Source of the DNA: an uncultured Candidatus Saccharibacteria bacterium | GTDB taxonomy: Bacteria; Patescibacteriota; Minisyncoccia; Phycocordibacterales; JAKAEA01 | Direction: 5' to 3' | Length of the DNA stretch: 64,000 nucleotides | NCBI GenBank assembly: GCA_964577595.1 | Contig: CAZNZK010000001.1 | Span: 66,271-130,270 of the forward strand | Part shown: one piece after another, positions 1 through 64,000 of the stretch | How positions within the stretch are numbered: position 1 is the stretch's first letter | How the letters are laid out: every line of letters begins with the position of its first letter | Notes under the pieces: generated by a model | What the model was told of the DNA's origin: nothing | What the model saw: the letters and a program-made list of their open reading frames with translations, nothing else | Databases searched by the model: none | Made by a program: the position numbers and the translations under genes

Positions 1-891
1 CTAAATAGAATAAAATAATGGCTGATGATGGGTCTAGGCGCTGGTTACTGTACATCAAAAAAGCCAGGCCTATGGCCAACACGAGCATGCCGGTGGTGGC
101 GCCAATATCTTCAATAGGAGGCAATAAATTGGAGAATTTTTGGATGCGAGAAGTTCGGGCTATGTCGCGTACGCTTGCTTCGGCAAAGAGCGCTCTCTCC
201 ACGTCTTCTTTACCGAAACCGATGATAATAGGGAGGGAATACAAAATCTGAAAAACCCGCTCATTGAGAGTTTGGGTGGCTACCTTGGCGTTCGCGACCG
301 CTTTTTTGACCTGGATAATAAGGCGCTTGGTAAAAAAATTAATCACCGGAAAACAGAGTGCGGAGATAAGTGTTAATTGCCAGGAAATCCTGAACATCAC
401 GAAAAAGTAGGCCGCCAAGAGTAGGAGTTGAATCAAAAAATTCTGCAAGAGGCGAAATTGATTTTCTATGGCTCCGGTGGAACTGGTCAGTACGTCTTGG
501 ACCCAACTCAGTTTGTGTTCGTCGTAGAATGCTTTGCCGAAGGCAAGGACCTTGTCCAAAAGCATGCCACGGACTTTTTCCCGGGCGATATTAGCCTGAT
601 GTTGGGCACTCATGGCCGCGCTATATTGCAGGATATTTTTGACGATAATGGTGGCGTAAATCCATACCACCAGCAAAAGAAAAATCGCCACCGGTGAGGA
701 AAAGGTGCTCGGAAAGAGGCGGATCATCCTGCCTATGCCGGGCAGGGCGCCCGCGCCGCTCCAGTCGCGCTTCACGATGCCCTGGACGAGCGGGAAGAGT
801 AGGGAAACGGTATAGAGATTGAAAATTGCCAGGCCAAGTGATAGGCCAAGTGACCACAGAAAAAAGCGCAGACGCACGCCCGTTTTCTTCA
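1..891 (-). CDS. ABC exporter (MsbA/ABCB-like) N-terminal transmembrane domain; runs off window start (C-terminus outside)
   Basis: Manual reverse-complement translation from ATG at 891 gives an open frame of ~297 aa to position 1 (MKKTGVRLRFFLWSLGL...). Multi-helix hydrophobic pattern with TMD motifs typical of type I ABC exporters (e.g. LTSSTGAIENQF). Missing from the ORF track, presumably because no stop lies in the window. Confidence 0.5.
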
Positions 892-948
892 TGAAAAAAA
901 ACACCTGCCGGAAATCTGTAATGAGGTCGGTCATTGCCGCGGATGTAG

Positions 949-2466
949 TTAACTGCAACAGCTCTGATTCCAGCTGGTGCAGGTTGTTATGTCTGTAAAG
1001 CCCGCGCATTCAGTGTCGCAACAGTAGCTGTTACTGTTGCTGTAACTATCGCTGCCTTCACCGTTTGTAGTATAGCCGGTGCAGGTTTGGGCGCAGTAAT
1101 AGCCGCCGGTACACTGATAGTCATATGACCAGTTTGTACAGGAACACTGACTAGGCTTGCAGGTGCCATTTCCTCCGTTTCCATTCCCGTCGTTGCTGGC
1201 AGGGTCAATATTTTCAGTCGGGCAAGTAATTGATGTAGTCACTCCTCCTGAGGTTATTTGTAGGTTGGGTGTTGAGCCGCCACTGCTAGTATATTGCACT
1301 GGCAACACTTGTCCTGTGCCGGTAAAGCTGGCGCCGAGGCCGAGGTTGGCCCAAGTATAGGAATATTTGCCGTTGCCGCCGATAGGGCTTGCCGTCCAGG
1401 TTACGGTGTCGCCAACCTTCGGATTAGGATTGGCCGGCTCCGCTGGCGAAACGGAACAGGTGCCACTAACTGTTGGCAGAGCAATGGGTACGGAGCAATT
1501 GCCGTTGCCGATCAAGCTACCATTTTGATCTTTAACCGTAACGACGGTTTGAAATTTACCACTAGCGGCTTGTCCGGCGATGTCTGTTGTTGGCGAAAGG
1601 GTTTCGGTGAAATGTTGGCAATTATACGTGTTGGACGAGCAAACTCCAGAGCTCAAGCTAGATTGTGTATTAGTCCATACATAAGAATAACTAGTATTTG
1701 TCGGACCTGTTATGTTCCAAATAACCGTTTGACTTGAAGGGCTACTAGCATCCAGTGTGCCCGTACTTGGAACTGTGACGGTACCCGAACAAACCACGGC
1801 TTGGTTGCCGCCCGTGCTGCCCGAACTGCTTCCACCACTACTGCCGCCATTAATAACGCCTGGAGCGCAGGTAGCGACGTTGTAGGCCACGGGAGTATTC
1901 CAAATGCCGACCGTTTGGCAGGCCTCACTCGCACCGCCCTGCGTGCTCTGGCCAACGTTGATGTTATTGAGTGGAAAGGTGAGATAGCTGGTGCCGGAAG
2001 GGCACACTAGCGTGCCGTCGGTATCTGTGGTGGCAGTAGTACTCAAACAAGAAAGGTAGACAAAACCCTGCTCTTTACCGCCACTATCGTTAATGGCTGG
2101 CATGTTTCCAACAGAAAGAGCGGAGAGGGCGGTGCTGACCGAAAGCTTGGTGCTTATGCTCGGAAGACTAGGGTTCGCTGAGGTGATATTTGTATTCGTC
2201 GGGTCTGCCAAAAGACACGAATCGCTACCGACGCATTTCAGAGTGTAGTCTGGCGAAATATAGGGGTAGCCGCCATGATCAAAATAATAAATCTGCAAAG
2301 CGGCGCGCACCTGGTCGCGTTCGCTTAGGGTGGCAAGGTCGCGGCCGCTCGAGCCGGCGCTATTGCGAAGGTTAAGAATAATGACTGTTGCCAGAATGGC
2401 GATGACGCCTAAAACCACCACGAGTTCAACCAAGGTAAAACCGGAAGAGGTGCGGCGTTTTGGCAT
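949..2466 (-). CDS. type IV pilin-like / pseudopilin protein with large Cys-rich C-terminal domain
   Basis: N-terminus MPKRRTSSGFTLVELVVVLGVIAILA is a class III (prepilin peptidase) signal with G|FTLVE and Glu5. Long Ser/Thr/Gly/Cys-rich extracellular region follows. Confidence 0.6.
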   Translation of the reverse strand: MPKRRTSSGFTLVELVVVLGVIAILATVIILNLRNSAGSSGRDLATLSERDQVRAALQIYYFDHGGYPYISPDYTLKCVGSDSCLLADPTNTNITSANPSLPSISTKLSVSTALSALSVGNMPAINDSGGKEQGFVYLSCLSTTATTDTDGTLVCPSGTSYLTFPLNNINVGQSTQGGASEACQTVGIWNTPVAYNVATCAPGVINGGSSGGSSSGSTGGNQAVVCSGTVTVPSTGTLDASSPSSQTVIWNITGPTNTSYSYVWTNTQSSLSSGVCSSNTYNCQHFTETLSPTTDIAGQAASGKFQTVVTVKDQNGSLIGNGNCSVPIALPTVSGTCSVSPAEPANPNPKVGDTVTWTASPIGGNGKYSYTWANLGLGASFTGTGQVLPVQYTSSGGSTPNLQITSGGVTTSITCPTENIDPASNDGNGNGGNGTCKPSQCSCTNWSYDYQCTGGYYCAQTCTGYTTNGEGSDSYSNSNSYCCDTECAGFTDITTCTSWNQSCCS

Positions 2467-3136
2467 GGGTATAGTATAGCAAACTCATAGTCAGCAAAAT
2501 TTTTTTCACAAAAGTAAGAAGAAAGCCCCGCATAAGAGGCGGGGCGGGTATGTTTGGCGGTATTACCAATTGTTTTGGGTTATGCACCGTTCTGCTTCTT
2601 CTAGGTGCTCGTCAACCCAAGCAAAAAGCATTTCGTATGTGGGTGATTGTTGGCCGTTGAGGATTTGTATGAAGCCGGCAGGTAATCTGCCCGAGTGGAG
2701 TTGGTTATGTAAGAGTTTGCCGACTATTTCCCCGGCGCGCTCTTCACGACTTCGGACTTGCGTCCCCATAGAATATCTCCTTAGTAATAAGGTCTGTTAA
2801 GTACGATACCATACTTTTGAGATAATGCAAGTTGGGCAATAAAAATACCCACTCCCTGGTTGCCTTTTCAGGTTTCCAGGAGGGTGGGCATGGTGTCTTG
2901 ACCCGTTTTCGGTGGCCAAACCGAAGGTTGAGCGACAATTCGCTCCGAGAGGCATAGAAACACGCCGGCGTTTTGGGGACAAGCGCGATAACTTGCGGGG
3001 AGAAGAAAGAACGTCTTTCCCGGCAGAGTACGCTGCACGTCCAAGCGTTTTATGCTCTCTGGCAACGGCCAAGATAAACCTCGTATATACTACCAAATTC
3101 TACGGTTTTGTCAAGGGTGGTAAAACCCGGAAAATC

Positions 3137-3589
3137 TTATGAACCTAAACCGCTGGTTACGGTAATGGTGCCGTGCATTGAAGGGTGGATTTTACAATGA
3201 TAACTTACTGTGCCGAGGTCGTTGAGGGTGACACTATATGACTGGCCGGGCTGGAGGGTAGGTGAGTTAAGAACTGTTCCAGAATCAGAAGTGACCGTAT
3301 GGGGAGCGCTGTCGTCGTTGACCCAGGTTACTGTTGTGCCGACTTTAACAAACATCGCCGCCGGATTAAATGCAAAATTCTTAATATCTATCGTTACTAC
3401 TGAAGGGGTTGGTGCAGGTGTTGTTGGTGTTTCGTCGGGCGTGCCTGAGGCCATACCAAGACTATTAAGGTCGTAGGTTGCGGGCCCGGTTGTGGCCGGT
3501 GTGCTTTGATGAGCGAATGCTCCATATATAAGGAATCCTCCAATTACTATAACGGCTATCACAATAATCCAGATAATAGTTTTATTCAT
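3137..3589 (-). CDS. cupredoxin (plastocyanin/amicyanin-like blue copper protein), membrane anchored
   Basis: Likely start at MNKTIIWIIVIAVIVIGG (TM anchor) inside ORF 3137..3685. C-terminal cupredoxin fold motifs with His...Cys...His...Met ligand spacing: TVTWVNDDSAPHTVTS ... YHCKIHPSMHG. Confidence 0.55.
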   Translation of the reverse strand: MNKTIIWIIVIAVIVIGGFLIYGAFAHQSTPATTGPATYDLNSLGMASGTPDETPTTPAPTPSVVTIDIKNFAFNPAAMFVKVGTTVTWVNDDSAPHTVTSDSGTVLNSPTLQPGQSYSVTLNDLGTVSYHCKIHPSMHGTITVTSGLGS

Positions 3590-3685
3590 ATAGTTTGGTG
3601 AGCGTTGATAATACTCATCCTTACAATACCACGAATCTTCTCTTGATGGATACAAAAGTTGGTGTAAAATTGGTAAAATACCCAC

Positions 3686-3937
3686 ATGATAAAAAAAGGA
3701 ATCTCAGCCGGCACTGTGCATGCCTTGCCTGATGACGTGCAAAAAGCCATCGTTGCTTCGCCGGCCATGCGGGCAAAATGGGAGGATATCACCCCGCTTG
3801 CCCGCAATGAATGGATTTGCTGGATAATCTCCGTTAAAAAATTAGAAACGAGAAAAGAGCATATAGAACGGGCGCGCAACCAGCTCATAGGAGGGAAGCG
3901 CCGTCCTTGTTGCTGGGCAGGCTGTCCGCATCGGTAA
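3686..3937 (+). CDS. YdeI/OmpD-associated family (DUF1801-like) small protein
   Basis: LPDDVQKAIVASPAMRAKWEDITPLARNEWICWIISVKKLETRKEHIERA resembles the YdeI C-terminal domain. Confidence 0.45.
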   Translation: MIKKGISAGTVHALPDDVQKAIVASPAMRAKWEDITPLARNEWICWIISVKKLETRKEHIERARNQLIGGKRRPCCWAGCPHR

Positions 3938-3946
3938 AACTTCCGC

Positions 3947-4378
3947 CTACATTTTATTCGGCTGGAGGATTGAGAAGCGGTTGCCCTCGGTGTCCATGGC
4001 TGAAATCCACAAGCCAACGCCCGGTATCATCTGAGGCTCATTCGTATGTTTGCCCGCTTGATTCATACCACCCAGAATTTTTCCGCCCGCAGCAGTGGCG
4101 TCCTTTATTGCCTCCTGAATATCGTCCACGGCAATCACTATAGAAGGCGCGTGGGAAGTAGGGCTGTCGGTTTTCTTGTAGAAGCCACCATTAATGGCGC
4201 CCGGCGTTTTTATCATTCCGTTCTTGTCGGTTTCTGTTGTGTGCACGACCACATAGTTGCCCATCTCCGGGCCCATCATTTCGGCCTCCCAGCCGAAGAC
4301 TTTCGTGTAAAAATCGGTCATTCTCTGCTTGTCATCGTAGCCCATTTCAAAATGAACCACTGGGTTTTTCTTTTTCAT
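3947..4378 (-). CDS. VOC (glyoxalase/bleomycin-resistance) family protein
   Basis: VHFEM...FYTKVFGWEAE and overall beta-alpha-beta-beta-beta module pattern at ~140 aa. Confidence 0.6.
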   Translation of the reverse strand: MKKKNPVVHFEMGYDDKQRMTDFYTKVFGWEAEMMGPEMGNYVVVHTTETDKNGMIKTPGAINGGFYKKTDSPTSHAPSIVIAVDDIQEAIKDATAAGGKILGGMNQAGKHTNEPQMIPGVGLWISAMDTEGNRFSILQPNKM

Positions 4379-4456
4379 GTCTTAAATATAGGTTACATAC
4401 ATGTACATAATAACGCTTTAAGCTTACACAATTTTAAATTTTAAGGCTAGGTAAAA

Positions 4457-4837
4457 TTATTTCGCCGCCACTTCTTTAACGCCAGAACTTAAAGCCTTCC
4501 AGTGCTTTTTGAGGTCTGCGGCGAGCTCGTGGATTTCTTCCTGGCTGGCCTCTTTACCGGCATTATATTTTGCGGCAACTGTATCAATGATGTGATCGTA
4601 TGTTTCTTGCGTGACGTCGTTTACTTTCTCCAGTTTTTCTATGACATCAGCTCGCATCTTGAGGGCCCAGGATTTCGCCTGCTTCTGGTGTTTTTTGCCA
4701 TTTGGCCCAAAGAAAAAGTAGGCTCCGGCGGCTAGCCCGGCAAGAGTAACGCCAACGACTGCGGCTTTCATAACCCCAGAACTTTTATGTGCCACAGCAT
4801 GTACTTCGTGGGGAGTTGTTGAAGTTTTTTTATTCAT
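4457..4837 (-). CDS. hypothetical membrane-anchored protein
   Basis: 126-aa ORF with one TM helix (AAVVGVTLAGLAAGAYFFFG) and a charged helical C-terminus. Confidence 0.35.
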   Translation of the reverse strand: MNKKTSTTPHEVHAVAHKSSGVMKAAVVGVTLAGLAAGAYFFFGPNGKKHQKQAKSWALKMRADVIEKLEKVNDVTQETYDHIIDTVAAKYNAGKEASQEEIHELAADLKKHWKALSSGVKEVAAK

Positions 4838-4863
4838 GATTTTACATGGTTTAAAACGGATAA

Positions 4864-5118
4864 TTACTTCTTAAGGCGGGTCCTATTTCTAGGAGGGAAG
4901 AGGAGCCTAAAAATTACATTGCTCTCCAGCCGATCCTTAAGGTCAACAAAAAATTCTCCGCCTTCTTTTAGGCCGCCTGTAAGTGCTTCGGAAAGCTGGT
5001 GGAGATTACGTGCCGCTCTAATAAGGTAGAAAAGAAGGATTGCAGCAAGAATACCCAAGACAACCGTAGCGCTTGAGGCGATAAAGAAAAAGACGTCCGC
5101 TTTTATGAGTGTGTCCAT
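4864..5118 (-). CDS. hypothetical small membrane protein
   Basis: 84-aa ORF with an N-terminal TM helix; co-oriented with its neighbour. Confidence 0.3.
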   Translation of the reverse strand: MDTLIKADVFFFIASSATVVLGILAAILLFYLIRAARNLHQLSEALTGGLKEGGEFFVDLKDRLESNVIFRLLFPPRNRTRLKK

Positions 5119-5210
5119 TTACTCGTTGCTGATTTTTGACCTCACGCTACAAGCGACACGTAAAAAGAGTATTAATTACAGTACATTCGCAGGGGCGGGG
5201 ATCGCCAGTT

Positions 5211-6932
5211 TTATTTCCAGCTATTGTTATAGGCATTGACGCTTGCGGTATCAATGACGTCATTGTTGGCAAAGGATGCAGCGGTATTGTCGCGCACCAC
5301 CACATTGTGTGCTTGGCCAACCCAAATTAAAGCGTCGCCTTGGCTAACCGTGTTATTAGCTATCGTTATGTTTCTGCCTTCCCAAATACCGATACCGCCA
5401 ACGTTAGTCGGCCCGGCATAAATAATATTGTTGAGTATGGAAATCTGATTACAGCCCATATCGCCAGTGCGTACTGCAATACCCGAGCTACCTCCAGGGG
5501 TGCCAATCACATTGTTTTGCGCGGTGGTGTGAGTAGAAGATTCTTCAAACGTAAGGTTCCCGATCGTGTTGCCCGAGATGGTACCCTGGCGGCTGGAGTT
5601 TATGGCTATTCCGCCCGGTACGGTGTCATTGGTTAGTTGATAATTCGTGGTCAGAATAAGCGAAAATCCTCCATGACCGCCCGCTTGCGTGGTGTTGAGT
5701 ATGTGCACGTGGTCAATGGTAAAATTGGTGCTGAAAAGTGTCATGATGGAAACATCGGCTTGGGGATTACTAAAGTGAATCGCCAGATTTTTTATGGTGA
5801 TGTGGTCGGCGGGAGCGGTTACCGGCCAAACGGTCAGGTAGTTGTTGTTCGCGGCCTGACCGCTCGGCAGGAGGTTGGCGTAATCGCCCGAACCGATAAC
5901 GTTATTGATGAGGGTCACTACAGTTTGTCCCTGCGCGTTTGTGGTGACCGAAGCAACGGTCACAAACTCAGAAGGAGCCGGTGCGTTGAATTCGTTGGGC
6001 ACGTCAAGAGTGCCGCCGTATTGACGCTCCAGTACGCGAGTGGCACTCATGCCGTCAGAAAGAAACAGTGTGTCGCCAGTCCTGAAGGGGACGGATTGGC
6101 CAAAGACAATAGTATTACCGGTCACTGATTGAACGGGATTGTAGGTCGCCGACTGATTCACCGTTGCTCCCACCGTAATGGGCATGCCTTGGTAGTCGCC
6201 GCCGTGGTAACTGTCAAAAAAGTCCAAAACAGTCTGGTCTCCTTGGCCGCTGAACGTAATATTGCTTCCGTATAAATGGAGGCCGCTTGCAAGTTTGAAT
6301 GTGCCGGCAGGAAGAGTGATGGTAGAGATTTTGTTTTGATTCGCCACATCTATCATTTCTTGGATAGTGGCGGTGTCGTCGGTGCTATCGTTGGGATGCA
6401 GTTGTGCCGCTAAAGCCGCAAGCCCCGTGCCGGAAGACTGAAACGCGGGTGTGGTAAAAGCGGTGACGGGGTTTGTGATTGTGTTGGTGGGGGTCGTCTC
6501 TGGCTGTGCCGGCAATGGTGTCATGGTCGGTGCGGTAGTATTGAAGCTGACAGCCGCATTTTGGCACTGGGTGGTCACTAAGTATCGGCGGGTAAGCGTA
6601 CCCAAGATTCCTGTCCCGTGGGCCAGTCCATAGGGCAAAAGCACACTTTGCGTATGCAATTGCTGATAGTGAATTACCGCTGTTTTGGTGGCTAAGCCGT
6701 AAAAAGTGGTTTCATGCTGAGGGGATCCGTTGCCGGCCGTGGCAACTTGTGTTGCCGGATTTTCATTGAGAATAATCTGCAGTCGCTGTACGTCGGCACC
6801 GCGGTCTCCTAATTTTAAATTACGAGGGAAACTGCACGCTACCGCGGCAGACGCAAAGTGCAAAGGGAAGAATCCGGATAAAAGAAGTAGGGAAACAAAG
6901 CCCAGCTTCGGAAGCAACGTTTTCATCCTCAA
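5211..6932 (-). CDS. secreted right-handed beta-helix (pectate-lyase fold) protein with N-terminal peptidoglycan-binding-like domain
   Basis: Signal peptide MRMKTLLPKLGFVSLLLLSGFFPLHFASAAVA. PG_binding_1-like LKLGDRGADVQRLQIILNE. Many NxxG/ parallel beta-helix repeats (NNTVSQG, NNTAASFANN, ILNNIIYAG). Confidence 0.5.
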   Translation of the reverse strand: MRMKTLLPKLGFVSLLLLSGFFPLHFASAAVACSFPRNLKLGDRGADVQRLQIILNENPATQVATAGNGSPQHETTFYGLATKTAVIHYQQLHTQSVLLPYGLAHGTGILGTLTRRYLVTTQCQNAAVSFNTTAPTMTPLPAQPETTPTNTITNPVTAFTTPAFQSSGTGLAALAAQLHPNDSTDDTATIQEMIDVANQNKISTITLPAGTFKLASGLHLYGSNITFSGQGDQTVLDFFDSYHGGDYQGMPITVGATVNQSATYNPVQSVTGNTIVFGQSVPFRTGDTLFLSDGMSATRVLERQYGGTLDVPNEFNAPAPSEFVTVASVTTNAQGQTVVTLINNVIGSGDYANLLPSGQAANNNYLTVWPVTAPADHITIKNLAIHFSNPQADVSIMTLFSTNFTIDHVHILNTTQAGGHGGFSLILTTNYQLTNDTVPGGIAINSSRQGTISGNTIGNLTFEESSTHTTAQNNVIGTPGGSSGIAVRTGDMGCNQISILNNIIYAGPTNVGGIGIWEGRNITIANNTVSQGDALIWVGQAHNVVVRDNTAASFANNDVIDTASVNAYNNSWK

Positions 6933-7136
6933 TATAATAGCACGTATGGCCTACCGCACGATTGAGTGTGGTACTATACGGGTCATGTCTAATTCAAAGA
7001 AAAATTGGAATGCCTCAAAGGCAAATAAGCGCTCCATCGCTGCCACCAAGCAGGCTGTTAAAATAAGAGTCATGGAAGCGAGAGACGCCCAAAAAAGAAT
7101 TGGTAAAGGAAGAGGCTAAGTTAGTATAAAAGAAAA

Positions 7137-7176
7137 CCCCGCGAACTGTTTTGCAACAATTCGCGGGGTGGGTTTG
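7137..7176. terminator. intrinsic terminator-like hairpin (CCCCGCGAA...TTCGCGGGG then TGGGTTTG)
   Basis: Perfect 9-bp GC-rich inverted repeat followed by a T-rich run, just downstream of the 3' end of the minus-strand gene at 7283. Confidence 0.4.
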
Positions 7177-7282
7177 CGGATATCTCAGAATGAACTATGA
7201 GCGGGTGATTGTTGCCGATGGATACGCGGAAAGCGAACTCGGCAGGGAACCTGCTTGTTAGTGGGAGAGAGCGCTCGGGGAA

Positions 7283-7540
7283 TTATTTTTTACTGAAGAG
7301 TTCGGAAAGTTTGAGTTTGGCAAAACCAAAGAGATAAATAATCTCAAGAATGCCAAGAGTGTTAATGATAAGGAGAAAGAAGAACCACCATGGCTGGACG
7401 CGTCGGGCTGAATGCCACAAGGCAAGGCCTTTCCAAAAGATGCTCCACAACACCAAGACAACCAATATAGGTCCAAAGGTGTGGACCCAAGTGGATGCTC
7501 CGAAACCAACCCCGTAATTGTTTGAATAGAAATTATGCAT
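7283..7540 (-). CDS. hypothetical small integral membrane protein
   Basis: 85 aa with two strongly hydrophobic helices. Overlapping alternative frame 7258..7509 is less protein-like. Confidence 0.3.
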   Translation of the reverse strand: MHNFYSNNYGVGFGASTWVHTFGPILVVLVLWSIFWKGLALWHSARRVQPWWFFFLLIINTLGILEIIYLFGFAKLKLSELFSKK

Positions 7541-7573
7541 AAATGCGTTTGTACTATTGTTAAGTTTTTTCTA

Positions 7574-8266
7574 TTATATCAGAGTAGCACTCACCACCAG
7601 TCGCTCGTCATACGTTTTTTGATCTCCTACCCACGTTCCGTCGCAGGTTATCAATTGGATGGTCGGACTTGAAGAGTTTAGAATGCTAGCCATCGGTACG
7701 TTTTGGTAACCGTATACATTGATTGCCACGACCTGGAACACCAGTGTCTTGCCAAGGGCAGTCGTCACCGACATTTCAGTACCGGTAGCTATAGTGGAAA
7801 GATTTTTGAACACGCCCGCTAGCCCGAGGCCGTTATCAACGTGGCCGTCAATGATAGCACTGCCTGGCTGGCCCGGTGCCGGACCGTATTTATACCAGGC
7901 GACATCGGTGAAATTGTTTGGGGCACCGATGTTGCCGATACTATTGAGCCCGACCTGCTGGACTTTGGCATTGATGCCCAAGCTTGGAATATATAGAGTG
8001 ACCGGATAGTCACTTGTGCCTGCATTCGTGTCCGGAGCCCCGCTTACATTTTTGACTATCGGAGTTGAGGATGTGGCGACCGTGGTAGATGCGGTGGTCG
8101 CGACGCTCGTTGTTGCGTTAGACAAAACCGAACTGACCACCGGAGGCGCGTACATATTGTCGCCGGGAACGTACAGAGTGGCTCTGGTCAGAATGTAGAG
8201 ACCATACGCACTGGCCCCAATCACCACCACGCCGACGGCAACGAAGGAAACCGCACTGATCTTCAT
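7574..8266 (-). CDS. sortase family transpeptidase
   Basis: N-terminal TM anchor. Catalytic His (AIIDGHVDNG), Cys (IQLITCDGTW) and downstream Arg in sortase order. Confidence 0.7.
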   Translation of the reverse strand: MKISAVSFVAVGVVVIGASAYGLYILTRATLYVPGDNMYAPPVVSSVLSNATTSVATTASTTVATSSTPIVKNVSGAPDTNAGTSDYPVTLYIPSLGINAKVQQVGLNSIGNIGAPNNFTDVAWYKYGPAPGQPGSAIIDGHVDNGLGLAGVFKNLSTIATGTEMSVTTALGKTLVFQVVAINVYGYQNVPMASILNSSSPTIQLITCDGTWVGDQKTYDERLVVSATLI

Positions 8267-8270
8267 GGCG

Positions 8271-8720
8271 TTATTTAGCTAAGGCTGTTTGACGAGAGAT
8301 TGAACGATAGGCGAGATAGGCGCCACCGGCGAGAACTAGCATTCCCAGAGCGGCGAGAGTCAACCAGGTAGATCCTGCGTTGCCGCCGGCACCGGTATTG
8401 GGAATACCGACAATGGGAGCAGTTGATGAGACACTGTACGGATAGTTTGTGCTTATATAGGAGGGGTCGGTAATACTGCCATAAGTTTGGGTATTTGGAT
8501 TGTAGTAAATACTATTTCCGTAGTAGTAAATTTGGGTGTCGTTTGCCAAGTAATAGATACCCGGAGCGATTGAGGCACCTGCGGTGTTGTATACCTGCAC
8601 GCCTGTTTGGGTGTGGAATACTGGCGTGGTAGCGCTTTGAGCAAAGACCAAACTTATCGGCAGGGCCGCCATGAGAAAGAAGGCCGATGCTGTTCCCGCG
8701 ATTAGAAGTGTTTTTTTCAT
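8271..8720 (-). CDS. sortase substrate: secreted protein with C-terminal IPNTG sorting signal
   Basis: Signal peptide from MKKTLLIAGTASAFFLMAALPISLVFA. C-terminus ...IVGIPNTGAGGNAGSTWLTLAALGMLVLAGGAYLAYRSISRQ is an LPXTG-type motif plus hydrophobic span plus basic tail. Directly downstream of the sortase. Confidence 0.55.
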   Translation of the reverse strand: MKKTLLIAGTASAFFLMAALPISLVFAQSATTPVFHTQTGVQVYNTAGASIAPGIYYLANDTQIYYYGNSIYYNPNTQTYGSITDPSYISTNYPYSVSSTAPIVGIPNTGAGGNAGSTWLTLAALGMLVLAGGAYLAYRSISRQTALAK

Positions 8721-8870
8721 GTTTATATTATAGATTATGATTAATTTTGATATACACACGATGCCGTTCTGATGACCACATTATTACAAGCCCATAATTT
8801 GATTAATTTCTTTTTTCAGTTTTTCAATACGAGCTAAAACTTTGTGAAGTATTTTCTTCATAGAATCATG

Positions 8871-9425
8871 TTATTTTAATGTTCCTAATTTTATTTGATT
8901 AATTTCCTTTTCCAGTTTTTTGATGCGGACATCCTGCCGTTGGCTTTGTTCCGTGAACTTTGTTTCCAACTGTTTCGTATGGCTGGCGAAGTTTTCGGCG
9001 GCGATCATCATCTGGGTGACGTCTTCAATGGCCAAGAGGATTATTGGGGGAAATATTTCCGACGGGTCTTTCTTTTGAAGATGGATCTGACGAGCATTCA
9101 AGATCATGATTTTCCGACCGATCACGGGAAATTCATGGATGACTTCAAACCCCTTGAAAAAGGTATGCTTGGGCAAAACATCCTCAAGAAGTTTTTGGAG
9201 GGCGGGAATATTCCACTGGCCATTTCCCAATTCATAGACGATTTTGCCCAGAGTATTTTTTGCCTCGACTTTGAAGGTCTGATAAAAAGGGTCGTTGGCG
9301 GCGATGACCCGAAGATCTTTATCCAGAATCAAAATAGGCTCGCGAACGACGTCAACCACGGTTTTAATGTATGTCCAACTCCTCTCCCACAAGCGTTCAA
9401 TAAAATCAACAGTGAGTGTTTCCAT
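8871..9425 (-). CDS. PAS-domain protein with C-terminal coiled coil
   Basis: PAS-like core EPILILDKDLRVIAANDPFYQTFKVEAKNTLGKIVYEL. Likely start at METLTVDFIERL. Heptad-like C-terminus. Confidence 0.4.
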   Translation of the reverse strand: METLTVDFIERLWERSWTYIKTVVDVVREPILILDKDLRVIAANDPFYQTFKVEAKNTLGKIVYELGNGQWNIPALQKLLEDVLPKHTFFKGFEVIHEFPVIGRKIMILNARQIHLQKKDPSEIFPPIILLAIEDVTQMMIAAENFASHTKQLETKFTEQSQRQDVRIKKLEKEINQIKLGTLK

Positions 9426-9593
9426 ATGGTACTGTAGCCGCTTGACCGACAATTTTATTGCAAACGTGGCAAAAAGTCGCAAAATAAGGTATAGTGAAGC
9501 CCTGTGAGATTTTCTCCTTAACGTGACACATGTGTGGTGTAGTGTAGTTAGTCAGTAACAAGAGATGGCCAACACCGTCTTAGTTTATATATT

Positions 9594-10112
9594 ATGACCT
9601 CAAAACAGAATATCGATCGAAGCGCCCAGTTAAGCGGGGCCCGTCATAGTTATGAAAATGGGCTTGTTAAGCACGCGTTTTTCAAAACAAACGATCAGGC
9701 GCTGAGCGATAATTTATCACAAGACACGTTTATGAAAACTTGGCAATATCTGGCCAAGGGAGGGAAAATCATCATCATGAAGGCTTTTTTGTATCACATC
9801 ATGAATAACCTCATCGTGGATGAATATCGGAAACGCGGAACAACTTCACTCGACGTTCTTTTGGAACAGGGTTTTGAACCGAGTACCGATGATGCCAGTG
9901 ATATTTTTAATCTTTTAGATGGAAAAACGGCAATGCTTTTGATTGGGCGTTTGCCGATCACCTATCAAAGAACGATGCATTTGCGGTATACGGAGAACAT
10001 GTCACTTTCAGAAATTTCTTTTGCTACTAAACAAACAAAAAATACCGTTGCCGTGCAAATCCATCGAGGACTGGAAAAAATGAGACTATTATGCGCGCCG
10101 GCTCACGCGTAA
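9594..10112 (+). CDS. RNA polymerase sigma-70 family, ECF subfamily sigma factor
   Basis: Region 2 (FMKTWQYL...FLYHIMNNLIVDEYRKR) and region 4 HTH (MSLSEISFATKQTKNTVAVQIHRGLEKMR). Confidence 0.6.
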   Translation: MTSKQNIDRSAQLSGARHSYENGLVKHAFFKTNDQALSDNLSQDTFMKTWQYLAKGGKIIIMKAFLYHIMNNLIVDEYRKRGTTSLDVLLEQGFEPSTDDASDIFNLLDGKTAMLLIGRLPITYQRTMHLRYTENMSLSEISFATKQTKNTVAVQIHRGLEKMRLLCAPAHA

Positions 10113-10268
10113 AATAAAATGAGAACAACATGCTCTGGATAATTATTGTCGTTTTGGTGGTCCTGTGGCTTCTCGGGTTTAGTTTTTCCATAGGCGGTGG
10201 TCTTATCCACCTCCTGCTCGTTATTGCGCTTGTCTTGGTTATTGTTCGGCTTCTGACGTAGTAGGTCA

Positions 10269-10338
10269 AAAATAGGTTCGAATCCTATTTGGGGTATCAA
10301 AAAATCACGTTGATTTATAAAGAGGTTTTCGGCGGCTC
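10269..10338 (+). repeat. direct repeat copy 1 (~70 nt) containing a tRNA 3'-end-like segment (T-arm ATAGGTTCGAATCCTAT plus acceptor 3' strand TTGGGGTA)
   Basis: Near-identical to 11583..11654. GGTTCGAATCC is the canonical T-arm. No matching tRNA 5' half upstream. Confidence 0.55.
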
Positions 10339-10427
10339 CGAGGGCTGGACGATGTTAGAACCTGGTTGCAGGAGTGTCCGTAGAGTAAATATTTGGATGT
10401 TAGTCAATTTGATATACTTCAGTTAAC

Positions 10428-11582
10428 ATGAAAAACTCTCAAAAAGCTTTCATTGTCCCTTTGTTAATAATTATTGCAGTGTTGGTGATTGGGGCTGGAA
10501 TCTATGTTTATGCGCAAAGTAAAATTCAATCACCAACAGAACAAGCTGTTGGTCAACCATATCCAAATAACAGTCTAGAAGATTGTATGGCCGGAAAGCT
10601 TGATCAGCCGCCCGTATACTGTTTTGAATTCACCTTACCCCCGAGTACCACTTTTCAAGGGGTGATGAATTCCTGTCTGGCATTGCCAGATAATCAGTAC
10701 GTGACTGATTTGGGCCCATATGAAAAAGCTTCCTGGTATCCAAGTAATTTTTCCTATCAAGAATATTGTGTTTCTCACTTAGCATCAGATATTATTGAGC
10801 CACAAAGAAATTATCCTTCTACCGACTTTCAAAAGAAATTTTTCCCAAATTTTGTATTACCCGACTTCAGTATTTCTGTCTACAACACAATTGATTATGC
10901 ATTCCAAGCAAAAGTCTGCACTAATTATGGTGTCGTTACTAATTCACCTTCGAAATCGGACCGATGTCTACTTTTTTCTTTCTTAAATCGAATGACGATC
11001 AAGCCGGGTGTCACTGACACTGACAATCAAGTGTCCATTTTTTGTGGCGCCTTAAGTTCAGAGAGTCTGTCGTCGCAATGTAAAAACGTTAAACCTCTCT
11101 CTATAGATACTGCAATTTCGTCTAACTCAAAAAAAGTGGTCGTTCCACCAGTCATAACTTCTTGGACAACATATGTAAGTTCAACGCTAGGTATTTCTTT
11201 CAATTATCCGGCAAGCTGGACACAGCCTGCGTATGTTGGACCAGATACAGGTCTTAACCAGCTTACTTTTAAAGATGGACTGTTTGTAAATATTGGCTTT
11301 AGAGATTCTTATGCAAACAAGTGGATAACACTGAATGACTACCTTAACCTACAAAACACTACTGGCGCTTCAGGATATTCCTCAAAGACAGGTAGCATAA
11401 CAGTAAATGGTAAAAACTATACTACAGTCACCTCTTTGTCTTATGGCCAAGTTGTTGAAAATTCAGTGATTATTCCTAATCCGAATTCAGCAACGAACTT
11501 CGTTATTTTTGATGACGGTGGAAAGATTGATGCAAAAACTTTTAACTCTATCGTTAGTAGCTTCAAATTTATCGGTCCATAA
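10428..11582 (+). CDS. hypothetical secreted/membrane-anchored protein (Cys-containing extracellular domain)
   Basis: 384-aa ORF. N-terminal TM/signal anchor FIVPLLIIIAVLVIGAGIYVYA. Exactly bracketed by the two direct repeats. Confidence 0.4.
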   Translation: MKNSQKAFIVPLLIIIAVLVIGAGIYVYAQSKIQSPTEQAVGQPYPNNSLEDCMAGKLDQPPVYCFEFTLPPSTTFQGVMNSCLALPDNQYVTDLGPYEKASWYPSNFSYQEYCVSHLASDIIEPQRNYPSTDFQKKFFPNFVLPDFSISVYNTIDYAFQAKVCTNYGVVTNSPSKSDRCLLFSFLNRMTIKPGVTDTDNQVSIFCGALSSESLSSQCKNVKPLSIDTAISSNSKKVVVPPVITSWTTYVSSTLGISFNYPASWTQPAYVGPDTGLNQLTFKDGLFVNIGFRDSYANKWITLNDYLNLQNTTGASGYSSKTGSITVNGKNYTTVTSLSYGQVVENSVIIPNPNSATNFVIFDDGGKIDAKTFNSIVSSFKFIGP

Positions 11583-11654
11583 AAATAGAGGTTCGAATCC
11601 TATTTGGGGTATCAAAAAAACACGTTGATTTATAAAAGAGATTTTCGGCGGCTC
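11583..11654 (+). repeat. direct repeat copy 2 (~70 nt) with tRNA 3'-end-like segment
   Basis: AAATAGAGGTTCGAATCCTATTTGGGGTATCAAAAAAACACGTTGATTTATAAAAGAGATTTTCGGCGGCTC matches copy 1 with 3 small differences. Confidence 0.55.
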
Positions 11655-11821
11655 GACGTTGTGCGCGAGGTAATAACCTTTTGGAAGACCAATAAAGAGC
11701 ACATTTATATCCCGAATTATAGGGATGGATTGTTTAAGATTACACAGCCGACAGAGGTAGAGATGGCGGAGTATCGGTAGGGTTTTAGCAAAAAGGGGTT
11801 AAAAATGATAAAGTTTAACTT

Positions 11822-12334
11822 ATGGAAATAAAATCAACTCTCACAAATCAATCTGGGCAAGTATTGGATGTTGCATATAACGATATCAATAGTGAGCTTG
11901 ACCTCGGTTATAAAAAAATCCAAGGCGTACATGCTTACTGCTTTTGCGAAGGTAAGTTGGTACTCGTATATGCCGATAAGAAAGGATATTGGACCCCACC
12001 AGGTGGTGGAGTTGAGGCTGGTGAAAGTGCTCGTGATGCAGTAAGACGAGAAGTAAAGGAAGAGACAAATATGAATGTTATCAGACAGCGCTTTATTGGT
12101 TGTCAGGATATAACAGAGCCACAAGGTGTTGTATCACAAACTAGATCAGTATGTATTGTTGAACCATTCGGTCCTTTTACTAATGATCCAGATGGAGACA
12201 TTACAAAGATTGAACTTATTGACCCTGCTGACTACAAGAAATATTTTGATTGGGGCGAGATTGGAGACCGCATTATGCAACGTGCACTTGAACTAAAAAA
12301 GCAGATGGATTTAGAAATGAATTACGTTAAGTAA
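11822..12334 (+). CDS. NUDIX hydrolase
   Basis: Nudix box GGGVEAGESARDAVRREVKEETNMN (GX5EX7REUXEEXGU). Lies in an AT-rich stretch. Confidence 0.7.
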   Translation: MEIKSTLTNQSGQVLDVAYNDINSELDLGYKKIQGVHAYCFCEGKLVLVYADKKGYWTPPGGGVEAGESARDAVRREVKEETNMNVIRQRFIGCQDITEPQGVVSQTRSVCIVEPFGPFTNDPDGDITKIELIDPADYKKYFDWGEIGDRIMQRALELKKQMDLEMNYVK

Positions 12335-12354
12335 GTTGAGACTACGCTTTATTG

Positions 12355-13323
12355 CTAAATTTCTTGAACTTTACTCTTAGCAAAATCCCAGAACTTTTGT
12401 GCAAATTCAACCTCTTTCAATACATACATATAGGGCGCCTGAATTAGAGCAGCGACGACTTGTAAGTAGGCTCTAACTTTCGGATCTAGTTTGGTATTTC
12501 GAACCTCTTCAAACTTGCTGAACATTGCGTCTGCATACTCTTTACCAGCCAAGACCTCAAGATCGGTAGCGGGTCTACTTATAGAATACGCATCGTTTTG
12601 AATTCTCCATATTCTCATTGGTGGCATAGAATCAATAAAATTAACCTTGTTATTAGAGAAAAGGATGTTACCACCATGATTATCGATAGATGCGAGATAT
12701 CTTTTGTTATCAAAATTCTTAAAATATGTATACGATGAAACAAAGGACTTTATCTTATCGATTATCGCATCTGCCTCTTGTTTTGGAATAAATTCAGAAC
12801 CCATATATAACCACTCTCTTGTACTCTCTAGATTTTGTAAATCTAAATCAACATAAGACATACTGAAAAGATCTTCCATGTCTGTGTGTTTTATCTCAGT
12901 CAATTTTTCTGTACGCTTAAACATCTCCTCAGTAATAAGTTCAAGGTTTTCTTTTGTGAAAGTCTTGTTTCTAATATGATTAAATAAAGTCTGGGAATCA
13001 TCTATTTTCTTCATGAGAATAAAATAGTCCTCCGATGTATCATGAGTTGCTTCGATAAAAGTATCACCGTCTCTTTTTACATATCCAAGCTTAATATAGA
13101 TATCAGGTGCCATGGTGTTATTCCATGTAAAATCGTTGTGATAGAACTCGTGTCTAAAACGATCATCTGAAAAATCACCAAAAAAAGCTTTGTTGTATTT
13201 ATATACTTTATATACATCATCACCAAAGAAAAAGAGCTTCGAGATAAGAGTTTCAATTACACGCTCTGGCTTGCCAAGTTTATTAAAATTTCCATTTTCA
13301 ATTGTTTCAATTAAGGTCGTCAT
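12355..13323 (-). CDS. protein-kinase-like fold phosphotransferase (APH/choline-kinase-like) family protein
   Basis: Brenner-type catalytic motif IDNHGGNILF (HGDxxxxN-like) and downstream IDSMPP (DFG-like) at appropriate spacing. AT-rich codon usage. Confidence 0.4.
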   Translation of the reverse strand: MTTLIETIENGNFNKLGKPERVIETLISKLFFFGDDVYKVYKYNKAFFGDFSDDRFRHEFYHNDFTWNNTMAPDIYIKLGYVKRDGDTFIEATHDTSEDYFILMKKIDDSQTLFNHIRNKTFTKENLELITEEMFKRTEKLTEIKHTDMEDLFSMSYVDLDLQNLESTREWLYMGSEFIPKQEADAIIDKIKSFVSSYTYFKNFDNKRYLASIDNHGGNILFSNNKVNFIDSMPPMRIWRIQNDAYSISRPATDLEVLAGKEYADAMFSKFEEVRNTKLDPKVRAYLQVVAALIQAPYMYVLKEVEFAQKFWDFAKSKVQEI

Positions 13324-13392
13324 ATTTTTCTATTATAACATAAAAAGATAAGGGCTCCGTCTTGCGACAGAGCCCTTGGTTGAGTGTTGAGA

Positions 13393-14052
13393 TCACGAAC
13401 TGAACTGGCTCGCAAAGAGTTCGGCAGGAAGTTTGCAATCAAACTCCCGACTATACTCCCTGAACGTTGCCCGAACGTGTATGTGACCTTTCTTGTCCGA
13501 AGCGGTGAGCTCCATTTTGATGACTTCGCCGTGAATGAGAGGCTCCTTGAAACCAAACGTTGCCGCTAGGTCCCAAAGAACTTCATAGTGCGAAGTGTGG
13601 ATCATCACGTCCGGTAACTTGTCGGCGACGAATCGCTCGAACAGGCTCCCGAGATACGTGAAGAAACGGTGCTGAATCGCAGAACGTTTCTCGATGGCCA
13701 CGCCTTCTTCGAACCGAGGATCACTTGCATACGCTCGGTCCACATCACGCGCCGAGGGGAAGCTCGACCAGATGGCATTCGCAGCGTCGTTGTCATAGAA
13801 ATCCATGCAACGAATTGCGAGCTCATGTTCGACTTCCTCGTAGGGGTATCCCAATTTCTTGGCGATGATGTCTGCAGTCCCGAGTGCTCTCGGTAACGGC
13901 GAGCTGACGATACGAACGTCCTCGTTCTTTCCGACGATGTCGAGAATTTCAGCGGCTGCTTTGCCGATTTGTTCTTTTCCTTCGTCAGTCAGATCAGAGA
14001 ACTGTCCCGTATAGGCAGTTTTGCCGTGTCTCAAAAAGATCAGTGTTTTCAA
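13393..14052 (-). CDS. histidine phosphatase superfamily (phosphoglycerate-mutase-like) protein
   Basis: N-terminal LIFLRHGKTAY (RHG catalytic motif). ~220 aa. Confidence 0.7.
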   Translation of the reverse strand: MKTLIFLRHGKTAYTGQFSDLTDEGKEQIGKAAAEILDIVGKNEDVRIVSSPLPRALGTADIIAKKLGYPYEEVEHELAIRCMDFYDNDAANAIWSSFPSARDVDRAYASDPRFEEGVAIEKRSAIQHRFFTYLGSLFERFVADKLPDVMIHTSHYEVLWDLAATFGFKEPLIHGEVIKMELTASDKKGHIHVRATFREYSREFDCKLPAELFASQFSS

Positions 14053-14276
14053 AGGTGCCTCCTTGTTTGTTTTGTTTCTAGAGACACCACTTTAGTGTCT
14101 AGTAGTATTATAACATAGAATATCTAACAATGCAAGCTTTTGCAAAGTGAGCCTTAAATATGAGTATATTAACGAGTATAAACAGTAATTTAAAACCTAA
14201 GATTATTATTTAGGTCTGTCGCCCTTAATCAATCTCTCAAAAGCCTCGAGGTTGCCCATAGCATCATGTACAGGGA

Positions 14277-14590
14277 ATGGTAAAAAGAAAGCTGATCCTT
14301 GAAGATGAATTGAAAGTCACCAACAAGCAGGTCCTCGAATGGGTAGAGCTCACAGAAAAGACCTTTGACTTCGCTTGTTACGCTCACATTTGGTTTGAAA
14401 AAGGAGACGATAAGACCAAGCGAGCGATACTTTCATGTTTAGGCTCGAACCTCACTATAAAAGGCAAAAAACTCTTTGTAAATTACCATTCTTTCATAAA
14501 GACCATGATAAAAAGTCGAGAGGCGGTTATCAAAGAATTAGACTCCGCTCGAACCTCGAAACCATCAAGCCATATAAGACAAAACCCCAC
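14277..14590 (+). CDS. hypothetical small protein (possible gene remnant); 3' part of track ORF 14277..14708 overlaps a tRNA exon and is not coding
   Basis: ORF in AT-rich DNA. Only the first ~100 codons are outside the tRNA-Asn 3' exon. Confidence 0.2.
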
Positions 14591-14615
14591 AAATTGTGAG
14601 GTTTCGTCACTAGGG

Positions 14616-14936
14616 CTCCCCCGGGAGGATTCGAACCTCCGACCAATCGCTTACACGAGTCCTTCTATTACTAAAAGGGGTGGACTATATCATTTCCATG
14701 AACCGTGAGGTTTTTAGGAATGAGGCGCTTCCGCAAGAATCTTAAAAAATTCTTGAGTACTCCCGCAAGGGGATAGTCTCTACACCTTCAATGACTTTCG
14801 TCAAAGCTTGGCTCGGTATTGCCCACACGATCGTTTATCTTGGGGGGTTCACCGAATTCACCTCATTTTCAACCACTATTTTCAAAGTGGTGCTGCCTTG
14901 AGACAGGCGACTGCTCTACCGCTGAGCTACAGGGGA
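14616..14936 (-). tRNA. tRNA-Asn(GUU) interrupted in the anticodon loop by a 249-nt group I intron (exons 14903..14936 and 14616..14653)
   Basis: Minus-strand 5' exon TCCCCTG-TA-GCTCAGCGGTAGAGC-A-GTCGC-CTGT. 3' exon TAA-GCGAT-TGGTC-GGAGGTTCGAATCCTCC-CGGGGGA-G. Acceptor pairs with one G.U. Joined loop is CUGUUAA. U1-A72 and G73 as in bacterial tRNA-Asn. CCA not encoded. Confidence 0.7.
14654..14902 (-). other. group I self-splicing intron (subgroup IC3-like) within tRNA-Asn
   Basis: 5' exon ends in U, which pairs as U.G in P1 (exon CUGU / internal guide GCAG near the intron 5' end). Intron ends in G. Conserved core elements present: CCGAGCCAAGC, GAAGGTGTAGAGACTA (P7 5' strand) and GATATAGTCC (P7 3' strand / P9.0). 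Confidence 0.65.
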
Positions 14937-15093
14937 ATAATTGGTTCGGTGTAGAAGCCTTTGCACGACTTCGCGTTTAGACCAGGGGCTTCCTAGTCTA
15001 TTGATGCCTCACATACGACTACGTCCACCGAACCGGAACTATCATAGCAGAAAAGTTTGGCCGAGAAAAGGGTTGTCTGGTATACTTCGGAAT

Positions 15094-15459
15094 ATGAAAA
15101 TAAATATTAAAACAGTAGGCGTGGAGCTTGCTCCGGAGATTCGCGAATATGTTGAGAAAAAACTTGCTGTTATTGAGCGCTTTGGGCACCTCATGGGGGA
15201 GGATGCGGCCCTACATCTTATTCTGGGAAAAACCACCGAGCATCATAAGGGGGGCGCGGATGCTTTTTCCGCGGAAATTCAGTTGCGAGCTATGGGGCGC
15301 GATATCGTGGCGAAGTCTTTTGGTGCCGATATTCGGGCGGCCATTGACGGGCTTAAGGACGAACTCTCTAAAACGTTGGTTTCCGGTGCCGATAAAAAGC
15401 GCACGCTCTTGCGCCGTGGTGCTTCCGCGGTGAAGAATTTTTTGAAGGGCGGAAAATAA
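15094..15459 (+). CDS. hpf: ribosome hibernation promoting factor (HPF/RaiA family)
   Basis: MKINIKTVGVELAPEIREYVEKKLAVIERF... typical HPF N-terminal domain. Track ORF starts further upstream at 14941, but that part overlaps the tRNA promoter region. Confidence 0.65.
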   Translation: MKINIKTVGVELAPEIREYVEKKLAVIERFGHLMGEDAALHLILGKTTEHHKGGADAFSAEIQLRAMGRDIVAKSFGADIRAAIDGLKDELSKTLVSGADKKRTLLRRGASAVKNFLKGGK

Positions 15460-15485
15460 TTTAAAACCGGGGTCAGGCACCGGTT

Positions 15486-16295
15486 TTAGAGGTATCCTTT
15501 GGCAAAATCGGGCCAATTCATTTCTTGTTTGCCTTCGGGGATGACGCGCTCTATGAGGAAGGTGCGTTTTTCGTCGCTATAGTCTACTTCGGTGATAATG
15601 ATGCGTTGGCGACGGCCTTTGCGTTCAATAAAAAAGTGAGCCTTTGGCCAGTGGGAGAACGCTTGGATTTTTAGAAAGTTTTGATACGGGTCACCGGCTA
15701 AGAATTTTTTTGCCGGGTCAAAAGCAAGTTCCCCGTCATTTTTGGTGATTTTTTTGGTGAACGTGGCGAGGGCGTGATTTTGCGGCTCCGCTGGAATTTT
15801 GCCGGCGAGCCATTCGGGCAGGATTTTTGCCAATATATTTCCGCCAATACCACCAAGTTTTATTTCCATTTTCTGGTAGCTGGGTGGCCATGCGCTCACG
15901 GTCACTTTTTCTTGAGCTATAAGAGGGCCATGATCCACATCTTTATCCATGAGCATGATTGAGACGCCTGTGGTGCTGTCATCGGCAAGGATAGCTGATT
16001 GTAGGGGAGAGGGGCCGCGGTATTTTGGTAACAACGAAGGGTGAACATTAAGCGAGCCGTGCTTCGGGAGATTTAAAATTGCTTCGGGAATGATTTGACC
16101 ATATGAGGCAACAATAAAAACATCCCAGCCACCAGCGGGCGCTTTTTCTTGTAATTCTTTCAGGCTGATTTTTTTAGAAGCGTCAGTAATAATAAGGGTG
16201 GGTATAAAACCAGCGGCTTCCAGCTCATTCATGACAAGGATTGAAAAGGGCGATTCACTGCCGAAAAAAACGTAGGAGATTTTCATTATAGACAT
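15486..16295 (-). CDS. fmt: methionyl-tRNA formyltransferase
   Basis: Formyltransferase N-domain motif SLNVHPSLLPKYRGPSPLQ. Lies downstream of def. Confidence 0.7.
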   Translation of the reverse strand: MSIMKISYVFFGSESPFSILVMNELEAAGFIPTLIITDASKKISLKELQEKAPAGGWDVFIVASYGQIIPEAILNLPKHGSLNVHPSLLPKYRGPSPLQSAILADDSTTGVSIMLMDKDVDHGPLIAQEKVTVSAWPPSYQKMEIKLGGIGGNILAKILPEWLAGKIPAEPQNHALATFTKKITKNDGELAFDPAKKFLAGDPYQNFLKIQAFSHWPKAHFFIERKGRRQRIIITEVDYSDEKRTFLIERVIPEGKQEMNWPDFAKGYL

Positions 16296-16930
16296 TATAG
16301 AATTGTGCTTTCGGCGGGTGGTTCCTCGCGCAGATCTTTGGCTGAATCAACAAAAAGGATACCATTGAGGTGGTCGGTTTCGTGCTGGAAAATTTGGGCC
16401 AAAAGGCCGCTTGCACCGCGGGTAAAAGCTTGGCCACTTTCGTCCAAGGCTTTAACCGTGGCTTTTTCGGAGCGGCGGACGTTGCCATAGAGCCAGCGCA
16501 CGGAAAGACAGCCTTCAAGCATCGTTTGTTTTTGGCGGGAGAGCTTGGTTAATTCAGGATTGATAAAAACCATGTCGGCGGGAATGGTGCCCGCCGTTGC
16601 CATCTCTTCTAACTCTTTATTTTCCAGGTCGGCGTAATTGGGCAGGAGGATTTTTCCGGCAACCACAAAGATGCGCCATGGCTCGCCGATTTGCGGCGCG
16701 GCTACGGCCACGGCGTCTGCCTGCTCGGCGATGACGCGCTTCATACGCTCAATAATGCGCTTCAGCTTGGCTGAGCCGAAAAAGTCTGCGGGCACGGGTT
16801 CGGCTTTTTGACGCAGAACTGGGTCGCCTTTTTGCACTACAGCTATTGGCGTGGCCTGAACATTTTTTACTGGCGCCTCGGCCTGCGCGGCGACTGTTTT
16901 TTTAGCAGATTTTTTTGAGGTGGCTGGCAT
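16295..16930 (-). CDS. def: peptide deformylase
   Basis: All three PDF motifs: VAVAAPQIG, EGCLSV, QHETDHLNG. Lys-rich N-terminal extension. Confidence 0.8.
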   Translation of the reverse strand: MPATSKKSAKKTVAAQAEAPVKNVQATPIAVVQKGDPVLRQKAEPVPADFFGSAKLKRIIERMKRVIAEQADAVAVAAPQIGEPWRIFVVAGKILLPNYADLENKELEEMATAGTIPADMVFINPELTKLSRQKQTMLEGCLSVRWLYGNVRRSEKATVKALDESGQAFTRGASGLLAQIFQHETDHLNGILFVDSAKDLREEPPAESTIL

Positions 16931-17002
16931 AAAAATACGGCTTCAGAATACTGTAAAAAACGAACTTTGTCCATTGTCTCAGCAGTGCCGAAGCCTGGTC
17001 TT

Positions 17003-18925
17003 TTAGAGCAGGCTTTCCGGGTCAATATTAACGCTGAGCGTTGGCGGCAGGGCGGCCAACTCGGCGTGCAGCTTGCCGCCGGGCCAGGTGCCGCGGGGCA
17101 GGGCCAGTAATAAGTGCATGCGGAATTTGCCGCGGGCGAATTCTACAAAAGCCGGGAACATGATTGGTTTGTAATTCTGGAGGTGGCGGGCCAGAGCGAA
17201 CATTTCTTTTTCCACTTCGGCGCGGTCGCCCTCGGCGGTGATTTTGATGAGGGTGGTGCTCGGCGGGTAGCCCAGACGTTCGCGCTCGGCAAGTTCGTCG
17301 CGGTGGAAGTCGGCGGCGTTACCACTCTGGGCGGCCTTGAATGCCGGCTGAGCGCCGGAACGGCTCTGAATCAAAAATTGTTTTTGGGCGAGTGAGCGCA
17401 AGCGCAAAAGCAGATTGGTGACTTCTTCACCGATGCGGAAATCGGGGATTGAGAAAAGGGCATCGGCACTGGCTACGGCCACGTTTTCCACGGGCTTATC
17501 TAAATAGGCAACGGCCAGTTCGGTGCCCAGCAATACCGAGCCGGGCGAATTATAAAAGTGCTCTACCCGTTCGCGGGCTTCGCGTCGGTTAGCGATAGAG
17601 TCGCTATCAAGCTGAAAAACGTTCAGGTCGGGAAAAAGGCCGGTCAAGGCTTCGGCCACGAGGGTGATGCCAATGCCAAGCGTGGTGAGGTTCCAGGAAT
17701 CACAAATGCTACAGCGCTCGGCGGCACTACGCCGTTCCCCACAGCGATGACACAGAAAAAATTGCTCGGCTTCGTCGCCACCGCCGCTGCGGTGTAAAAC
17801 GATAGGCGCGCGACAGCGTGAACAAAGCACGGTGGCGCCGCAGTCGCCGCACACCGTGGTGGGCGCTAAGCCGCGCCGAGCGCAAAAAAGAAAGAGGCGC
17901 TCATTGTGTTCGCGGTTTTCGCGCACTAACGTTTCCAGCTCGTCACTAATGATGCGGAATTCCGGCCGGTCCAATATTTTATACTTTTTCATGTCTACCA
18001 GGCGGGCGGCGGCACTGGAAAGTAGGCGGAACTTCAAGGGCACCAGCTCATGAGCTTCGTCGCGGTTGACCCGGTCTAGGGTTTCGGCGCGCAGGAGGAT
18101 GTCGCCGAGCACTAGGCGAATGCCGAGTTGTTTAGCCAGTATCTCGGCGGCGCGGCGGATATCTACGAACGGTCGAGCTTGCTGTTTGTAGCCCGTGGCC
18201 GCTTCACGCTCCACAATAATAGTGCCGAGGTCGGCCCGGGGCAGGCACAAAAAAGCGCCGGTAGCGATGATGAGTAGGGGATGCGGCTCGCCGACGGCGC
18301 GGTTCCACACTTCGGCGAGCTGTTTTTTTGTCATCGCGGCATTGGCCACGAGCGTGTTATTTTCAATGCCTTTAGAGAGTGTCTCAAAAGCACGAATACC
18401 ATCCTGAATAGTTGGCAGAACCACAAACACCGAACGCTTCCGGGCGAATTCTTCGCGAATAATACTCTTATAATGAGCGAAGCGGTCGCTGTCGTCGGCT
18501 TGGAGGACGAGGGGCGGCAAGGGTAAGTCGGCTATTTTTTTCACCACCATGCTCGCGGGTTCCTTCAGGGTGGCAGCCTGCTCCAGGATTTTTGCCGGCA
18601 CTAAAGCCGCCACTACATTGCCCGTAGTGCCGACAAAATAGTGCGCCAACTCGGCGCACGTTTGCATGAAAGGATTCAGAAATAGTTGCCCTCCGGCCTT
18701 CTCGCCAATCTTACTGGTTCCGACACTGCGTAAAGCAAAAGCAGCTGTTTTTACTTCGCTTTTAATATTGGCCGCCAGCACACTCTCCAGCACAATAGCC
18801 GCTATCAGCCGCTTGCGTAGGGGCACTTTAATGACCGTGCCTGGCGGGAGCAGGGCGGCGCTAAAATAAGTGAGGGTTTCCGCTTGGAGACCGCGGCGAA
18901 TGGGGATGACGCGGACGATGAACAT
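17003..18925 (-). CDS. priA: primosomal protein N' (PriA)-like, with degenerate Walker A/B motifs
   Basis: Cys-rich zinc region CGDCGATVLCSRCRAPIVLH...CHRCGERRSAAERCSICDS. Helicase-domain colinearity with PriA (VFVVLPTIQDGIR ... PLLIIATGAF ... TGYKQQ). Expected GxGKT is ADDSDRFAHYK and DEEH is EREA. Confidence 0.6.
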   Translation of the reverse strand: MFIVRVIPIRRGLQAETLTYFSAALLPPGTVIKVPLRKRLIAAIVLESVLAANIKSEVKTAAFALRSVGTSKIGEKAGGQLFLNPFMQTCAELAHYFVGTTGNVVAALVPAKILEQAATLKEPASMVVKKIADLPLPPLVLQADDSDRFAHYKSIIREEFARKRSVFVVLPTIQDGIRAFETLSKGIENNTLVANAAMTKKQLAEVWNRAVGEPHPLLIIATGAFLCLPRADLGTIIVEREAATGYKQQARPFVDIRRAAEILAKQLGIRLVLGDILLRAETLDRVNRDEAHELVPLKFRLLSSAAARLVDMKKYKILDRPEFRIISDELETLVRENREHNERLFLFCARRGLAPTTVCGDCGATVLCSRCRAPIVLHRSGGGDEAEQFFLCHRCGERRSAAERCSICDSWNLTTLGIGITLVAEALTGLFPDLNVFQLDSDSIANRREARERVEHFYNSPGSVLLGTELAVAYLDKPVENVAVASADALFSIPDFRIGEEVTNLLLRLRSLAQKQFLIQSRSGAQPAFKAAQSGNAADFHRDELAERERLGYPPSTTLIKITAEGDRAEVEKEMFALARHLQNYKPIMFPAFVEFARGKFRMHLLLALPRGTWPGGKLHAELAALPPTLSVNIDPESLL

Positions 18926-19109
18926 GGCTTAAATATAGGGGTCAGGGCCTAGTTTTGCAAACCAAACAAAAACTCCGCCGGAAGTATTAAAACTGTGGCG
19001 GAGCTTTGCTTAGCCTTGCGGGGATAACCACCCACTAACCATTGACACGTAGAAGTATAGCAGATTCTCTTTTACAGGCAACTATACGAAATAAAAAGTA
19101 TATTGCCTA

Positions 19110-19178
19110 AATTTTCTTGTAGGGGCGGCGGGAGTTGCACCCGCACGGCTAACGTGTCAATGGTTAGTTGAGACTCTC
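19110..19178 (-). ncRNA. tRNA-like structured RNA, family copy A (acceptor AGGGGCG/CGCCCCT, mini D hairpin, 9-nt loop CAUUGACAC, T-arm GCGGG-UGCAACU-CCCGC)
   Basis: 69-nt cloverleaf-like fold on minus strand. Near-identical to 52761..52831 with compensatory stem changes. Preceded by a conserved promoter-like motif and a leader hairpin. A hairpin plus U-tract terminator lies ~150 nt downstream at ~18957..18995. Confidence 0.45.
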
Positions 19179-19330
19179 TCGCGCCCCTATTACCGAGCAA
19201 TCTTACGAAATTGCCGGTACTTGTATTGTAGGCAGGGGTCGTTAAATTAGTCCTGAAGGAATAGTAAAGAAAAATTAAAATTCAACACTGCTCATTAGAA
19301 AAAACAAGATGTCAAATTTTCTGGTGCCGG

Positions 19331-20869
19331 TTAAAAATCGCGAAGGATGGAGATTTTGGCGCCGAGGGAATTGAGGCGAGCAACAATGTCTTCATAACCG
19401 CGGTTGATGGAATAGATATTACGCAAAACGGAAGTGCCACTGGCCGCGAGCATACCTATTAATAGAATGGCAGCGGGGCGCAAGGCGGGCGGACAAATTA
19501 CTTCCGCGGCCTTCAATGGGGTGATGCCGGTAACATACAAACGGTGCGGATCAACCAAAACGGCTTCAGCGCCGAGCTTTTCAATGTCTTTAGTGTAGAT
19601 AGCCCGCTTTTCATAGGGCCAGTCGTGAATGAGGGTGGTGCCTTTGGCTTGGGTGGCAATGATCGCGAAAAAAGGCAAGTTGTCCATATTTAAGCCGGGG
19701 TAGGGGCGGCATTCAATTTTTTCTTCTAAGGCGGTGAGGCGTGAAGGCAGGGTTTTTAAATCAACGAGTGCCGTGCGTTCGTTGTGCGCGATGTAGCGTT
19801 TCAGGATTTTATAACGGAAGCCCATTTTTTCCAGTTTCAAAAGTTCCAGTTCTAAAAATTCAATTGGCACGCGGCGCAAGGTGATGCTTGAGCGGGTTAC
19901 CACGGCGGCAGTTAAAAAGAACATAGCATCAATAGGGTCTTCAGCTAAGCGGTAGGTTACGGGTGCGTCTATTTTTGTCACGCCGTGCACAACGAGCGTA
20001 GTGGTGCCGATGCCGTCAATTTTCACACCGCATTTTTCCAAAAAGAAACACACTTCCTGCACCATATAATTGGCGGAAGCGTATTTTATGACCGTACGGC
20101 CAGGAATGAGGGCGGCGGCCATAATAGCACTCTCGCTGGCAGTGTCGCTGGATTCATAAAGAATGATTTCTGCTGGCTTAAGCTTGGCGGCCTGAACCTC
20201 GTAGTATTTCTCCTTCGTGGTGATGTTGACGCCAAGTTTTTCCAAAGCATAAAGATGTGGCTTCACGGTGCGTGAACCAAGCCGGCAACCGCCGGGCTGA
20301 GGCAGGCGAAACTTCGGCAGGGCGTGCAAGAGGGGGGCAATAAGCATGACAATGCTTCGGGTTTTTTCCGCCGATTCAGCATTCAGATTCTTCAGATCAA
20401 ATTTTTCCGGTGGTTTAATTTCCAAATCGTTCCCGCTGGCACCTGTCCATTTCACCCCGACGCCGATGGATTGAAAAACTTCAATCATGCGGTTCACTTC
20501 CTCAATTTTCGGCACGCTCTGCAAAACGGTTTTGTTGCGATTTAAAAGAGCGGCGCAGAGCAAACCCATGGCGCCGTTTTTACTCGTTTTAATGGTGATA
20601 TCTCCGGAAAGCGGGCGACCGCCTTCAATCCGAAAATTCAAGGCACCTTTGGAAAGCTGGAGGATGTCGCGGTCCAAGGCGCCACTTAATTTGGCCAGCA
20701 TTTCCGTGGACAAGTTTTGCTCTCCGCGCTCAATGCGAGCAATGGCGCTCTGGCTGGTTTCTAGGCGAAGGGCCAATTCGTCTTGCGTTAAGCCACGGGC
20801 TTGGCGCAAGCGGCTGATAAAGGTGCCTATATCGCTCAAGTGCTTGGCTGTTCGTGGGGCGGCTGGCAT
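19331..20869 (-). CDS. murA: UDP-N-acetylglucosamine 1-carboxyvinyltransferase (MurA) with N-terminal XRE-type HTH domain fusion
   Basis: MurA/EPSP-synthase fold throughout (FRIEGGRPLSGDITIKTSKNGAMGLLCAALL; active-site region QPGGCRLGSRTVKPH). First ~65 aa ISRLRQARGLTQDELALRLETSQSAIARIERGEQNLSTEMLAKLSGAL form a Cro/C1-type HTH. Start inferred at MPAAPRT; the upstream part of the 672-aa track ORF reads through an AT-rich promoter. Confidence 0.65.
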   Translation of the reverse strand: MPAAPRTAKHLSDIGTFISRLRQARGLTQDELALRLETSQSAIARIERGEQNLSTEMLAKLSGALDRDILQLSKGALNFRIEGGRPLSGDITIKTSKNGAMGLLCAALLNRNKTVLQSVPKIEEVNRMIEVFQSIGVGVKWTGASGNDLEIKPPEKFDLKNLNAESAEKTRSIVMLIAPLLHALPKFRLPQPGGCRLGSRTVKPHLYALEKLGVNITTKEKYYEVQAAKLKPAEIILYESSDTASESAIMAAALIPGRTVIKYASANYMVQEVCFFLEKCGVKIDGIGTTTLVVHGVTKIDAPVTYRLAEDPIDAMFFLTAAVVTRSSITLRRVPIEFLELELLKLEKMGFRYKILKRYIAHNERTALVDLKTLPSRLTALEEKIECRPYPGLNMDNLPFFAIIATQAKGTTLIHDWPYEKRAIYTKDIEKLGAEAVLVDPHRLYVTGITPLKAAEVICPPALRPAAILLIGMLAASGTSVLRNIYSINRGYEDIVARLNSLGAKISILRDF

Positions 20870-20996
20870 ATTAAAATAATATATCACATATGGTATATAT
20901 TTAAAAATTGAAAAATGGTGATAACTTTTGTAGGCTTGCGATATTTCTGCAAGGTGATAGCGTAGTGGTTGGATACTTTGTTTTTGGAGGTGCCCT

Positions 20997-21275
20997 ATGG
21001 CTAAAGTACCAACGTCCGATGAGGTTTTTGCGGGTGTAGAGGAAGTTCTCCGTGACACCTTTGTCGCTCCCGGCGCGATCATTAACCGTGATACGCTCCT
21101 CAAGGAAGATCTTAAGGCTGATTCGCTTGATAGCGCGGAGGTCGTCCTCAGCCTGGAGGAGAAGTTCGGGATTGAAATTCCCGACTCTGCGCTGGAGCCG
21201 GTTCCGACAACGGTTGGCGATCTCTGTGCTGTGGTTATGCGTCTCGTCCAGGCCCGGGAGCCAAGCGTTTCGTAA
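20997..21275 (+). CDS. acpP: acyl carrier protein
   Basis: Phosphopantetheine attachment motif LKADSLDSAEVVLSLEEKFGIEIPD. GGAGGTG RBS upstream. Confidence 0.7.
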   Translation: MAKVPTSDEVFAGVEEVLRDTFVAPGAIINRDTLLKEDLKADSLDSAEVVLSLEEKFGIEIPDSALEPVPTTVGDLCAVVMRLVQAREPSVS

Positions 21276-21375
21276 GGAGTTTTTGCAAAATGTCGCAGTA
21301 CTACTCGCCGCCCTATCGTGGGCGGCTTTTCATTTGCCAGAATCTGCATAAAATGGTACTATTCTAGTAGCGTTT

Positions 21376-21747
21376 TTGACCCCGTGTCCTTTTCATGGAG
21401 GTTGTGACATGGTAGAAATACTAAAAGCGGGGGAACGAACCGTGCTGTCAGATAAACAGCTAACAGACATTATCGTCAGTGTTGTGACGGGTATTTCCGG
21501 TAACCCAGATATTTCTACAACACCCCAGTCACAAATTCTGGATCTGCCTATGTTCCATTGCGCGCCGTTCTGGTTTAAGTCGGGAGATGCGTTGACTCTC
21601 AATTCTGAACTGGCCGAATCTTTTGGCATTCCGGAACTCACGGTAGAGGAGCTTGATGAAGTGGCGAAGGTGTTTGGTCCGCAATTGACCATTCGCAAAA
21701 TCCGCGACATCGCTCTGGCTCATATGGGTGCGTTCGGAAAATATTAA
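21376..21747 (+). CDS. hypothetical protein
   Basis: 123-aa ORF (possible start at MVEILKAG) directly upstream of mreB. Confidence 0.3.
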   Translation: MTPCPFHGGCDMVEILKAGERTVLSDKQLTDIIVSVVTGISGNPDISTTPQSQILDLPMFHCAPFWFKSGDALTLNSELAESFGIPELTVEELDEVAKVFGPQLTIRKIRDIALAHMGAFGKY

Positions 21748-21879
21748 GAATCAATTAATGCAGGCACGAGCCGGCTTCTTCTCACGGAGAGCCGGCTTTT
21801 TTCTGCATATCTTTTTTGGGAAATTTTTATTTTATTTCATTTGTAAAATCTTCAAAAATCACGTAGTATGCCTATATAT

Positions 21880-22893
21880 ATGGCATTTTTCTCCAAAAAA
21901 CTCGGCATTGATTTGGGCACTACTAATACGCTCGTTTTCGTGCCAGGGCGGGGGATTGTGCTCAATGAGCCTTCGGTAGTGGCTGTTTCGGAGCAGGACA
22001 ATGTTATTTTAGCGGTGGGGGCCGAGGCTAAAGCGATGATAGGCCGCACGCCCGACAACGTCATTGCCTACCGGCCCATGAAAGATGGCGTTATTGCCGA
22101 TTACCGTGTCACCGAAGCCATGCTCCGTTATTTTATTAGTAAGGCTCTTGGTCGCTGGAGTTTTTTTCGGCCTGACGTGCTTGTTTCTGTGCCAGCCGGC
22201 GTTACTTCCACTGAGCGTCGCGCGGTGGTAGAGGCGGCGGTGAAAGCTGGCGCTAAAAACGCCTACGTGGTTAAAGAGCCTATCCTTGCCGCTATTGGCG
22301 CGGGTATTCCTATTCAGGAGGCAATGGGCAGAATGATTTGCGACATTGGTGGTGGCACCACCGACGTGGCGGTGATTTCCCTTGGTGGCATCGTGGCGTG
22401 CACTTCCGTGAAGGTGGCCGGCAACAAAATTGACGCCGCTATCATTGATTATTTGAAGAAAAATTTTAACCTAGGGCTGGGCGATAAAACTGCCGAAGAC
22501 GTCAAAATTAAAATCGGTTCAGCTATTCCCATTGAGGATGAATTGACCATGACGGTTAAGGGTCGCGATTTTGTTACTGGCTTGCCGCGCTCGGTGGAGC
22601 TGAAAACCAATGAAATCGTCAAGGCTATCGGCAAGGAACTCACCGAAATGATCGGCGCCATTAAAACCGTTTTGCAGGAAACACCCCCTGAGCTCGCCAG
22701 CGATATTATTGATAACGGCATCATTATGACCGGCGGTTCTTCGCAATTGCGCAATTTGCCCGAGCTGGTTTTTCGGCGCACCGGCGTTAAGGCCGTTTTG
22801 GCCGACGAAGCCCTTTATTGCGTGGCTAAAGGCACTGGTTTAGCTTTGGAACATTTGGATGTTTATAAGAAGAGCATTATCGCCAAGCGATAA
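21880..22893 (+). CDS. mreB: rod shape-determining protein MreB (copy 1)
   Basis: MAFFSKKLGIDLGTTNTLVFVPGRGIVLNEPSVVAV...; actin-fold phosphate-1/2 and adenosine motifs (DIGGGTTDVAVISLGG, GIIMTGGSSQLRNL). Confidence 0.8.
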   Translation: MAFFSKKLGIDLGTTNTLVFVPGRGIVLNEPSVVAVSEQDNVILAVGAEAKAMIGRTPDNVIAYRPMKDGVIADYRVTEAMLRYFISKALGRWSFFRPDVLVSVPAGVTSTERRAVVEAAVKAGAKNAYVVKEPILAAIGAGIPIQEAMGRMICDIGGGTTDVAVISLGGIVACTSVKVAGNKIDAAIIDYLKKNFNLGLGDKTAEDVKIKIGSAIPIEDELTMTVKGRDFVTGLPRSVELKTNEIVKAIGKELTEMIGAIKTVLQETPPELASDIIDNGIIMTGGSSQLRNLPELVFRRTGVKAVLADEALYCVAKGTGLALEHLDVYKKSIIAKR

Positions 22894-23038
22894 TTTTTGT
22901 CGGCCACGCCATTCTTGACAAGAAAGCTGAGCGTGCTATAATGCAACAGAACGAATCCGGATGTTTGTTGTGTGCATTCGGGTAAGTGGCGGCTGGTAGA
23001 TTCCCAATATCTGCCAGCCGCTTTTTTATATTCAAAAA

Positions 23039-23746
23039 GTGCCGTACTATATCAGTATGGTAGGCCAGTCTCAAAAAAAACTTGAAACTCTTTTTTCTAC
23101 CGACCAGCTACATCATGCCTATTTATTAGAAGGGGAGGCGGTAAGTATTGTACCGGAATTACGGCGCTTACTTGAAAAAGAGCTCGGTATTGTCGCCACG
23201 GGCAATCCCGATTTTCGCCATATCAAAACAGAGTCGCTGACGGTGGACGATGCTCGTCAGCTACGCGAAGCCCAGCAAGTTAGGACATTTTCCGGCGGCA
23301 AAAAAATCTTCATCCTTGAAGTGTCTACAATCACCAACGAAGCTCAAAATGCTTTACTGAAAATCCTGGAAGAGCCGACTACGGGCACTCACTTTTTTCT
23401 TACTATGCCGAGTCGCTGGTTATTATTACCAGCGGTGCGTTCGCGCTTACAAATTATCAGTATGGTGCCACCAGGTCAGAAATCGGGGTCAGGCACCGCT
23501 TTGGCCTTTATGAAAGCAGCGCCCGCCGAGCGCCTTGCCCTTCTCGTGCCGATTCTGGAAGAAAAAGATAAAGCAGCCGCGCTGGTTCTTGTTGACGACC
23601 TTGTCGCTTATACGCGCGAGCGCGGCGGATCGCAGAAACACGTTGTGCTTAAAGAACTACTCCATGTTCGTCAGTATGTAAACGACCGCTCCGCTTCGCT
23701 TAAGCTTCTGTTGGAGCATGTTGCGCTCACGTTGCCCTCGCTATAA
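23039..23746 (+). CDS. holB: DNA polymerase III delta' subunit-like protein
   Basis: HAYLLEG, QNALLKILEEP and RSRLQ motifs of clamp-loader delta'. No Walker A. Confidence 0.55.
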   Translation: MPYYISMVGQSQKKLETLFSTDQLHHAYLLEGEAVSIVPELRRLLEKELGIVATGNPDFRHIKTESLTVDDARQLREAQQVRTFSGGKKIFILEVSTITNEAQNALLKILEEPTTGTHFFLTMPSRWLLLPAVRSRLQIISMVPPGQKSGSGTALAFMKAAPAERLALLVPILEEKDKAAALVLVDDLVAYTRERGGSQKHVVLKELLHVRQYVNDRSASLKLLLEHVALTLPSL

Positions 23747-23770
23747 AATATCTGCTATACTTGTCTCTAT

Positions 23771-24322
23771 ATGAACTATGATTTCAACCCATTAAAAAAG
23801 AAAGCCAAAGAAATTGATGACTGGCTTAAAAAAGAGCTGTTGCAGATTCGTACTGGCCGGGCCACGCCAGCACTCTTGGATGGTGTTGGTGTTGAGGTGT
23901 ATGGCGCAAAAACACCACTTAATCAGCTCGGCAGCGTTTCCATAGAAGATCCGCGTACCTTGCGGGTGAATGTTTGGGATGCTAGCCAGGTTAAGGCGGT
24001 AGAAAAAGCTATTAGCGTCGCTAACTTTGGAGTCAGTGTCGGGGCCGACGAACGCGGGGTGCGTGTGAGTTTTCCCGAGTTAACCGCCGAGCGTCGCACC
24101 CAAATTTTAAAAATCGCCAAAGAGCGCGTTGAGCAAGCTCGCGTTTCCTTGCGCAAGCTCCGTGATGAAATTTGGAATGAAATCCAGAAGCGTGAAAAAG
24201 AAGGTGGTATGAGTGAAGACGAAAAGTTTCGCTTTAAAGATACGATGGAAAAAACCATCCAGGAAACCGGCAAAGCTTTCGACTCCCAATTTGAGAAGAA
24301 AGAGAAGGAAATTGCAAGTTAA
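23771..24322 (+). CDS. frr: ribosome recycling factor
   Basis: IRTGRATPALLDGVGVEVYGAKTPLNQLGSVSIEDPRTLRV ... ELTAERRTQILKIAKERVEQARVSLRKLRDE. Confidence 0.8.
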   Translation: MNYDFNPLKKKAKEIDDWLKKELLQIRTGRATPALLDGVGVEVYGAKTPLNQLGSVSIEDPRTLRVNVWDASQVKAVEKAISVANFGVSVGADERGVRVSFPELTAERRTQILKIAKERVEQARVSLRKLRDEIWNEIQKREKEGGMSEDEKFRFKDTMEKTIQETGKAFDSQFEKKEKEIAS

Positions 24323-24331
24323 TTAAAAAAA

Positions 24332-25741
24332 ATGACCGAAAAATCTCCAGAAATTCCAGCAGAGCCAACGCCTGAGACTGCTCCGGCCCAAAAACCGTCA
24401 AAAATTTCAGCATCCCAATTTAATCAGAGTGATATCGGTCTACTTACAAGTATGATTGGCGACCCCGAACAAAGAAGGCGAAACAAGGATCAGTTGACAC
24501 GGGTCGCAGAAAACGCAAGGAAAAATACTCAAGAGCAAGAACGGGCACAGTTGCAGCGGGTACGCGACGATCTTACGGAAAAGTCAGTATCGTTCCCAAC
24601 GCACAAGTTGGAGCAAGCGGTTCCAGAAACTGCTCCACAGAAAAGCGGTTGGGTTGTGAATTTTTTGCGCAGATTTTCCCGGACCGCTCAGCGAAATCCG
24701 CCGGAAATAAAACCACAAGAAATAAAAAAACCACAAGAAATAAAAATTGAAGAGAAGCCGGCACGGTTTACTGAAACAGTGGTGCCTCCGCCAGAGAAAA
24801 AAGTTGTTGCGCCTGGGCCTGAATATATCGCTGGCGCACCATTTAAAGTCACCAAAGAAGTAGTGCCTAGTGTGCCGCAGAAGGCTGGGTATACAACAGG
24901 ATCACCGTTTCTTGTCACGCACGAGGAGCCGGAGAAGTCGCCACAAACGGTGAATATTGAGGGCGTTGCCAAGGATTGGCTTATAAAAGAGAAACCGTCA
25001 CAACGAAAATCGACTGCGGAATATGCTACCAAAGCTCCTTTTTCTGTTACTCAAAGAGCTCCGGAAAATCCGCCGGTATTTGTTAAGGGAAAGGAGAACG
25101 TTACGGTGAGTGCGCCTGCGCCAAAAACCATTCCCGCTGAGCCGGTTGCGCCTGAAAAGAAAGGGTTTTTTGCACGTCTCTTTGGTCGGCGCTCTGAAAA
25201 AAAAGAGGAAGCCGTCATTCCAACACCACACAATCCACGCGCTCTCAAGGCACTTGAGGCCATAAAGACGACTCAAGAGGAAACAAGAAAAACCCATTTG
25301 TTAAAAATAACAAACGAGCAATTGAATACCTATTTCGGTGCTAATCAAAAGAAAACGGGCGATCCCGCCTTTTCTGGTTCAGAACAGCTTGCTGCAGCTA
25401 CTGGCGCGGCGAATCTACTCAAAAGATTAAAAGATCTCAACCCCTCGTCAAAAGATATCCCTGCTTTTGAAGCAAAACTTAATCGCGATACTGAAGGTGC
25501 TGCCACGCAGGCCGCGATGGATATTTTTACGCCGATGAAAAATTTCAATCAATACCCGAAAGGGCTACGTCAGACCCAGTTAGAAACTCTACTCTCGCGG
25601 CCGGAAGTGAGTCCGTATAAGGAGAGGATTCAGGCTGTATTACGAGAAATTCTTGAAAATCGCCAGAAGTCCCCGAAGCCCGAAGAGAAAGAAAGTACTC
25701 AATTTTTGAGTGACGTGCTTGCCGGGCAGGGTCGTCGTTAG
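24332..25741 (+). CDS. hypothetical Pro/Glu/Lys-rich protein with internal APF-x-VT repeats
   Basis: Low-complexity N-terminal half with repeated GAPFKVTKE / GSPFLVTHE / KAPFSVTQR motifs. More ordered C-terminal region. Confidence 0.4.
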   Translation: MTEKSPEIPAEPTPETAPAQKPSKISASQFNQSDIGLLTSMIGDPEQRRRNKDQLTRVAENARKNTQEQERAQLQRVRDDLTEKSVSFPTHKLEQAVPETAPQKSGWVVNFLRRFSRTAQRNPPEIKPQEIKKPQEIKIEEKPARFTETVVPPPEKKVVAPGPEYIAGAPFKVTKEVVPSVPQKAGYTTGSPFLVTHEEPEKSPQTVNIEGVAKDWLIKEKPSQRKSTAEYATKAPFSVTQRAPENPPVFVKGKENVTVSAPAPKTIPAEPVAPEKKGFFARLFGRRSEKKEEAVIPTPHNPRALKALEAIKTTQEETRKTHLLKITNEQLNTYFGANQKKTGDPAFSGSEQLAAATGAANLLKRLKDLNPSSKDIPAFEAKLNRDTEGAATQAAMDIFTPMKNFNQYPKGLRQTQLETLLSRPEVSPYKERIQAVLREILENRQKSPKPEEKESTQFLSDVLAGQGRR

Positions 25742-25750
25742 GATTTTACA

Positions 25751-26854
25751 ATGCTTCTTACCGTTCTCATTTTTATCGTCATTTTAGCCGTGCTTGTGCT
25801 CGTGCATGAGCTTGGGCATTTTCTAGTGGCAAAATGGAGTGGCATTCGGGTTGATGAGTTTGGTTTGGGTTTTCCGCCGCGATTAGCGAGTTGGAAACCG
25901 CGCGGTGGGGAAACTACCTATTCGCTTAATGCCATTCCGTTTGGTGGTTTTGTTAAAATTTTTGGCGAGAATGGGGCCGAGGAGGGTGTCAGCGAAGACG
26001 CTTCTCGCAGTTTTGTAGCTAAGCCTGCGGTAGTGCAAATTGCGGTGTTGGTGGCGGGGATCGCATTCAATCTGCTCTTTGCGTGGTCACTCATCTCGTT
26101 CGGCTTCATGATAGGCATGCCGGTACCGACCGATTATTTGCCCGGGGCACATCTTTCCAATGTGCAAACCACTATTACGAGTGTTGATCCCGCTTCGCCG
26201 GCAGCTCTCGCTGGTTTAAAAAGTGGTGACGAAGTGGTGGGCCTGAGTGTCGCGGACACTACAAGCGCTGGCATAACCATTAGCGACATTCAGCAATTTA
26301 CCGCCGCCCACCAAGGCCAGTCAATTATCGTTTCTTATAAGCGCGGAGTCACCCTTGGTACTGCGCAGGTGATTCCTGTTTTTGAAAGTAACATCAACCG
26401 TGCCGCCATTGGCGTGTCCTTGGATAGTATTGGTATTTTACGGCTCAATGTATTTTCGGCGCTTTGGCACGGGGCGACGCTTACCACTTCACTCGTCGGC
26501 GAAACGGCCACCGGCCTAGTGCAATTTCTTGGCCAGCTTTTTGTCGGTCATGCCAACTTAGCTCAGGTTACTGGCCCTGTTGGCATTGCCGGCTTGGTTG
26601 GCCAGGCCGCGGCCCTTGGCTTCGTCTACATTCTTTCCTTCACTGCCTTTATTTCCATCAATCTTGCCATCATCAATCTTATTCCGTTTCCGGCGCTGGA
26701 CGGCGGCCGCGTCCTGTTTGTCATTATTGAAAAAATCAAAGGCTCACCAATCAAGTCTTCGGTTTCAAATATGGTGAACACTGTCGGCTTCGTGCTCCTT
26801 ATTTTATTAATGCTCCTCGTGACCTTTCACGATATTGTTGGACTAGTACACTAA
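25751..26854 (+). CDS. rseP: RIP metalloprotease RseP (site-2 protease, M50 family)
   Basis: HELGHFLVAKWSGIRVDEFGLGFPP (HExxH), internal PDZ region, C-terminal NLIPFPALDGGRVLF. Confidence 0.75.
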   Translation: MLLTVLIFIVILAVLVLVHELGHFLVAKWSGIRVDEFGLGFPPRLASWKPRGGETTYSLNAIPFGGFVKIFGENGAEEGVSEDASRSFVAKPAVVQIAVLVAGIAFNLLFAWSLISFGFMIGMPVPTDYLPGAHLSNVQTTITSVDPASPAALAGLKSGDEVVGLSVADTTSAGITISDIQQFTAAHQGQSIIVSYKRGVTLGTAQVIPVFESNINRAAIGVSLDSIGILRLNVFSALWHGATLTTSLVGETATGLVQFLGQLFVGHANLAQVTGPVGIAGLVGQAAALGFVYILSFTAFISINLAIINLIPFPALDGGRVLFVIIEKIKGSPIKSSVSNMVNTVGFVLLILLMLLVTFHDIVGLVH

Positions 26855-26856
26855 AA

Positions 26857-27168
26857 TTAATCTAATTTTTTAGCCAAAGTTTCCGCGAGTGGTTTCCAGT
26901 TGGTCGTTTCAATGAGTTCGCGCATTTTTGTGACGATGTCGTCAGCATCGCCTTCTTCCACGATGCGCAAGGCACCCAAAGGCACACCTTTATAGTTGAA
27001 GAGCCGAACATCAAGCGTTTCTAGTTCGTCTGGCGTGAATTCATTCAGCATCCGCGTCGCTGTTGGCACGTTTTCTTTTGTGCTCAATTCTTGTAATTGA
27101 GCCCGGACATCCATGCTCTCAGGCGACTCGAGTTTAGTTGTTGTTCCTGGTGAATTTTCTTTTGACAT
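26857..27168 (-). CDS. hypothetical acidic protein
   Basis: 103-aa ORF convergent with rseP. Confidence 0.3.
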   Translation of the reverse strand: MSKENSPGTTTKLESPESMDVRAQLQELSTKENVPTATRMLNEFTPDELETLDVRLFNYKGVPLGALRIVEEGDADDIVTKMRELIETTNWKPLAETLAKKLD

Positions 27169-27232
27169 ATTCGCTAGTATACCATTCCGTGTTTTTTTTG
27201 GTATTTATACCACGTAGTGGTACAATCTTTCC

Positions 27233-28480
27233 ATGCGTCAATCTCAGCTTTTCACTAAAACCCGCCGCGAAGCGCCGGCCGACGAAGTCGCCAAAAACGC
27301 CCAGCTTCTTATTCGCGCTGGTTATATCCATAAAGAAATGGCAGGCGTCTATTCTTTTTTGCCGCTCGGCCTGCGGGTGATGAATAATATAGAGCGCATT
27401 ATTCGTGAAGAAATGGATGCTATTGGCGGCCAGGAGCTTTCGCTTACCGCCTTGCAGGACAAAAATCTCTGGAGCCGCACCGACCGCTGGGACGATAAAA
27501 AAGTAGACAACTGGTTCAAGAGCGCCTTTAAGGCTGGCGGAGAAGTCGGCTTGGCCATTACCCACGAAGAACCGCTCACGGCCATTATGAGCGAATATGT
27601 TTCTTCGTATCGCGACGTGCCGAAGCTTGTCTATCAATTTCAAACCAAGTTTCGCAATGAAATGCGGGCCAAAAGCGGTATCATGCGCGGCCGTGAGTTT
27701 TTAATGAAAGACATGTACTCTTTCGCCCGCGACCAAAAAGAGCATGAAATGCTCTATGGCAAAGTGCGGGAGGCCTATGTGAATATTTTTGAGCGCGTTG
27801 GCCTTGGCGCGGTTACGTTTCCGACATTCGCCACTGGCGGCATTTTCAGTAAATATTCCGAAGAATTTCAAACCGTTTCCGAAGCTGGCGAGGATTTAAT
27901 TTACGTTGATGAAAAAAAGAAGGTGGCTGTCAATAAAGAAGTTTTAAACGACGAAGTTCTGGCTGATTTGAAACTTGACCGAAACCACCTGGTGGAGAAA
28001 AAAGCCGTGGAAGTTGGCAACATTTTCTCCCTCGGCACCCGTTTTTCCGAAGCGCTCGGCTTAGCATTCACCGATGAAAAAGGCGAGAAAAAGCCAGTGG
28101 TCATGGGCAGCTATGGTATTGGCCTCGGCCGCTTAATGGGCACTATTGTAGAAACTTTAAGTGACGCTAAGGGCATTGTTTGGCCAAAAGCGGTGGCACC
28201 GTTCCATATCCACCTCATTTCATTGGTGGGTAAAACCGACACTGCTGGCGTAGCCAAAGCCGCCGATGCGCTCTATGAAAAACTTACCAAGGCTGGCATG
28301 ACTGTTCTCTACGATGACCGCGACGCTCGCGCCGGCGAAAAATTCGCCGATAGCGATTTACTCGGCATTCCCTCGCGCGTTGTCATCAGCGACAAAACCC
28401 TCACGGAAGGGAAAATTGAGTTCACTACCCGCGCCAATGGCGAAACCAAGTTTGTGACGGAAAAAGAACTCCTTGCTTGA
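27233..28480 (+). CDS. proS: prolyl-tRNA synthetase (bacterial-type core without the INS editing insertion)
   Basis: N-terminus MRQSQLFTKTRREAPADEVAKNAQLLIRAGYIHK is colinear with bacterial ProS. Class II motifs and C-terminal anticodon-binding domain present. 415 aa implies the ~180-aa editing domain is absent. Confidence 0.75.
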   Translation: MRQSQLFTKTRREAPADEVAKNAQLLIRAGYIHKEMAGVYSFLPLGLRVMNNIERIIREEMDAIGGQELSLTALQDKNLWSRTDRWDDKKVDNWFKSAFKAGGEVGLAITHEEPLTAIMSEYVSSYRDVPKLVYQFQTKFRNEMRAKSGIMRGREFLMKDMYSFARDQKEHEMLYGKVREAYVNIFERVGLGAVTFPTFATGGIFSKYSEEFQTVSEAGEDLIYVDEKKKVAVNKEVLNDEVLADLKLDRNHLVEKKAVEVGNIFSLGTRFSEALGLAFTDEKGEKKPVVMGSYGIGLGRLMGTIVETLSDAKGIVWPKAVAPFHIHLISLVGKTDTAGVAKAADALYEKLTKAGMTVLYDDRDARAGEKFADSDLLGIPSRVVISDKTLTEGKIEFTTRANGETKFVTEKELLA

Positions 28481-28483
28481 TTC

Positions 28484-28834
28484 ATGAAAATTGTTTCGTG
28501 GAATGTTAATGGCATTCGCTCGGTTTTCAAAACCACCTTTCTTTCGTATCTCCAAGAAGCCAACCCGGACATTATTTGTCTTCAGGAAATAAAAGCTGAT
28601 TTCACCGAGCTCGCTGAAGAATTTTTAAAAATTGATGGTTACTGGGCATACTTTAATTCCTCTGTCGTAAAGAAAGGTCGCTCTGGCGTTGCTATATATT
28701 CAAAAATAAAGCCGGAAAATGTAGAAACCAAGCTGGGCATTAGTCGTTTTGATAATGAGGGCCGGTGCCTCAAATTAACTTTTGCCGATTTCGTTCTGTT
28801 TAATTTTTACATTCCCAACGGCGGCCGTTCATGA
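28484..28834 (+). pseudogene. xth: exodeoxyribonuclease III (Xth/APE) N-terminal fragment; truncated after ~115 aa
   Basis: MKIVSWNVNGIRS...ICLQEIK...FYIPNGG matches the first third of ExoIII. Stop follows immediately, with ~270 nt of non-coding, hairpin-rich DNA before the next gene. Confidence 0.5.
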
Positions 28835-29104
28835 CAGTCAAAAACAAAGACGCATTTTAAAAGTAATTCTTCAAAAGAAAGGAGGTGGAAAAGTTTTCTT
28901 TTTGAGTGTGATGGAAAAAAGACATTTTTCAGGAACGAAAAAACTCAAGCGATAGCTTGAGTTATTTCGTGTGCCTGCCTGCTAGCCTGAAGCTAGGGAG
29001 GAGCTTTCACTCCGACAAGCACGGAAGTATTTTATTCCAACGGAAAAATAATGTCAATAATTGACTGCGGGCGATTTTGGGCTTACAGTTAGGCCATATT
29101 TCCT

Positions 29105-30253
29105 TTGGAAAACACTATGGCTACGCCTGCTCCCATCTCTTTCCGCCAACGCATTCGCGCCTTTCTTTCTAATGATATCGGCATTGACTTAGGCACGGCG
29201 AATACGCTCGTCTACGTGCGGGGGCGGGGGATTGTGGTGAACGAGCCTTCGGTAGTGGCGATTAATCAAAAAACAGGCATGGTGGTTGCTATTGGTACTC
29301 AGGCCAAGGACATGCTCGGGCGCACGCCCCAGCACATTACGGCAGTAAAGCCGATTGTTGAGGGTGTCATTTCCGATTTTGAAGTGACGGAAGAAATGAT
29401 GCGTTATTTACTCAAGCGCGCCCAGGAAGACGGCCGGAAATTTTTGGGGCCGCGTGTTGTTGTGGGTGTGCCCTCCGGCATTACGAATGTGGAAACGCGG
29501 GCAGTGCGTGACGCGGCTATTTCCGCCGGCGCGCGTGAAGTGCATATTATAGAAGAGCCAATGGCCGCGGCTATCGGCATTCGCTTGCCTGTTTTGGAAC
29601 CGGTGGGAAGTATGATTATTGATATCGGCGGCGGCACTACCGACATCGCCGTCATTTCACTTGGTGGCATTGTTGTTTCTAAAAACTTGAAAATCGCTGG
29701 CGACAAGCTTAATAGCGACATTATGAATTATATCCGCAATGAGTTTAAAATTTTAATCGGCGAAAAAACGGCCGAGTATATTAAAATAGCCATTGGCTCA
29801 GTTTCTGCGGAAGGAATGCCCGGTACTAGGACGGGTCGGAACAAAACGCCAGTTGGTGCGGTAAGTGAAATAGAACCACTGGAAGCGGTTATTCGTGGGC
29901 GCGATTTGGTGACCGGCTTGCCCCGTGAAGTAGTGGTAACTGATGTTGATATCCGAGAGGCCACGCGCCAATCCATAGAGACATTACTTGAGGCCGCAAA
30001 AGAAACATTAGAAACGACGCCGCCGGAAATTGTGGCAGATGTCATGCATCGCGGCGTACACGTCACTGGCGGAGGGGCACTTTTTCGCGGTTTGGCCGAT
30101 GTCTTGCGCGAGCATTTGAAAATTCCCGTGACCGTAGCCGACGATCCGCTTACCGCCGTGGCCCGTGGCACGGGTGTTGTTCTGGAAAACCTACCGCGCT
30201 ACATGGAGGTATTAATAAAGAACGATGATGCTCTTCCGTCCGCGAAATTCTAG
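29105..30253 (+). CDS. mreB: MreB-like actin homolog (copy 2, with ~40-aa insertion)
   Basis: IGIDLGTANTLVYVRGRGIVVNEPSVVAI..., DIGGGTTDIAVISLGG, HVTGGGALFRGL. Followed by mreC and mreD. Confidence 0.75.
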   Translation: MENTMATPAPISFRQRIRAFLSNDIGIDLGTANTLVYVRGRGIVVNEPSVVAINQKTGMVVAIGTQAKDMLGRTPQHITAVKPIVEGVISDFEVTEEMMRYLLKRAQEDGRKFLGPRVVVGVPSGITNVETRAVRDAAISAGAREVHIIEEPMAAAIGIRLPVLEPVGSMIIDIGGGTTDIAVISLGGIVVSKNLKIAGDKLNSDIMNYIRNEFKILIGEKTAEYIKIAIGSVSAEGMPGTRTGRNKTPVGAVSEIEPLEAVIRGRDLVTGLPREVVVTDVDIREATRQSIETLLEAAKETLETTPPEIVADVMHRGVHVTGGGALFRGLADVLREHLKIPVTVADDPLTAVARGTGVVLENLPRYMEVLIKNDDALPSAKF

Positions 30254-31100
30254 TTTCTCCAGTTCACGTGCGTTGACGCGTCAACGTCGCTGGTATACCG
30301 TGGCCGGCGTCGTACTCGCTCTCGCTCTGGTGTTGTTGGCGGCTCACTATGCGCCGCATTTCTTGGCAACACCTGTTCAAGGTATTGCTCGACCCATTAT
30401 CGCGGCTCGCGATTGGGTGGGCAATGGTTTGGGCGGTTTCCTCTCTTTCTTCCAAAACAAGGCCAGTTTGAGACAGCAAAATGTCGCATTGCAAGAAGAA
30501 TTGATTTTTTATAAAGCGGCGACAACCGAGCGGGATTATTTTCTGGCACAAAACAGTCGTCTACAGCAATTACTTGGCCAAATCGCCTCATCATCTTCGG
30601 CGGCACAGTTTGTGGCGGCAAATATTGTGGAGAAACCGAATTTTTCACCCTACGACACTATGTTAGTGGCGGCCAATAGTGGGGAAGGCATAACTACCGG
30701 CGATTTGGTTTTTGCCGATCCATTCACACTCGTGGGTTTTGTAAATTCTGTTTCGGCCGCCGCGGCCACAGTCACTGCGTATTCAACGCCGGGCCAACAG
30801 ATAAACGTGCTCATTGGTTCTTCTTCGGTTGAGGCCGCCGCTACCGGCCTCGGCGGGGGCACTTTGGAGGTGCGACTGCCTCGTAATTCACTGGTTGCCG
30901 CCGGCGACATTGTTACGGCCGCCGGCCTGCCCGGTAACTATATTCTCGGCCGGGTTACTATTGCTACCAGTACGCCGACGGACCCTTATGAACGGGTGCT
31001 CTTCACGTCACCGCTCGACATCTTTGATCTCTCGTATGTGCTTATAAAAATAGAAGCGCCGGCGTCGCATTTCGCCCCTCATGGTTCCGTCAAAAAATAG
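30225..31100 (+). CDS. mreC: rod shape-determining protein MreC
   Basis: N-terminal TM, coiled-coil LRQQNVALQEELIFYKAA, C-terminal beta domains. Operon position after mreB. Confidence 0.65.
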   Translation: MMLFRPRNSSFSSSRALTRQRRWYTVAGVVLALALVLLAAHYAPHFLATPVQGIARPIIAARDWVGNGLGGFLSFFQNKASLRQQNVALQEELIFYKAATTERDYFLAQNSRLQQLLGQIASSSSAAQFVAANIVEKPNFSPYDTMLVAANSGEGITTGDLVFADPFTLVGFVNSVSAAAATVTAYSTPGQQINVLIGSSSVEAAATGLGGGTLEVRLPRNSLVAAGDIVTAAGLPGNYILGRVTIATSTPTDPYERVLFTSPLDIFDLSYVLIKIEAPASHFAPHGSVKK

Positions 31101-31365
31101 ATGGCTCTATATAAGAATCGTGGCTGATACGGCTTTAGTATTGGCCGCCATAGCCGCGCCTTGGTGGTTGGTCGCCGTGCTTGCTAGTATCGCCGCTTTC
31201 TATTTTCGGCGCTGGGCGGAGCTTGTCGCGATTGGCATCATTCTTGACTCGCTTTATAATGGGCCGGCCGGTTGGTTTGGTGGTTTTCCTTACACGATGA
31301 CGTTAGTGGCCATTGTCACCCTTCTCGTCATTGAGTATTTGAAAACATTCTTGCGTACCTCCTAG
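31081..31365 (+). CDS. mreD: rod shape-determining protein MreD-like small membrane protein
   Basis: 94-aa polytopic membrane protein between mreC and PBP2. Confidence 0.45.
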   Translation: MVPSKNRWLYIRIVADTALVLAAIAAPWWLVAVLASIAAFYFRRWAELVAIGIILDSLYNGPAGWFGGFPYTMTLVAIVTLLVIEYLKTFLRTS

Positions 31366-31372
31366 TATCTTC

Positions 31373-33067
31373 ATGCGTTTCTTTAAACAGCTTCCCCCTT
31401 CATCGTCGGGTATTGATCCCGATCAGGTTTTCCTGGATGCCTCCAACTTGCCGCGTTTTGACCAGCATCAATTTGAAGGTCGCTTGGAAAAGCCCATCAG
31501 TCGTAATACGGTGTTTTTTATGAGCGTTTGCGTTCTCGTTGTTGGTCTTATTTTTATCGGACGTCTTTGGGATTTGCAGGTTGGCCACGGCGTTACCTAT
31601 AAGCAGTTGGCGGAAAGTAATAGTTTACACCCGTCCATTTTATTCGCGTCGCGCGGCGTTATCACCGATCGTAACGGTACTCTTCTTGCTTGGAATGGCG
31701 TTAACCCAGCTAACCCGGCGGTGCCCATGCGTAAGTATAGTACCGCTAATGGCATGTCTACCGTGTTGGGTTATGTAAAATATCCGACCCAAGACACGGC
31801 CGGTTTCTATTATCGCGAAGATTATCTCGGCGTGACCGGCGCGGAAAAATTCTTCAACGAACAGCTAACCGGCCAGAACGGCAGTGAATTGCGCGAACAA
31901 AATGCCGCCGGTGCGGTGCTTTCTGAAAGTGTTATTAAGCCGTCTCAACCGGGTAAAAGCGTCATACTCTCAATTGATAGTCGCGTTCAGTCTGAAATGT
32001 ACTCTGCGCTGGCCGATATTGCCGCTAAGGTGGGCTCGCCGGGCGGGGCCGGGCTCATTATGGACGTACATACTGGTGAAATCATGGCTGACGTCAGTTT
32101 CCCTGAATACAGCTCACAGGTCATGTCTGATGGCGTCAACACTGCCGCCATCAACTCCTATCTCAACGACCCGCGACATCTTCTTCTAGATCGTTCGGTT
32201 GACGGTCTCTATGCCCCTGGATCCATTATTAAGCCAGTTATGGCTCTTGGCGCGCTGGACACTGGCACTATTGCCGCCAGCACCATTCTCTATACTAATG
32301 GTTCAATTTCCGTGCCTAATCCCTACGATCCATCTGTTACGTATGTCTATCACGATTGGCGTAATAACGGCCCGCTTGATATGGAGCATGCCATTGCCGA
32401 ATCTTCCGACGTTTATTTTTATGAAGTTGGTGGTGGCTATCAGGGTCAAAAAGGTATGGGTATCGCCAATATTGATAAATATGCGGCGCTTTTTGGGTAT
32501 GGTCAGCTCGTGCCAAGTACTTTTTTTTCCGGACCGGCCGGTGTCGTGCCTTCACCCGATTGGAAAAAGGCTACGTTTAAGGGTGAAACCTGGACCATCG
32601 GCGATACATATCATAGTGCTATCGGTCAATTTGGCTGGCAAGTCACGCCTTTGCAAGTTTTGCGTGCCATTACTGCTGTGGCCAACGATGGCACACTTCT
32701 CACCCCGACCATTATACTGGGGGATACGAACGCGCTTTCTACAGCCACGCACATTAATTTACCGCAAAGTGAATTTGACGTGATCCACAAAGGCATGCGC
32801 CTTTCGGCTACAATCGGCACTGGCGACGCTCTGAATGTTGGTTATATGCAATTTGCCACCAAAACCGGTACTGCTCAGCTTGGCGCCAATAATGAATTGG
32901 AAAATTCCTGGGTTGGCGGTTTTTGGCCATACGATAATCCCAAGTATGCCTTTGTGATGATGCTGGAGCGTCGTCCTATCGGCAATGTTCTCGGCTCATT
33001 CACTGCCGCTCGCGAGCTTTTCGATTGGATGGCCACAAATACTCCCGAGTACATGGTGAATAACTAG
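31373..33067 (+). CDS. mrdA: penicillin-binding protein 2 (elongasome transpeptidase)
   Basis: SxxK (GSIIKPV), SxN-like (SSD) and KTG (KTGTAQ) transpeptidase motifs. N-terminal TM plus dimerisation domain. mre operon context. Confidence 0.75.
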   Translation: MRFFKQLPPSSSGIDPDQVFLDASNLPRFDQHQFEGRLEKPISRNTVFFMSVCVLVVGLIFIGRLWDLQVGHGVTYKQLAESNSLHPSILFASRGVITDRNGTLLAWNGVNPANPAVPMRKYSTANGMSTVLGYVKYPTQDTAGFYYREDYLGVTGAEKFFNEQLTGQNGSELREQNAAGAVLSESVIKPSQPGKSVILSIDSRVQSEMYSALADIAAKVGSPGGAGLIMDVHTGEIMADVSFPEYSSQVMSDGVNTAAINSYLNDPRHLLLDRSVDGLYAPGSIIKPVMALGALDTGTIAASTILYTNGSISVPNPYDPSVTYVYHDWRNNGPLDMEHAIAESSDVYFYEVGGGYQGQKGMGIANIDKYAALFGYGQLVPSTFFSGPAGVVPSPDWKKATFKGETWTIGDTYHSAIGQFGWQVTPLQVLRAITAVANDGTLLTPTIILGDTNALSTATHINLPQSEFDVIHKGMRLSATIGTGDALNVGYMQFATKTGTAQLGANNELENSWVGGFWPYDNPKYAFVMMLERRPIGNVLGSFTAARELFDWMATNTPEYMVNN

Positions 33068-33069
33068 TA

Positions 33070-33130
33070 GGCAAAAGGGCTTTGACGAAGGCTTTCCCTC
33101 TCGTCCGGCCTGAGAAAAAGTCCTTTTGCC
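33070..33130 (+). repeat. nested-hairpin intergenic repeat, family 1 copy 1 (GGCAAAAGG...AGGC-TTTCCCTCTCGTCCG-GCCT-GAGAAAAAGT-CCTTTTGCC)
   Basis: 61-nt element immediately after the mrdA stop. Conserved core shared with 33713..33773. Outer and inner stems differ between copies but remain paired. Confidence 0.5.
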
Positions 33131-33216
33131 GAGTATTTGTCCCCACGTGTTCTTGACTTATCGCCCAGAATTGGTAAACTTGCGCGTACTTTTACTCCCT
33201 TATTTTTTTCACGATT

Positions 33217-33693
33217 ATGCCTGATACCAAAGAATACTTGACCCAGGAAAAACGCGACGAGCTTGTTAAAGAATTAGAACATCTTCGCAATACCAAGCGC
33301 AAAGAAGTGGCTGAAGAGCTTGAATATTCAAAACAGCTCGGTGATCTTTCTGAAAATGCCGAATATCACCAGGCCCGTGAAGAGCAAGCGATGCTTGAAG
33401 ATCGTATTGGTAAATTAGAAAGCCTGCTTAAAGGAGCGGCTATTATTGGCGGCGACACAAATGTTCGCCGTGGCATTGTTTCTGTTGGTTCAACGGTAGA
33501 GTTACATCGGGAAGGCAAAAAAGACAGCGTTTCCTATACTATCGTCGGTAGTGAAGAGGCCAACACGGCTGCGGGCAAAATTTCCTCATCTTCACCAATT
33601 GGCTCTGCTATGCTCGGTAAGAAGAAAGGTGATTCTGTCACTGTAAAAACCCCAGGTGGCGATGCTGTGTACTCCATCGTAAAAATTTCCTAG
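33217..33693 (+). CDS. greA: transcription elongation factor GreA
   Basis: N-terminal coiled coil with LGDLSENAEYHQAREEQAMLEDRIGKLE. C-terminal FKBP-like domain. Confidence 0.8.
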   Translation: MPDTKEYLTQEKRDELVKELEHLRNTKRKEVAEELEYSKQLGDLSENAEYHQAREEQAMLEDRIGKLESLLKGAAIIGGDTNVRRGIVSVGSTVELHREGKKDSVSYTIVGSEEANTAAGKISSSSPIGSAMLGKKKGDSVTVKTPGGDAVYSIVKIS

Positions 33694-33712
33694 GGGATTT
33701 GCTAGAATAAAA

Positions 33713-33773
33713 GGCAGAAAGGGTTTTCCGAAAGCTTTCCCTCTCGTCCGGCTTGAGAAAAACCTTTTCTGCC
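33713..33773 (+). repeat. nested-hairpin intergenic repeat, family 1 copy 2
   Basis: GGCAGAAAGG-gttttccgaa-AAGC-TTTCCCTCTCGTCCG-GCTT-GAGAAAAA-CCTTTTCTGCC immediately after the greA stop. Compensatory changes relative to copy 1 in both stems. Confidence 0.5.
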
Positions 33774-33787
33774 GTTAATTATTACAC

Positions 33788-35275
33788 ATGGCAACACTTG
33801 AAGAATTACGCGAGGTTCGTCTTAAAAAGTTGGCGTTATTGCGCCAGAAGGGAATGGATCCCTACCCGGCAGTAGTTGCCCGGGACTTTTCACTGGCCGC
33901 TTTGGTGGAGGAATTTCCCCGAATTGCGCCCGAACGCGCTCTTTCCATAGCTGGCCGCATTATGGCTCTTCGCCCGCAGGGCGCTCTCACGTTTATTGTC
34001 CTTAATGACGGCACCGGAAAATTTCAGGCCCTCATCAAAAAAGATGAAATTTCTGCCGACCAGTGGGAACTTTTCGAGCAGGCGGTAGACATTGGTGACT
34101 TTCTGGAAATCACCGGCACGCTTTTTACTACCGCCCGCGGCGAAAAAACCATAACCGTGAAGCGCTGGAAAATGCTCTCAAAGTCGCTCTTGCCGTTGCC
34201 GGAAAAGTGGCACGGCTTGCAGGACGAAGAAGAAAAGCTCCGCAAGCGCTATTTAGATATTCTATTCAATCCTGCTACTCGCGAGCTTTTGGAGAAGAAG
34301 GCAAAATTCTGGCAATTCATTCGCGCCTACCTTATAAAGGCCGGTTTCTTGGAAGTAGAAACGCCAACCCTTGAGCTCACCACGGGCGGCGCCGAAGCCC
34401 GGCCATTTAAAACCCACCATAACGATTACGACATCGACGTCTTTCTGCGTATTTCTGTTGGCGAGCTTTGGCAAAAACGCCTTTTGGCCGCCGGTTTTCC
34501 ACGTGTATTTGAAATCGGCCGCATTTATCGCAATGAAGGCTCCAGCCCCGAACATCTCCAAGAATTCACCAATATTGAGTTTTACGCCGCCTACATGGAC
34601 TACGAAGAAGGAATGGTCTTCACGGAGAAACTCTTGCGCGAAATGGCCGAGCAGGTTTTTGGCACCACTAAATTTTCTTCTCGCGGTTTTGAATTTGATT
34701 TCGCTAATGGCGGCAAGCCTTGGCCCAAACTTGATTACGTTGAGGCGATAGAAAAAATGGCCGGTGTCAATATTCTCAAAGCTACTGAAGAAGAAATGCG
34801 CGCCAAGCTGGACGAATTAAAAGTAAAATACGACGGCACCAATAAAGAGCGCCTTATAGACACACTCTGGAAATATTGCCGCAAGCAAATCGCTGGCCCC
34901 ACCTGGCTGGTCAATCATCCGAAAATTGTTTCGCCGCTCGCCAAAGCTAATCTAAAAAATCTGGAACTCACCCAGCGCGTCCAACTCATCCTTGCTGGTG
35001 CCGAAGTCACCAACGGTTTCAGCGAGCTCAACGACCCTGTTGACCAGCGCGCTCGTTTCCAGGAACAGCAGAAGCTCATTGACCGCGGCGACGAGGAAGC
35101 GATGATGCCCGATATAGAATTCGTTGAGATGCTTGAACATGCTATGCCACCCGCTTTCGGCAATGGGTTCGGTGAACGCCTTTTTGCCATCCTCGCCGGC
35201 GTGCCTGTGCGCGACGCACAAACATTTCCGCTGGTAAGGCCGAAGAAAGAAAAAACTGAAAAAAATAAAGAATAA
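33788..35275 (+). CDS. lysS: lysyl-tRNA synthetase, class II
   Basis: N-terminal OB anticodon-binding domain. Class II motifs including FEIGRIYRNEGSSPEHLQEFTNIEFY and C-terminal GFGERLFAIL. Confidence 0.85.
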   Translation: MATLEELREVRLKKLALLRQKGMDPYPAVVARDFSLAALVEEFPRIAPERALSIAGRIMALRPQGALTFIVLNDGTGKFQALIKKDEISADQWELFEQAVDIGDFLEITGTLFTTARGEKTITVKRWKMLSKSLLPLPEKWHGLQDEEEKLRKRYLDILFNPATRELLEKKAKFWQFIRAYLIKAGFLEVETPTLELTTGGAEARPFKTHHNDYDIDVFLRISVGELWQKRLLAAGFPRVFEIGRIYRNEGSSPEHLQEFTNIEFYAAYMDYEEGMVFTEKLLREMAEQVFGTTKFSSRGFEFDFANGGKPWPKLDYVEAIEKMAGVNILKATEEEMRAKLDELKVKYDGTNKERLIDTLWKYCRKQIAGPTWLVNHPKIVSPLAKANLKNLELTQRVQLILAGAEVTNGFSELNDPVDQRARFQEQQKLIDRGDEEAMMPDIEFVEMLEHAMPPAFGNGFGERLFAILAGVPVRDAQTFPLVRPKKEKTEKNKE

Positions 35276-35302
35276 AAAACCGGTGGCGAACCATCGGTTT
35301 TC
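35275..35302. terminator. bidirectional intrinsic terminator hairpin (AAAACCGGTGG-CGAA-CCATCGGTTTT)
   Basis: Stem-loop with flanking A and T tracts between convergent lysS and the 35326..35835 gene. Confidence 0.5.
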
Positions 35303-35325
35303 CTTTCGTGTTTGTACATTTGTGA

Positions 35326-35835
35326 TTAGTCCGGCTTGAAGAGCAGACCGCCTTGGTACGAATGCGTACCCAGCTCGGTAATTTTTGCAGATTCCATAGC
35401 TATCTTTTCTCGGCCTTTGAACTCCGAAAAATCTCCCTTGCAGTCGTAGTTGTAGTATGCCAGGCCGCTGTCGACTTGTTCACAGTTGGCACCGCGTCCG
35501 CCGTGAAAAACTCCTGCGCGGTAGTTTTCCAACAAACATTCCTGAAGGAAGGGAATTGCTTCTTTCTCATACCAACCCCAGTAAGACATGTGCCACACTG
35601 GCTGACCCCGGTAGGTGATGAGGGTGTAGCCCCAGCTGTACTTCTCGCCTGCATTGACCCAGTAGCGATCAGTAACCTGCCAATCGCTTTTTTCTTCGGG
35701 GGGAGGGTAAACATACTGCTCAGAACCGTCGGGCAGTACTTCGGGTGAGGCGCCTGCCGCCCAGCCGTGCAACATTGCCTCAAAGAACATGCTTTGAATT
35801 TCTTCCACGGGCGCTTTCATGTGCGCTCCTTTCAT
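35326..35835 (-). CDS. hypothetical protein (Trp/Tyr-rich DUF)
   Basis: 169-aa ORF with good coding statistics. No recognisable motif. Confidence 0.35.
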   Translation of the reverse strand: MKGAHMKAPVEEIQSMFFEAMLHGWAAGASPEVLPDGSEQYVYPPPEEKSDWQVTDRYWVNAGEKYSWGYTLITYRGQPVWHMSYWGWYEKEAIPFLQECLLENYRAGVFHGGRGANCEQVDSGLAYYNYDCKGDFSEFKGREKIAMESAKITELGTHSYQGGLLFKPD

Positions 35836-36061
35836 GTTGGCTGTTTTTATAGAAAAGTCACGCGACTCTTCAAAATTTCTGCTTGTAAAATAACATTTTT
35901 AATATTTTTGTCAATAAACTTTCAGAAAACGGTGAAAATGTGGATAACTGTGTTGGCATGTAGTAGAATGTGGTATAAAATGGTTAAGAGTGGGAGAAAG
36001 TGGAGTGGCGATTTTAGTCGGCTCCATTTGCCTCTCCCGAAAAAATACACGAAAGAATCAT

Positions 36062-36508
36062 ATGCTGATCGGCGAATTTACACACACTATTGATGATAAA
36101 AACCGCGTGGCTTTGCCCGCGAAGTTTCGCCGTGACTTGGGCAAAAAAGTGGTGATGACTTACGGCTTGGACCAGTGCTTGGCGCTGTATCCGGCGGGCG
36201 AGTGGCAAACGATTGCTACGAAGCTTTCCGGCCTCAGCACGGGTGTTGCGGACAGCCGTGGTTTCAACCGCTTAATGCTCTCTGGTGCCACCGACGCTGA
36301 GGTTGATGGCGCTGGCCGCTTGCTTATACCCGAACACTTACGCGATTTTGCCCAACTGGGCGACAAGGCGGGTGCAAAGGTCGTTTTTGCCGGCGTCGGT
36401 AACCGGCTTGAAGTGTGGAGCGAGGCGCGCTGGGCGAGCTATAAGAAGAGCATCACCAGCCGGGCCGACGCTCTGGCTCAAAAATTGGGCGAAATAGGCG
36501 CTTTCTAA
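36062..36508 (+). CDS. mraZ: transcriptional regulator MraZ
   Basis: MLIGEFTHTIDDKNRVALPAKFRRDL ... GRLLIPEHLRDFAQL (tandem MraZ repeats with DxxxR). First gene of the dcw cluster. Track ORF starts 72 nt upstream. Confidence 0.75.
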   Translation: MLIGEFTHTIDDKNRVALPAKFRRDLGKKVVMTYGLDQCLALYPAGEWQTIATKLSGLSTGVADSRGFNRLMLSGATDAEVDGAGRLLIPEHLRDFAQLGDKAGAKVVFAGVGNRLEVWSEARWASYKKSITSRADALAQKLGEIGAF

Positions 36509-36509
36509 C

Positions 36510-37421
36510 ATGGAAAGCACGGTTCATACGCCAGTTCTTTTACAAGAAGTTATTGATGGCTTGAGTGTTCAGCCGGGCGACATTGTGGTTGATGGCACCG
36601 TGGGTGGCGCTGGCCACAGTGAAGAGCTTTTAAAGCGCGGTGGCGGGCAGATCAAACTGATTTGTCTTGATGCCGACGCGGGAGCTTTGGCTCGTGCCCG
36701 AGAACGTCTCGCTTCGTTTGACCAAGCGAAAATCTTTTTTATTGAAAGCAATTTTCGCCGGTTAGTGACGGTGCTTGATGAGCTCGGTGTGCCGAAAATC
36801 AACAAACTGCTCTTGGATCTCGGCTTGAGTTCCGATGATCTCGCGCAATCGGGCAGGGGATTCAGTTTCCAAAAAACTGATGAGCCCTTGCTGATGACAT
36901 TCGCCGACCCGGCCAAAGAGCCTGCCTTGTTGACTGCTGAAACCATCTTGAACACCTGGAGCGCAGAAACACTCACTACTATTTTGACTGGGTACGGCGA
37001 AGAGCGGTATGCCTTCAAAATTGCGCAGGCAATTGTTGAGGCGCGCCGAGGAAAGCCATTCAAAACCGTCGGTGATTTGGTGGAGGTAATTTTGGCGGCG
37101 ACGCCGAAAAGCTACCATCACCGCAAAATCCACCCAGCCACCAAAACATTTCAGGCTCTGCGCATCGCCGTTAACGACGAGCTTGGCGCTTTGCAGGAAG
37201 CTCTGGAAGCCGGTTGGCAAGTGCTCGCTCCGGGTGGCCGCATTGCCATCATCAGCTTCCACTCGTTGGAAGATCGCATTGTTAAACGGTTCTTCCAACA
37301 GGAAAAGAAAGAAGGCAGGGCGGATGTACTTACGAAAAAGCCTCAAACTGCCAGCCGAGCTGAAGCCATCAGTAACCCCCGCAGTCGTTCCGCAAAATTA
37401 CGCATCATTCTCAAAAAATAA
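36510..37421 (+). CDS. rsmH: 16S rRNA (cytosine1402-N4)-methyltransferase RsmH (MraW)
   Basis: HTPVLLQEVIDGL ... DGTVGGAGHS ... LDLGLSSDDL: typical RsmH SAM-binding motifs. Confidence 0.8.
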   Translation: MESTVHTPVLLQEVIDGLSVQPGDIVVDGTVGGAGHSEELLKRGGGQIKLICLDADAGALARARERLASFDQAKIFFIESNFRRLVTVLDELGVPKINKLLLDLGLSSDDLAQSGRGFSFQKTDEPLLMTFADPAKEPALLTAETILNTWSAETLTTILTGYGEERYAFKIAQAIVEARRGKPFKTVGDLVEVILAATPKSYHHRKIHPATKTFQALRIAVNDELGALQEALEAGWQVLAPGGRIAIISFHSLEDRIVKRFFQQEKKEGRADVLTKKPQTASRAEAISNPRSRSAKLRIILKK

Positions 37422-37440
37422 TTTTCATACTTAGAACAAA

Positions 37441-37800
37441 ATGCAGTACGTATCAACTTACAACCAATCAACCCCCGCCTGGAAACTTTGGCTTCGCCTA
37501 CTGACCGCTAAGCGGCTCTTTTTTGTGTGCGCGGCGTTGTTGCTCGTGTTGTTTGGTATATACGTCTATTTTATTAATGCTACTATCCGCAATGTTGTCG
37601 CTTTTAACCGTCTTCAACAATCCAATAGCGCTATGGCTGTGGAGGTGAATAATCTGCAAACAGAATACAGCAGTCTTAAAAGCGCGGTGAGTTTGGCGAG
37701 TGCCTATCAAAGCGGCTACCAGGATGTGGCCACCCCCCAATTCATTTCTGCGGCGCCAAGTTCCCGTGCAGGTGTCGCTCTTTCGTATAAATACCCATAA
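37441..37800 (+). CDS. ftsL: cell division protein FtsL-like (single-TM, coiled coil)
   Basis: 119 aa with one TM helix followed by a heptad region. Positioned between rsmH and ftsI. Confidence 0.45.
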   Translation: MQYVSTYNQSTPAWKLWLRLLTAKRLFFVCAALLLVLFGIYVYFINATIRNVVAFNRLQQSNSAMAVEVNNLQTEYSSLKSAVSLASAYQSGYQDVATPQFISAAPSSRAGVALSYKYP

Positions 37801-37821
37801 GCGGCCGCGCTCGCGTATATT

Positions 37822-39543
37822 ATGAGCACTCGTAGCCGCATTCGTCTCATTTCCATTTTGCTCATAGCTTTTGCTCTGGTGCTCGTTGGCCGCCTTTATT
37901 TTATTCAGATAGTTCAGGGTGGGGATTTTTCTGCGCGTGCCGACGAGCAATATACTCGGCCGAGTAGTGGCCTCTACAACCGCGGTACTATTTACTTTCA
38001 GGATAAAACAAGCACGCTCATTCCTGCCGCTTCACTAGCCACGGGTTATACGGTTGCGATTAATCCTAATCAAATAAGCGCCAGTGGTACGCCAGCGCTG
38101 ATCTACCAAAAACTTAATGGTATTTTGCCGCTGGATAAACCGACATTTTTGGCCGATGCTGCCAAAAGCACCGATACATATGAAGAAATTGCTCAACATG
38201 TTCCGAAATCGCAAGCTGACGCCATTACCGCCCTCAAACTTTCCGCTATTGGTATTTATCAAGATCGTTGGCGAGTCTACCCAGAAGATACTCTAGCTTC
38301 GCAGGTCGTTGGTTTTGTTGGTTACGATAGCACTACCACTGACGGTCGCTATGGTTTGGAAAAATATTACAATAGCACGCTAGAACGCGATGGCGATGAT
38401 GTATACGTAAATATTTTTGCTCAAATTTTTTCTAATATAAAAGAAGTCACTGGAGGTCAGCAAGAGGGGGACATTGTTACCACTATTGATCCGAACGTTC
38501 AGCAATATTTAGAGCAACAATTGCAGGCTGTGCAAGCAAAATACAGCTCAACAGTCACTGGTGGTATTGTTATTGATCCACAGACTGGCAATATTATTGC
38601 CATGGGCGCCACCCCCGATTTTGACCCGAATAATTACGGTAATGTCAGCGATATTGGTGTTTTCACAAACCCGTTGGTGCAAAACGTGTATGAAATGGGT
38701 TCGGTTATAAAGTCGCTGACTATGGCAGCCGGCTTGGATGCGGGGGTAGTGACACCGACCACGACCTATAACGACACCGGCTCGCTCACTTTGGACGGGC
38801 ACACTATTTGGAATTATGATTTACGTGGTCGGGGGCCACAAACCACTATGCAAACGGTTTTGAATGACTCGCTCAACACGGGTGCGGCCACAGTTGCCCT
38901 CAAGCTCGGCAATAGCCTATTCTCAAATTATATGTACCGTTTTGGCCTTGGTTCCAGCACGGGTATTGATTTACCTAATGAGGCACACAACTTACTGAGT
39001 ACTCTACAAAGCTCGCGTGACATTGATCATGCCACCGCCGCGTATGGCCAGGGTATTGCCATGTCGCCGATTTCTACGGTCCGCGCGCTTTGTGCTTTGG
39101 CTAATGGTGGCACGCTTATTACGCCGCACGTGGTCAATCAGATTAATTATACCGATGGTACGAGTCGCACGCTTTCGTATGGTCCAGGTCCGCGGGCTAT
39201 TTCCACCAGCACAGCGCTGGCTATTTCCGGCATGCTTACCACGGTGTATCAGCAGGCCTTAGTTGCCGACAAGGTTGGCGCGGTTAAATTTAATAACTAT
39301 TCCGTTGCTTCTAAAACCGGCACGGCTCAAATTCCGGCGCCTGGCGGCGGCTATCTGCCCAATCAATATTTGAACTCTTTCTTCGGTTATTTCCCCTCAG
39401 CTCAGTCGCAGGCACGTTTCCTGATTTTCTTGTATACTTATAAGCCGCAGAATGTTGACTTTGCTTCGCAGAGCTTAACGCCATCATTTGTTAATTTGGT
39501 CAAATATCTGATAAATTATTACGAAGTGCCTCCAGATCGCTAG
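37822..39543 (+). CDS. ftsI: peptidoglycan D,D-transpeptidase FtsI (PBP3-like)
   Basis: SxxK (GSVIKS), SxN (NDSLNTG), KTG (KTGTAQ). N-terminal TM. dcw position. Confidence 0.75.
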   Translation: MSTRSRIRLISILLIAFALVLVGRLYFIQIVQGGDFSARADEQYTRPSSGLYNRGTIYFQDKTSTLIPAASLATGYTVAINPNQISASGTPALIYQKLNGILPLDKPTFLADAAKSTDTYEEIAQHVPKSQADAITALKLSAIGIYQDRWRVYPEDTLASQVVGFVGYDSTTTDGRYGLEKYYNSTLERDGDDVYVNIFAQIFSNIKEVTGGQQEGDIVTTIDPNVQQYLEQQLQAVQAKYSSTVTGGIVIDPQTGNIIAMGATPDFDPNNYGNVSDIGVFTNPLVQNVYEMGSVIKSLTMAAGLDAGVVTPTTTYNDTGSLTLDGHTIWNYDLRGRGPQTTMQTVLNDSLNTGAATVALKLGNSLFSNYMYRFGLGSSTGIDLPNEAHNLLSTLQSSRDIDHATAAYGQGIAMSPISTVRALCALANGGTLITPHVVNQINYTDGTSRTLSYGPGPRAISTSTALAISGMLTTVYQQALVADKVGAVKFNNYSVASKTGTAQIPAPGGGYLPNQYLNSFFGYFPSAQSQARFLIFLYTYKPQNVDFASQSLTPSFVNLVKYLINYYEVPPDR

Positions 39544-39546
39544 AAG

Positions 39547-39605
39547 GTGAAAGAACTTTTCGCAGGGGCTTGCATCGTTTATCTCCCCGAGAAAAGTTCT
39601 TTCAC
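39547..39605 (+). repeat. nested-hairpin intergenic repeat, family 2 copy 1
   Basis: GTGAAAGAACTTTTC-GCA-GGGG-CTTGCATCGTTTATCT-CCCC-GA-GAAAAGTTCTTTCAC between ftsI and murF. Reverse-complement homolog of 49570..49628 with compensatory outer-stem changes. Confidence 0.5.
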
Positions 39606-39616
39606 CGTATAACACT

Positions 39617-40969
39617 ATGAAAGAAACATTTAAATTTATAGTTGAGAAAATAATCGTTTGGGAAGCGAAATTAGTCCTTAAAAAATATAAGCCTAGAATT
39701 ATTGCCATCACTGGTTCGGTGGGGAAGACTTCCACGAAGGATGCAATTTTCAGCACCCTGGTGGCTATTTTGCCGGGCGGGGCACAAGCAGTGCGTAAGA
39801 GCGATAAAAGCTTCAATAGCGACATTGGCGTGGCTCTCACCGTGCTGGGCTTGCCTAACGGTTGGTATAACCCTTTTCGTTGGCTGGCTAATTTCGTTGA
39901 GGGTTGTATGCAGGCATTTTTCACTCTCCACTATCCAAAGTTGTTGGTGCTGGAAATTGGGGCCGACAGGCCGGGCGACATTGCCCGCGTTACCGAATGG
40001 GTTAAGCCCGACATCGTCGTGCTCACCAAACTCGCTGATGTGCCGGTGCATGTTGAGTTCTTTCCATCGGTGGAGGCACTTGTCAGTGAAAAAGGTCAGC
40101 TGGTGGCGGCCCTTAAGCCTACTGGCACGCTCATACTCAATGCCGACGATGAGCGCGTCACGGCTTTGGCTAATGGAGTGGCCTGCAAAAAAATTACCTA
40201 TGGTTTCGGGGCTACTGCGGCGGTGCGCGTTGGTTATGATGAAATCGCCTACGCGCCTTCCGAGCGTTCCGACGTGGCGATGCCGGCCGGCCTACGTTTT
40301 CGGCTTGAATATGGCGGTACGAGCATACCGGTTATGATTGCTGGTGTGTTAGGCCGTCAGCATATCTACCCATTAGCCGCCGCTTTCGCTGTAGCCACGG
40401 CTTTGGGCGAAACTAATCACCTGTTGGTGGCCGAAGCTTTAGCAAAATACGAGCCAACGCCGGGCCGGATGCGTCTGGTGACTGGTATGCACGAAACCGT
40501 TATTTTAGATGATAGTTACAACGCTTCGCCGGTGGCGGTGGCGGCAGGGCTTGAAGTGCTTGAAAGCTTGAAAGTGCCCGGCCGAAAAATCGCTGTTTTG
40601 GGCGATATGATGGAACTCGGTGACTATTCCGTAGTTGAACATCGAAAAGTCGGGGAACGGGTGGCTAAAATCAGTAAAAAGTCCAGTAAGAAATTTCCGA
40701 CGTTTTTTGTTGGCGTCGGTGTACGCATGCGTGGAGCTGCCGACGCCGCTTTAGATGCTGGTATGGACGACAATACTGTTTTGCAATTTGATACGAGCCG
40801 CGAAGCCGGCCGCTACCTCGCCGACCAGCTCCAGCAGGGAGATGCTATTTTCGTGAAAGGTTCCCAAAGCCTGCGCATGGAGCGCGTTACTGAAGAATTG
40901 ATGGAGCATCGCGAAATCGCCGAAAAATTGCTCGCCCGCCAGGAGGGTGTGTGGAAAAGAAAGAAATAA
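39617..40969 (+). CDS. murF: Mur ligase family protein, MurF-like; lacks the usual N-terminal domain
   Basis: P-loop IIAITGSVGKTSTKDAI at residue ~30. C-terminal GDMMELGDYSVVEHRKVG motif typical of MurF. dcw context. Confidence 0.55.
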   Translation: MKETFKFIVEKIIVWEAKLVLKKYKPRIIAITGSVGKTSTKDAIFSTLVAILPGGAQAVRKSDKSFNSDIGVALTVLGLPNGWYNPFRWLANFVEGCMQAFFTLHYPKLLVLEIGADRPGDIARVTEWVKPDIVVLTKLADVPVHVEFFPSVEALVSEKGQLVAALKPTGTLILNADDERVTALANGVACKKITYGFGATAAVRVGYDEIAYAPSERSDVAMPAGLRFRLEYGGTSIPVMIAGVLGRQHIYPLAAAFAVATALGETNHLLVAEALAKYEPTPGRMRLVTGMHETVILDDSYNASPVAVAAGLEVLESLKVPGRKIAVLGDMMELGDYSVVEHRKVGERVAKISKKSSKKFPTFFVGVGVRMRGAADAALDAGMDDNTVLQFDTSREAGRYLADQLQQGDAIFVKGSQSLRMERVTEELMEHREIAEKLLARQEGVWKRKK

Positions 40970-41005
40970 ATTGTAAAAGGGATAAAGACACGTTATTATT
41001 CAGGT

Positions 41006-42010
41006 ATGAAAAACGGCTCACAAAAAATTCTCCTTTCCGGTGTGAAGCCTACGGGCCGGCCGCATATTGGAAATTACTTTGGAGCCATGAAGCAGTTTGT
41101 GGATATGCAGAATGAACATGCTACTTTTGTGATGATTGCCGACTACCACGCGCTTATTAGTGTACATAATAAGGAGGAATTAGCGGGCGACATTCTTGGC
41201 GTGGCTTTGGACTATTTAGCTATTGGCTTGGATCCGGCCAAGGTGACTATTTTTAAACAGTCGGATGTCTCGGCACACACCGAGCTTGCTTGGATTTTTA
41301 ATTGTTTAACAACCATTCCGTATTTGGAACGAGCTCATGCTTTTAAGGACGCGGAGGCTAAGGATAAGGAGGTGAATATGGGGCTTTTTGACTATCCGGT
41401 GCTTATGGCTGCTGATATTTTACTCTACGATGCCGATGTTGTGCCCGTAGGTGCTGATCAGGCTCAGCATTTGGAAATTAGTCGCGATTTGGCTCGTAAA
41501 TTCAATCTTACGTTTGGCGGTAAGGGTGAAAAGGGCGAGCCGATTTTCAAAGAGCCAAAAGGGTTAATTTTGAAAGACGTTGGTGTGGTGCCAGGCACCG
41601 ATGGCCGCAAAATGTCCAAGAGCTATGGCAATACTATTCCGCTTTTTGCCAGTGACGAAGAAATTAAAAAAGCGGTGATGAGTATTGTGACCGATTCTAA
41701 ATCACCAGCCGAGCCGAAGGATCCAGAGAAGGATAATATTTTTGCTTTATATAAGCTTTTTGCTACGCCGAGCGAATTAGCCGAATTGCGCGAGCGCTAT
41801 GTGAAGGGTGGCTTGGGCTACAAAGAGGCGAAAGAGTTGCTTATCGTGCGGATTTTAGCGTTCGTAGCGCCCTTGCGTGAGAAGCGCGCCAAGCTTGAAA
41901 AGAATATTGCTTCAGTTAAGGAAATCCTTTTGGCCGGAGGCGAAAAAGCTCGCGAGGTTGCCGATGCCAAAATGCGGAAGGTGCGTGACGTTATTGGGGT
42001 GAATCTATAA
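41006..42010 (+). CDS. trpS: tryptophanyl-tRNA synthetase
   Basis: HIGH (TGRPHIGN) and KMSKS motifs. 334 aa class I Trp/Tyr fold. Confidence 0.85.
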   Translation: MKNGSQKILLSGVKPTGRPHIGNYFGAMKQFVDMQNEHATFVMIADYHALISVHNKEELAGDILGVALDYLAIGLDPAKVTIFKQSDVSAHTELAWIFNCLTTIPYLERAHAFKDAEAKDKEVNMGLFDYPVLMAADILLYDADVVPVGADQAQHLEISRDLARKFNLTFGGKGEKGEPIFKEPKGLILKDVGVVPGTDGRKMSKSYGNTIPLFASDEEIKKAVMSIVTDSKSPAEPKDPEKDNIFALYKLFATPSELAELRERYVKGGLGYKEAKELLIVRILAFVAPLREKRAKLEKNIASVKEILLAGGEKAREVADAKMRKVRDVIGVNL

Positions 42011-42018
42011 AATGCAAA

Positions 42019-42339
42019 TTAGTTGGCGATGCAGGAGGTGGCAATAGCTGTGAGGCTGGTTGATGAACTCAATAGTGCGGAAAAGTCTATAGAGATTGGC
42101 TGGCCGTTGGAATAGGTGAATGCGGTTGGTTTTGTGATTGTGTTAATTGCGGCGCAGGAAATAGCGGCTGTGGTAGTGCGTGCCTGGCTAGTGGCATTTT
42201 CAAATTGCATTTCCAATGCCCGCAGGCGTTCCACTTGTATAAAAAGAGCGAGGCAAAGAATGGCACTAAAAAAGATGACGCCAATGAGGGCGACGAAGCC
42301 ATCGTGGCTGCTATGCGATTTTCGCTGATTATTGCGCAT
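42019..42339 (-). CDS. possible minor pilin-like protein
   Basis: After MRNNQRKSHSSHDGFVALIGVIFFSAILCLALF: a hydrophobic pilin-like N-terminus but lacking Glu5. Overlaps the next pilin gene by ~10 nt. Confidence 0.3.
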   Translation of the reverse strand: MRNNQRKSHSSHDGFVALIGVIFFSAILCLALFIQVERLRALEMQFENATSQARTTTAAISCAAINTITKPTAFTYSNGQPISIDFSALLSSSTSLTAIATSCIAN

Positions 42340-42703
42340 AATAGTAATCAAGTTGCCATGGTGGCGCAAGCGATATGGATAGATGGTTAATTGTTTGCAG
42401 TACACTAACAGCTCCGAGTAAAAGTGTGGATGAAGTGCTTTCGCTCACCACAATCGGCGCGGCAATAGTATGCCACGCTTGCGTGTTGATAGTGTTCACG
42501 GCGGCAGGGTAATTTGTGGCACCGCTGATTTCTGCGTCGACATTTTGGACGGCAAAAAGGAGCGCCTCCTGATTTTTTGCTAAACGCATGAATGTGGCAT
42601 TTTGCTTGGCGAGTGAAATCCACGTTTCCGTCACACCCACAAAAAGCAGGGAAAAAAGACCATAGTAGATAAGCATCTCAATAAAGGTGAATCCTCGGTG
42701 CAT
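42329..42703 (-). CDS. type IV pilin / pseudopilin
   Basis: MHRGFTFIEMLIYYGLFSLLFVGV: G|FTFIEM class III signal with Glu5. Confidence 0.55.
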   Translation of the reverse strand: MHRGFTFIEMLIYYGLFSLLFVGVTETWISLAKQNATFMRLAKNQEALLFAVQNVDAEISGATNYPAAVNTINTQAWHTIAAPIVVSESTSSTLLLGAVSVLQTINHLSISLAPPWQLDYYYAQ

Positions 42704-42715
42704 GAGCGGTTGGAA

Positions 42716-44083
42716 TTATTGGTGGCTAAAGGAAACAATGGCCGATGATGTGGCGGCGATGGTATAGAGCATGTTGTTTTCGCTATCAAGGCCGAGTGTC
42801 GCTTGCGACCATACTTTTAGTGGTGTTCCGAAGAACGGGCCAGGGCCGATAGCGTTGGTAGTAAGCGAAAAAATACCCACGCTTGTTGCCACGAGAACGT
42901 GGCCGGCGATGGCTCGCAAGCCGGTTATATTCGCGGCTAGAGAGCTTGTTGCGATGATAGATGGTGCCGACGAACTTGCCACGTTGATGGCGACTAATTC
43001 CGGGTGGCTGGCAGAGGCGCCCTTAAGGCGTCCGGCATAGAGTGTGGTGCCAAGCAAAAAGAGCCGCTCAGTGTCTTCCGTTCCGGTAAAGCTTAAGTCG
43101 GCGATTTTGCCGGGGTGCGCGGGGTCGGCGACGTTTATAACTATAATGTCGCTGGTATTGCCCGATGTTGCCAGGTAAGCATAGTTGCCGGCGACAACAA
43201 TGTCGTTAATGTTGTGATTAAGCTCAAGTGAGCCAAGCCAACGCGGGTTTCCGGGCGTGGTGACGTCAAAAATATGAAATTCGTTGCCGGCCGTGCGATG
43301 GGTGCCTACATAGGCGCGGCCGGCATAGTAGCGCACACTTAAGCCGGAGGGCGCGGAGCCCGTAACGCCGGGTAATGAACGTGTAGCGACAATTTTAGGT
43401 TGGCTGGGATTTTGAATATCAACGATTTGTAACTGGCTGGTGGTGCCAACGACAACTAGGTACACATAGCTACCTGCGGCGTCAAGCATATTGACTGGCG
43501 GCGTGATGAGGCGGGAAATTATTGTTTGCGCAATAGTGCTGCTCACCACAAAATTGTAGCCGTCAGTTGAAGACGCGGCGAGATAGGTATTTCCGGAGAA
43601 AAAATCAAAACTGGTAATGCCGGACTCAAACACATGAGGCGCAGAAAAAGCAAAAGGTGGAGCGAGGCCTTGAGGTAGCATATAGCCGCCGCAGTCATTA
43701 CCAGCCGCCGCCAACGCTAAGGGTGGCGAATATGAAGCGGTCATGATCAATGTTCGGCTCATGCCCGTGCCTATTGCTCCGCGTGCCATTGCTATCGCTT
43801 CATTCAAGCATGGTTCAATCGCCGTAATTGAAGATGAGGCAAAAATGCCCGAAACGGTTTCTTGCTCTGCAGAGTTGTAGGCGATAGTTTTTTCCAACAA
43901 TGCTTGATCTCGGAAAAGCATATTGCTGTAAAGCGCTAGTCGTTCCAGGGATTGAAAATAATTTTGAAGCGTGGGCAATGCGGCGGCAATAATCATGCTG
44001 AAAATAACGGTCGCGATAATCACTTCAATCACTACCGACCCTTGTGCGGTGCCGAAGCCGTTTTTAGTAGGCCAGTTCTCCAT
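42716..44083 (-). CDS. large pilin-like protein with C-terminal beta-propeller-type repeats (candidate pilus tip/adhesin)
   Basis: N-terminus ...GFGTAQG|SVVIEVIIATVIFSMIIAAALP (Glu5 present). C-terminal ~300 aa with repeated Y-x-Y-L/V-A-x-G / beta-strand blades. Confidence 0.5.
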   Translation of the reverse strand: MENWPTKNGFGTAQGSVVIEVIIATVIFSMIIAAALPTLQNYFQSLERLALYSNMLFRDQALLEKTIAYNSAEQETVSGIFASSSITAIEPCLNEAIAMARGAIGTGMSRTLIMTASYSPPLALAAAGNDCGGYMLPQGLAPPFAFSAPHVFESGITSFDFFSGNTYLAASSTDGYNFVVSSTIAQTIISRLITPPVNMLDAAGSYVYLVVVGTTSQLQIVDIQNPSQPKIVATRSLPGVTGSAPSGLSVRYYAGRAYVGTHRTAGNEFHIFDVTTPGNPRWLGSLELNHNINDIVVAGNYAYLATSGNTSDIIVINVADPAHPGKIADLSFTGTEDTERLFLLGTTLYAGRLKGASASHPELVAINVASSSAPSIIATSSLAANITGLRAIAGHVLVATSVGIFSLTTNAIGPGPFFGTPLKVWSQATLGLDSENNMLYTIAATSSAIVSFSHQ

Positions 44084-44357
44084 CTGTATACACAATAATT
44101 GGCTCGGCGAACGTGCCGAATGAAGGAGTAATTGTAACTGTGGTAGTGCTTTGGCTGGCGTGGCGGTTTTCTATGAGTGTGTCCAGTTTGTTTTCTCGCA
44201 AAGTGAGCGCCATCCACTGATTATATTGGCTGAAAGAAATACCGAAGCCTGCAGCAGCAAGCAGGGCAAATATACCTATGACCGCCATGATTTCAATAAG
44301 CGTAAAAGCATTTTGGCGATTGTTAATGAATAGCGCTGACCGATTGCGAGATGGCAT
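44064..44357 (-). CDS. type IV pilin-like protein
   Basis: NRQNAFTLIEIMAVIGIFALLAAAG prepilin-type N-terminus. 97 aa. Confidence 0.5.
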   Translation of the reverse strand: MPSRNRSALFINNRQNAFTLIEIMAVIGIFALLAAAGFGISFSQYNQWMALTLRENKLDTLIENRHASQSTTTVTITPSFGTFAEPIIVYTDGELAY

Positions 44358-45420
44358 AAATGGGCAATATCATAGCTAAGGAAATAAAACCGACAGAGAT
44401 GCCCATGCCAATCATAAGCGCCGGCTCCAAAAGACTCATCCATTTTTTAACCGCATCCTCATATTCATTCTGAAAATACTCGGAAAGAAATGAGAGGGTT
44501 TCAGCCAGGGAAGCGCTCGCTTCGGCTGCGGAAATGAGCTGGATCATGGTTTGCGGAAAAAGGCGTGGGTTACGAGCAAGCGCGGCAGAAAACTTACCAC
44601 CGCCTTCTATATCGCCTCTGACTTTTTCCAGTGATCGGGCATAGGTGATATTGCCAGGGCGGGCACGCCGCAGACTTATCGGCAAAGAAAGGCCAGCCAA
44701 GATAAGCGTTGCTGTGGTGCCCGTAAAGACGCTCAGAACGTGTGATTTTAGAGTATTTCCAACTAGTGGTAACCACAGAAGCATTTGTCCTCCGCGATTG
44801 GCAATAACTTCTCGTGTCAGGGTAAGTTTACTGCAGAATATACTGATGCCGATAAATCCAATGCTGCTACTGGAGACTATAAGCCAATGGTGGACAACAG
44901 TGTCGGATACGAAGATTACAACACGTGTCGGCAAGGGCAACGCGGTGTGCATACTTGTCAGAAGTGGCCTGATTTTCGGAAAAATGCCGAAAGTCATGCC
45001 GCCGGTAAGTGCTATAGACAGAAGGGCGATACAGCAAGGGTAGGTGAGGGCTCCGATAAGTTTTTTACGGCTTGCATCTTTTTTGACGAGTTCATTACCC
45101 GCCCGTTCAAGCGCTGTCCGTAAGTTCCCCGATTCTTCGCCTGCGCTAATAACTGCCACAATGCCCGAGGGTAGAGAATTGGTATGTTGTTCAAGAGAGT
45201 AGGCAAGTGGCAAGCCGGTAGCCATATCGGCCGTAATGGCTTCCAAAAACCGGCGCATGCGATTTTTGGGCGGTAACGAAGCATTGGCAAGGCGCAAGCA
45301 TTCATCCAATGATGCTCCTGATTTTAGGAAAAAGCCCAACTGTTTGAACAGAATTATTTGTTCGCGCAAGTTGATATTTATTTTCTTAGTAGTTAACATT
45401 ATGTATTGATTACAGCGCAC
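44323..45420 (-). CDS. pilC: type IV pilus assembly platform protein PilC (GspF family)
   Basis: Two T2SS-F domains, three TM segments, ~365 aa. Adjacent to the secretion ATPase. Confidence 0.7.
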   Translation of the reverse strand: MRCNQYIMLTTKKININLREQIILFKQLGFFLKSGASLDECLRLANASLPPKNRMRRFLEAITADMATGLPLAYSLEQHTNSLPSGIVAVISAGEESGNLRTALERAGNELVKKDASRKKLIGALTYPCCIALLSIALTGGMTFGIFPKIRPLLTSMHTALPLPTRVVIFVSDTVVHHWLIVSSSSIGFIGISIFCSKLTLTREVIANRGGQMLLWLPLVGNTLKSHVLSVFTGTTATLILAGLSLPISLRRARPGNITYARSLEKVRGDIEGGGKFSAALARNPRLFPQTMIQLISAAEASASLAETLSFLSEYFQNEYEDAVKKWMSLLEPALMIGMGISVGFISLAMILPIYAISQSVSAIH

Positions 45421-46507
45421 TAATTACTTCTCCGTCGTCAATAAGGCCGCGACGGGATTTTTCCATACCATCCATAGCCAGAGTGCGCATGTTTTCTTGG
45501 GCGGCAATCGTTTGCAATTGGGCTAAGGAGGCACCACGAATCACCGCCTCCCGCAAGGCAGTGCTCATGGTAGCGATTTCGTAGACTGCTAGCCGGCCGC
45601 GAAAGCCAGTATAACGGCAAGTCGCACACCCTTTTGATCCACGTTCTCGACAGCGTTCGCACCGCTTGCGCACCAGTCGTTGTGCCACAATAGTCTCCAG
45701 AGTAGCCGCGATTAGATAGGGTGCTACACCCATGTCTAAAAAACGGACAACCACAGATAAAGCGTCGTTGGTATGCAGGGTGGAAAGCACGAGGTGGCCG
45801 GTGAGCGAGGCGTGAATGGCAATATGGGCTGTTTCCGCGTCGCGGATTTCACCGACCATAATGACGTCCGGATCTTGTCGCAGAATGGAGCGCAAGCCGG
45901 CGGCAAAAGTTAAACCGTGAGCCGCGTCAACCTGCACCTGCCGAGCGCTTGGCAGAACATATTCCACAGGGTCTTCAATAGTAACCACCAAGCGTTCTGG
46001 TGATACTAACCGCAATAAGCTATAGAGCGTCGTGGTTTTTCCCGAACCCGTTGGTCCAGTGATCAGGACCATACCTTGTTTGCGTGCCATAGCGGCCTCT
46101 AGGCGGGCCACATCAATCACGTTCACTCCTAACGTTTCCAGCCGCGCGAAATCAGGCTTATCTTTAAGAATGCGCAGAACTGCCGCTTCGCCATAGTGCG
46201 TGGGCATGATAGAGGCGCGAATATCCCCGCCACCAAATTCGCGTGTCAGCCGCCCGTCTTGGGGCATGTTGTGCAAATCCGTCCGCAATCGCGCTAGGAT
46301 CTTTATACGGCTTATAAGCCCAGCATGGAGTGCCTTTGGTACCCGACGCTCCACCGCGAGCAGGCCGTCAGCCCGAAACCGAACCAACACTTCATTACTA
46401 CCTGGATCCACATGAATATCGGAAGCACCTGCCCGGTCGGCCTCATGCAAAATAATTTCAATAATTTTTGCGGGCGCCGCGGCCTCTTCAGAATCCTCGG
46501 TCTCCAT
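45410..46507 (-). CDS. pilB: type IV pilus assembly ATPase (PilB/GspE family, short form)
   Basis: Walker [18 protein letters not shown]; Asp box and Walker B; His box. C-terminal tetracysteine [19 protein letters not shown] characteristic of GspE/PilB rather than PilT. Confidence 0.7.
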
Positions 46508-46564
46508 TACTGCAATTATAAAAGCAGTCGCTAAAATCTTTCTGAACTTTTATTAAATTAAAAA

Positions 46565-47017
46565 TTAAAACAACGATTCCACCACACTTTTTATTTCAGC
46601 GCCATCGGCTTGGCCTTTTAATTCCTTGTTTATAGCCCCGATTAATTTGCCCATTCCAGCCTTGTCAGTGACACCGAGTTGTTGTTTAACTTTTTTTGCC
46701 ACTTTTTCAATCTCTTTTCGGGGTAGGGAAGCTGGTAAAAACTCTTGCAAAATCTTCAATTCTGCCTGTTCCACTTTCACTAAATCCTTTCGGCCGCCTT
46801 TGGTAAACTGCTCAATAGAATCCTTATGCTGATTAGCCAGCTTTTTCACTATGGCAAGAACGACGTCGTCTTTGGCATCTTCTCCCTCCTTGGCCTTTTT
46901 AGCCATGAGTTCATAGGTTAATGCGGCCAAAATAGAGCGGCAAACCGTGGTGCGCACAGTGTCTTGGTCTAAAAATGCCCGCTTCGCTTCCTCTTTGATT
47001 TTTGTATGCAGAGACAT
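46565..47017 (-). CDS. GatB/YqeY domain protein
   Basis: 150-aa all-helical, Lys-rich; pattern typical of YqeY. Confidence 0.6.
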   Translation of the reverse strand: MSLHTKIKEEAKRAFLDQDTVRTTVCRSILAALTYELMAKKAKEGEDAKDDVVLAIVKKLANQHKDSIEQFTKGGRKDLVKVEQAELKILQEFLPASLPRKEIEKVAKKVKQQLGVTDKAGMGKLIGAINKELKGQADGAEIKSVVESLF

Positions 47018-47087
47018 GAGAATGTTTGTAATTACTTAATATTTCCATACTATATCACTAATTTTCTAGTATAATAGTGGCATACTT

Positions 47088-48191
47088 ATGGATGGCACAT
47101 TCTTTATTTTAATACTCGTCATTATTGTGGCCGCGGGAGCGGTAGTTTATGCTGTCCGGAAAAGTGGTGCGGGGTTAGAAAAGTCCGAAAATAATGAGCA
47201 AGCCAGCACATTTCAGTTGCTCATAGAGCAAATTAATGATTTGGGTCGGCGGGTTGATTTCAAAGTCGGGGAGCTCCACAAAACGGTAGACACCAAAATG
47301 GGGGAGTCGTCCAAAATGATTCAAAAGTCGGTATCCGACCAGCTTTTAACATCACAAAAACTTATCCAAGACATTACCCGCGAACTCACCGAAGTTAAGG
47401 AAACCGGTAAGCAGGTAGTGGGTTTTGCCGACCAGCTCCAAAGTCTGCAGGATATTCTTAAAAATCCAAAGCAACGTGGTATTCTCGGTGAGTATTATTT
47501 GGAAACTCTTCTCAAAAATACTCTACCGCCAGAAAGCTACCAAATGCAATATGCTTTTTCCGATGGCACTATTGTTGACGCCGCCGTTTTCGTTAAAGAC
47601 AAAATCATCCCTATCGATTCAAAATTTTCCCTGGAAAATTACAATCGCCTGAGCGAAACCCGCGACCCAGCCGAGCGCGACCGCCTGGAAAAAATCTTCG
47701 TCAACGACCTCAAAAATCGTATTCTGGAAACCAGTAAATACATTTTGCCCAAAGAGGGGACTATGGACTTTGCCTTCATGTTTATTCCCCACGAGGCCAT
47801 TTATTACGAGCTTTTGGTGAGCACTATTGGCGCCCTCAAAGATGAGCCGGAAAACCTCATCCAGCGGGCCGCCAGTAAGTACCACGTCATTATTGTGTCG
47901 CCGACCTCCTTCCTGGCCTACCTCCAAACCGTCCTGCAGGGCCTACGCGCATTACAAATAGAGGAGTCGGTGAAAGGGGTCATTAAGAATGTGGGTGAGC
48001 TTAGCAGGCATCTTAAAACCTATGAGGAATACCATGGCAAGCTCGGCAATGCTTTAGCTACCACTATCAATCACTACAACGCCACCGGTAAAGAATTCAA
48101 GAAAATTGATAAAGATATTTTGCGCATCACCGGTACATCGCTTGAAATTGAAACGCTGACTTTAGACAAGCCCGATACCGACGAAATGTAA
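47088..48191 (+). CDS. rmuC: DNA recombination protein RmuC
   Basis: N-terminal TM, long coiled coil, C-terminal RmuC nuclease-like region YILPKEGTMDFAFMFIPHEAIYYELL. Confidence 0.65.
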   Translation: MDGTFFILILVIIVAAGAVVYAVRKSGAGLEKSENNEQASTFQLLIEQINDLGRRVDFKVGELHKTVDTKMGESSKMIQKSVSDQLLTSQKLIQDITRELTEVKETGKQVVGFADQLQSLQDILKNPKQRGILGEYYLETLLKNTLPPESYQMQYAFSDGTIVDAAVFVKDKIIPIDSKFSLENYNRLSETRDPAERDRLEKIFVNDLKNRILETSKYILPKEGTMDFAFMFIPHEAIYYELLVSTIGALKDEPENLIQRAASKYHVIIVSPTSFLAYLQTVLQGLRALQIEESVKGVIKNVGELSRHLKTYEEYHGKLGNALATTINHYNATGKEFKKIDKDILRITGTSLEIETLTLDKPDTDEM

Positions 48192-48586
48192 TAAAAAGGC
48201 AGATTGTGGATATCCTCTTGCACGATTTTATCAGTAGGAGTACTATCATTTCAGACACAAAATTCTTTTTTGGTTCCATTGGGAGCCAGGGTTTTGTCAT
48301 TTCTCTTGTTAATGTCGCGCAAGGATGTGCGACACGCCGGCCTGAAAGGAGCTGGCAAAAAAACGAGGAAATTTCATACGTTTCAATCGAAATGCTTGAT
48401 TCTATCGTGCTTAAAGCGCTTGTTTAGGGCCCTGGACTCACGTCGCGACTGAGTCGGACGGCCTACAGCAGAAAACACGTAAGGATCAAAATGGCTGAAC
48501 TGCGACTCACAACCGCGGTTCAGCTATTTTTTATTGGCAATGTGCACTATTGCCTTTTTATTAATATCTGTTAAAATAGCGAAACT

Positions 48587-48922
48587 ATGACGAAAACAGG
48601 CCAATTTGCGGTTATTGAAACAGGCGGCAAGCAATACAAAGTTGCCGTTGGTGATTCTATTAAAATTGAAAAGCTTAACGATGAGGCCAAGGTGGGGGAC
48701 TCTCTGGCTTTTGATAAAGTCCTGTTAGTTGCTGACGAAAATACGGCTAAGGTTGGCTCTCCAAACCTTGCTGGTGCTTCTGTTAAGGCCACCCTTACTA
48801 AAATCGGCCGCGCCGCAAAAATCCTCGTGGTTAAATTCAAACAAAAGAGCCGCTATATGAAGCGCAATGGTCATCGCCAGCCTTTCTTTGAGGTAAAAAT
48901 TGATTCTATTTCTGCCAAGTAA
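48587..48922 (+). CDS. rplU: 50S ribosomal protein L21
   Basis: MTKTGQFAVIETGGKQYKVAVGDSIKIEKL ... HRQPFFEVKI. Confidence 0.85.
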   Translation: MTKTGQFAVIETGGKQYKVAVGDSIKIEKLNDEAKVGDSLAFDKVLLVADENTAKVGSPNLAGASVKATLTKIGRAAKILVVKFKQKSRYMKRNGHRQPFFEVKIDSISAK

Positions 48923-48941
48923 ATATAAGAAAAACCGCTTA

Positions 48942-49553
48942 CTACGAGCGGTTTTTTAGTGCGAATTTAAGGGTGTCGCTATCAGAATATTCTAATTCGG
49001 TGCCAGTGGAGACGCCTTTGCCTAAATGGGAGATTTTTGCGGTGCCCATGACGGGTGCTAAAAGTCGTTCTATGTAGTCGCCGGTGTGTTCGCCCTCGGG
49101 GGTGACATTCATAGCCAAGATAATTTCCCGCAAGTCCGCTTGACGGTTTTTAACCGTAGCGAGCAGTTCTGTTTGGCGAATCCGTTCCTCTGGCTTTTCC
49201 GTGAGAATGGGTACACTACCGCCGAGCACAAAATAAAGACCCTTATAGGCGCCGCTCTTTTCGATACTTTCAAGGTCAATATCGCGACTCACTATCATGA
49301 GTTGGCTTTTATCACGATGCTCGTCGCGGTCAATATCGCAGAGTTTTTGGTGATTGCCGGCTGGTTTTTCAAAAAAACGGTGGCATGCCGTACATTCCGC
49401 CACGGTGCCCTTCAGGGTGCTGACAAGCTTCGTTAATTCCTCATTGTGGTGTTGCGAGCGGGTAAGAAGGTAATAAGTGAATCGTCTTGCCTGCCTCGGT
49501 CCAATGCCTGGAAATTTTCCAAACAGTTCTGTTAATCGTTCTATGGTAGTCAT
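48942..49553 (-). CDS. recR: recombination protein RecR
   Basis: HhH LFGKFPGIGPRQARRFTYYLL, C4 zinc finger CTACHRFFEKPAGNHQKLCDIC, Toprim domain. Confidence 0.85.
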   Translation of the reverse strand: MTTIERLTELFGKFPGIGPRQARRFTYYLLTRSQHHNEELTKLVSTLKGTVAECTACHRFFEKPAGNHQKLCDIDRDEHRDKSQLMIVSRDIDLESIEKSGAYKGLYFVLGGSVPILTEKPEERIRQTELLATVKNRQADLREIILAMNVTPEGEHTGDYIERLLAPVMGTAKISHLGKGVSTGTELEYSDSDTLKFALKNRS

Positions 49554-49569
49554 TAAAATTTATTATAAC

Positions 49570-49628
49570 GCAAAAGAGCTTTTCTCGGGGAGATAAACGA
49601 TGCAAGCCCCTTCGAAAAGCTCTTTTGC
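49570..49628 (+). repeat. nested-hairpin intergenic repeat, family 2 copy 2 (inverted orientation relative to 39547..39605)
   Basis: GCAAAAGAGCTTTTC-tcGGGGagataaacgatgcaagCCCCtt-CGAAAAGCTCTTTTGC between recR and dnaB. 16-bp perfect outer stem. Confidence 0.5.
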
Positions 49629-49651
49629 TTTCAAATACACTAAAAACCACC

Positions 49652-51043
49652 TTAAAAATCATCACCTCCAGCTGGAGCGGCAAAATTATTATCCAGGGTA
49701 ACGAAACTCGTCTTTTTCTCGTCAAAGTAGAGCTCTGCCTTGCCGGTGGGGCCGTTGCGGTGTTTTTCAATCAGAATTTCGGCGATATTTGGCCGGCCCG
49801 AATCTTTATTTTGTTTATCTTCACGGTGAATGAACATAACCACATCGGCGTCTTGTTCAATGGATCCGGAATCGCGCAAGTCGGAGAGGCGGGGGCGGCC
49901 ACCGCGTTGTTCAACGGCGCGGGAAAGCTGGGAAAGGGCCAAAACGGGCACATCTAGTTCGCGGGCTAATTGTTTGAGTGAGCGGGAAATTTCGGTGATT
50001 TGTTGTACTAAATTGTCATTGGCCCGAGAATTGGTTGGTTGCATGAGCTGGAGATAGTCCACCACCACCAAGCCAAGACCCTTTTCTGATTTTAGGCGCC
50101 GCGCAGTAGAGCGCATCTTCAAAATAGTGTTAGCAGGCGCGTCGTCAATAAATATAGGCGCTTTAGAGAGGCGACTCATGCCTTCCTGGAGAGCGGTGAA
50201 GTCGTGCTCAACAAAACCGTGACCCGTGCGCAATTTCCAGGAATCAACACGCGACTCGGCGGCGAGCATGCGGTCAACGAGCTGTTGAGCGCTCATTTCC
50301 AAAGAAAATACTCCAACAGGGATATTGTGGGTGATAGCGGCATGGCGAATAATGTCCAAGGCGAGCGACGTTTTACCAACAGATGGGCGAGCGGCCAAAA
50401 TTATAAGATCCGATTTCTGTAGACCGGCCAGCTTGCTGTCCAAATCCTTAAAGCCGGTAGGGACGCCGCGAAGTTCGTCACGTGATTGGTGGAGCTTGTC
50501 AAAACGCTCCCAAGCACCAGCGAGTTCGTCGCCGAGCATGACGAAGCGGTGAGCAGTAGGGGCGTTGGTGACCTCAAAAACACGTTTTTCCGCGGAATCC
50601 AGCAATACTTCCAGCTCGTTGCCTTCATCGTAGCCCAGACGGTTAATATCCTCGCCACACTCAATGAGGTTACGCATCACAAACTTCTTTTCCACGATTT
50701 CCGCATAGTGCTTAATGTTGGCAGCCGATGGCACTGAGTTGACGAGCTCGCTCAAATAGCTGGCGCCACCAACGCGGTCAAGCTCGCCTTTTTCGCGCAA
50801 GCGGTTGGAAAGGGAGAGGAGGTCGATTGGTGTGGAAACATTTAAAAGATCCAGCATCGTTTGGTAGATAATGCGGTGGCGCTCGGCATAAAAAGAATCA
50901 GATTTAATTTGGTCCACCACTTCATGGATGACATCAGGACGGAGCATGACAGAACCCAAGAGGGCCATTTCAGCTTCCACGCTTTGCGGCGGCACCCGCA
51001 CGTACGGAGATTTTTGTTGAATGAGTTTAGATTCTGTTGACAT
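49652..51043 (-). CDS. dnaB: replicative DNA helicase DnaB
   Basis: N-terminal DnaB domain (ALLGSVML). RecA-like domain with Walker A ARPSVGKTSLALDI, Walker B VVVDYLQLM, arginine finger. 463 aa, no intein. Confidence 0.85.
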   Translation of the reverse strand: MSTESKLIQQKSPYVRVPPQSVEAEMALLGSVMLRPDVIHEVVDQIKSDSFYAERHRIIYQTMLDLLNVSTPIDLLSLSNRLREKGELDRVGGASYLSELVNSVPSAANIKHYAEIVEKKFVMRNLIECGEDINRLGYDEGNELEVLLDSAEKRVFEVTNAPTAHRFVMLGDELAGAWERFDKLHQSRDELRGVPTGFKDLDSKLAGLQKSDLIILAARPSVGKTSLALDIIRHAAITHNIPVGVFSLEMSAQQLVDRMLAAESRVDSWKLRTGHGFVEHDFTALQEGMSRLSKAPIFIDDAPANTILKMRSTARRLKSEKGLGLVVVDYLQLMQPTNSRANDNLVQQITEISRSLKQLARELDVPVLALSQLSRAVEQRGGRPRLSDLRDSGSIEQDADVVMFIHREDKQNKDSGRPNIAEILIEKHRNGPTGKAELYFDEKKTSFVTLDNNFAAPAGGDDF

Positions 51044-51208
51044 ATTCTTTATCTTTTTTTCATATTCATTTTAACATTTATTTAACGACCGCAAATAGTC
51101 AAAACCCTTACAATGTGTGCATATGCTGTGGATTGTGCACTGGAGAATGGTTTTCACGTTAGCACAAGGATTTTTAGTATGAAAATACGGTGTGTTATGA
51201 TTAAAAAA

Positions 51209-51859
51209 ATGAACATAAACCCAGAGGCAAAAAGAATACTGTGTTTTGGAGACTCCAATACTTGGGGGTATATGCCGGGGAGTAAGCACAATCGCTATTC
51301 AGCAGACCTGCGTTGGACGGGCATATTACAAGGGTTATTGGGTACCTCTTACGAAGTTATTGAAGAAGGTCTTAATTCTCGTGGAATCACAAAAGGAGAT
51401 CCACGTCCGGGAAAAGAAGGAAGAAGTTCTATAGAATATATAATCCCTTGTTTAGACTCCCATGACCCGCTGGATTATATAGTTGTATTTCTTGGTACAA
51501 ATGAACTTAAATCGGAATTTAACCTATCTGCTGAGGGTGTTGGCGAGAACTTGGAAATGTTAATAAGAATGATTATTAAACAGCCATCACAATTTAGAGA
51601 TATAAAACCTCAAATACTTATTGTCACCCCTCCCGCTGTAAGCGAAACAACAGAATATGCTTCAAAAGGTGGAAAATATAGAGGCGCACATGAAAAATCC
51701 ATAGAACTTAAAAAGATTTTTAAGAAAGTGGCGGAAGATACTAGTAGTTTGTTTGTTGATATTCAAGACCAGTTGTCGGTGGGAGAGGACGGTGTACACA
51801 TGCTTCCTGTCGGACACAAAAAACTTGCTGAAGCGGTGCGTTCCATCTTGGTTGAGTAA
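51209..51859 (+). CDS. SGNH/GDSL-family hydrolase (esterase/lipase-like)
   Basis: ILCFGDSNTWG (GDS block I), conserved G and N blocks, C-terminal DGVHM (DxxH). AT-rich region. Start inferred at MNINPEAK. Confidence 0.6.
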   Translation: MNINPEAKRILCFGDSNTWGYMPGSKHNRYSADLRWTGILQGLLGTSYEVIEEGLNSRGITKGDPRPGKEGRSSIEYIIPCLDSHDPLDYIVVFLGTNELKSEFNLSAEGVGENLEMLIRMIIKQPSQFRDIKPQILIVTPPAVSETTEYASKGGKYRGAHEKSIELKKIFKKVAEDTSSLFVDIQDQLSVGEDGVHMLPVGHKKLAEAVRSILVE

Positions 51860-51948
51860 ATTAAACAAAAACTACATGTCCCCATCCTTAGGCGTGGGAC
51901 ATGTAGTTTTTGCTATTCTCCACTCCCAATTTGCTATACTTTCAGTAT

Positions 51949-52551
51949 ATGAAAAGCTCATCAAAAGGTTCCGTTAAAACAATATTAATAATAATTATTA
52001 TTCTTGTACTTATTGGTTTTGTTATCTACGCGTATTCGCAGCAGGGGACTAGTCAATCGGCGAATACTCCTACTGCCACAGTTTTCACAAACACAAATCA
52101 AACTCCGGCTGTTCCTCAAACCCCAGCTCCGAAAACTACCCAAACAAACGTCCTTGCTCCTGCAAAGGTCACTCCTTCCGCAAATTCCAGTCTTATTAGC
52201 GTTTTTGCTCCTGTGGCCGGCAGCCAGTTCAAGGTTGCAAAATCAGGGAATTGGACATCAGTACAGCCAATATCAATTATCTGGGCTACGCATTACGCGC
52301 CAGTTAAGGGTCTCTTTGCCTTTCTGGTGCCGAGCAATAAAACTAGTTCTTCTGTTTATTTTGCCGATCAGCTAGGGATTACTGCTAGTGGTGGCAGCAC
52401 CCTCACTATTGGGGGAAATAATCTAACGATCCCTCCTGGTAGTTATCAAATCAAAATTTGTGATGAGGGAAATATCACCAATCCTTCTGCCAATCCTATC
52501 GCCGGCACGGCATGTGGCCTGAGTCCTGTTTTCAGCCTCGTTGCTTCGTAG
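51949..52551 (+). CDS. hypothetical membrane-anchored Thr/Pro-rich protein
   Basis: TM anchor ILIIIIILVLIGFVIYAY followed by a T/P-rich linker and a beta-rich domain. Confidence 0.35.
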   Translation: MKSSSKGSVKTILIIIIILVLIGFVIYAYSQQGTSQSANTPTATVFTNTNQTPAVPQTPAPKTTQTNVLAPAKVTPSANSSLISVFAPVAGSQFKVAKSGNWTSVQPISIIWATHYAPVKGLFAFLVPSNKTSSSVYFADQLGITASGGSTLTIGGNNLTIPPGSYQIKICDEGNITNPSANPIAGTACGLSPVFSLVAS

Positions 52552-52760
52552 GAAAAGAGTTATATATTAAATTGTCTGTTATCACTCGGGTACAAGCGAT
52601 CAATTTTGCGTGTATAGATTTTACGCAGTTCTCTTGACGCACTCAATTTTCTAATGAGCAGTACGCGATTTCATAAAAGATTTAAGTCTCTTTCAGGACT
52701 ATTTTAACAACCCCTGACTAAAATACTAATACCGGCAATTCTGCGGAATTGCTCGGCAAT

Positions 52761-52831
52761 AGGGGCGTGAGAGTAGTCTCAACTAATTCTTGACGTATTA
52801 GTCTTGCGGGGTGCAACTCCCGCCGCCCCTA
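52761..52831 (+). ncRNA. tRNA-like structured RNA, family copy C (loop UCUUGACGU; anticodon-like stem CTAAT/ATTAG compensatory to copy A CTAAC/GTTAG)
   Basis: Shares about 85% identity with copy A from 52694 (CAGGACTATTTTAACAACCCCTGACTAAAATAC promoter-like motif) through the tRNA-like domain, downstream conserved blocks and the terminator at ~52958..52990. Confidence 0.45.
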
Positions 52832-52991
52832 CCACAAAAATAGTCAACAACACAAATTTTTTATTGCGTATAGTTGCTTGTATGTGGGGATCTGTTATAC
52901 TCCCTTAACATGTCAAGAGTTAGTTAGGGATTATATCTCTAAGACTAAGCCAAAGACTCCGCTAGGTGTAATAACTAGGCGGGGTTTTTGT

Positions 52992-54353
52992 TTATCTTAA
53001 ACTTTCAATAATGGAGCCGCTGGCAATATCTTTCACCTCAAACCCTAGTTTCTGAATTTTTTTGCGAATATCATCGGCATCATTCCAGCGTTTTTCGGCG
53101 CGGGCCTGTTCGCGTTCAGTCGTGAGTTTTTTGACTTCTTCTGGAATAGTAATGTGGTGCTTCTGGCCAAGTTGGAGGCCAAGAACCGTATCAAATTTCA
53201 AAATAGTTGCTTTTTTGGTGCCGGCAGAAAGTTTCTGATCGCCAACCATCTCCCACACAATAGCCAAGGCTTGCGGGGTGTTCAAGTCGTCATTAACAGC
53301 ATTCAAAAATGCTTTTTCGTATCTTCCAGTATTTTCAGTTGTCTCGCCATGCCATTCTTGCGTGTATCCCTGAAGCCGCTTATAGGCCTGCCCAGCCGCT
53401 TCGAGCGCTTCCCAGCTAAAATTCATCGGGGTGCGGTAATGGCCGCCAAGGAGCCAGTAGCGATAGGCGAGAGGGTTAATGCCGCGTTCAGTGATGCTGG
53501 CGAGCGTAATGCCCGTGCCTTCTGATTTCGCCATTTTACTCTCTCCCACATTCACAAAAGCATTATGGAGCCAGTAATTTACGAAGGGCCCGCCATGCGC
53601 GCATTCCGACTGGGCGATTTCGTTATTATGGTGGATCGGCGCTAAATCCATGCCGCCGGTGTGAATGTCAAAATGCGGGCCGAGGTAGCGTTCACTCATG
53701 GCCGAGCACTCTATATGCCAGCCAGGGAAACCCTTACCCCAAGGACTTTCGTAGCCAATAGAGTGATTGAATTTCCACAGAGCAAAATCTTTTTGGTTTT
53801 TCTTCTCGCTTTTGAGACCGATACGCGATTCGTCGCCGCCGGTGCCGCCCAGCTTGCCGTAGTGTGAGTCCTTGCTTGTGTCAAAATAAAGGCCATCGGA
53901 AGTTTTGTAGGTAAAACCTTTCTTCTCCAGCTTTTCAATAAGCTTTATGTCTTCGGAAATGTGTTGGGAAGCACGGGGCAATTCGTGCGGAGGCAGAATA
54001 TTGAGCGCCGCGATGTCGGCCTGGAATTTTTTAGTGTAAAAATCGGTTAGTCCACTCATGGCCTCCAACGTAATGGGCTTGCCTTCGCGCTTCAATCCTC
54101 GGATGATCTTATCCTCACCTTCGTCGTTGTCGCCGCCAATGCCAACGTCGGTGATATTCACCACTTGGCGCACGGCGAAACTATTATATTCAAAAACGCG
54201 CCGAACGATGTCGGAAAGCACAAATGAGCGCAAGTTACCGATATGTGCGTAATCATAGACCGTTGGCCCACAGGAATAAAGGCCGACATGGCCGACCTTA
54301 ATGGGCGTAAATAGCTCTTTTTTCTTGGTTAATGAGTTTGTCAATTCAATCAT
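52992..54353 (-). CDS. cysS: cysteinyl-tRNA synthetase
   Basis: Start inferred at MIELTNSLTKKKELFTPIKVGHVGLYSCGPTVYDYAHIGN (HIGH); KMAKSEG (KMSKS); C-terminal DALR-like domain. Track ORF extends 44 codons further upstream. Confidence 0.8.
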   Translation of the reverse strand: MIELTNSLTKKKELFTPIKVGHVGLYSCGPTVYDYAHIGNLRSFVLSDIVRRVFEYNSFAVRQVVNITDVGIGGDNDEGEDKIIRGLKREGKPITLEAMSGLTDFYTKKFQADIAALNILPPHELPRASQHISEDIKLIEKLEKKGFTYKTSDGLYFDTSKDSHYGKLGGTGGDESRIGLKSEKKNQKDFALWKFNHSIGYESPWGKGFPGWHIECSAMSERYLGPHFDIHTGGMDLAPIHHNNEIAQSECAHGGPFVNYWLHNAFVNVGESKMAKSEGTGITLASITERGINPLAYRYWLLGGHYRTPMNFSWEALEAAGQAYKRLQGYTQEWHGETTENTGRYEKAFLNAVNDDLNTPQALAIVWEMVGDQKLSAGTKKATILKFDTVLGLQLGQKHHITIPEEVKKLTTEREQARAEKRWNDADDIRKKIQKLGFEVKDIASGSIIESLR

Positions 54354-54387
54354 GGAGAAACTATAGCAGATTTCCAGAGATTGTTCA

Positions 54388-64000: not shown

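Follow-up and report, generated by a model that had tools for sequence, protein, structure and literature searches.

In enterobacteria and pseudomonads, transcription of REP/BIME elements yields 3' hairpins that protect the upstream mRNA and cause partial termination. Intercistronic RNase III hairpins, such as R0.3–R1.3 of phage T7 and those of bacterial operons, are built from ~20 bp of coaxially stacked helix with an internal loop, and a stable 3' hairpin is left on the upstream side. In Mycobacterium tuberculosis, the TRIT ("Tuberculosis Rho-independent terminator") is a genus-restricted conserved palindromic hairpin found at gene termini in 147 copies, tight to stop codons, and its conservation led Gardner et al. 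(2011) to propose a recognizing factor (PMC3152330). For streamlined Patescibacteria/CPR genomes, we found no description of dispersed hairpin repeats in the literature. In this study, we analyzed a 64-kb stretch of DNA from a genome of the Patescibacteria/Paceibacteria type (hereafter, the window) and characterized four hairpin elements located in its intergenic spacers. Our preferred interpretation, which we put forward tentatively, is that they constitute a small lineage-specific family of REP/TRIT-like elements that may serve as a barrier at RNA 3' ends or terminate transcription in part.

The family comprises four elements, all solitary, in the ~84 kb of one species that we read (the window and the 10-kb extensions L076 and L077): F1a and F1b of family 1, and F2a and F2b of family 2. 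A previous reading of the letters alone (the sequence-only reading) had reported two 61-nt copies, one after mrdA and one after greA, and both were confirmed. F1a (33070–33130; GGCAAAAGGGCTTTGACGAAGGCTTTCCCTCTCGTCCGGCCTGAGAAAAAGTCCTTTTGCC) and F1b (33713–33773; GGCAGAAAGGGTTTTCCGAAAGCTTTCCCTCTCGTCCGGCTTGAGAAAAACCTTTTCTGCC) are nested hairpins on the plus strand that flank greA, being located 3' of mrdA and 3' of greA, respectively. F1a starts 2 nt past the stop codon of PBP2/mrdA (33065–33067) and precedes the greA −35 box by 22 nt. Its outer stem (33070–33083/33117–33130) and its inner stem (33089–33093/33107–33111) are separated by a tandem G-A internal loop, and the apical loop, UUCCCUCUCGUCC, spans 33094–33106. 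F1b starts 19 nt past the greA stop codon (33691–33693) and ends 14 nt 5' of the lysS ATG (33788); its outer stem (33713–33727/33759–33773) and inner stem (33732–33736/33750–33754) enclose a loop at 33737–33749 with the same letters as that of F1a. F2a (39546–39606, plus strand) is located in the ftsI/murE spacer, starting 2 nt past the stop codon of an ftsI-type PBP gene (39541–39543) and ending 10 nt 5' of the ATG of a murE-type ligase gene (39617), and displays another apical core, GGGGCUUGCAUCGUUUAUCUCCCC, on the same 61-nt scaffold. F2b (49569–49629, minus strand) is located in the dnaB/recR spacer, between the dnaB stop codon (49652–49654; 22 nt away) and the recR start (49553), and is sense to both genes. 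Its core is exactly that of F2a, and the outer stems of the two differ at 8 of 30 positions. The gene identities were assigned from Pfam, the profiled ORFs being those near the elements.

All four elements are extragenic, lying between annotated ORFs in spacers whose flanking genes are co-directional, and each follows a stop codon (at 2, 19, 2, and 22 nt) in the sense orientation, so that transcription together with the upstream gene is expected. Three of them end 10–15 nt 5' of an ATG. The GC skew changes character near 44–54 kb, between F2a and F2b, and the orientation of transcription and that of replication are inseparable by skew.

A gapless alignment of the four copies spans 61 columns, and all of them share the scaffold GGCAAAAGrrCUUUUC...GAGAAAAG...CUUUUGCC, with GGCAAAAG and CUUUUGCC as the feet of the hairpin. 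The 15-bp outer stem of the scaffold consists of a GGC clamp, an A-run/U-run pair, a short G+C block, and CUUUU/AAAAG; further inside come an internal loop in which tandem G-A pairs can form and then GAGAAAA, which is invariant in all copies. Two unrelated apical stem-loops are carried on this scaffold, with UUCCCUCUCGUCC as the loop in family 1 and CUUGCAUCGUUUAUCU in family 2; as a search pattern, the family 2 core is GGCTTGCATCGTTTATCTCC. The covariance model R1 scored the members at 78–81 bits (F1a, 78.6; F1b, 77.6; F2a, 79.8; F2b, 80.8), compared with 25 bits for the best unrelated match. A repeat finder reported the F1a/F1b pair as 63 nt with 81% identity, and the 17-mer core of family 1 is present in two exact copies in 64 kb against 0.12 expected. 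On the reverse strand, family 2 reads GGAGAUAAACGAUG, an RBS followed by ATG. An antisense mini-ORF built on these letters was dropped as a candidate because family 1 has no counterpart.

Both family 1 copies fold into nested hairpins, in agreement with the sequence-only reading: F1a at −29.3 kcal/mol (z = −3.2) and F1b at −28.0 kcal/mol (z = −4.5), with 0 of 200 shuffles as stable in each case. Predicted folding energies were −31.0 kcal/mol for F2a and −29.8 kcal/mol for F2b, and the whole set falls at about −27 to −31 kcal/mol. In these predicted structures, the stems are nested with internal loops, the apical loops are 13–16 nt long, and an outer helix of 15 bp (plus one pair in family 1) stacks coaxially with one of 4–5 bp across a small internal loop to give a helix of ~20 bp. 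The stem differences quoted earlier for the two family 1 copies are correct; the outer stem of F1b is longer by one G-C pair, and in the inner stem one pair has changed from G-C to A-U. The view that the stems stay complementary through compensated changes gained strength when family 2 was included. In the four-copy alignment, pairing is kept in 97.4% of cells, both sides have changed in 10 of 19 pairs, and one-side-only variation occurs solely through G-U. None of 500 shuffles matched the observed pairing and covariation values, and sliding the partner column lowered pairing to 42–69%. Within the two pairs of copies, differences amount to 17/60 in the outer stems, 4/62 in the central 31 columns, and 0/30 in the apical loops (Fisher p = 0.0016 and 0.0005 for the outer stems versus the central columns and the apical loops, respectively). 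Outer stem divergence is 8–9/30 within a pair and 6–13/30 between pairs, and the cores of the two pairs are unrelated (20–21 differences in 31 columns).

With stems that stay paired under many changes and loops that are frozen, the elements most likely fold as RNA hairpins at the ends of genes. A DNA hairpin required for mobility would predict compensated stems just as well. Selection on RNA rather than on DNA, as claimed earlier, is weakly suggested by three independent G-U wobbles without an A-C mismatch on the sense strand and by the sense orientation of all four copies. Because of the wobbles, the sense strand of family 1 folds 2–4.7 kcal/mol better than the antisense strand. The antisense strand of family 2 folds about as well as the sense strand, and the strand asymmetry is limited to family 1.

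Fixed loops on fast-changing compensated stems imply a factor that reads the loop sequence. An anti-Shine-Dalgarno (SD) reading of the family 1 loop, based on the resemblance noted in the sequence-only reading, fails: an SD-like motif precedes 2 of the 46 long ORFs of the window and none of the four downstream genes, and the loop that family 2 carries on this scaffold is wholly different. The two loops might be read by a protein or RNA acting in trans, for example in an RNase III-type cleavage that frees a downstream cistron with a very short leader; expression of the flanking genes would thereby be coupled or tuned, mrdA/greA/lysS through family 1 and ftsI/murE and dnaB/recR through family 2. 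The contrast between loops (0/30 differences) and stems (17/60) is in line with such a module, as are the tandem G-A internal loop and the GAGAAAA found in all four copies. The ~20-bp coaxial helix with its internal loop, that is, about two helix turns in the predicted fold, resembles the RNase III sites of phage T7, and the position of three copies 10–15 nt 5' of an ATG would suit a genome without SD sequences and rich in leaderless starts. However, the best duplexes between the loops and candidate partners in the window (−25.5 and −23.0 kcal/mol) were no better than those of shuffled loops, the genes adjoining each family have no obvious functional link, and the relatives described below do without the elements. 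We consider this module quite unlikely. We are just as doubtful about a broader version, in which a new class of modular "addressed" RNA hairpins uses the scaffold to show one of several frozen 13–16-nt loops to a trans-acting factor, so that binding or cleavage would turn read-through operon transcripts into units with a protected 3' end and a very short downstream leader, as would suit such an SD-free genome, or in which the hairpin is a mobile element with a novel loop-recognizing copying mechanism.

The slot that the elements occupy, namely stop codon, hairpin, −10 box, and ATG, is filled by ordinary terminators elsewhere in the genome. A sigma-70-type promoter of greA (33153–33180, plus strand; TTGACT, 16 nt, and TAAACT preceded by TG) is located downstream of F1a, and hence F1a belongs to the mrdA 3' region and not to the greA leader. 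A T-box or a GraL-type greA leader was rejected on the basis of anatomy and position. Directly 5' of F1b is an extended −10 box (33700–33708, plus strand; TGCTAGAAT), which, compared by eye, matches TGCTATACT, located 6 nt 5' of the leaderless lysS ATG in the relative L079. Judging from the letters, a transcript from this box would begin in the first bases of F1b.

These promoters bear on the idea that the elements are portable promoter parts, in which (T/C)(T/C)GAGA in the 3' half would serve as the −35 box for a −10-like hexamer 1–3 nt after the element. A promoter scan did return TTGAGA, 18 nt, and AATTAT across the 3' end of F1b, and TATAAT follows F2b at 8 nt 5' of the recR ATG, while TATAAC follows F2a. 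However, the family 2 box, CCGAGA, has 3 of 6 matches and a 15-nt spacer, the hexamer after F2a is separated from the ATG by only 3 nt, a full promoter for greA itself is found downstream of F1a, and the ancestral −10 box of lysS is upstream of F1b. Extended −10 promoters, for which a −35 box is not needed, are also common here, and we consider a promoter role highly improbable.

The position of the elements directly after stop codons, and that of F1a between mrdA and the greA promoter, would also be expected of ordinary intrinsic terminators (A-tract, hairpin, and U-tract) that share sequence by chance. Indeed, the outer stems resemble the bidirectional terminators of this clade, such as that at 56591–56626 (AACAAAAAAGACCTTTT/AAAAGGTCTTTTTTGTT), where R1 gave a 25-bit match at 56594–56623, and similar terminators are present in relatives (CTAAAAAATTCCCT/AGGGAATTTTTTAG). 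The elements differ from these in their nested stem and in their apical loop of 13–16 nt, compared with short loops of 3–8 nt. The sequence-only reading was right that no clean U-tract follows the hairpin: instead of ~7–9 nt of U, the letters just 3' of the full hairpin are GAGUAUUU, GUUAAUUA, GUAUAACA, or UUAUAAUA. There is, however, a run of U3–4 within the 3' arm, beside a G+C-rich sub-stem and paired to the upstream A-run, and this run is then closed by GCC. In the genuine terminators of the window, U5–7 comes right after a G+C-rich stem (e.g., 22988–23022, 18283–18323, 48488–48530, and 48929–48957). In addition, F2a is inside the dcw operon, and a terminator scan did not call the elements. 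A terminator scan over 20 kb was not discriminating (29 sites versus 24.5 expected). In agreement with the sequence-only reading, the elements are not canonical terminators, and chance sharing among ordinary terminators is very unlikely.

The REP/TRIT-like interpretation that we prefer accommodates these features as follows. In mRNA, each copy would fold into a very stable, almost blunt-ended hairpin at or just past the stop codon, and this hairpin would block 3'-to-5' exonucleases. The sub-stem followed by U3–4 may in addition give partial termination or attenuation between neighboring cistrons, and either termination or 3' protection would place the 3' ends at ..CCUUUUGCC. The ~20-bp helix with an internal loop is also shaped like an RNase III processing site, and the loop could be read by an RNA-binding protein or nuclease of the host or by whatever machinery copies the element. 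Because ftsI and murE are 3–25 nt apart in relatives with no convincing murE promoter, a strong terminator at F2a would be harmful, and any termination is therefore expected to be partial. Hairpins without a proper U-tract are reported to have failed to terminate mycobacterial RNA polymerase (PMC3993855), which counts against a terminator function.

The elements are absent at the same junctions in five relatives (L067, L069, L071, L079, and L081), in which GreA is 70–73% identical and the gene order is the same. The spacers at these junctions are 3–92 nt long in the relatives and contain promoters only; the homologous greA promoter (TTGACT-17-TATACT) is present and the hairpin is absent. R1 found no match in these five genomes, which have only ordinary A/U-tract terminators. 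Given that relatives with the same gene order lack the elements, we ruled out that they are conserved regulators of greA. In a strain variant (L073; 99.76% identity across 20 kb), the elements are unchanged. An empty site is provided by L069, with TAGA|GTATAG compared with TAGAA[element]GTATAA in the window; the boundary is clean, with a duplication of at most 1 nt (one A). TA dinucleotides are found near both element ends, although the flanks are A+T-rich, and the two arms of the outer stem form an inverted repeat. At the level of sequence, this comparison shows that the elements were inserted into short spacers of housekeeping genes after the lineage split from the sampled relatives.

Searches for further copies with architecture regexes and R1 in the window, L076, L077, and the five relatives found none. 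With Rfam 15 at the gathering threshold, the only match in the window was a group I intron elsewhere. At E ≤ 10, there was nothing over 33040–33800, and over F2a there were only generic miRNA-type hairpin matches, 3–7 times below thresholds. The species-genome and JGI metagenome scans used family 1 queries. Among 185,579 species genomes, the exact 17-mer core of family 1 gave 55 matches, none with shared flanks or scaffold; we judged them to be chance matches, their number agreeing with our own estimate of ~70 for a 17-mer. Those in Streptomyces are the reverse complement of RBS regions. In JGI metagenomes, the family 1 loop combined with the GAGAAA pattern gave 11 matches (8 distinct), none with the scaffold or fold, on contigs with a G+C content of 0.43–0.65. 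Two of the JGI sequences (L056 and L057) have short stems around the loop and were rejected as chance, these stems being absent from the MFE structures. In viral contigs, family 1 had a single chance match and family 2 had no match, and blastn against phages and plasmids gave none. The sequence-only reading had named the existence of just these two copies as a refutation, and this did not materialize: four are now known in ~84 kb, but none was found outside the species in these searches.

Absence from relatives, together with the lack of a homolog outside the species (for family 1 in genomes and metagenomes, and for both families in viral contigs), is also what would be expected of selfish DNA, namely a MITE/REP-like palindrome that moves as a hairpin of single-stranded DNA through a transposase whose gene is elsewhere in the genome (e.g., Y1/RAYT). 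The elements would then have no RNA role; the stems and loops would be kept through recognition by the transposase, and the copies would simply be tolerated in spacers. The clean boundary at the empty site and the modular make-up of one scaffold with two cores are compatible with this origin, and the occurrence of four copies within 16.6 kb of ~84 kb (p ~0.03 for clustering, by our own arithmetic) fits local hopping. On the other hand, there is no visible target-site duplication beyond at most the one A, and no transposase was noticed among the ORFs profiled near the elements. The conserved part is the loop and not the termini, which is the reverse of MITEs and REPs, and the G-U wobbles, the lack of a sense-strand A-C mismatch, and the uniform sense orientation lean toward RNA. 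Moreover, streamlined CPR genomes contain little selfish DNA. In our judgment, purely selfish DNA is somewhat unlikely. An integron attC site was also considered and rejected: there is no RYYYAAC...GTTRRRY (R''/R' boxes) at the feet, and the flanks are core housekeeping genes in conserved order.

Frozen loops, compensated stems, and two loop types on one scaffold make up an unusual pattern of conservation, which points to a loop that is recognized by its sequence. Should the elements turn out to set transcript boundaries or processing sites, they would provide a handle on the punctuation of operon mRNA and on translation in SD-less, largely leaderless organisms. Even if purely selfish palindromes, they would mark recent dynamics of the genome in a lineage that is regarded as almost devoid of selfish DNA. 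Known from four copies in a single species, the family is a lead rather than a result.

Comparison with known systems places the elements near several described classes. Their likeness to the RNase III processing hairpins of phage T7 and bacterial operons lies in the predicted shape and the intercistronic location, and does not extend to sequence. With the bidirectional A-tract/U-tract terminators of their own clade, they share the outer-stem pattern of A-run, G+C block, and U-run; those terminators have a short loop and a 3' U-run of 5–7 nt, whereas in the elements an insert of 31 nt replaces the loop and U3–4 is closed by GCC. Like REP/BIME elements, which are associated with RAYT, they are extragenic, dispersed, imperfect palindromes specific to a species, and "REP-like," a label already suggested in the sequence-only reading, is a reasonable one. 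However, REPs are 20–40 nt long with GT[AG]G at the start, are present in hundreds of copies, often in alternating clusters, and have conserved stems, whereas the present elements are 61 nt long, nested, and solitary, with conserved loops; ..TAGTAGG.. precedes F1a only, and neither GTAG nor GTGG is found at the 5' foot of the remaining three. TRITs are mostly bidirectional and usually overlap the end of the CDS, whereas the four elements known here are all sense and just outside the CDS, have conserved loops, covarying stems, and two interchangeable cores, and show no sequence similarity to TRITs. What the two have in common is a lineage-restricted, multi-copy, conserved palindrome that is placed tight to stop codons and lacks a canonical U-tract.

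Two 61-nt elements of one family flank greA (33217–33693, + strand): F1a (33070–33130, +) lies 2 nt past the stop codon of a PBP2/mrdA-type transpeptidase gene (31373–33067, +), and F1b (33713–33773, +) lies 19 nt past the greA stop codon and 14 nt ahead of the ATG of lysS, a class II lysyl-tRNA synthetase gene (33788–35275, +), with all gene identities based on Pfam matches. The sequence-only reading had described them as nested hairpins with differing stems, and we confirmed their positions, their fold and the stem differences that it quoted. The pair appears in the repeat-finder list (63 nt, 81% identity), and the 17-mer CTTTCCCTCTCGTCCGG has exactly two occurrences in 64 kb, where 0.12 would be expected. 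In both copies a long outer stem leads through a small internal loop to an inner stem of 5 bp, capped by the 13-nt loop UUCCCUCUCGUCC; the folding energies are −29.3 kcal/mol for F1a (z = −3.2) and −28.0 kcal/mol for F1b (z = −4.5), and 0/200 shuffles were equally stable in either case.

The inverted-repeat list and direct reading revealed a second family, consisting of F2a (39546–39606, +) between the genes for an ftsI-type PBP and a murE-type ligase and F2b (49569–49629, −) between dnaB and recR, which brings the total in the window to four elements, with one scaffold common to both families. All four align without gaps and have in common the outer stem pattern GGCAAAAGrrCUUUU(C) / (G)AAAAGyyCUUUUGCC and the inner stem flanks (5′ CGMA and 3′ GAGAAAA), where tandem G-A pairs are possible. 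Family 2 carries GGGG-CUUGCAUCGUUUAUCU-CCCC as its apical stem-loop, which bears no relation to the one in family 1. When the four elements were combined into a covariance model (R1), it scored them at 78–81 bits; it detected no further copies in the window (searched with filters off), in roughly 20 kb of extra flanking sequence of the source genome or in relatives.

The stem covariation noted for the two copies beside greA proved to be real and stronger than that pair had suggested. Under a helix model with a 15-bp outer and a 4-bp inner stem, standard pairs filled 97.4% of the cells, both sides changed in 10 of the 19 pairs, and no pair varied on one side only, except through G-U. None of 500 shuffles reached the observed pairing values, and sliding the 3′ partner by 1–3 columns lowered pairing to 42–69%; coming from four sequences of one genome, these numbers show kept complementarity and not its level (RNA or single-stranded DNA). 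Within families, differences occurred in 17/60 outer-stem positions, 4/62 positions of the central 31 columns and 0/30 apical loop positions (Fisher p = 0.0016 and 0.0005). Outer stems were no closer within a family (8–9/30 differences) than between families (6–13/30), and the cores were identical within families and unrelated between them (20–21/31). Because the stems have diverged yet remain paired while the loops are unchanged, selection acts on the stem through pairing alone and on the loop through its sequence, and the design of the element looks modular.

The elements are lineage-specific insertions, not conserved greA regulators. The source names attached to GreA homologues indicate that the genome is that of a Patescibacteria/Paceibacteria-type bacterium. 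They are identical in other assemblies of the source species (99.76–100% identity), and the nearest other GreA proteins are only 70–73% identical. In five such genomes the gene order mreB-mreC-mreD-mrdA-greA-lysRS...mraZ-mraW-ftsL-ftsI-murE is conserved but the junctions lack the elements, and a specific link to greA was rejected on this ground: their mrdA–greA spacer (69–92 nt) holds a promoter only, their greA–lysRS spacer (24–39 nt) has just a −10 box, placed 6 nt ahead of the ATG, and their ftsI–murE spacer measures 3–25 nt. Anchoring on the conserved ftsI C-terminus (PPDR, then TAG) exposed an empty site, TAGA/GTATAG in the relative L069 versus TAGAA-(61 nt)-GTATAA in the window, which indicates that the inserted unit is the whole hairpin including its outer stem; no clear target duplication was seen there. 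CTAG(A/T)A precedes three of the four elements (33065–33075, 33701–33712 and 39539–39547), and in two cases (mrdA and ftsI) its TAG is the stop codon of the PBP gene, with the element beginning exactly 2 nt on; with four copies only, this could be a target preference or a coincidence. At the position following greA, a class II LysRS (PF00152) is encoded in the window (33788–35275) and in L079 (10493–11962), and a class I LysRS (PF01921) in L067 (6516–8117), L069 (3932–5533), L071 (10520–12121) and L081, which looks like a swap of LysRS class in place among close relatives.

Each of the four elements separates two co-directional genes and has their sense orientation, and since one of them is on the opposite DNA strand, a link to transcription is favoured. 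Orientation may instead be tied to replication direction, because the GC skew shifts in character between 44 and 54 kb. In family 1, three independent G-U wobbles occur on the sense strand, one per outer stem plus one in the inner stem, with no A-C mismatch, and this strand folds better than the antisense strand by 2–4.7 kcal/mol; family 2 showed no such asymmetry. An RNA-level reading is thus weakly favoured. A purely selfish DNA palindrome, with which insertion of the whole hairpin would agree and the uniform sense orientation less so, is conceivable but rather unlikely.

The proposal that the loop is an anti-Shine-Dalgarno sequence failed, with an SD-like motif in 2 of 46 long ORFs and in none of the four downstream genes. 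Many genes carry a TGnTAnnnT (extended −10) box 5–8 nt ahead of the ATG (46 long ORFs, whole window), which implies leaderless mRNAs; these appear to be the rule in the source genome. Neither loop had a complementary partner in the window beyond the shuffled-loop level, and a loop-addressed regulatory or processing module, which the constancy of the loops would suit, is doubtful.

The sequence-only reading that the elements are not plain terminators holds. Canonical terminators were rejected, as the loops span 13–16 nt and the U-run is only U3–4, enclosed within the 3′ arm and ending in GCC, whereas the ordinary terminators of the genome (among them 18283–18323, 22988–23022, 48488–48530, 48929–48957 and 56591–56626) have G+C-rich stems, short loops and U5–7. 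The outer stem nevertheless shares with them the layout of A-run, G+C block and U-run, and the elements fill the terminators' slot in compact junctions (stop, hairpin, −10 box, ATG); even so, plain terminators are improbable. F2a belongs to the dcw operon and is followed by no convincing murE promoter; it cannot be a strong terminator. The feature at 56591–56626, a bidirectional terminator between convergent rplI and rpmA, is a perfect 36-nt palindrome, TAACAAAAAAGACCTTTTAAAAGGTCTTTTTTGTTA, with arms similar to the outer stems of the 61-nt elements (R1 25.4 bits), like a core-less scaffold.

F1a is upstream of a good greA promoter (TTGACT, 16 nt, TAAACT) and is thus part of the 3′ region of mrdA. 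F1b comes immediately 3′ of TGCTAGAAT (33700–33708), the counterpart of TGCTATACT, which stands directly ahead of leaderless lysS in L079; from this correspondence, F1b may be both the greA 3′ hairpin and the 5′-terminal hairpin of lysS mRNA. F2b is followed by TATAAT, 8 nt ahead of the recR ATG, a promoter typical of the source genome. That the elements serve as donors of a −35 box, as the place of F2b might suggest and that of F1a would not, is highly improbable.

Other features of the source genome were also observed. A group I intron (Rfam RF00028, 14661–14912, 53.3 bits) splits a tRNA gene in the anticodon region (14578–14960, minus strand); the exon halves are visible on both sides, followed by a hairpin with a T-run, and ARAGORN made no call on this interrupted tRNA. 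A pair of repeats of about 95 nt (10268–10363 and 11583–11679, +; 94% identity over the first 54 nt and 73% over the next 45 nt) starts like a tRNA 3′ half, AGGTTCGAATCCTATTTGGGGTA, within a low-G+C stretch at 8–14 kb (0.40–0.42 versus 0.48–0.50 elsewhere), and could represent an att-like duplication that accompanies an inserted island. About 6–8 kb beyond the window start (L076, an extension of the source genome, 17638–19878), genes for cytochrome bd oxidase subunits I and II stand beside those for DsbA, MsrA and MsrB, which is unusual in a CPR bacterium.

When the exact family 1 core was searched for in 185,579 species genomes and in JGI metagenomes, every match was attributable to chance and none had the scaffold. 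The copies in the window were themselves missing from both sets of matches; the source species is thus evidently outside both collections, and their negatives therefore say little about close relatives. Nothing was found in viral contigs or in phage and plasmid collections, nor in Rfam for the elements, and full-text literature on repeats or terminators in the Patescibacteria phylum yielded nothing relevant.

Beyond the observed existence, architecture, kept pairing, loop constraint, insertion status and orientation of the elements, we infer their function, and we tentatively favour a new REP/TRIT-like family of dispersed hairpin repeats that provide stable 3′ hairpins. Copies would be co-transcribed with the upstream gene; the hairpins would block exonucleases and partially attenuate read-through, possibly also serving as processing sites, and the loop would be read by some factor. 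They would represent a known kind of element in a phylum where, according to full-text searches, such repeats were not described, and their design, with conserved loops, covarying stems and two cores, is an unusual conservation pattern. The closest documented analogue is TRIT of Mycobacterium, a palindromic hairpin that is restricted to one genus, conserved in sequence and set close against stop codons; from its conservation, the authors suspected a dedicated binding factor (PMC3152330).

Follow-up and report, generated by a model that had tools for sequence, protein, structure and literature searches.

Nested-hairpin repeats with a conserved apex and variable stems in intercistronic spacers of a Patescibacteria lineage

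Relation to described palindromic repeats

In well-studied bacteria, dispersed palindromic repeats such as REP, MITE, and CREE influence how operons are expressed and how plastic the genome is. REPs and BIMEs are short, extragenic, imperfect palindromes that occur in both orientations, often in operons just past stop codons; as hairpins they stabilise the 3' ends of mRNA or serve as attenuators, and their mobilisation in single-stranded hairpin form is attributed to a structure-recognising HUH enzyme (RAYT), whose gene is often flanked by REPs. MITEs, exemplified by the Correia element (CREE) of Neisseria and by RUP and BOX of pneumococci, are small, non-autonomous intergenic inserts whose presence or absence differs between relatives. 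The classical forms measure 100–500 bp, end in terminal inverted repeats that are conserved, and duplicate a defined target (TA for CREE); co-transcribed copies form long hairpins that can be cut by RNase III, terminate transcription, or carry promoters. Other mobile DNA seeks out palindromes: IS1397 and ISKpn1 target REP loops, and class C group II introns insert after terminators. Our literature search returned nothing comparable for Patescibacteria, a group with tiny, streamlined genomes.

Here we describe two families of nested hairpins, F1 and F2, in a 64-kb stretch of DNA (the window) and in its relatives, the host being one Patescibacteria (Paceibacteria-like) lineage. Like REPs, the F1/F2 class is strictly extragenic, occurs in both orientations, and is located past stop codons. 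Unlike REPs, F2 elements are nested and longer (59–61 nt versus 20–40 nt), carry no conserved 5' GTAG at their foot, and combine a conserved apex with a variable stem; few class copies are seen in the 64 kb, whereas REPs number tens to hundreds per genome, and the same 64 kb contains no RAYT gene. The likeness to MITEs lies in the small intergenic insert with filled and empty sites among relatives, but the termini of F2 vary, its centre is conserved, and no clear target duplication is seen beside it.

Bidirectional intrinsic terminators share the succession of A-tract, stem, and T-tract and the position just past stops and ahead of the next promoter, yet the apical part of F2 spans about 29 nt in place of a 4–9-nt loop, is conserved in sequence across sites and species, and is accompanied by short U-tracts. 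The hairpin-targeting elements set a precedent for mobile DNA homing to palindromes or terminators, which would explain a constant insert within variable stems, although they are kilobase-sized, autonomous, and equipped with their own enzymes, whereas the candidate F2 insert is 39 nt long and non-coding. The intercistronic RNase III hairpins of phage T7 are likewise recurrent stem/internal loop/stem structures between co-directional genes, but their orientation is fixed in one transcript and they have no sequence similarity to F2. A scan of the window at Rfam gathering thresholds returned only a group I intron, located elsewhere, and permissive scans of both F2 loci gave generic, miRNA-type hairpins at 13–28 bits against thresholds of 54–111.

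Fold, stem covariation, and relation between the two families

The window contains two F2 copies of about 60 nt each, F2a and F2b (Table 1). The original prediction, that they are reverse-complement homologs, is borne out for 39546..39606 and 49569..49629: exactly two copies of the 24-nt inner structure are present in the window, one per strand, and 100 shuffles give an expectation of 0 even with 3 mismatches permitted. F2a reads GGTGAAAGAACTTTTC-GCA-GGGG-CTTGCATCGTTTATCT-CCCC-GA-GAAAAGTTCTTTCACC on the plus strand, and F2b reads GCAAAAGAGCTTTTC-GAA-GGGG-CTTGCATCGTTTATCT-CCCC-GA-GAAAAGCTCTTTTGC on the minus strand. Common to both is a 39-nt centre, TTTTCG[C/A]AGGGGCTTGCATCGTTTATCTCCCCGAGAAAA, in which a single base differs, the C/A position of the internal loop. 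Each copy folds into an outer stem of 15–16 bp that leads, through an internal loop of 3/2 nt, to a GGGG/CCCC stem of 4 bp capped by a 16-nt loop, in agreement with the nested hairpin and identical inner structure claimed beforehand. As RNA, F2a folds at -31 kcal/mol (z = -5.6) and F2b at -29.8 kcal/mol (z = -4.4), a stability reached by 0 of 200 shuffles in either case, and DNA folding gives z = -6.3 and -4.9.

Table 1. Positions in the window of the nested hairpins, their parts, and the genes flanking F2
Feature	Position	Strand	Remark
F1a, family-1 nested hairpin	33070..33130	+	begins 2 nt past stop of PBP2-type gene
F1b, family-1 nested hairpin	33713..33773	+	between greA and lysS
Penicillin-binding transpeptidase (FtsI-type)	37822..39543	+	upstream of F2a; stop 2 nt before hairpin
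F2a, whole element	39546..39606	+	
F2a outer stem, 5' arm	39546..39561	+	basal 10–11 nt vary between copies; TTTTC invariant
F2a apical module	39562..39590	+	GCA internal loop, GGGG, 16-nt loop, CCCC, GA internal loop
F2a outer stem, 3' arm	39591..39606	+	
Mur ligase (MurF-type)	39617..40969	+	downstream of F2a; start 10 nt past hairpin; no Shine-Dalgarno site
RecR	48942..49553	-	downstream of F2b
F2b, whole element	49570..49628	-	core on minus strand
F2b outer-stem arms	49614..49628 and 49570..49584	-	
F2b inner stems	49607..49610 and 49587..49590	-	
F2b loop	49591..49606	-	
DnaB helicase	49652..51043	-	upstream of F2b in the sense of transcription

The outer stems differ in the compensatory manner that had been proposed, with three pairs altered on both sides between F2a and F2b (U-A to C-G, G-C to A-U, and A-U to G-C). 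When a third copy from a relative (F2c, in sequence L006) is added, two-sided changes affect 5 of the 15 outer pairs and one-sided changes none, 98% of cells are paired, and only 2–3 of 500 shuffles attain these covariation and pairing values. Identity between copies is 55–70% in the basal 10 bp of the arms and 97–100% in the centre. The F2a/F2b pair, with its near-identical centre and compensating stems, is confirmed as real, and the comparison shows a basal stem whose pairing appears to be under selection and whose sequence appears free to vary. Some of the compensatory differences may be due to distinct host hairpins instead of co-evolution in place. A kink-turn or tandem-GA motif, which calls for a C-stem and a 3-nt bulge ahead of G.A and A.G pairs on the bulged strand, was rejected by inspection, the order being outer stem, G, A, a single bulged A, and inner stem; in F2a and F2c a C replaces the second A.

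The proposal that F1 and F2 form one class holds for the architecture, as length and layout match, but the similarity in sequence is weak (nhmmer E ~0.4). An F2 covariance model scores F1 at 26–28 bits in the same orientation versus 20–21 bits when reversed. Class members have in common an A-rich 5' arm, a CGAA-type 5' internal loop, a short GC inner stem, a pyrimidine-rich loop of 13–19 nt, and GAGA past the inner stem, and a single compensatory pair change (G-C to A-T) separates the inner stem of F1b from that of F1a. Intergenic nested hairpins with an outer stem of at least 13 bp are exactly the elements of this class, which comprises two F2 and two F1 copies in the 64 kb and three further members in about 190 kb of relatives.

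Genomic context and orthologous sites in relatives

The copies sit in very short intergenic spacers just past stop codons, beginning 2–23 nt beyond the stop; all seven class members in the window and relatives are intergenic, with none inside a coding region. Calls of the flanking genes agree with the placement of F2a and F2b between co-directional genes, ftsI/murF and dnaB/recR, respectively. The expectation that orientation always matches the transcription of flanking genes is contradicted by two copies, the F2 element of L006 and an F1-like element in L010, both reversed; five members are sense and two antisense to their neighbours.

Shine-Dalgarno-like motifs are nearly absent from the window and TANNNT boxes precede many ATGs by 6–12 nt, including that of recR, where TATAAT lies directly past the F2b hairpin and 8 nt before the ATG. 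A promoter-like TTGACT-16-TAAACT for greA similarly comes after F1a. The host genome looks leaderless and essentially devoid of Shine-Dalgarno sites. Its ordinary terminators consist of an A-tract, a stem, and a T-tract, with plain hairpins at 21770, 35276, 56591, and 59141 and loops of 4–9 nt, and the basal stems of F2 follow the same scheme. The stem strength of the elements is -28 to -31 kcal/mol, and their U-runs, located in or just past the 3' arm, measure only 3–5 nt. A consensus terminator scan, which demands loops of 3–8 nt, does not call the F1/F2 sites, as their loops are longer than 8 nt. Terminator function is only a prediction for these hairpins, whose U-tracts are short and partly inside the stem.

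F2c lies between ftsZ and trxB in the related MAG DBS1-3.bin146. L006 and L028 belong to one assembly, GCA_021785065.1, a syntenic but diverged relative with amino acid identities of 66–88% to the window and third codon positions that are 38–45% identical. The core of F2c matches that of F2a at 39 of 39 positions, and its basal stem at 11 of 20 (55%). In this MAG (L028), both F2 sites of the window are empty. The dnaB–recR spacer in the closest relatives measures 0–1 nt, reading TAG-A-ATG in L025, whose DnaB C-terminus is 93.6% identical to that of the window, and TAAATG in L028 and L030. The ftsI–murF spacer is hairpin-free in L023 and L024 (25 nt) and in L028 (23 nt), and in L010 it holds a different, F1-like core. 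The hairpin that comes after rpmA is plain in the window and in L030, but the orthologous position in L028 has a nested hairpin with about 25 extra nucleotides in the loop.

At both the ftsI–murF and the dnaB–recR site, the element is present in the window and absent from these relatives. Because the orthologous spacers are 0–25 nt long and hairpin-free, the F2 copies of the window are best read as lineage-specific insertions, and the empty sites point to inserted dispersed repeats rather than to an ancient cis-regulatory structure of ftsI/murF or dnaB/recR. Comparison of filled and empty sites revealed nothing clear in the way of a target-site duplication at F2a; the only candidate is a low-complexity ATTTTTAA / ATTTTAA pair at F2b.

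Origin and possible function of the repeats

In what we consider the best explanation, to which we give about an even chance, F2 and its sister F1 are low-copy, non-autonomous, insertion-type palindromic repeats that serve, once in RNA, as a terminator between cistrons or as a hairpin at the 3' end; in function they would be comparable to REP or MITE-like elements. Each copy would be a nested hairpin in which a terminator-like basal stem, built like the genome's bidirectional terminators from an A-tract, a short GC stem, and a T-tract, carries the near-invariant 39-nt apical module. Once transcribed, the hairpin would most likely serve as an intercistronic terminator or a 3'-end-protecting stem-loop, uncoupling the two genes, and expression of the downstream gene would then depend on a -10 box of its own and on a leaderless start, as it apparently does for most genes here. 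Why is the apical module constant? It may be recognised by a putative trans-acting factor, either a structure-specific enzyme responsible for spreading or a binding protein. In favour of mobility, the same core occurs at the non-orthologous loci ftsI–murF and dnaB–recR in the window and ftsZ–trxB in L006, and one spacer, ftsI–murF, has received independent events (F2a in the window and the F1-like element in L010). Against it stands the low copy number in the window and relatives, and the variable ends and conserved centre argue against a MITE-type reading. Among the proteins of the 64-kb window, from a genome of at least 0.5 Mb, we found no transposase, Y1_Tnp, RAYT, or reverse transcriptase.

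Strong conservation of the core alongside compensatory stem evolution could also arise in a cis-acting structured RNA motif, whose conserved loops would bind a protein or RNA and control the stability, processing (e.g., by RNase III), or translation of the neighbours, with copies born by duplication and kept through selection site by site. An internal-loop signature (5' CGAA/CGCA, 3' GAGA) does recur in elements with different loops, in the window all four copies run in the sense of the genes beside them, and a near-perfect duplex of 20 bp or more with an asymmetric internal loop resembles the RNase III processing sites of phage T7. We nevertheless regard such a motif as unlikely, given the two antisense members among the seven, the complete lack of the element from orthologous spacers of close relatives, the heterogeneity of the neighbouring genes, and the Rfam matches, which amount to generic hairpin noise. 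To a scenario in which the core alone is mobile we assign a similarly low probability. Here the 39 nt with TTTTC...GAAAA ends would home into apical loops of existing intrinsic terminators, and the seemingly compensating basal stems would therefore merely be different host terminators. Variation limited to the basal 10 bp around an invariant core, the resemblance of basal stems to the genome's plain terminators, the rpmA terminator that is plain in two genomes and nested in L028, and the occurrence of both orientations all fit. However, relatives have no terminator at all in the 0–25-nt spacers corresponding to F2a and F2b, so that a hairpin would have to arise first; without TTTTC/GAAAA, the basal stems retain only 3–4 GC-type pairs and would be weak as stand-alone terminators; and the three F2 copies have stems that are 55–70% alike, more than unrelated hairpins need be.

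Ordinary intrinsic terminators related by local sequence duplication, with a functionless centre, would account for the location just past stop codons, the A-tract and T-tract arms, and the promoter-like -10 boxes that come after the hairpins. A neutral loop is not expected, however, to remain 39/39 identical at about 40% third-codon identity next to a stem at 55%, and the other terminator loops of the genome span 4–9 nt, which makes this reading very improbable. Least probable of all, and hardly credible, is a reverse-strand coding device in which a short loop ORF ends on the next start codon and couples translation. The complement of the F2 core does read GGGGAG-N7-ATG (a Shine-Dalgarno motif and start), and chance matches of the 20-mer elsewhere are all in ribosome-binding site and ATG contexts. 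In L010, GGAGG...ATG starts an ORF of 16 codons whose terminal GTATGA overlaps the murF ATG, and in L006 an ORF of 21 codons runs from the loop ATG to a TTGTGA that overlaps the trxB GTG, but two coincidences at a probability of roughly one in ten each are not compelling. Moreover, this reading is antisense to the genes in both window F2 copies, family 1 lacks an ATG in its reverse complement, conservation of the peptides (11, 33, and 21 aa) goes no further than the hairpin imposes, and the genome scarcely uses Shine-Dalgarno sites.

Returning to insertion-type repeats, three traits of F2 are unusual: the apex is the conserved part and the stem the variable one, an identical core is found in two species with saturated synonymous sites, and the insertions separate genes that relatives have as fused pairs (TAAATG). 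Going further, one may speculate that the 39-nt core, together with its F1, L010, and L028 analogues, is a new miniature structure-targeted mobile element that homes into or builds terminator-type hairpins of ultra-small CPR genomes and is spread by a putative enzyme that recognises the apical hairpin and not terminal repeats, each insertion breaking up two translationally coupled genes into leaderless ones that are transcribed separately; we hold this conjecture to be doubtful, with a probability well on the low side. Should F2 be only a terminator variant, its interest would be local. If it is mobile, it would point to an unrecognised, structure-reading mechanism of propagation and would provide a natural marker for the remodelling of transcription units in leaderless genomes free of Shine-Dalgarno sites.

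Nested hairpins of the window and their genomic setting

The two family-2 (F2) elements, F2a and F2b, lie where the original prediction placed them, and Pfam upholds their neighbors: an FtsI-type PBP followed by a MurF-type ligase for F2a, and DnaB followed by RecR for F2b. Each consists of an apical module (internal loop, GGGG/CCCC inner stem, and 16-nt loop) carried on an outer stem, whose outer 10 bp form the basal stem; the near-invariant 39-nt center is referred to as the core. Each strand of the 64 kb has exactly one occurrence of the 24-nt inner structure, against a chance expectation of 0 even at three mismatches. The predicted nested hairpin folds far better than shuffled controls, both as RNA (−31 kcal/mol, z = −5.6 for F2a; −29.8 kcal/mol, z = −4.4 for F2b) and as DNA (z = −6.3 and −4.9, respectively). 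The two copies differ by one internal-loop base and by three outer-stem pairs altered on both sides, in keeping with the compensatory changes originally described. The parallel drawn with family 1 (F1a and F1b) also holds, as the families share length and layout and an F2 covariance model scores family 1 at 26–28 bits in the same orientation versus 20–21 bits reversed.

Coordinates of the hairpins and other features discussed (window positions unless a contig is named)
Feature	Position	Strand	Composition or context
F2a	39546-39606	+	GGTGAAAGAACTTTTC-GCA-GGGG-CTTGCATCGTTTATCT-CCCC-GA-GAAAAGTTCTTTCACC
F2b	49570-49628	- (reading)	GCAAAAGAGCTTTTC-GAA-GGGG-CTTGCATCGTTTATCT-CCCC-GA-GAAAAGCTCTTTTGC
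F2c (third F2 copy)	L006 6290-6350	+	between ftsZ and trxB (both -)
F1a	33070-33130		downstream of PBP2-type gene
F1b	33713-33773		greA/lysS spacer
ftsI frame past TAG	39541-39612		through F2a
Loop-derived ORF	L010 8458-8550		16 codons; stop overlaps murF start (ATGA)
Loop-derived ORF	L006 6257-6340	-	21 codons; stop overlaps trxB start (GTGA)
GGTGGTTTTTAG	49629-49660	-	directly after dnaB stop
Group I intron	14661-14912	-	within 14590-14940; Rfam, 53 bits, E 1e-10
~360-nt copy	18966-19330	+	folding element 19120-19189
~360-nt copy	52555-52955	-	folding element 52761-52830
672-aa protein	19331-21349	-	
Class II LysRS (PF00152)	33788-35275		post-greA site
Class I LysRS (PF01921)	L010 3131-4738		post-greA site
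Class I LysRS (PF01921)	L023 4695-6296		post-greA site

The best named protein relatives of the window are Parcubacteria/Paceibacteria-type Patescibacteria. Metagenome contigs of 250–272 kb match it at 99.8% identity or more, and the same-species contigs (L001–L004, L019–L022), at least 99.8% identical, are uninformative. Shine-Dalgarno-like motifs are nearly absent 5′ of 63 inspected start codons, and TANNNT −10-like boxes sit 6–12 nt 5′ of many ATGs, which suggests that the organism's mRNAs are mainly leaderless or near-leaderless. Ordinary intergenic hairpins of this genome are classic terminators (A-tract, GC stem, 4–9-nt loop, T-tract). Hairpins in intergenic gaps whose outer stem reaches 13 bp or more and encloses ~30 nt comprise just the four F elements and a single one each in L006 and L010, both contigs of relatives.

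Other features of the window deserve mention. A group I intron interrupts a tRNA gene that ARAGORN misses in the genomic sequence and finds after in silico intron removal, the tRNA's identity depending on the exact splice sites. Two ~360-nt non-coding copies in opposite orientation, ~77% identical, each contain a promoter-like TTGACA box and a ~70-nt element that folds strongly (~−30 kcal/mol); neither matches an Rfam family, and they are possibly a duplicated structured ncRNA gene. In the 672-aa protein, an HTH region (HTH_3) at the N terminus is joined to an EPSP-synthase-fold (MurA-like) domain.

Further copies and orthologous sites

Scanning GTDB species genomes for the exact 20-mer GGCTTGCATCGTTTATCTCC returned one chance match and one true homolog, F2c, in MAG DBS1-3.bin146. 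F2c has the 39-nt center of the window copies and yet another compensating stem. Its core is on the plus strand and both flanking genes are on the minus strand, so it is reversed relative to transcription. The expectation that orientation follows the flanking genes thus stands for both window F2 copies, which are sense, but fails for F2c and for a family-1-like element of L010, likewise reversed. The same 20-mer gave three chance matches in JGI metagenomes, all in ribosome-binding site plus ATG contexts, and none in IMG/VR; the F1 core and F2 half-cores drew zero matches in three further viral scans, and nhmmer and covariance-model searches of ~250 kb from relatives recovered no more F1 or F2 copies. 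Because the GTDB-genome and JGI-metagenome scans missed the window's own copies, although same-species contig L003 comes from a JGI sample, coverage of the lineage has gaps and a lack of matches elsewhere counts for little.

At orthologous sites, L028, a contig from the L006 assembly that shares synteny with the window, lacks both window F2 copies: dnaB–recR is TAAATG and ftsI–murF is 23 nt. L025, the nearest available relative (93.6% identity at the DnaB C-terminus), reads TAG-A-ATG between dnaB and recR, L030 reads TAAATG, and the ftsI–murF spacers of L023 and L024 are 25 nt without a hairpin. In L010, a syntenic relative (TrpRS 76% identical), this spacer holds a nested hairpin with a family-1-like core in reverse orientation (reverse complement GACAGC-ATTCCCCCTCCTCCCTCCA-GCTGAGAGAGG), and neither F1 site carries an element. 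Since relatives' orthologous spacers are empty or differently filled, and copies lie at non-orthologous sites in both orientations, the elements appear to be lineage-specific insertions, not conserved parts of particular spacers.

Directly after the dnaB stop codon, GGTGGTTTTTAG resembles a degenerate tandem copy of the dnaB 3′ end, GGTGATGATTTTTAA, and ATTTTAA is repeated just 5′ of the recR ATG; both may be traces left when the 98-nt dnaB–recR spacer was opened. At the syntenic post-greA site, the difference in LysRS class between the window and L010 and L023 is a non-orthologous synthetase replacement.

Constraint on stem and apex

The genomes carrying F2 are far apart. Proteins of the L006/L028 assembly are 87.5% (dnaB), 73% (recR), 72% (murF), and 66% (trpS) identical to those of the window, and third codon positions are saturated (38–45% identical). 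The cores of F2c and F2a are nonetheless 39/39 identical, versus 11/20 in the basal stems, and variation among the three copies is confined to the basal stem plus one internal-loop base. Two-sided changes affect 5 of 15 outer pairs and one-sided changes none, with 98% of cells paired; in slid controls, pairing falls to 43–75%. The inner stems of F1a and F1b differ by one compensatory change (GGC/GCC versus AGC/GCT). Given the two-sided F2 outer-stem changes and the compensatory F1 inner-stem change, pairing appears to be selected in both helices. The apical sequence, in turn, appears to be selected or re-copied, because a neutral loop would have diverged along with the genomes. Recent transfer of whole elements is disfavored, since the stems would then be identical too.

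Proposed mechanism and alternatives

The elements begin 2–23 nt after stop codons, with −10-like boxes directly 3′ of the hairpins (TATAAT lies 8 nt before the recR ATG). They combine an insertion-type distribution in both orientations with hairpin selection and a terminator-like scaffold. We propose that the hairpin, in RNA, would end or protect the upstream transcript and so uncouple genes that relatives keep as fused pairs. The downstream gene would then restart as a leaderless mRNA with a −10 of its own. A trans-acting factor may recognize the element by its apical module; the factor could be an enzyme that spreads the element by acting on a single-stranded hairpin, or a binding protein. 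The window contains no transposase or RAYT gene.

The mobile unit may be the whole hairpin or the 39-nt core alone, inserting into terminator loops. The empty F2a and F2b sites, free of any hairpin, favor whole-hairpin movement. Core-only insertion, which by itself we consider rather unlikely, is favored by the restriction of variation to the basal stem and by the region after rpmA, where the window and L030 have plain terminators and L028 has, at the orthologous position, a third kind of nested hairpin. The reversed copies, together with orthologous sites that are empty, make a sense-specific regulatory RNA doubtful, and plain terminators of common descent, which leave the invariant apex unexplained, are quite improbable. 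We give hardly any credence to a reverse-strand reading, in which an SD-like run and ATG open short ORFs: the run is present (GGGGAG-N7-ATG in F2, GGAGG..ATG in L010) and in the two reversed copies the ORFs stop exactly on the next start codon, but the reading is absent from F1 and antisense in the window copies, and the genome barely uses Shine-Dalgarno sites. That coincidence of stop and start is probably fortuitous, and a small-peptide gene was rejected because the peptides are not conserved.

Several other candidates were set aside. A promoter cassette, with GAGA within a −35, fits F1b alone (TTGAGA-18-AATTAT); in the F2 copies 15 nt separate it from the −10, and F2c points into antisense ftsZ. 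Inspection ruled out a K-turn or loop-E internal loop, and DNA uptake sequence, DnaA box, dif, attC, retron, and CRISPR/TIGR were dismissed on size or architecture. The ftsI frame stays open for 22 codons past its TAG, ending at a TAA that precedes the murF ATG by 4 nt; this in-frame extension is probably coincidental, since F2b does not continue the dnaB frame.

By function, the closest known systems are REP/BIME, MITE-like repeats (e.g., Correia elements), and hairpin-targeting insertion elements. F2 differs from REP in size and in lacking GTAG, and from classical MITEs in lacking conserved termini, with no convincing target duplication at the elements; Rfam scans at gathering and permissive thresholds assign it to no family. 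Copy number is low, the lineage narrow, and function predicted only; the observation itself is solid and the evolutionary pattern neat. The literature searched on CPR hairpin repeats, MITEs, or terminators offered nothing relevant, and no dispersed palindromic repeats of this kind were found described for the host phylum. F2 and F1 are best called a variant of dispersed intergenic palindromic repeats, one in which, judging from the F2 copies compared, the pattern of conservation appears inverted, with the apex constant and the stem free.

Follow-up and report, generated by a model that had tools for sequence, protein, structure and literature searches.

The window, a stretch of 64,000 nucleotides from an uncultured Candidatus Saccharibacteria bacterium, contains three copies of a non-coding cassette of about 400 bp, labelled A, C, and T (Table 1). 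Two more copies, D and E, were found outside it on neighbouring sequence from the same assembly, D being on a different contig. At least five paralogous cassettes, all from one Parcubacteria (CPR) population, are present within the approximately 170 kb of genome sequence that was examined, and together they account for about 2 kb of it. All five have the same parts in the same order, namely, a promoter (P1), a leader hairpin, a tRNA-like cloverleaf with a 9-nt loop (RNA1), a second, putative promoter (P2), and a predicted RNA that ends in a terminator (RNA2). The paralogues are 65-85% identical to each other. Every cassette is intergenic. In C, D, T, and E the gene that follows is convergent with the cassette; A alone is followed by a gene on its own strand, priA, and that gene has a promoter-like site of its own. 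The neighbours are unrelated housekeeping genes, no conserved ORF was found in or beside the cassettes, and no recombinase gene is adjacent to any of the five copies. One neighbouring ORF, of 213 aa, is an orphan. Where cassettes were found in other samples their sequences were identical and thus carry no signal of micro-evolution, and they have one orientation in all assemblies. A preliminary description of copy C had placed a promoter-like motif, a leader hairpin, a tRNA-like domain, and a terminator in this region, and all of these are where it put them. It had also given the identity between A and C as about 85%, which is correct for the tRNA-like domain (60 of 71 columns, aligned by hand), but over 52694-52990 the identity is 75% (216 of 288).

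Table 1. Coordinates in the window of the features of cassettes A, C, and T
Feature	Position	Strand	Description
Copy C, cassette	52624-53010	+	
Copy C, upstream region	52634-52686	+	TTGACG..TTTTCTAATGAGCAGT box, then A/T-rich GATTTCATAAAAGATTTAAG, UP-element-like
Copy C, P1	52692-52726	+	TTCAGGACTATTTTAACAACCCCTGAC TAAAAT AC; -10 hexamer at 52719-52724
Copy C, leader hairpin	52732-52756	+	CCGGCAAUU-cugcgg-AAUUGCUCGG; 4 nt 5' of the tRNA-like domain; present in the MFE fold
Copy C, RNA1	52761-52831	+	71 nt; same ends from covariance model R1, 80.6 bits
Copy C, anticodon-like arm	52783-52801	+	Stem CUAAU/AUUAG; 9-nt loop UCUUGACGU at 52788-52796
Copy C, P2 (putative)	52874-52901	+	TTGCTT - 16 nt - (TGt)TATACT; read from the sequence
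Copy C, anti-loop segment	52907-52923	+	AACATGTCAAGAGTTAG / AACAUGUCAAGAGUUAG; begins 5 nt past the P2 -10 hexamer
Copy C, predicted RNA2	52907-52993	+	About 87 nt: anti-loop seed, hairpin 52924-52942, AAGACUAAGCCAAAG, terminator at about 52955-52993
Copy A, cassette	18940-19324	-	
Copy A, P1	19233-19257	-	
Copy A, tRNA-like domain	19120-19188	-	
Copy A, loop arm	19149-19167	-	
Copy A, P2 (putative)	19054-19081	-	TTGCCT - 16 nt - TATACT with TG; called by the promoter scan
Copy A, anti-loop segment	19034-19050	-	17/17 complement of the loop arm
Copy A, terminator	about 18964-19004	-	
Copy T, cassette	56200-56582	-	
Copy T, P1	56490-56514	-	
Copy T, tRNA-like domain	56364-56434	-	G3.U70, A73, 9-nt loop CUUCGUCAA
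Copy T, P2 (putative)		-	TTGCTT - 17 nt - TATACT

The P1 motif matches in A, C, and T, with a chance expectation of 0. In the alignment the box upstream of it is kept in four cassettes and is degenerate in E (TTGTCAAC), and the A/T-rich block that follows is full in C, D, and T, partial in E, and different in A. Both elements have relatives outside the family: the upstream box is also found 5' of a pilin-like gene (L052, 19283-19385), there with a looser P1 core, and a P1-type core lies 5' of a T2SSE/pilB-like gene at 46513-46546 on the minus strand. The leaders of all five copies contain a hairpin of the GGCAA...UUGCC type, with UUGCU in A and C.

The tRNA-like domain is 69-71 nt long in the different copies and has a 7-bp acceptor helix. 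In C, the acceptor is AGGGGCG/CGCCCCU with A73 and an encoded CCA, the D-stem has 4 bp, and the T-arm is GCGGG/CCCGC with a loop of the UGCAACU type, in addition to the anticodon-like arm. In the alignment of the five distinct sequences, which come from one population and have a small phylogenetic depth, 80 of 80 cells of the cloverleaf are paired and 10 of the 16 pairs show double changes; none of 500 shuffles equalled this, and pairing was only 44-60% when the register was slid. A manual alignment that includes the D-stem gave 102 of 103 paired cells, with covariation in all four stems; the D-stem itself is 3-5 bp long (18 of 19 cells paired) and the D arm is truncated in A, C, D, and E. When copy T was left out of the covariance model it was still found at 36.5 bits. 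The covariation proves that RNA1 is a tRNA-shaped cloverleaf. The acceptor stem of A and C is that of tRNA-Trp, and Saccharibacteria tRNA-Trp scores 36 bits on the covariance model of the family, while D, T, and E have G3.U70 together with A73. Copy T is the only one that ARAGORN finds, as tRNA-Thr(cgt) at 56363-56434 on the minus strand, and the program missed A and C even with a lowered threshold. The Rfam tRNA model (RF00005) had no match at gathering for A, C, T, D, or E; at E<=10 it was not listed for the regions of A, C, and E, and in T an overlapping tmRNA/tRNA-clan match was suppressed. Canonical tRNAs are present elsewhere in this genome. A tmRNA was considered and rejected: ARAGORN found none, the T-arm fragments from Rfam reached 10-17 bits against a gathering threshold of 47, and inspection of RNA2 showed no conserved ORF. 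A split or permuted tRNA was also considered and rejected.

All five pairs of the anticodon-like stem covary across the paralogues, and among these changes is the one between CTAAC/GTTAG in A and CTAAT/ATTAG in C that had been pointed out as compensatory. The loop that this stem closes has nine nucleotides in every copy, and its U3 and C7 are invariant. Compared with a canonical tRNA, the equivalent of U33 is present but the equivalent of position 37 is C and not a purine in five of five. Positions 2-5 are CUUG, CUCG, UUCG, CUUA, and AUUG, which fit YUNR in four of the five. Judged by its sequence, this invariant U3/C7 loop is a YUNR-like U-turn motif and hence not a normal decoding loop. The loops of A and C had been called completely different; in fact they have the central UUGAC in common (5 of 9 positions) and differ at the two outer positions on each side. 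In D, on the other hand, both the stem (CCUGU) and the loop (UCUCGACAG) are completely different from those of A and C.

Downstream of the cloverleaf, C has a segment that can pair with its own arm, covering the loop, the 5' strand of the stem, and some of the 3' strand. This helix has 14 Watson-Crick and 2 G-U pairs with a single mismatch, and 16 bp of it are contiguous. This imperfect complement in C and the perfect one in A had both been recorded at these positions. Between A and C the helix shows three fully compensatory changes and two one-sided changes that preserve a wobble pair. Copy D has changed on both sides: its partner, UGUCGAGAACAGG, makes 13 Watson-Crick pairs and 1 G-U pair with its own arm. 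The cognate helices are 17, 16, and 14 bp long in A, C, and D, with duplex energies of -28.3, -21.6, and -26.9 kcal/mol, respectively, compared with -7 to -19 kcal/mol for non-cognate duplexes. Shuffled sequences reached the cognate energy in none of 2000 cases for A and for C, and in at most 1 of 2000 over A, C, and D. When cognate and non-cognate pairs are compared, the cognate one ranks first in its row for A, C, D, and T, but not for E. These energies are from an analysis restricted to the arms, which was used because whole-RNA duplex folding was uninformative, the GC-rich arms pairing promiscuously. On a MAFFT alignment that was not fitted to the long-range helix, 94.6% of its 56 cells are paired and 9 of 14 pairs show double changes, which was equalled by 0 of 500 shuffles, and pairing fell to 31-45% when the register was slid. 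The G-U pairs in C and D are possible only in RNA of the strand given here, and not in DNA.

The arrangement in T and E is somewhat different. They keep a weaker, wobble-rich homologous site and have in addition a second co-varying site of 7 nt, UUGACGA and UUGGUAA, which comes after a conserved GGCCCAAUU and matches loop positions 3-9. RNA2 of T accordingly reads UUGGUGGA, the wobble complement, and then UUGACGA, a perfect 7-mer, followed by the terminator. There are three compensatory double changes between the 7-nt sites of T and E; taken singly, the matches fall short of significance (p about 0.07). In both copies the perfect 7-nt anti-loop is predicted to lie in the single-stranded linker before the terminator. 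Taken over the family, the pairing of the loop with its partner is well supported, and in A, C, and D it is cognate-specific. That each tRNA-shaped copy has a partner of its own implies a selected RNA-RNA function. A long-range pairing under selection had been proposed from A and C only as a property of two copies, to be judged by whether further copies co-vary, and the added copies do. A recent duplication followed by drift had been the other possibility; the paralogues are old, being 65-85% identical, and carry compensatory changes, and therefore this possibility is not borne out.

Between the two pairing partners lies P2, a putative sigma70-like second promoter by its match to the consensus. 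Its -35 and -10 hexamers are kept in five of five copies at a spacing of 16-17 nt while the sequence of the spacer varies. In C it fell below the first-hexamer threshold of the promoter scan (3/6). P2 is situated about 40-70 nt past the 3' end of RNA1 in A, C, and D, and about 25-35 nt past it in T and E. The pairing seeds start 3-7 nt after the -10 hexamer, and in A, C, and D they are at the predicted +1. Since a conserved P2 stands between the partners, a separate small RNA probably has the downstream partner at its 5' end. This RNA2 would be 85-105 nt long in the different cassettes, and in RNA2 alone the seeds are predicted to be largely unpaired; in D, T, and E the mean probability of being unpaired is 0.6-0.74. 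A hairpin with a U-run ends all five copies, with tails of the GUUUUUGUUU type in four and CUUUUGUGU in E.

One species is the only known carrier of these cassettes. In three relatives with 72-75% protein identity the cassettes are missing from all three sites that were checked (A, C, and T), and searches of about 95 kb of these relatives with nhmmer and with covariance models gave no match. Blastn against phages and plasmids found nothing, and in viral contigs the P1 motif had 0 matches and the UP-like 18-mer had 30 unrelated ones, none of which fitted the cassette HMM. A metagenome scan with the P1 motif returned one locus, D, from a collection that is partial, as the JGI contigs with C and T were not returned. 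A scan of genome contigs with an acceptor/T-loop pattern, which did not recover the source genome itself, gave genuine tRNAs (Trp and Lys) and chance matches. The Rfam scan at gathering thresholds of the window and three further loci found a group I intron and one tRNA only, and in scans by E-value of A, C, T, and E there was nothing beyond noise below threshold, from the families Tymo_tRNA-like, Thr_leader (31.7 bits against a gathering threshold of 55), and mascRNA. A tandem of a tRNA-shaped RNA and its own anti-loop partner is absent from Rfam and from the literature that was searched, and a search of the literature on tRNA-like RNAs in Patescibacteria and on nine-nucleotide anticodon loops and antisense yielded nothing relevant. 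A shared CUGGCCCAAU had suggested that the L013 spacer RNA and RNA2 might be linked, but with blastn E-values of 0.01-0.4 this was dropped.

The explanation that we favour, at somewhat short of even confidence, is that each cassette encodes a tRNA mimic and a small RNA dedicated to its loop, the physiological role of the pair being one that we infer. P1, a strong promoter, would drive the leader hairpin and the tRNA-derived RNA1, which would presumably be released by processing of the RNase P and RNase Z type and by CCA addition, and P2 would start the short, terminator-ended RNA2 as a separate transcript. The loop of RNA1 would then nucleate pairing with the cognate RNA2 and the duplex would spread into the stem, destroying the anticodon-like arm. 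In this way RNA2 may mask or inactivate its own tRNA mimic, or it may mark RNA1 for a double-strand RNase, and P2 would place the antagonist under independent control. In transcripts that read through from P1 the same pairing would also be possible in cis. The direction of the regulation and a cellular activity of RNA1 are likewise what we infer.

A lesser but serious possibility is that P1 and the terminator delimit a single RNA of about 250-265 nt, in which the helix of loop and partner is an alternative intramolecular conformation that competes with the cloverleaf and thereby gates RNase P/Z processing, or acts as a structural switch, and in which the P2 hexamers are RNA sequence motifs or an auxiliary promoter. 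Inspection of the sequence revealed no intrinsic terminator that would separate RNA1 and P2 with the partner behind it, the MFE folds of the whole precursors of A, C, and D do form the long-range helix, and covariation does not distinguish pairing in cis from pairing in trans, so that it is equally compatible with a transcript of about 260 nt. What speaks against a single RNA is the region between the partners, which is of a promoter type, with conserved hexamers at a fixed spacing and a variable spacer and with no consistent covarying structure visible, and the position of the complement at the predicted P2 +1 in A, C, and D. If, on the other hand, two RNAs are made, their roles could be reversed: RNA2 would be a small RNA acting in trans on mRNA targets elsewhere and RNA1 its dedicated sponge or decoy, for which the nearest parallel is a spacer of a tRNA precursor that sponges small RNAs. 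RNA2 does have the layout of a classic small RNA, with a single-stranded seed, one or more hairpins, and a terminator, and the pairs are cognate-specific. However, about 170 kb of genome yielded no further match of at least 12 nt to the arms of A, C, D, and E, and the sole 12-mer match of T, at 33082-33093 in the window, is at the chance expectation of about 1. We regard the reversal of roles as rather unlikely.

The cloverleaves might be working, if unusual, tRNAs on the ribosome, candidates being species that accept alanine through G3.U70 and have Ser-, Thr-, or Val-like triplets after U33, with the complement being incidental or regulatory. The tRNA-Thr(cgt) call for T, the G3.U70 and A73 of D, T, and E, the invariant U at the equivalent of U33, and the resemblance of the A and C acceptors and of the covariance model to tRNA-Trp would all fit with this. 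It is nevertheless quite improbable, given 9-nt loops with C at the equivalent of position 37 in every copy, truncated D arms in four of them, five failures to match the Rfam tRNA model at gathering, and the canonical tRNAs that the genome has elsewhere. That the cassettes are non-functional or selfish, either decaying tRNA pseudogenes or a MITE/SINE-like element whose complementarity goes back to a founder copy, we consider very improbable. The orthologous sites of A, C, and T are empty in the relatives, the cassettes are all intergenic with four convergent to the downstream gene, and the searches made found no copies outside this population. But drift would break the helices, and these are kept by compensatory changes with loop and partner differing from copy to copy; filled sites compared by eye with the empty sites of the relatives show neither terminal inverted repeats nor target-site duplications at the borders, which such distant relatives leave imprecise; and at 72-75% protein identity the relatives are too distant for empty sites to show recent mobility. 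Least credible of all is an explanation at the level of DNA, in which the complements are inverted repeats for a recombinase, P2 being invertible, or for a DNA-binding protein, and are kept matched by recombination or template switching. Inverted repeats that flank P2 are formally present in A, C, and D, the 17/17 repeat of A encloses a promoter-bearing segment of about 100 bp, and the arms of A and C have a TTGAC core in common. As DNA, however, C matches at only 14 of 17 positions and D at 13 of 14, and it is as RNA that G-U completes the pairing; in T and E the perfect complement has only 7 nt and lies beyond the body of RNA2; the left arm is within a cloverleaf whose four stems all covary; and a recombinase gene is adjacent in none of the five contexts. 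Remnants of phage attachment sites were rejected because these would give direct repeats and not inverted ones.

Published work describes U-turn loops of the YUNR type as recognition elements of antisense RNAs (PMC4485353, PMC6562991). In the antisense pairs of plasmid copy control and of type I antitoxin RNAs described there, a U-turn-like loop likewise pairs with a complementary single-stranded stretch, the pairing is likewise cognate-specific, and paralogous pairs have diverged to orthogonality; in pMV158 RNAII the complement is likewise in the 5' tail of the partner. The cassettes differ from these pairs in that the two RNAs are in tandem on the same strand instead of overlapping on opposite strands, the bearer of the loop is a tRNA cloverleaf, and there is neither a toxin ORF nor a replication gene nor any other mRNA target. 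Neither a toxin peptide ORF nor a toxin protein gene, as in type I and type III toxin-antitoxin systems, was found beside the cassettes. A T-box riboswitch (RF00230) is also an RNA that reads the anticodon loop of a tRNA-shaped RNA and has an intrinsic terminator at its end, and the UGGU in RNA2 of T and E could pair with an ACCA 3' end. However, the cassettes have no Stem I or specifier loop, their complement is 7-17 nt long and not 3-4 nt, the order of the elements is reversed, and, whereas a T-box regulates a downstream gene, four of the five cassettes have none on the same strand; RF00230 was absent from the scans at E <= 10 of the A, C, T, and E regions.

Among tRNA-derived RNAs, tRNA-Other of Bacillus cereus (PMC3399842) is likewise chromosomal, has an aberrant anticodon arm, and is probably non-decoding. 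Pseudo-tRNAs of this type are single genes without a dedicated partner, whereas here there are at least five paralogues with co-varying partners of their own and a common promoter module. The best sub-threshold Rfam match of the cassettes, the Tymo_tRNA-like structure of plant viruses (RF00233; 16.1, 20.4, and 11.4 bits against a gathering threshold of 40), has the identical T-arm sequence GGGUGCAACUCCC and a similar order of arms, but its acceptor is pseudoknotted where that of the cassettes is a plain helix, and the context here is a bacterial chromosome. A genuine CPR tRNA-Trp with the same T-loop is a more likely ancestor than a viral tRNA-like structure. The 3' external transcribed spacer of a tRNA operon sponges small RNAs. 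There too a segment of a tRNA transcription unit pairs with a small RNA, but it is the spacer that pairs and not the body of the tRNA, and the small RNAs, which have mRNA regulons, come from other loci.

A bolder version of the favoured explanation is that the cassettes are all-RNA control or addiction modules, in which a tRNA mimic that can be charged has the translation machinery or a tRNA-dependent enzyme as its target and is silenced by an anti-anticodon small RNA of its own. Of the five mimics, three combine the alanine identity pair G3.U70 with A73, and each has a U-turn loop that is one mutation away from an Ala anticodon. Such modules may provide programmable anticodon masking or work as an RNA toxin with an RNA antitoxin, and the common class of promoter may co-regulate them with type IV pili. 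We think this version unlikely. If it is true, anticodon masking or an all-RNA toxin-antitoxin would be a mechanism that has not been described in any organism.

For annotation the family calls for caution, as one of its members, T, is currently called a tRNA-Thr. CPR/Patescibacteria have minimal genomes, and to our knowledge their RNA regulators are almost unexplored. If the partner truly masks the anticodon-like loop, then it would be a trans antagonist dedicated to a tRNA-shaped RNA, the first of its kind, and the cassettes would be a natural set of orthogonal RNA-RNA pairs on a tRNA scaffold. The cassettes are a testable entry point into non-translational tRNA mimics.

The cassettes are a real, previously undescribed RNA family, known here from five sequences of one population, namely, copies A, C, and T in the window and the paralogues D and E outside it. 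Sequence comparison showed the same order of parts in all five. An upstream box, TTGACR..TTTTCTAATGAGCA (in degenerate form in E), and a block rich in A/T precede the promoter P1, TTCAG-N5-(A)TTTTAAC(A/G)AC-N7/8-TAnnnT. There follow a leader hairpin, whose conserved stem is of the GGCAA...UUGCC type (with UUGCU in copies A and C), a cloverleaf of 69-71 nt (RNA1), a spacer of 10-45 nt, the predicted internal promoter P2 (TTGCNN or TTGACG, 16-17 nt, TATACT or TAAAAT, with an extended TG also in A and C), and a predicted RNA of 85-105 nt (RNA2) that ends in a hairpin and U-run, of the GUUUUUGUUU type in four copies. The P2 site of A was called by a promoter scan. All the features that the preliminary description listed for copy C, and likewise for the minus-strand copy A, were found in their places, and a covariance model trained on A, C, D, and E put the tRNA-like domain of C at the same positions. 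The identity of about 85% between C and A holds only inside this domain; over 52694-52990 it is 75%.

The cloverleaf is real. In the model-derived alignment 80/80 cells are paired, with both-sided changes in 10 of the 16 pairs; none of 500 shuffles matched these statistics and pairing fell to 44-60% in shifted registers. A manual alignment that included the D-stem had 102/103 cells paired. Every copy has a 9-nt anticodon-like loop in which position 3 is U and position 7 is C, and positions 2-5 read YUNR in four of the five. Descent of RNA1 from tRNA genes is suggested because the acceptor of A and C (AGGGGCG/CGCCCCU) and the UGCAAYU T-loop match tRNA-Trp and because the family model gives a Saccharibacteria tRNA-Trp a score of 36 bits. 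G3.U70 with A73 is present in D, T, and E.

Copy T came from a third match within the window to the promoter-like motif. This match precedes the only gene called by ARAGORN, a tRNA-Thr(cgt), and the locus has the entire cassette architecture in common with the other copies. The tRNA of T is aberrant, with C8, a weak D-stem, C.A at the stem end, C at position 37, and G3.U70 with A73 (alanine-type identity), and was not reported by the Rfam tRNA model at gathering. Annotation of T as a normal tRNA is likely a mis-annotation. Two other tRNA loci were seen. The tRNA-Asn(GUU) gene is split by a 249-nt group I intron in the anticodon loop, between U35 and U36, and is uninterrupted at the syntenic site in three relatives. 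An 82-nt tRNA found by Rfam (49 bits) and missed by ARAGORN lies within a 1.4-kb gene-free stretch of a second contig.

Positions of the features discussed (L-numbers are further sequences compared, with coordinates within each)
Feature	Sequence	Positions	Strand
Copy C	window	52694-52990	+
tRNA-like domain of C	window	52761-52831	+
Block containing C	window	51113-52990	
Same block	L003	11413-13362	
tRNA-Thr(cgt) call, copy T	window	56363-56434	-
P1-class core, T2SSE/pilB-like gene	window	46513-46546	-
Upstream box and looser P1 core, pilin-like gene	L052	19283-19385	
UUGACGAAGGCU	window	33082-33093	+
ORF before UUGACGAAGGCU hairpin	window	31373-33067	
tRNA-Asn(GUU)	window	14615-14936	-
Exon 1	window	14936-14903	-
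Intron	window	14902-14654	-
Exon 2	window	14653-14615	-
MurA-type protein	window	19331-21349	-
murA-priA spacer of a relative	L013	8310-8500	
82-nt tRNA	L014	5782-5863	-

Copy D was found by a promoter-motif scan of metagenomes, on a contig of 500 kb that belongs to the window's own ENA assembly; D and the copies in the window are thus paralogues within one genome. Copy E was found by extending the window's contig (ENA contig k141_101130, of which the window is a part, from sample ERZ27245386) by 10 kb. With the cassette HMM and the covariance model, no further copy was found either within the window or in about 95 kb of sequence of three relatives, whose orthologous murA-priA, cysS-dnaB, and L27-L9 sites are short and without a cassette. 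Cassette copies are identical across four independent samples. Two large collections were scanned with patterns able to catch close relatives only, so restriction to one species reflects the reach of the search and not distribution. Copy C lies within a block of ~1.9 kb, together with a GDSL hydrolase and a 213-aa orphan ORF, that two relatives lack between cysS and dnaB; a comparison with 5.8 billion proteins gave no homologue of the ORF product outside this population. At the site equivalent to that of copy A, the ~190-bp spacer of one relative contains an intrinsic terminator as well as a -10-like site (TATACT) and may encode an unrelated small RNA; it shows no significant similarity to the cassettes. 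In the MurA-type enolpyruvyl transferase (EPSP_synthase fold), an XRE-type HTH_3 domain (residues ~175-230) lies N-terminal to the enzyme domain, a fusion kept in relatives.

The central proposal of the preliminary description, a selected long-range pairing between the loop and a downstream partner, is supported by the sequences and can be refined. The A arm and partner form 17/17 pairs, and the match in C, described as imperfect, has 14 Watson-Crick and 2 G-U pairs with 1 mismatch; neither duplex energy was beaten in 2000 shuffles of the partner RNA. That the A and C loops differ completely was overstated, as UUGAC is central to both. The D arm is wholly different (CCUGU / UCUCGACAG) and its partner is altered in step. 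When C, A, D, and T were aligned by MAFFT without fitting to the long-range helix, 94.6% of the cells of this 14-pair helix were paired, with double changes in 9 pairs, values reached by 0/500 shuffles, and slid registers pair 31-45%. Cognate duplexes of A, C, and D are far better than non-cognate ones. The homologous site of T, UUGGUGGA, forms 5 Watson-Crick and 3 G-U pairs with the T loop, and that of E forms 6 pairs. T and E each have a further site as well, where a 7-mer (UUGACGA or UUGGUAA) matches perfectly; it is in the linker before the terminator, immediately 3' of conserved GGCCCAAUU. A single such match is not significant alone (p about 0.07); the weight rests on homologous placement and on the three loop differences between T and E within the 7-mer site, for which the partners hold three compensating changes. 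Across about 170 kb of this genome, no extra targets of the cassette arms stood out. A perfect 12-nt complement of T's anticodon-like arm, UUGACGAAGGCU, lies inside a 3'-UTR hairpin; by chance alone the sequence examined should contain about one match of this kind.

The complement in A, C, and D begins 3-7 nt past the P2 -10 hexamer, which is the predicted 5' end of RNA2, and this seed is mostly unpaired in the predicted fold of RNA2 alone. The predicted layout is that of a small RNA whose 5' seed meets a U-turn loop, an arrangement known in antisense RNAs (PMC4485353, PMC6562991). Full pairing would have to open the anticodon-like stem. Because of this seed placement and stem opening, we favour a model in which RNA2 would be a dedicated antagonist that masks the tRNA mimic of its own cassette, with P2 providing separate control. 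The main rival is a cis switch, in which the helix forms within a single transcript: there is no terminator between RNA1 and P2, P1 read-through transcripts would contain the two partners together, and the long-range helix forms in predicted folds of the precursor. The switch is compatible with masking by RNA2.

Rfam 15 had no cassette match at gathering; the best sub-threshold matches were a T-arm likeness to the tymovirus TLS and terminator-driven leader matches. In working, the cassettes would most resemble antisense pairs with recognition loops and, conceptually, T-box anticodon reading. They do not fit the definitions of a T-box, a tmRNA, a canonical tRNA, the toxin-antitoxin classes, or a MITE. 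An inverton is improbable: the repeats flanking P2 are imperfect as DNA in C and D, no recombinase gene adjoins any copy, and all assemblies show a single orientation. Among single genes the nearest analogues are pseudo-tRNAs, for example B. cereus tRNA-Other (PMC3399842), which, unlike the cassettes, have no partner RNA.

The nearest database relatives of the cysS and priA products are 72-75% identical and come from MAGs labelled Parcubacteria, Paceibacterota or Patescibacteria; by these similarities the genome is placed in the Patescibacteria, Parcubacteria/Paceibacteria-type. P1 is a member of a genuine promoter class in this organism, whose core, TTCAG-N5-TTTTARCRAC-N7/8-TAnnnT, also lies upstream of a T2SSE/pilB-like gene, and a pilin-like gene is preceded by a TTGACA..TTTTCTAATGAGCAAT upstream box and a looser P1 core. 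This hints that the cassettes may be co-regulated with type IV pili. RNA1 itself could be a chargeable mimic that acts on translation or tRNA-dependent transferases, or a decoy, or a sponge for RNA2.
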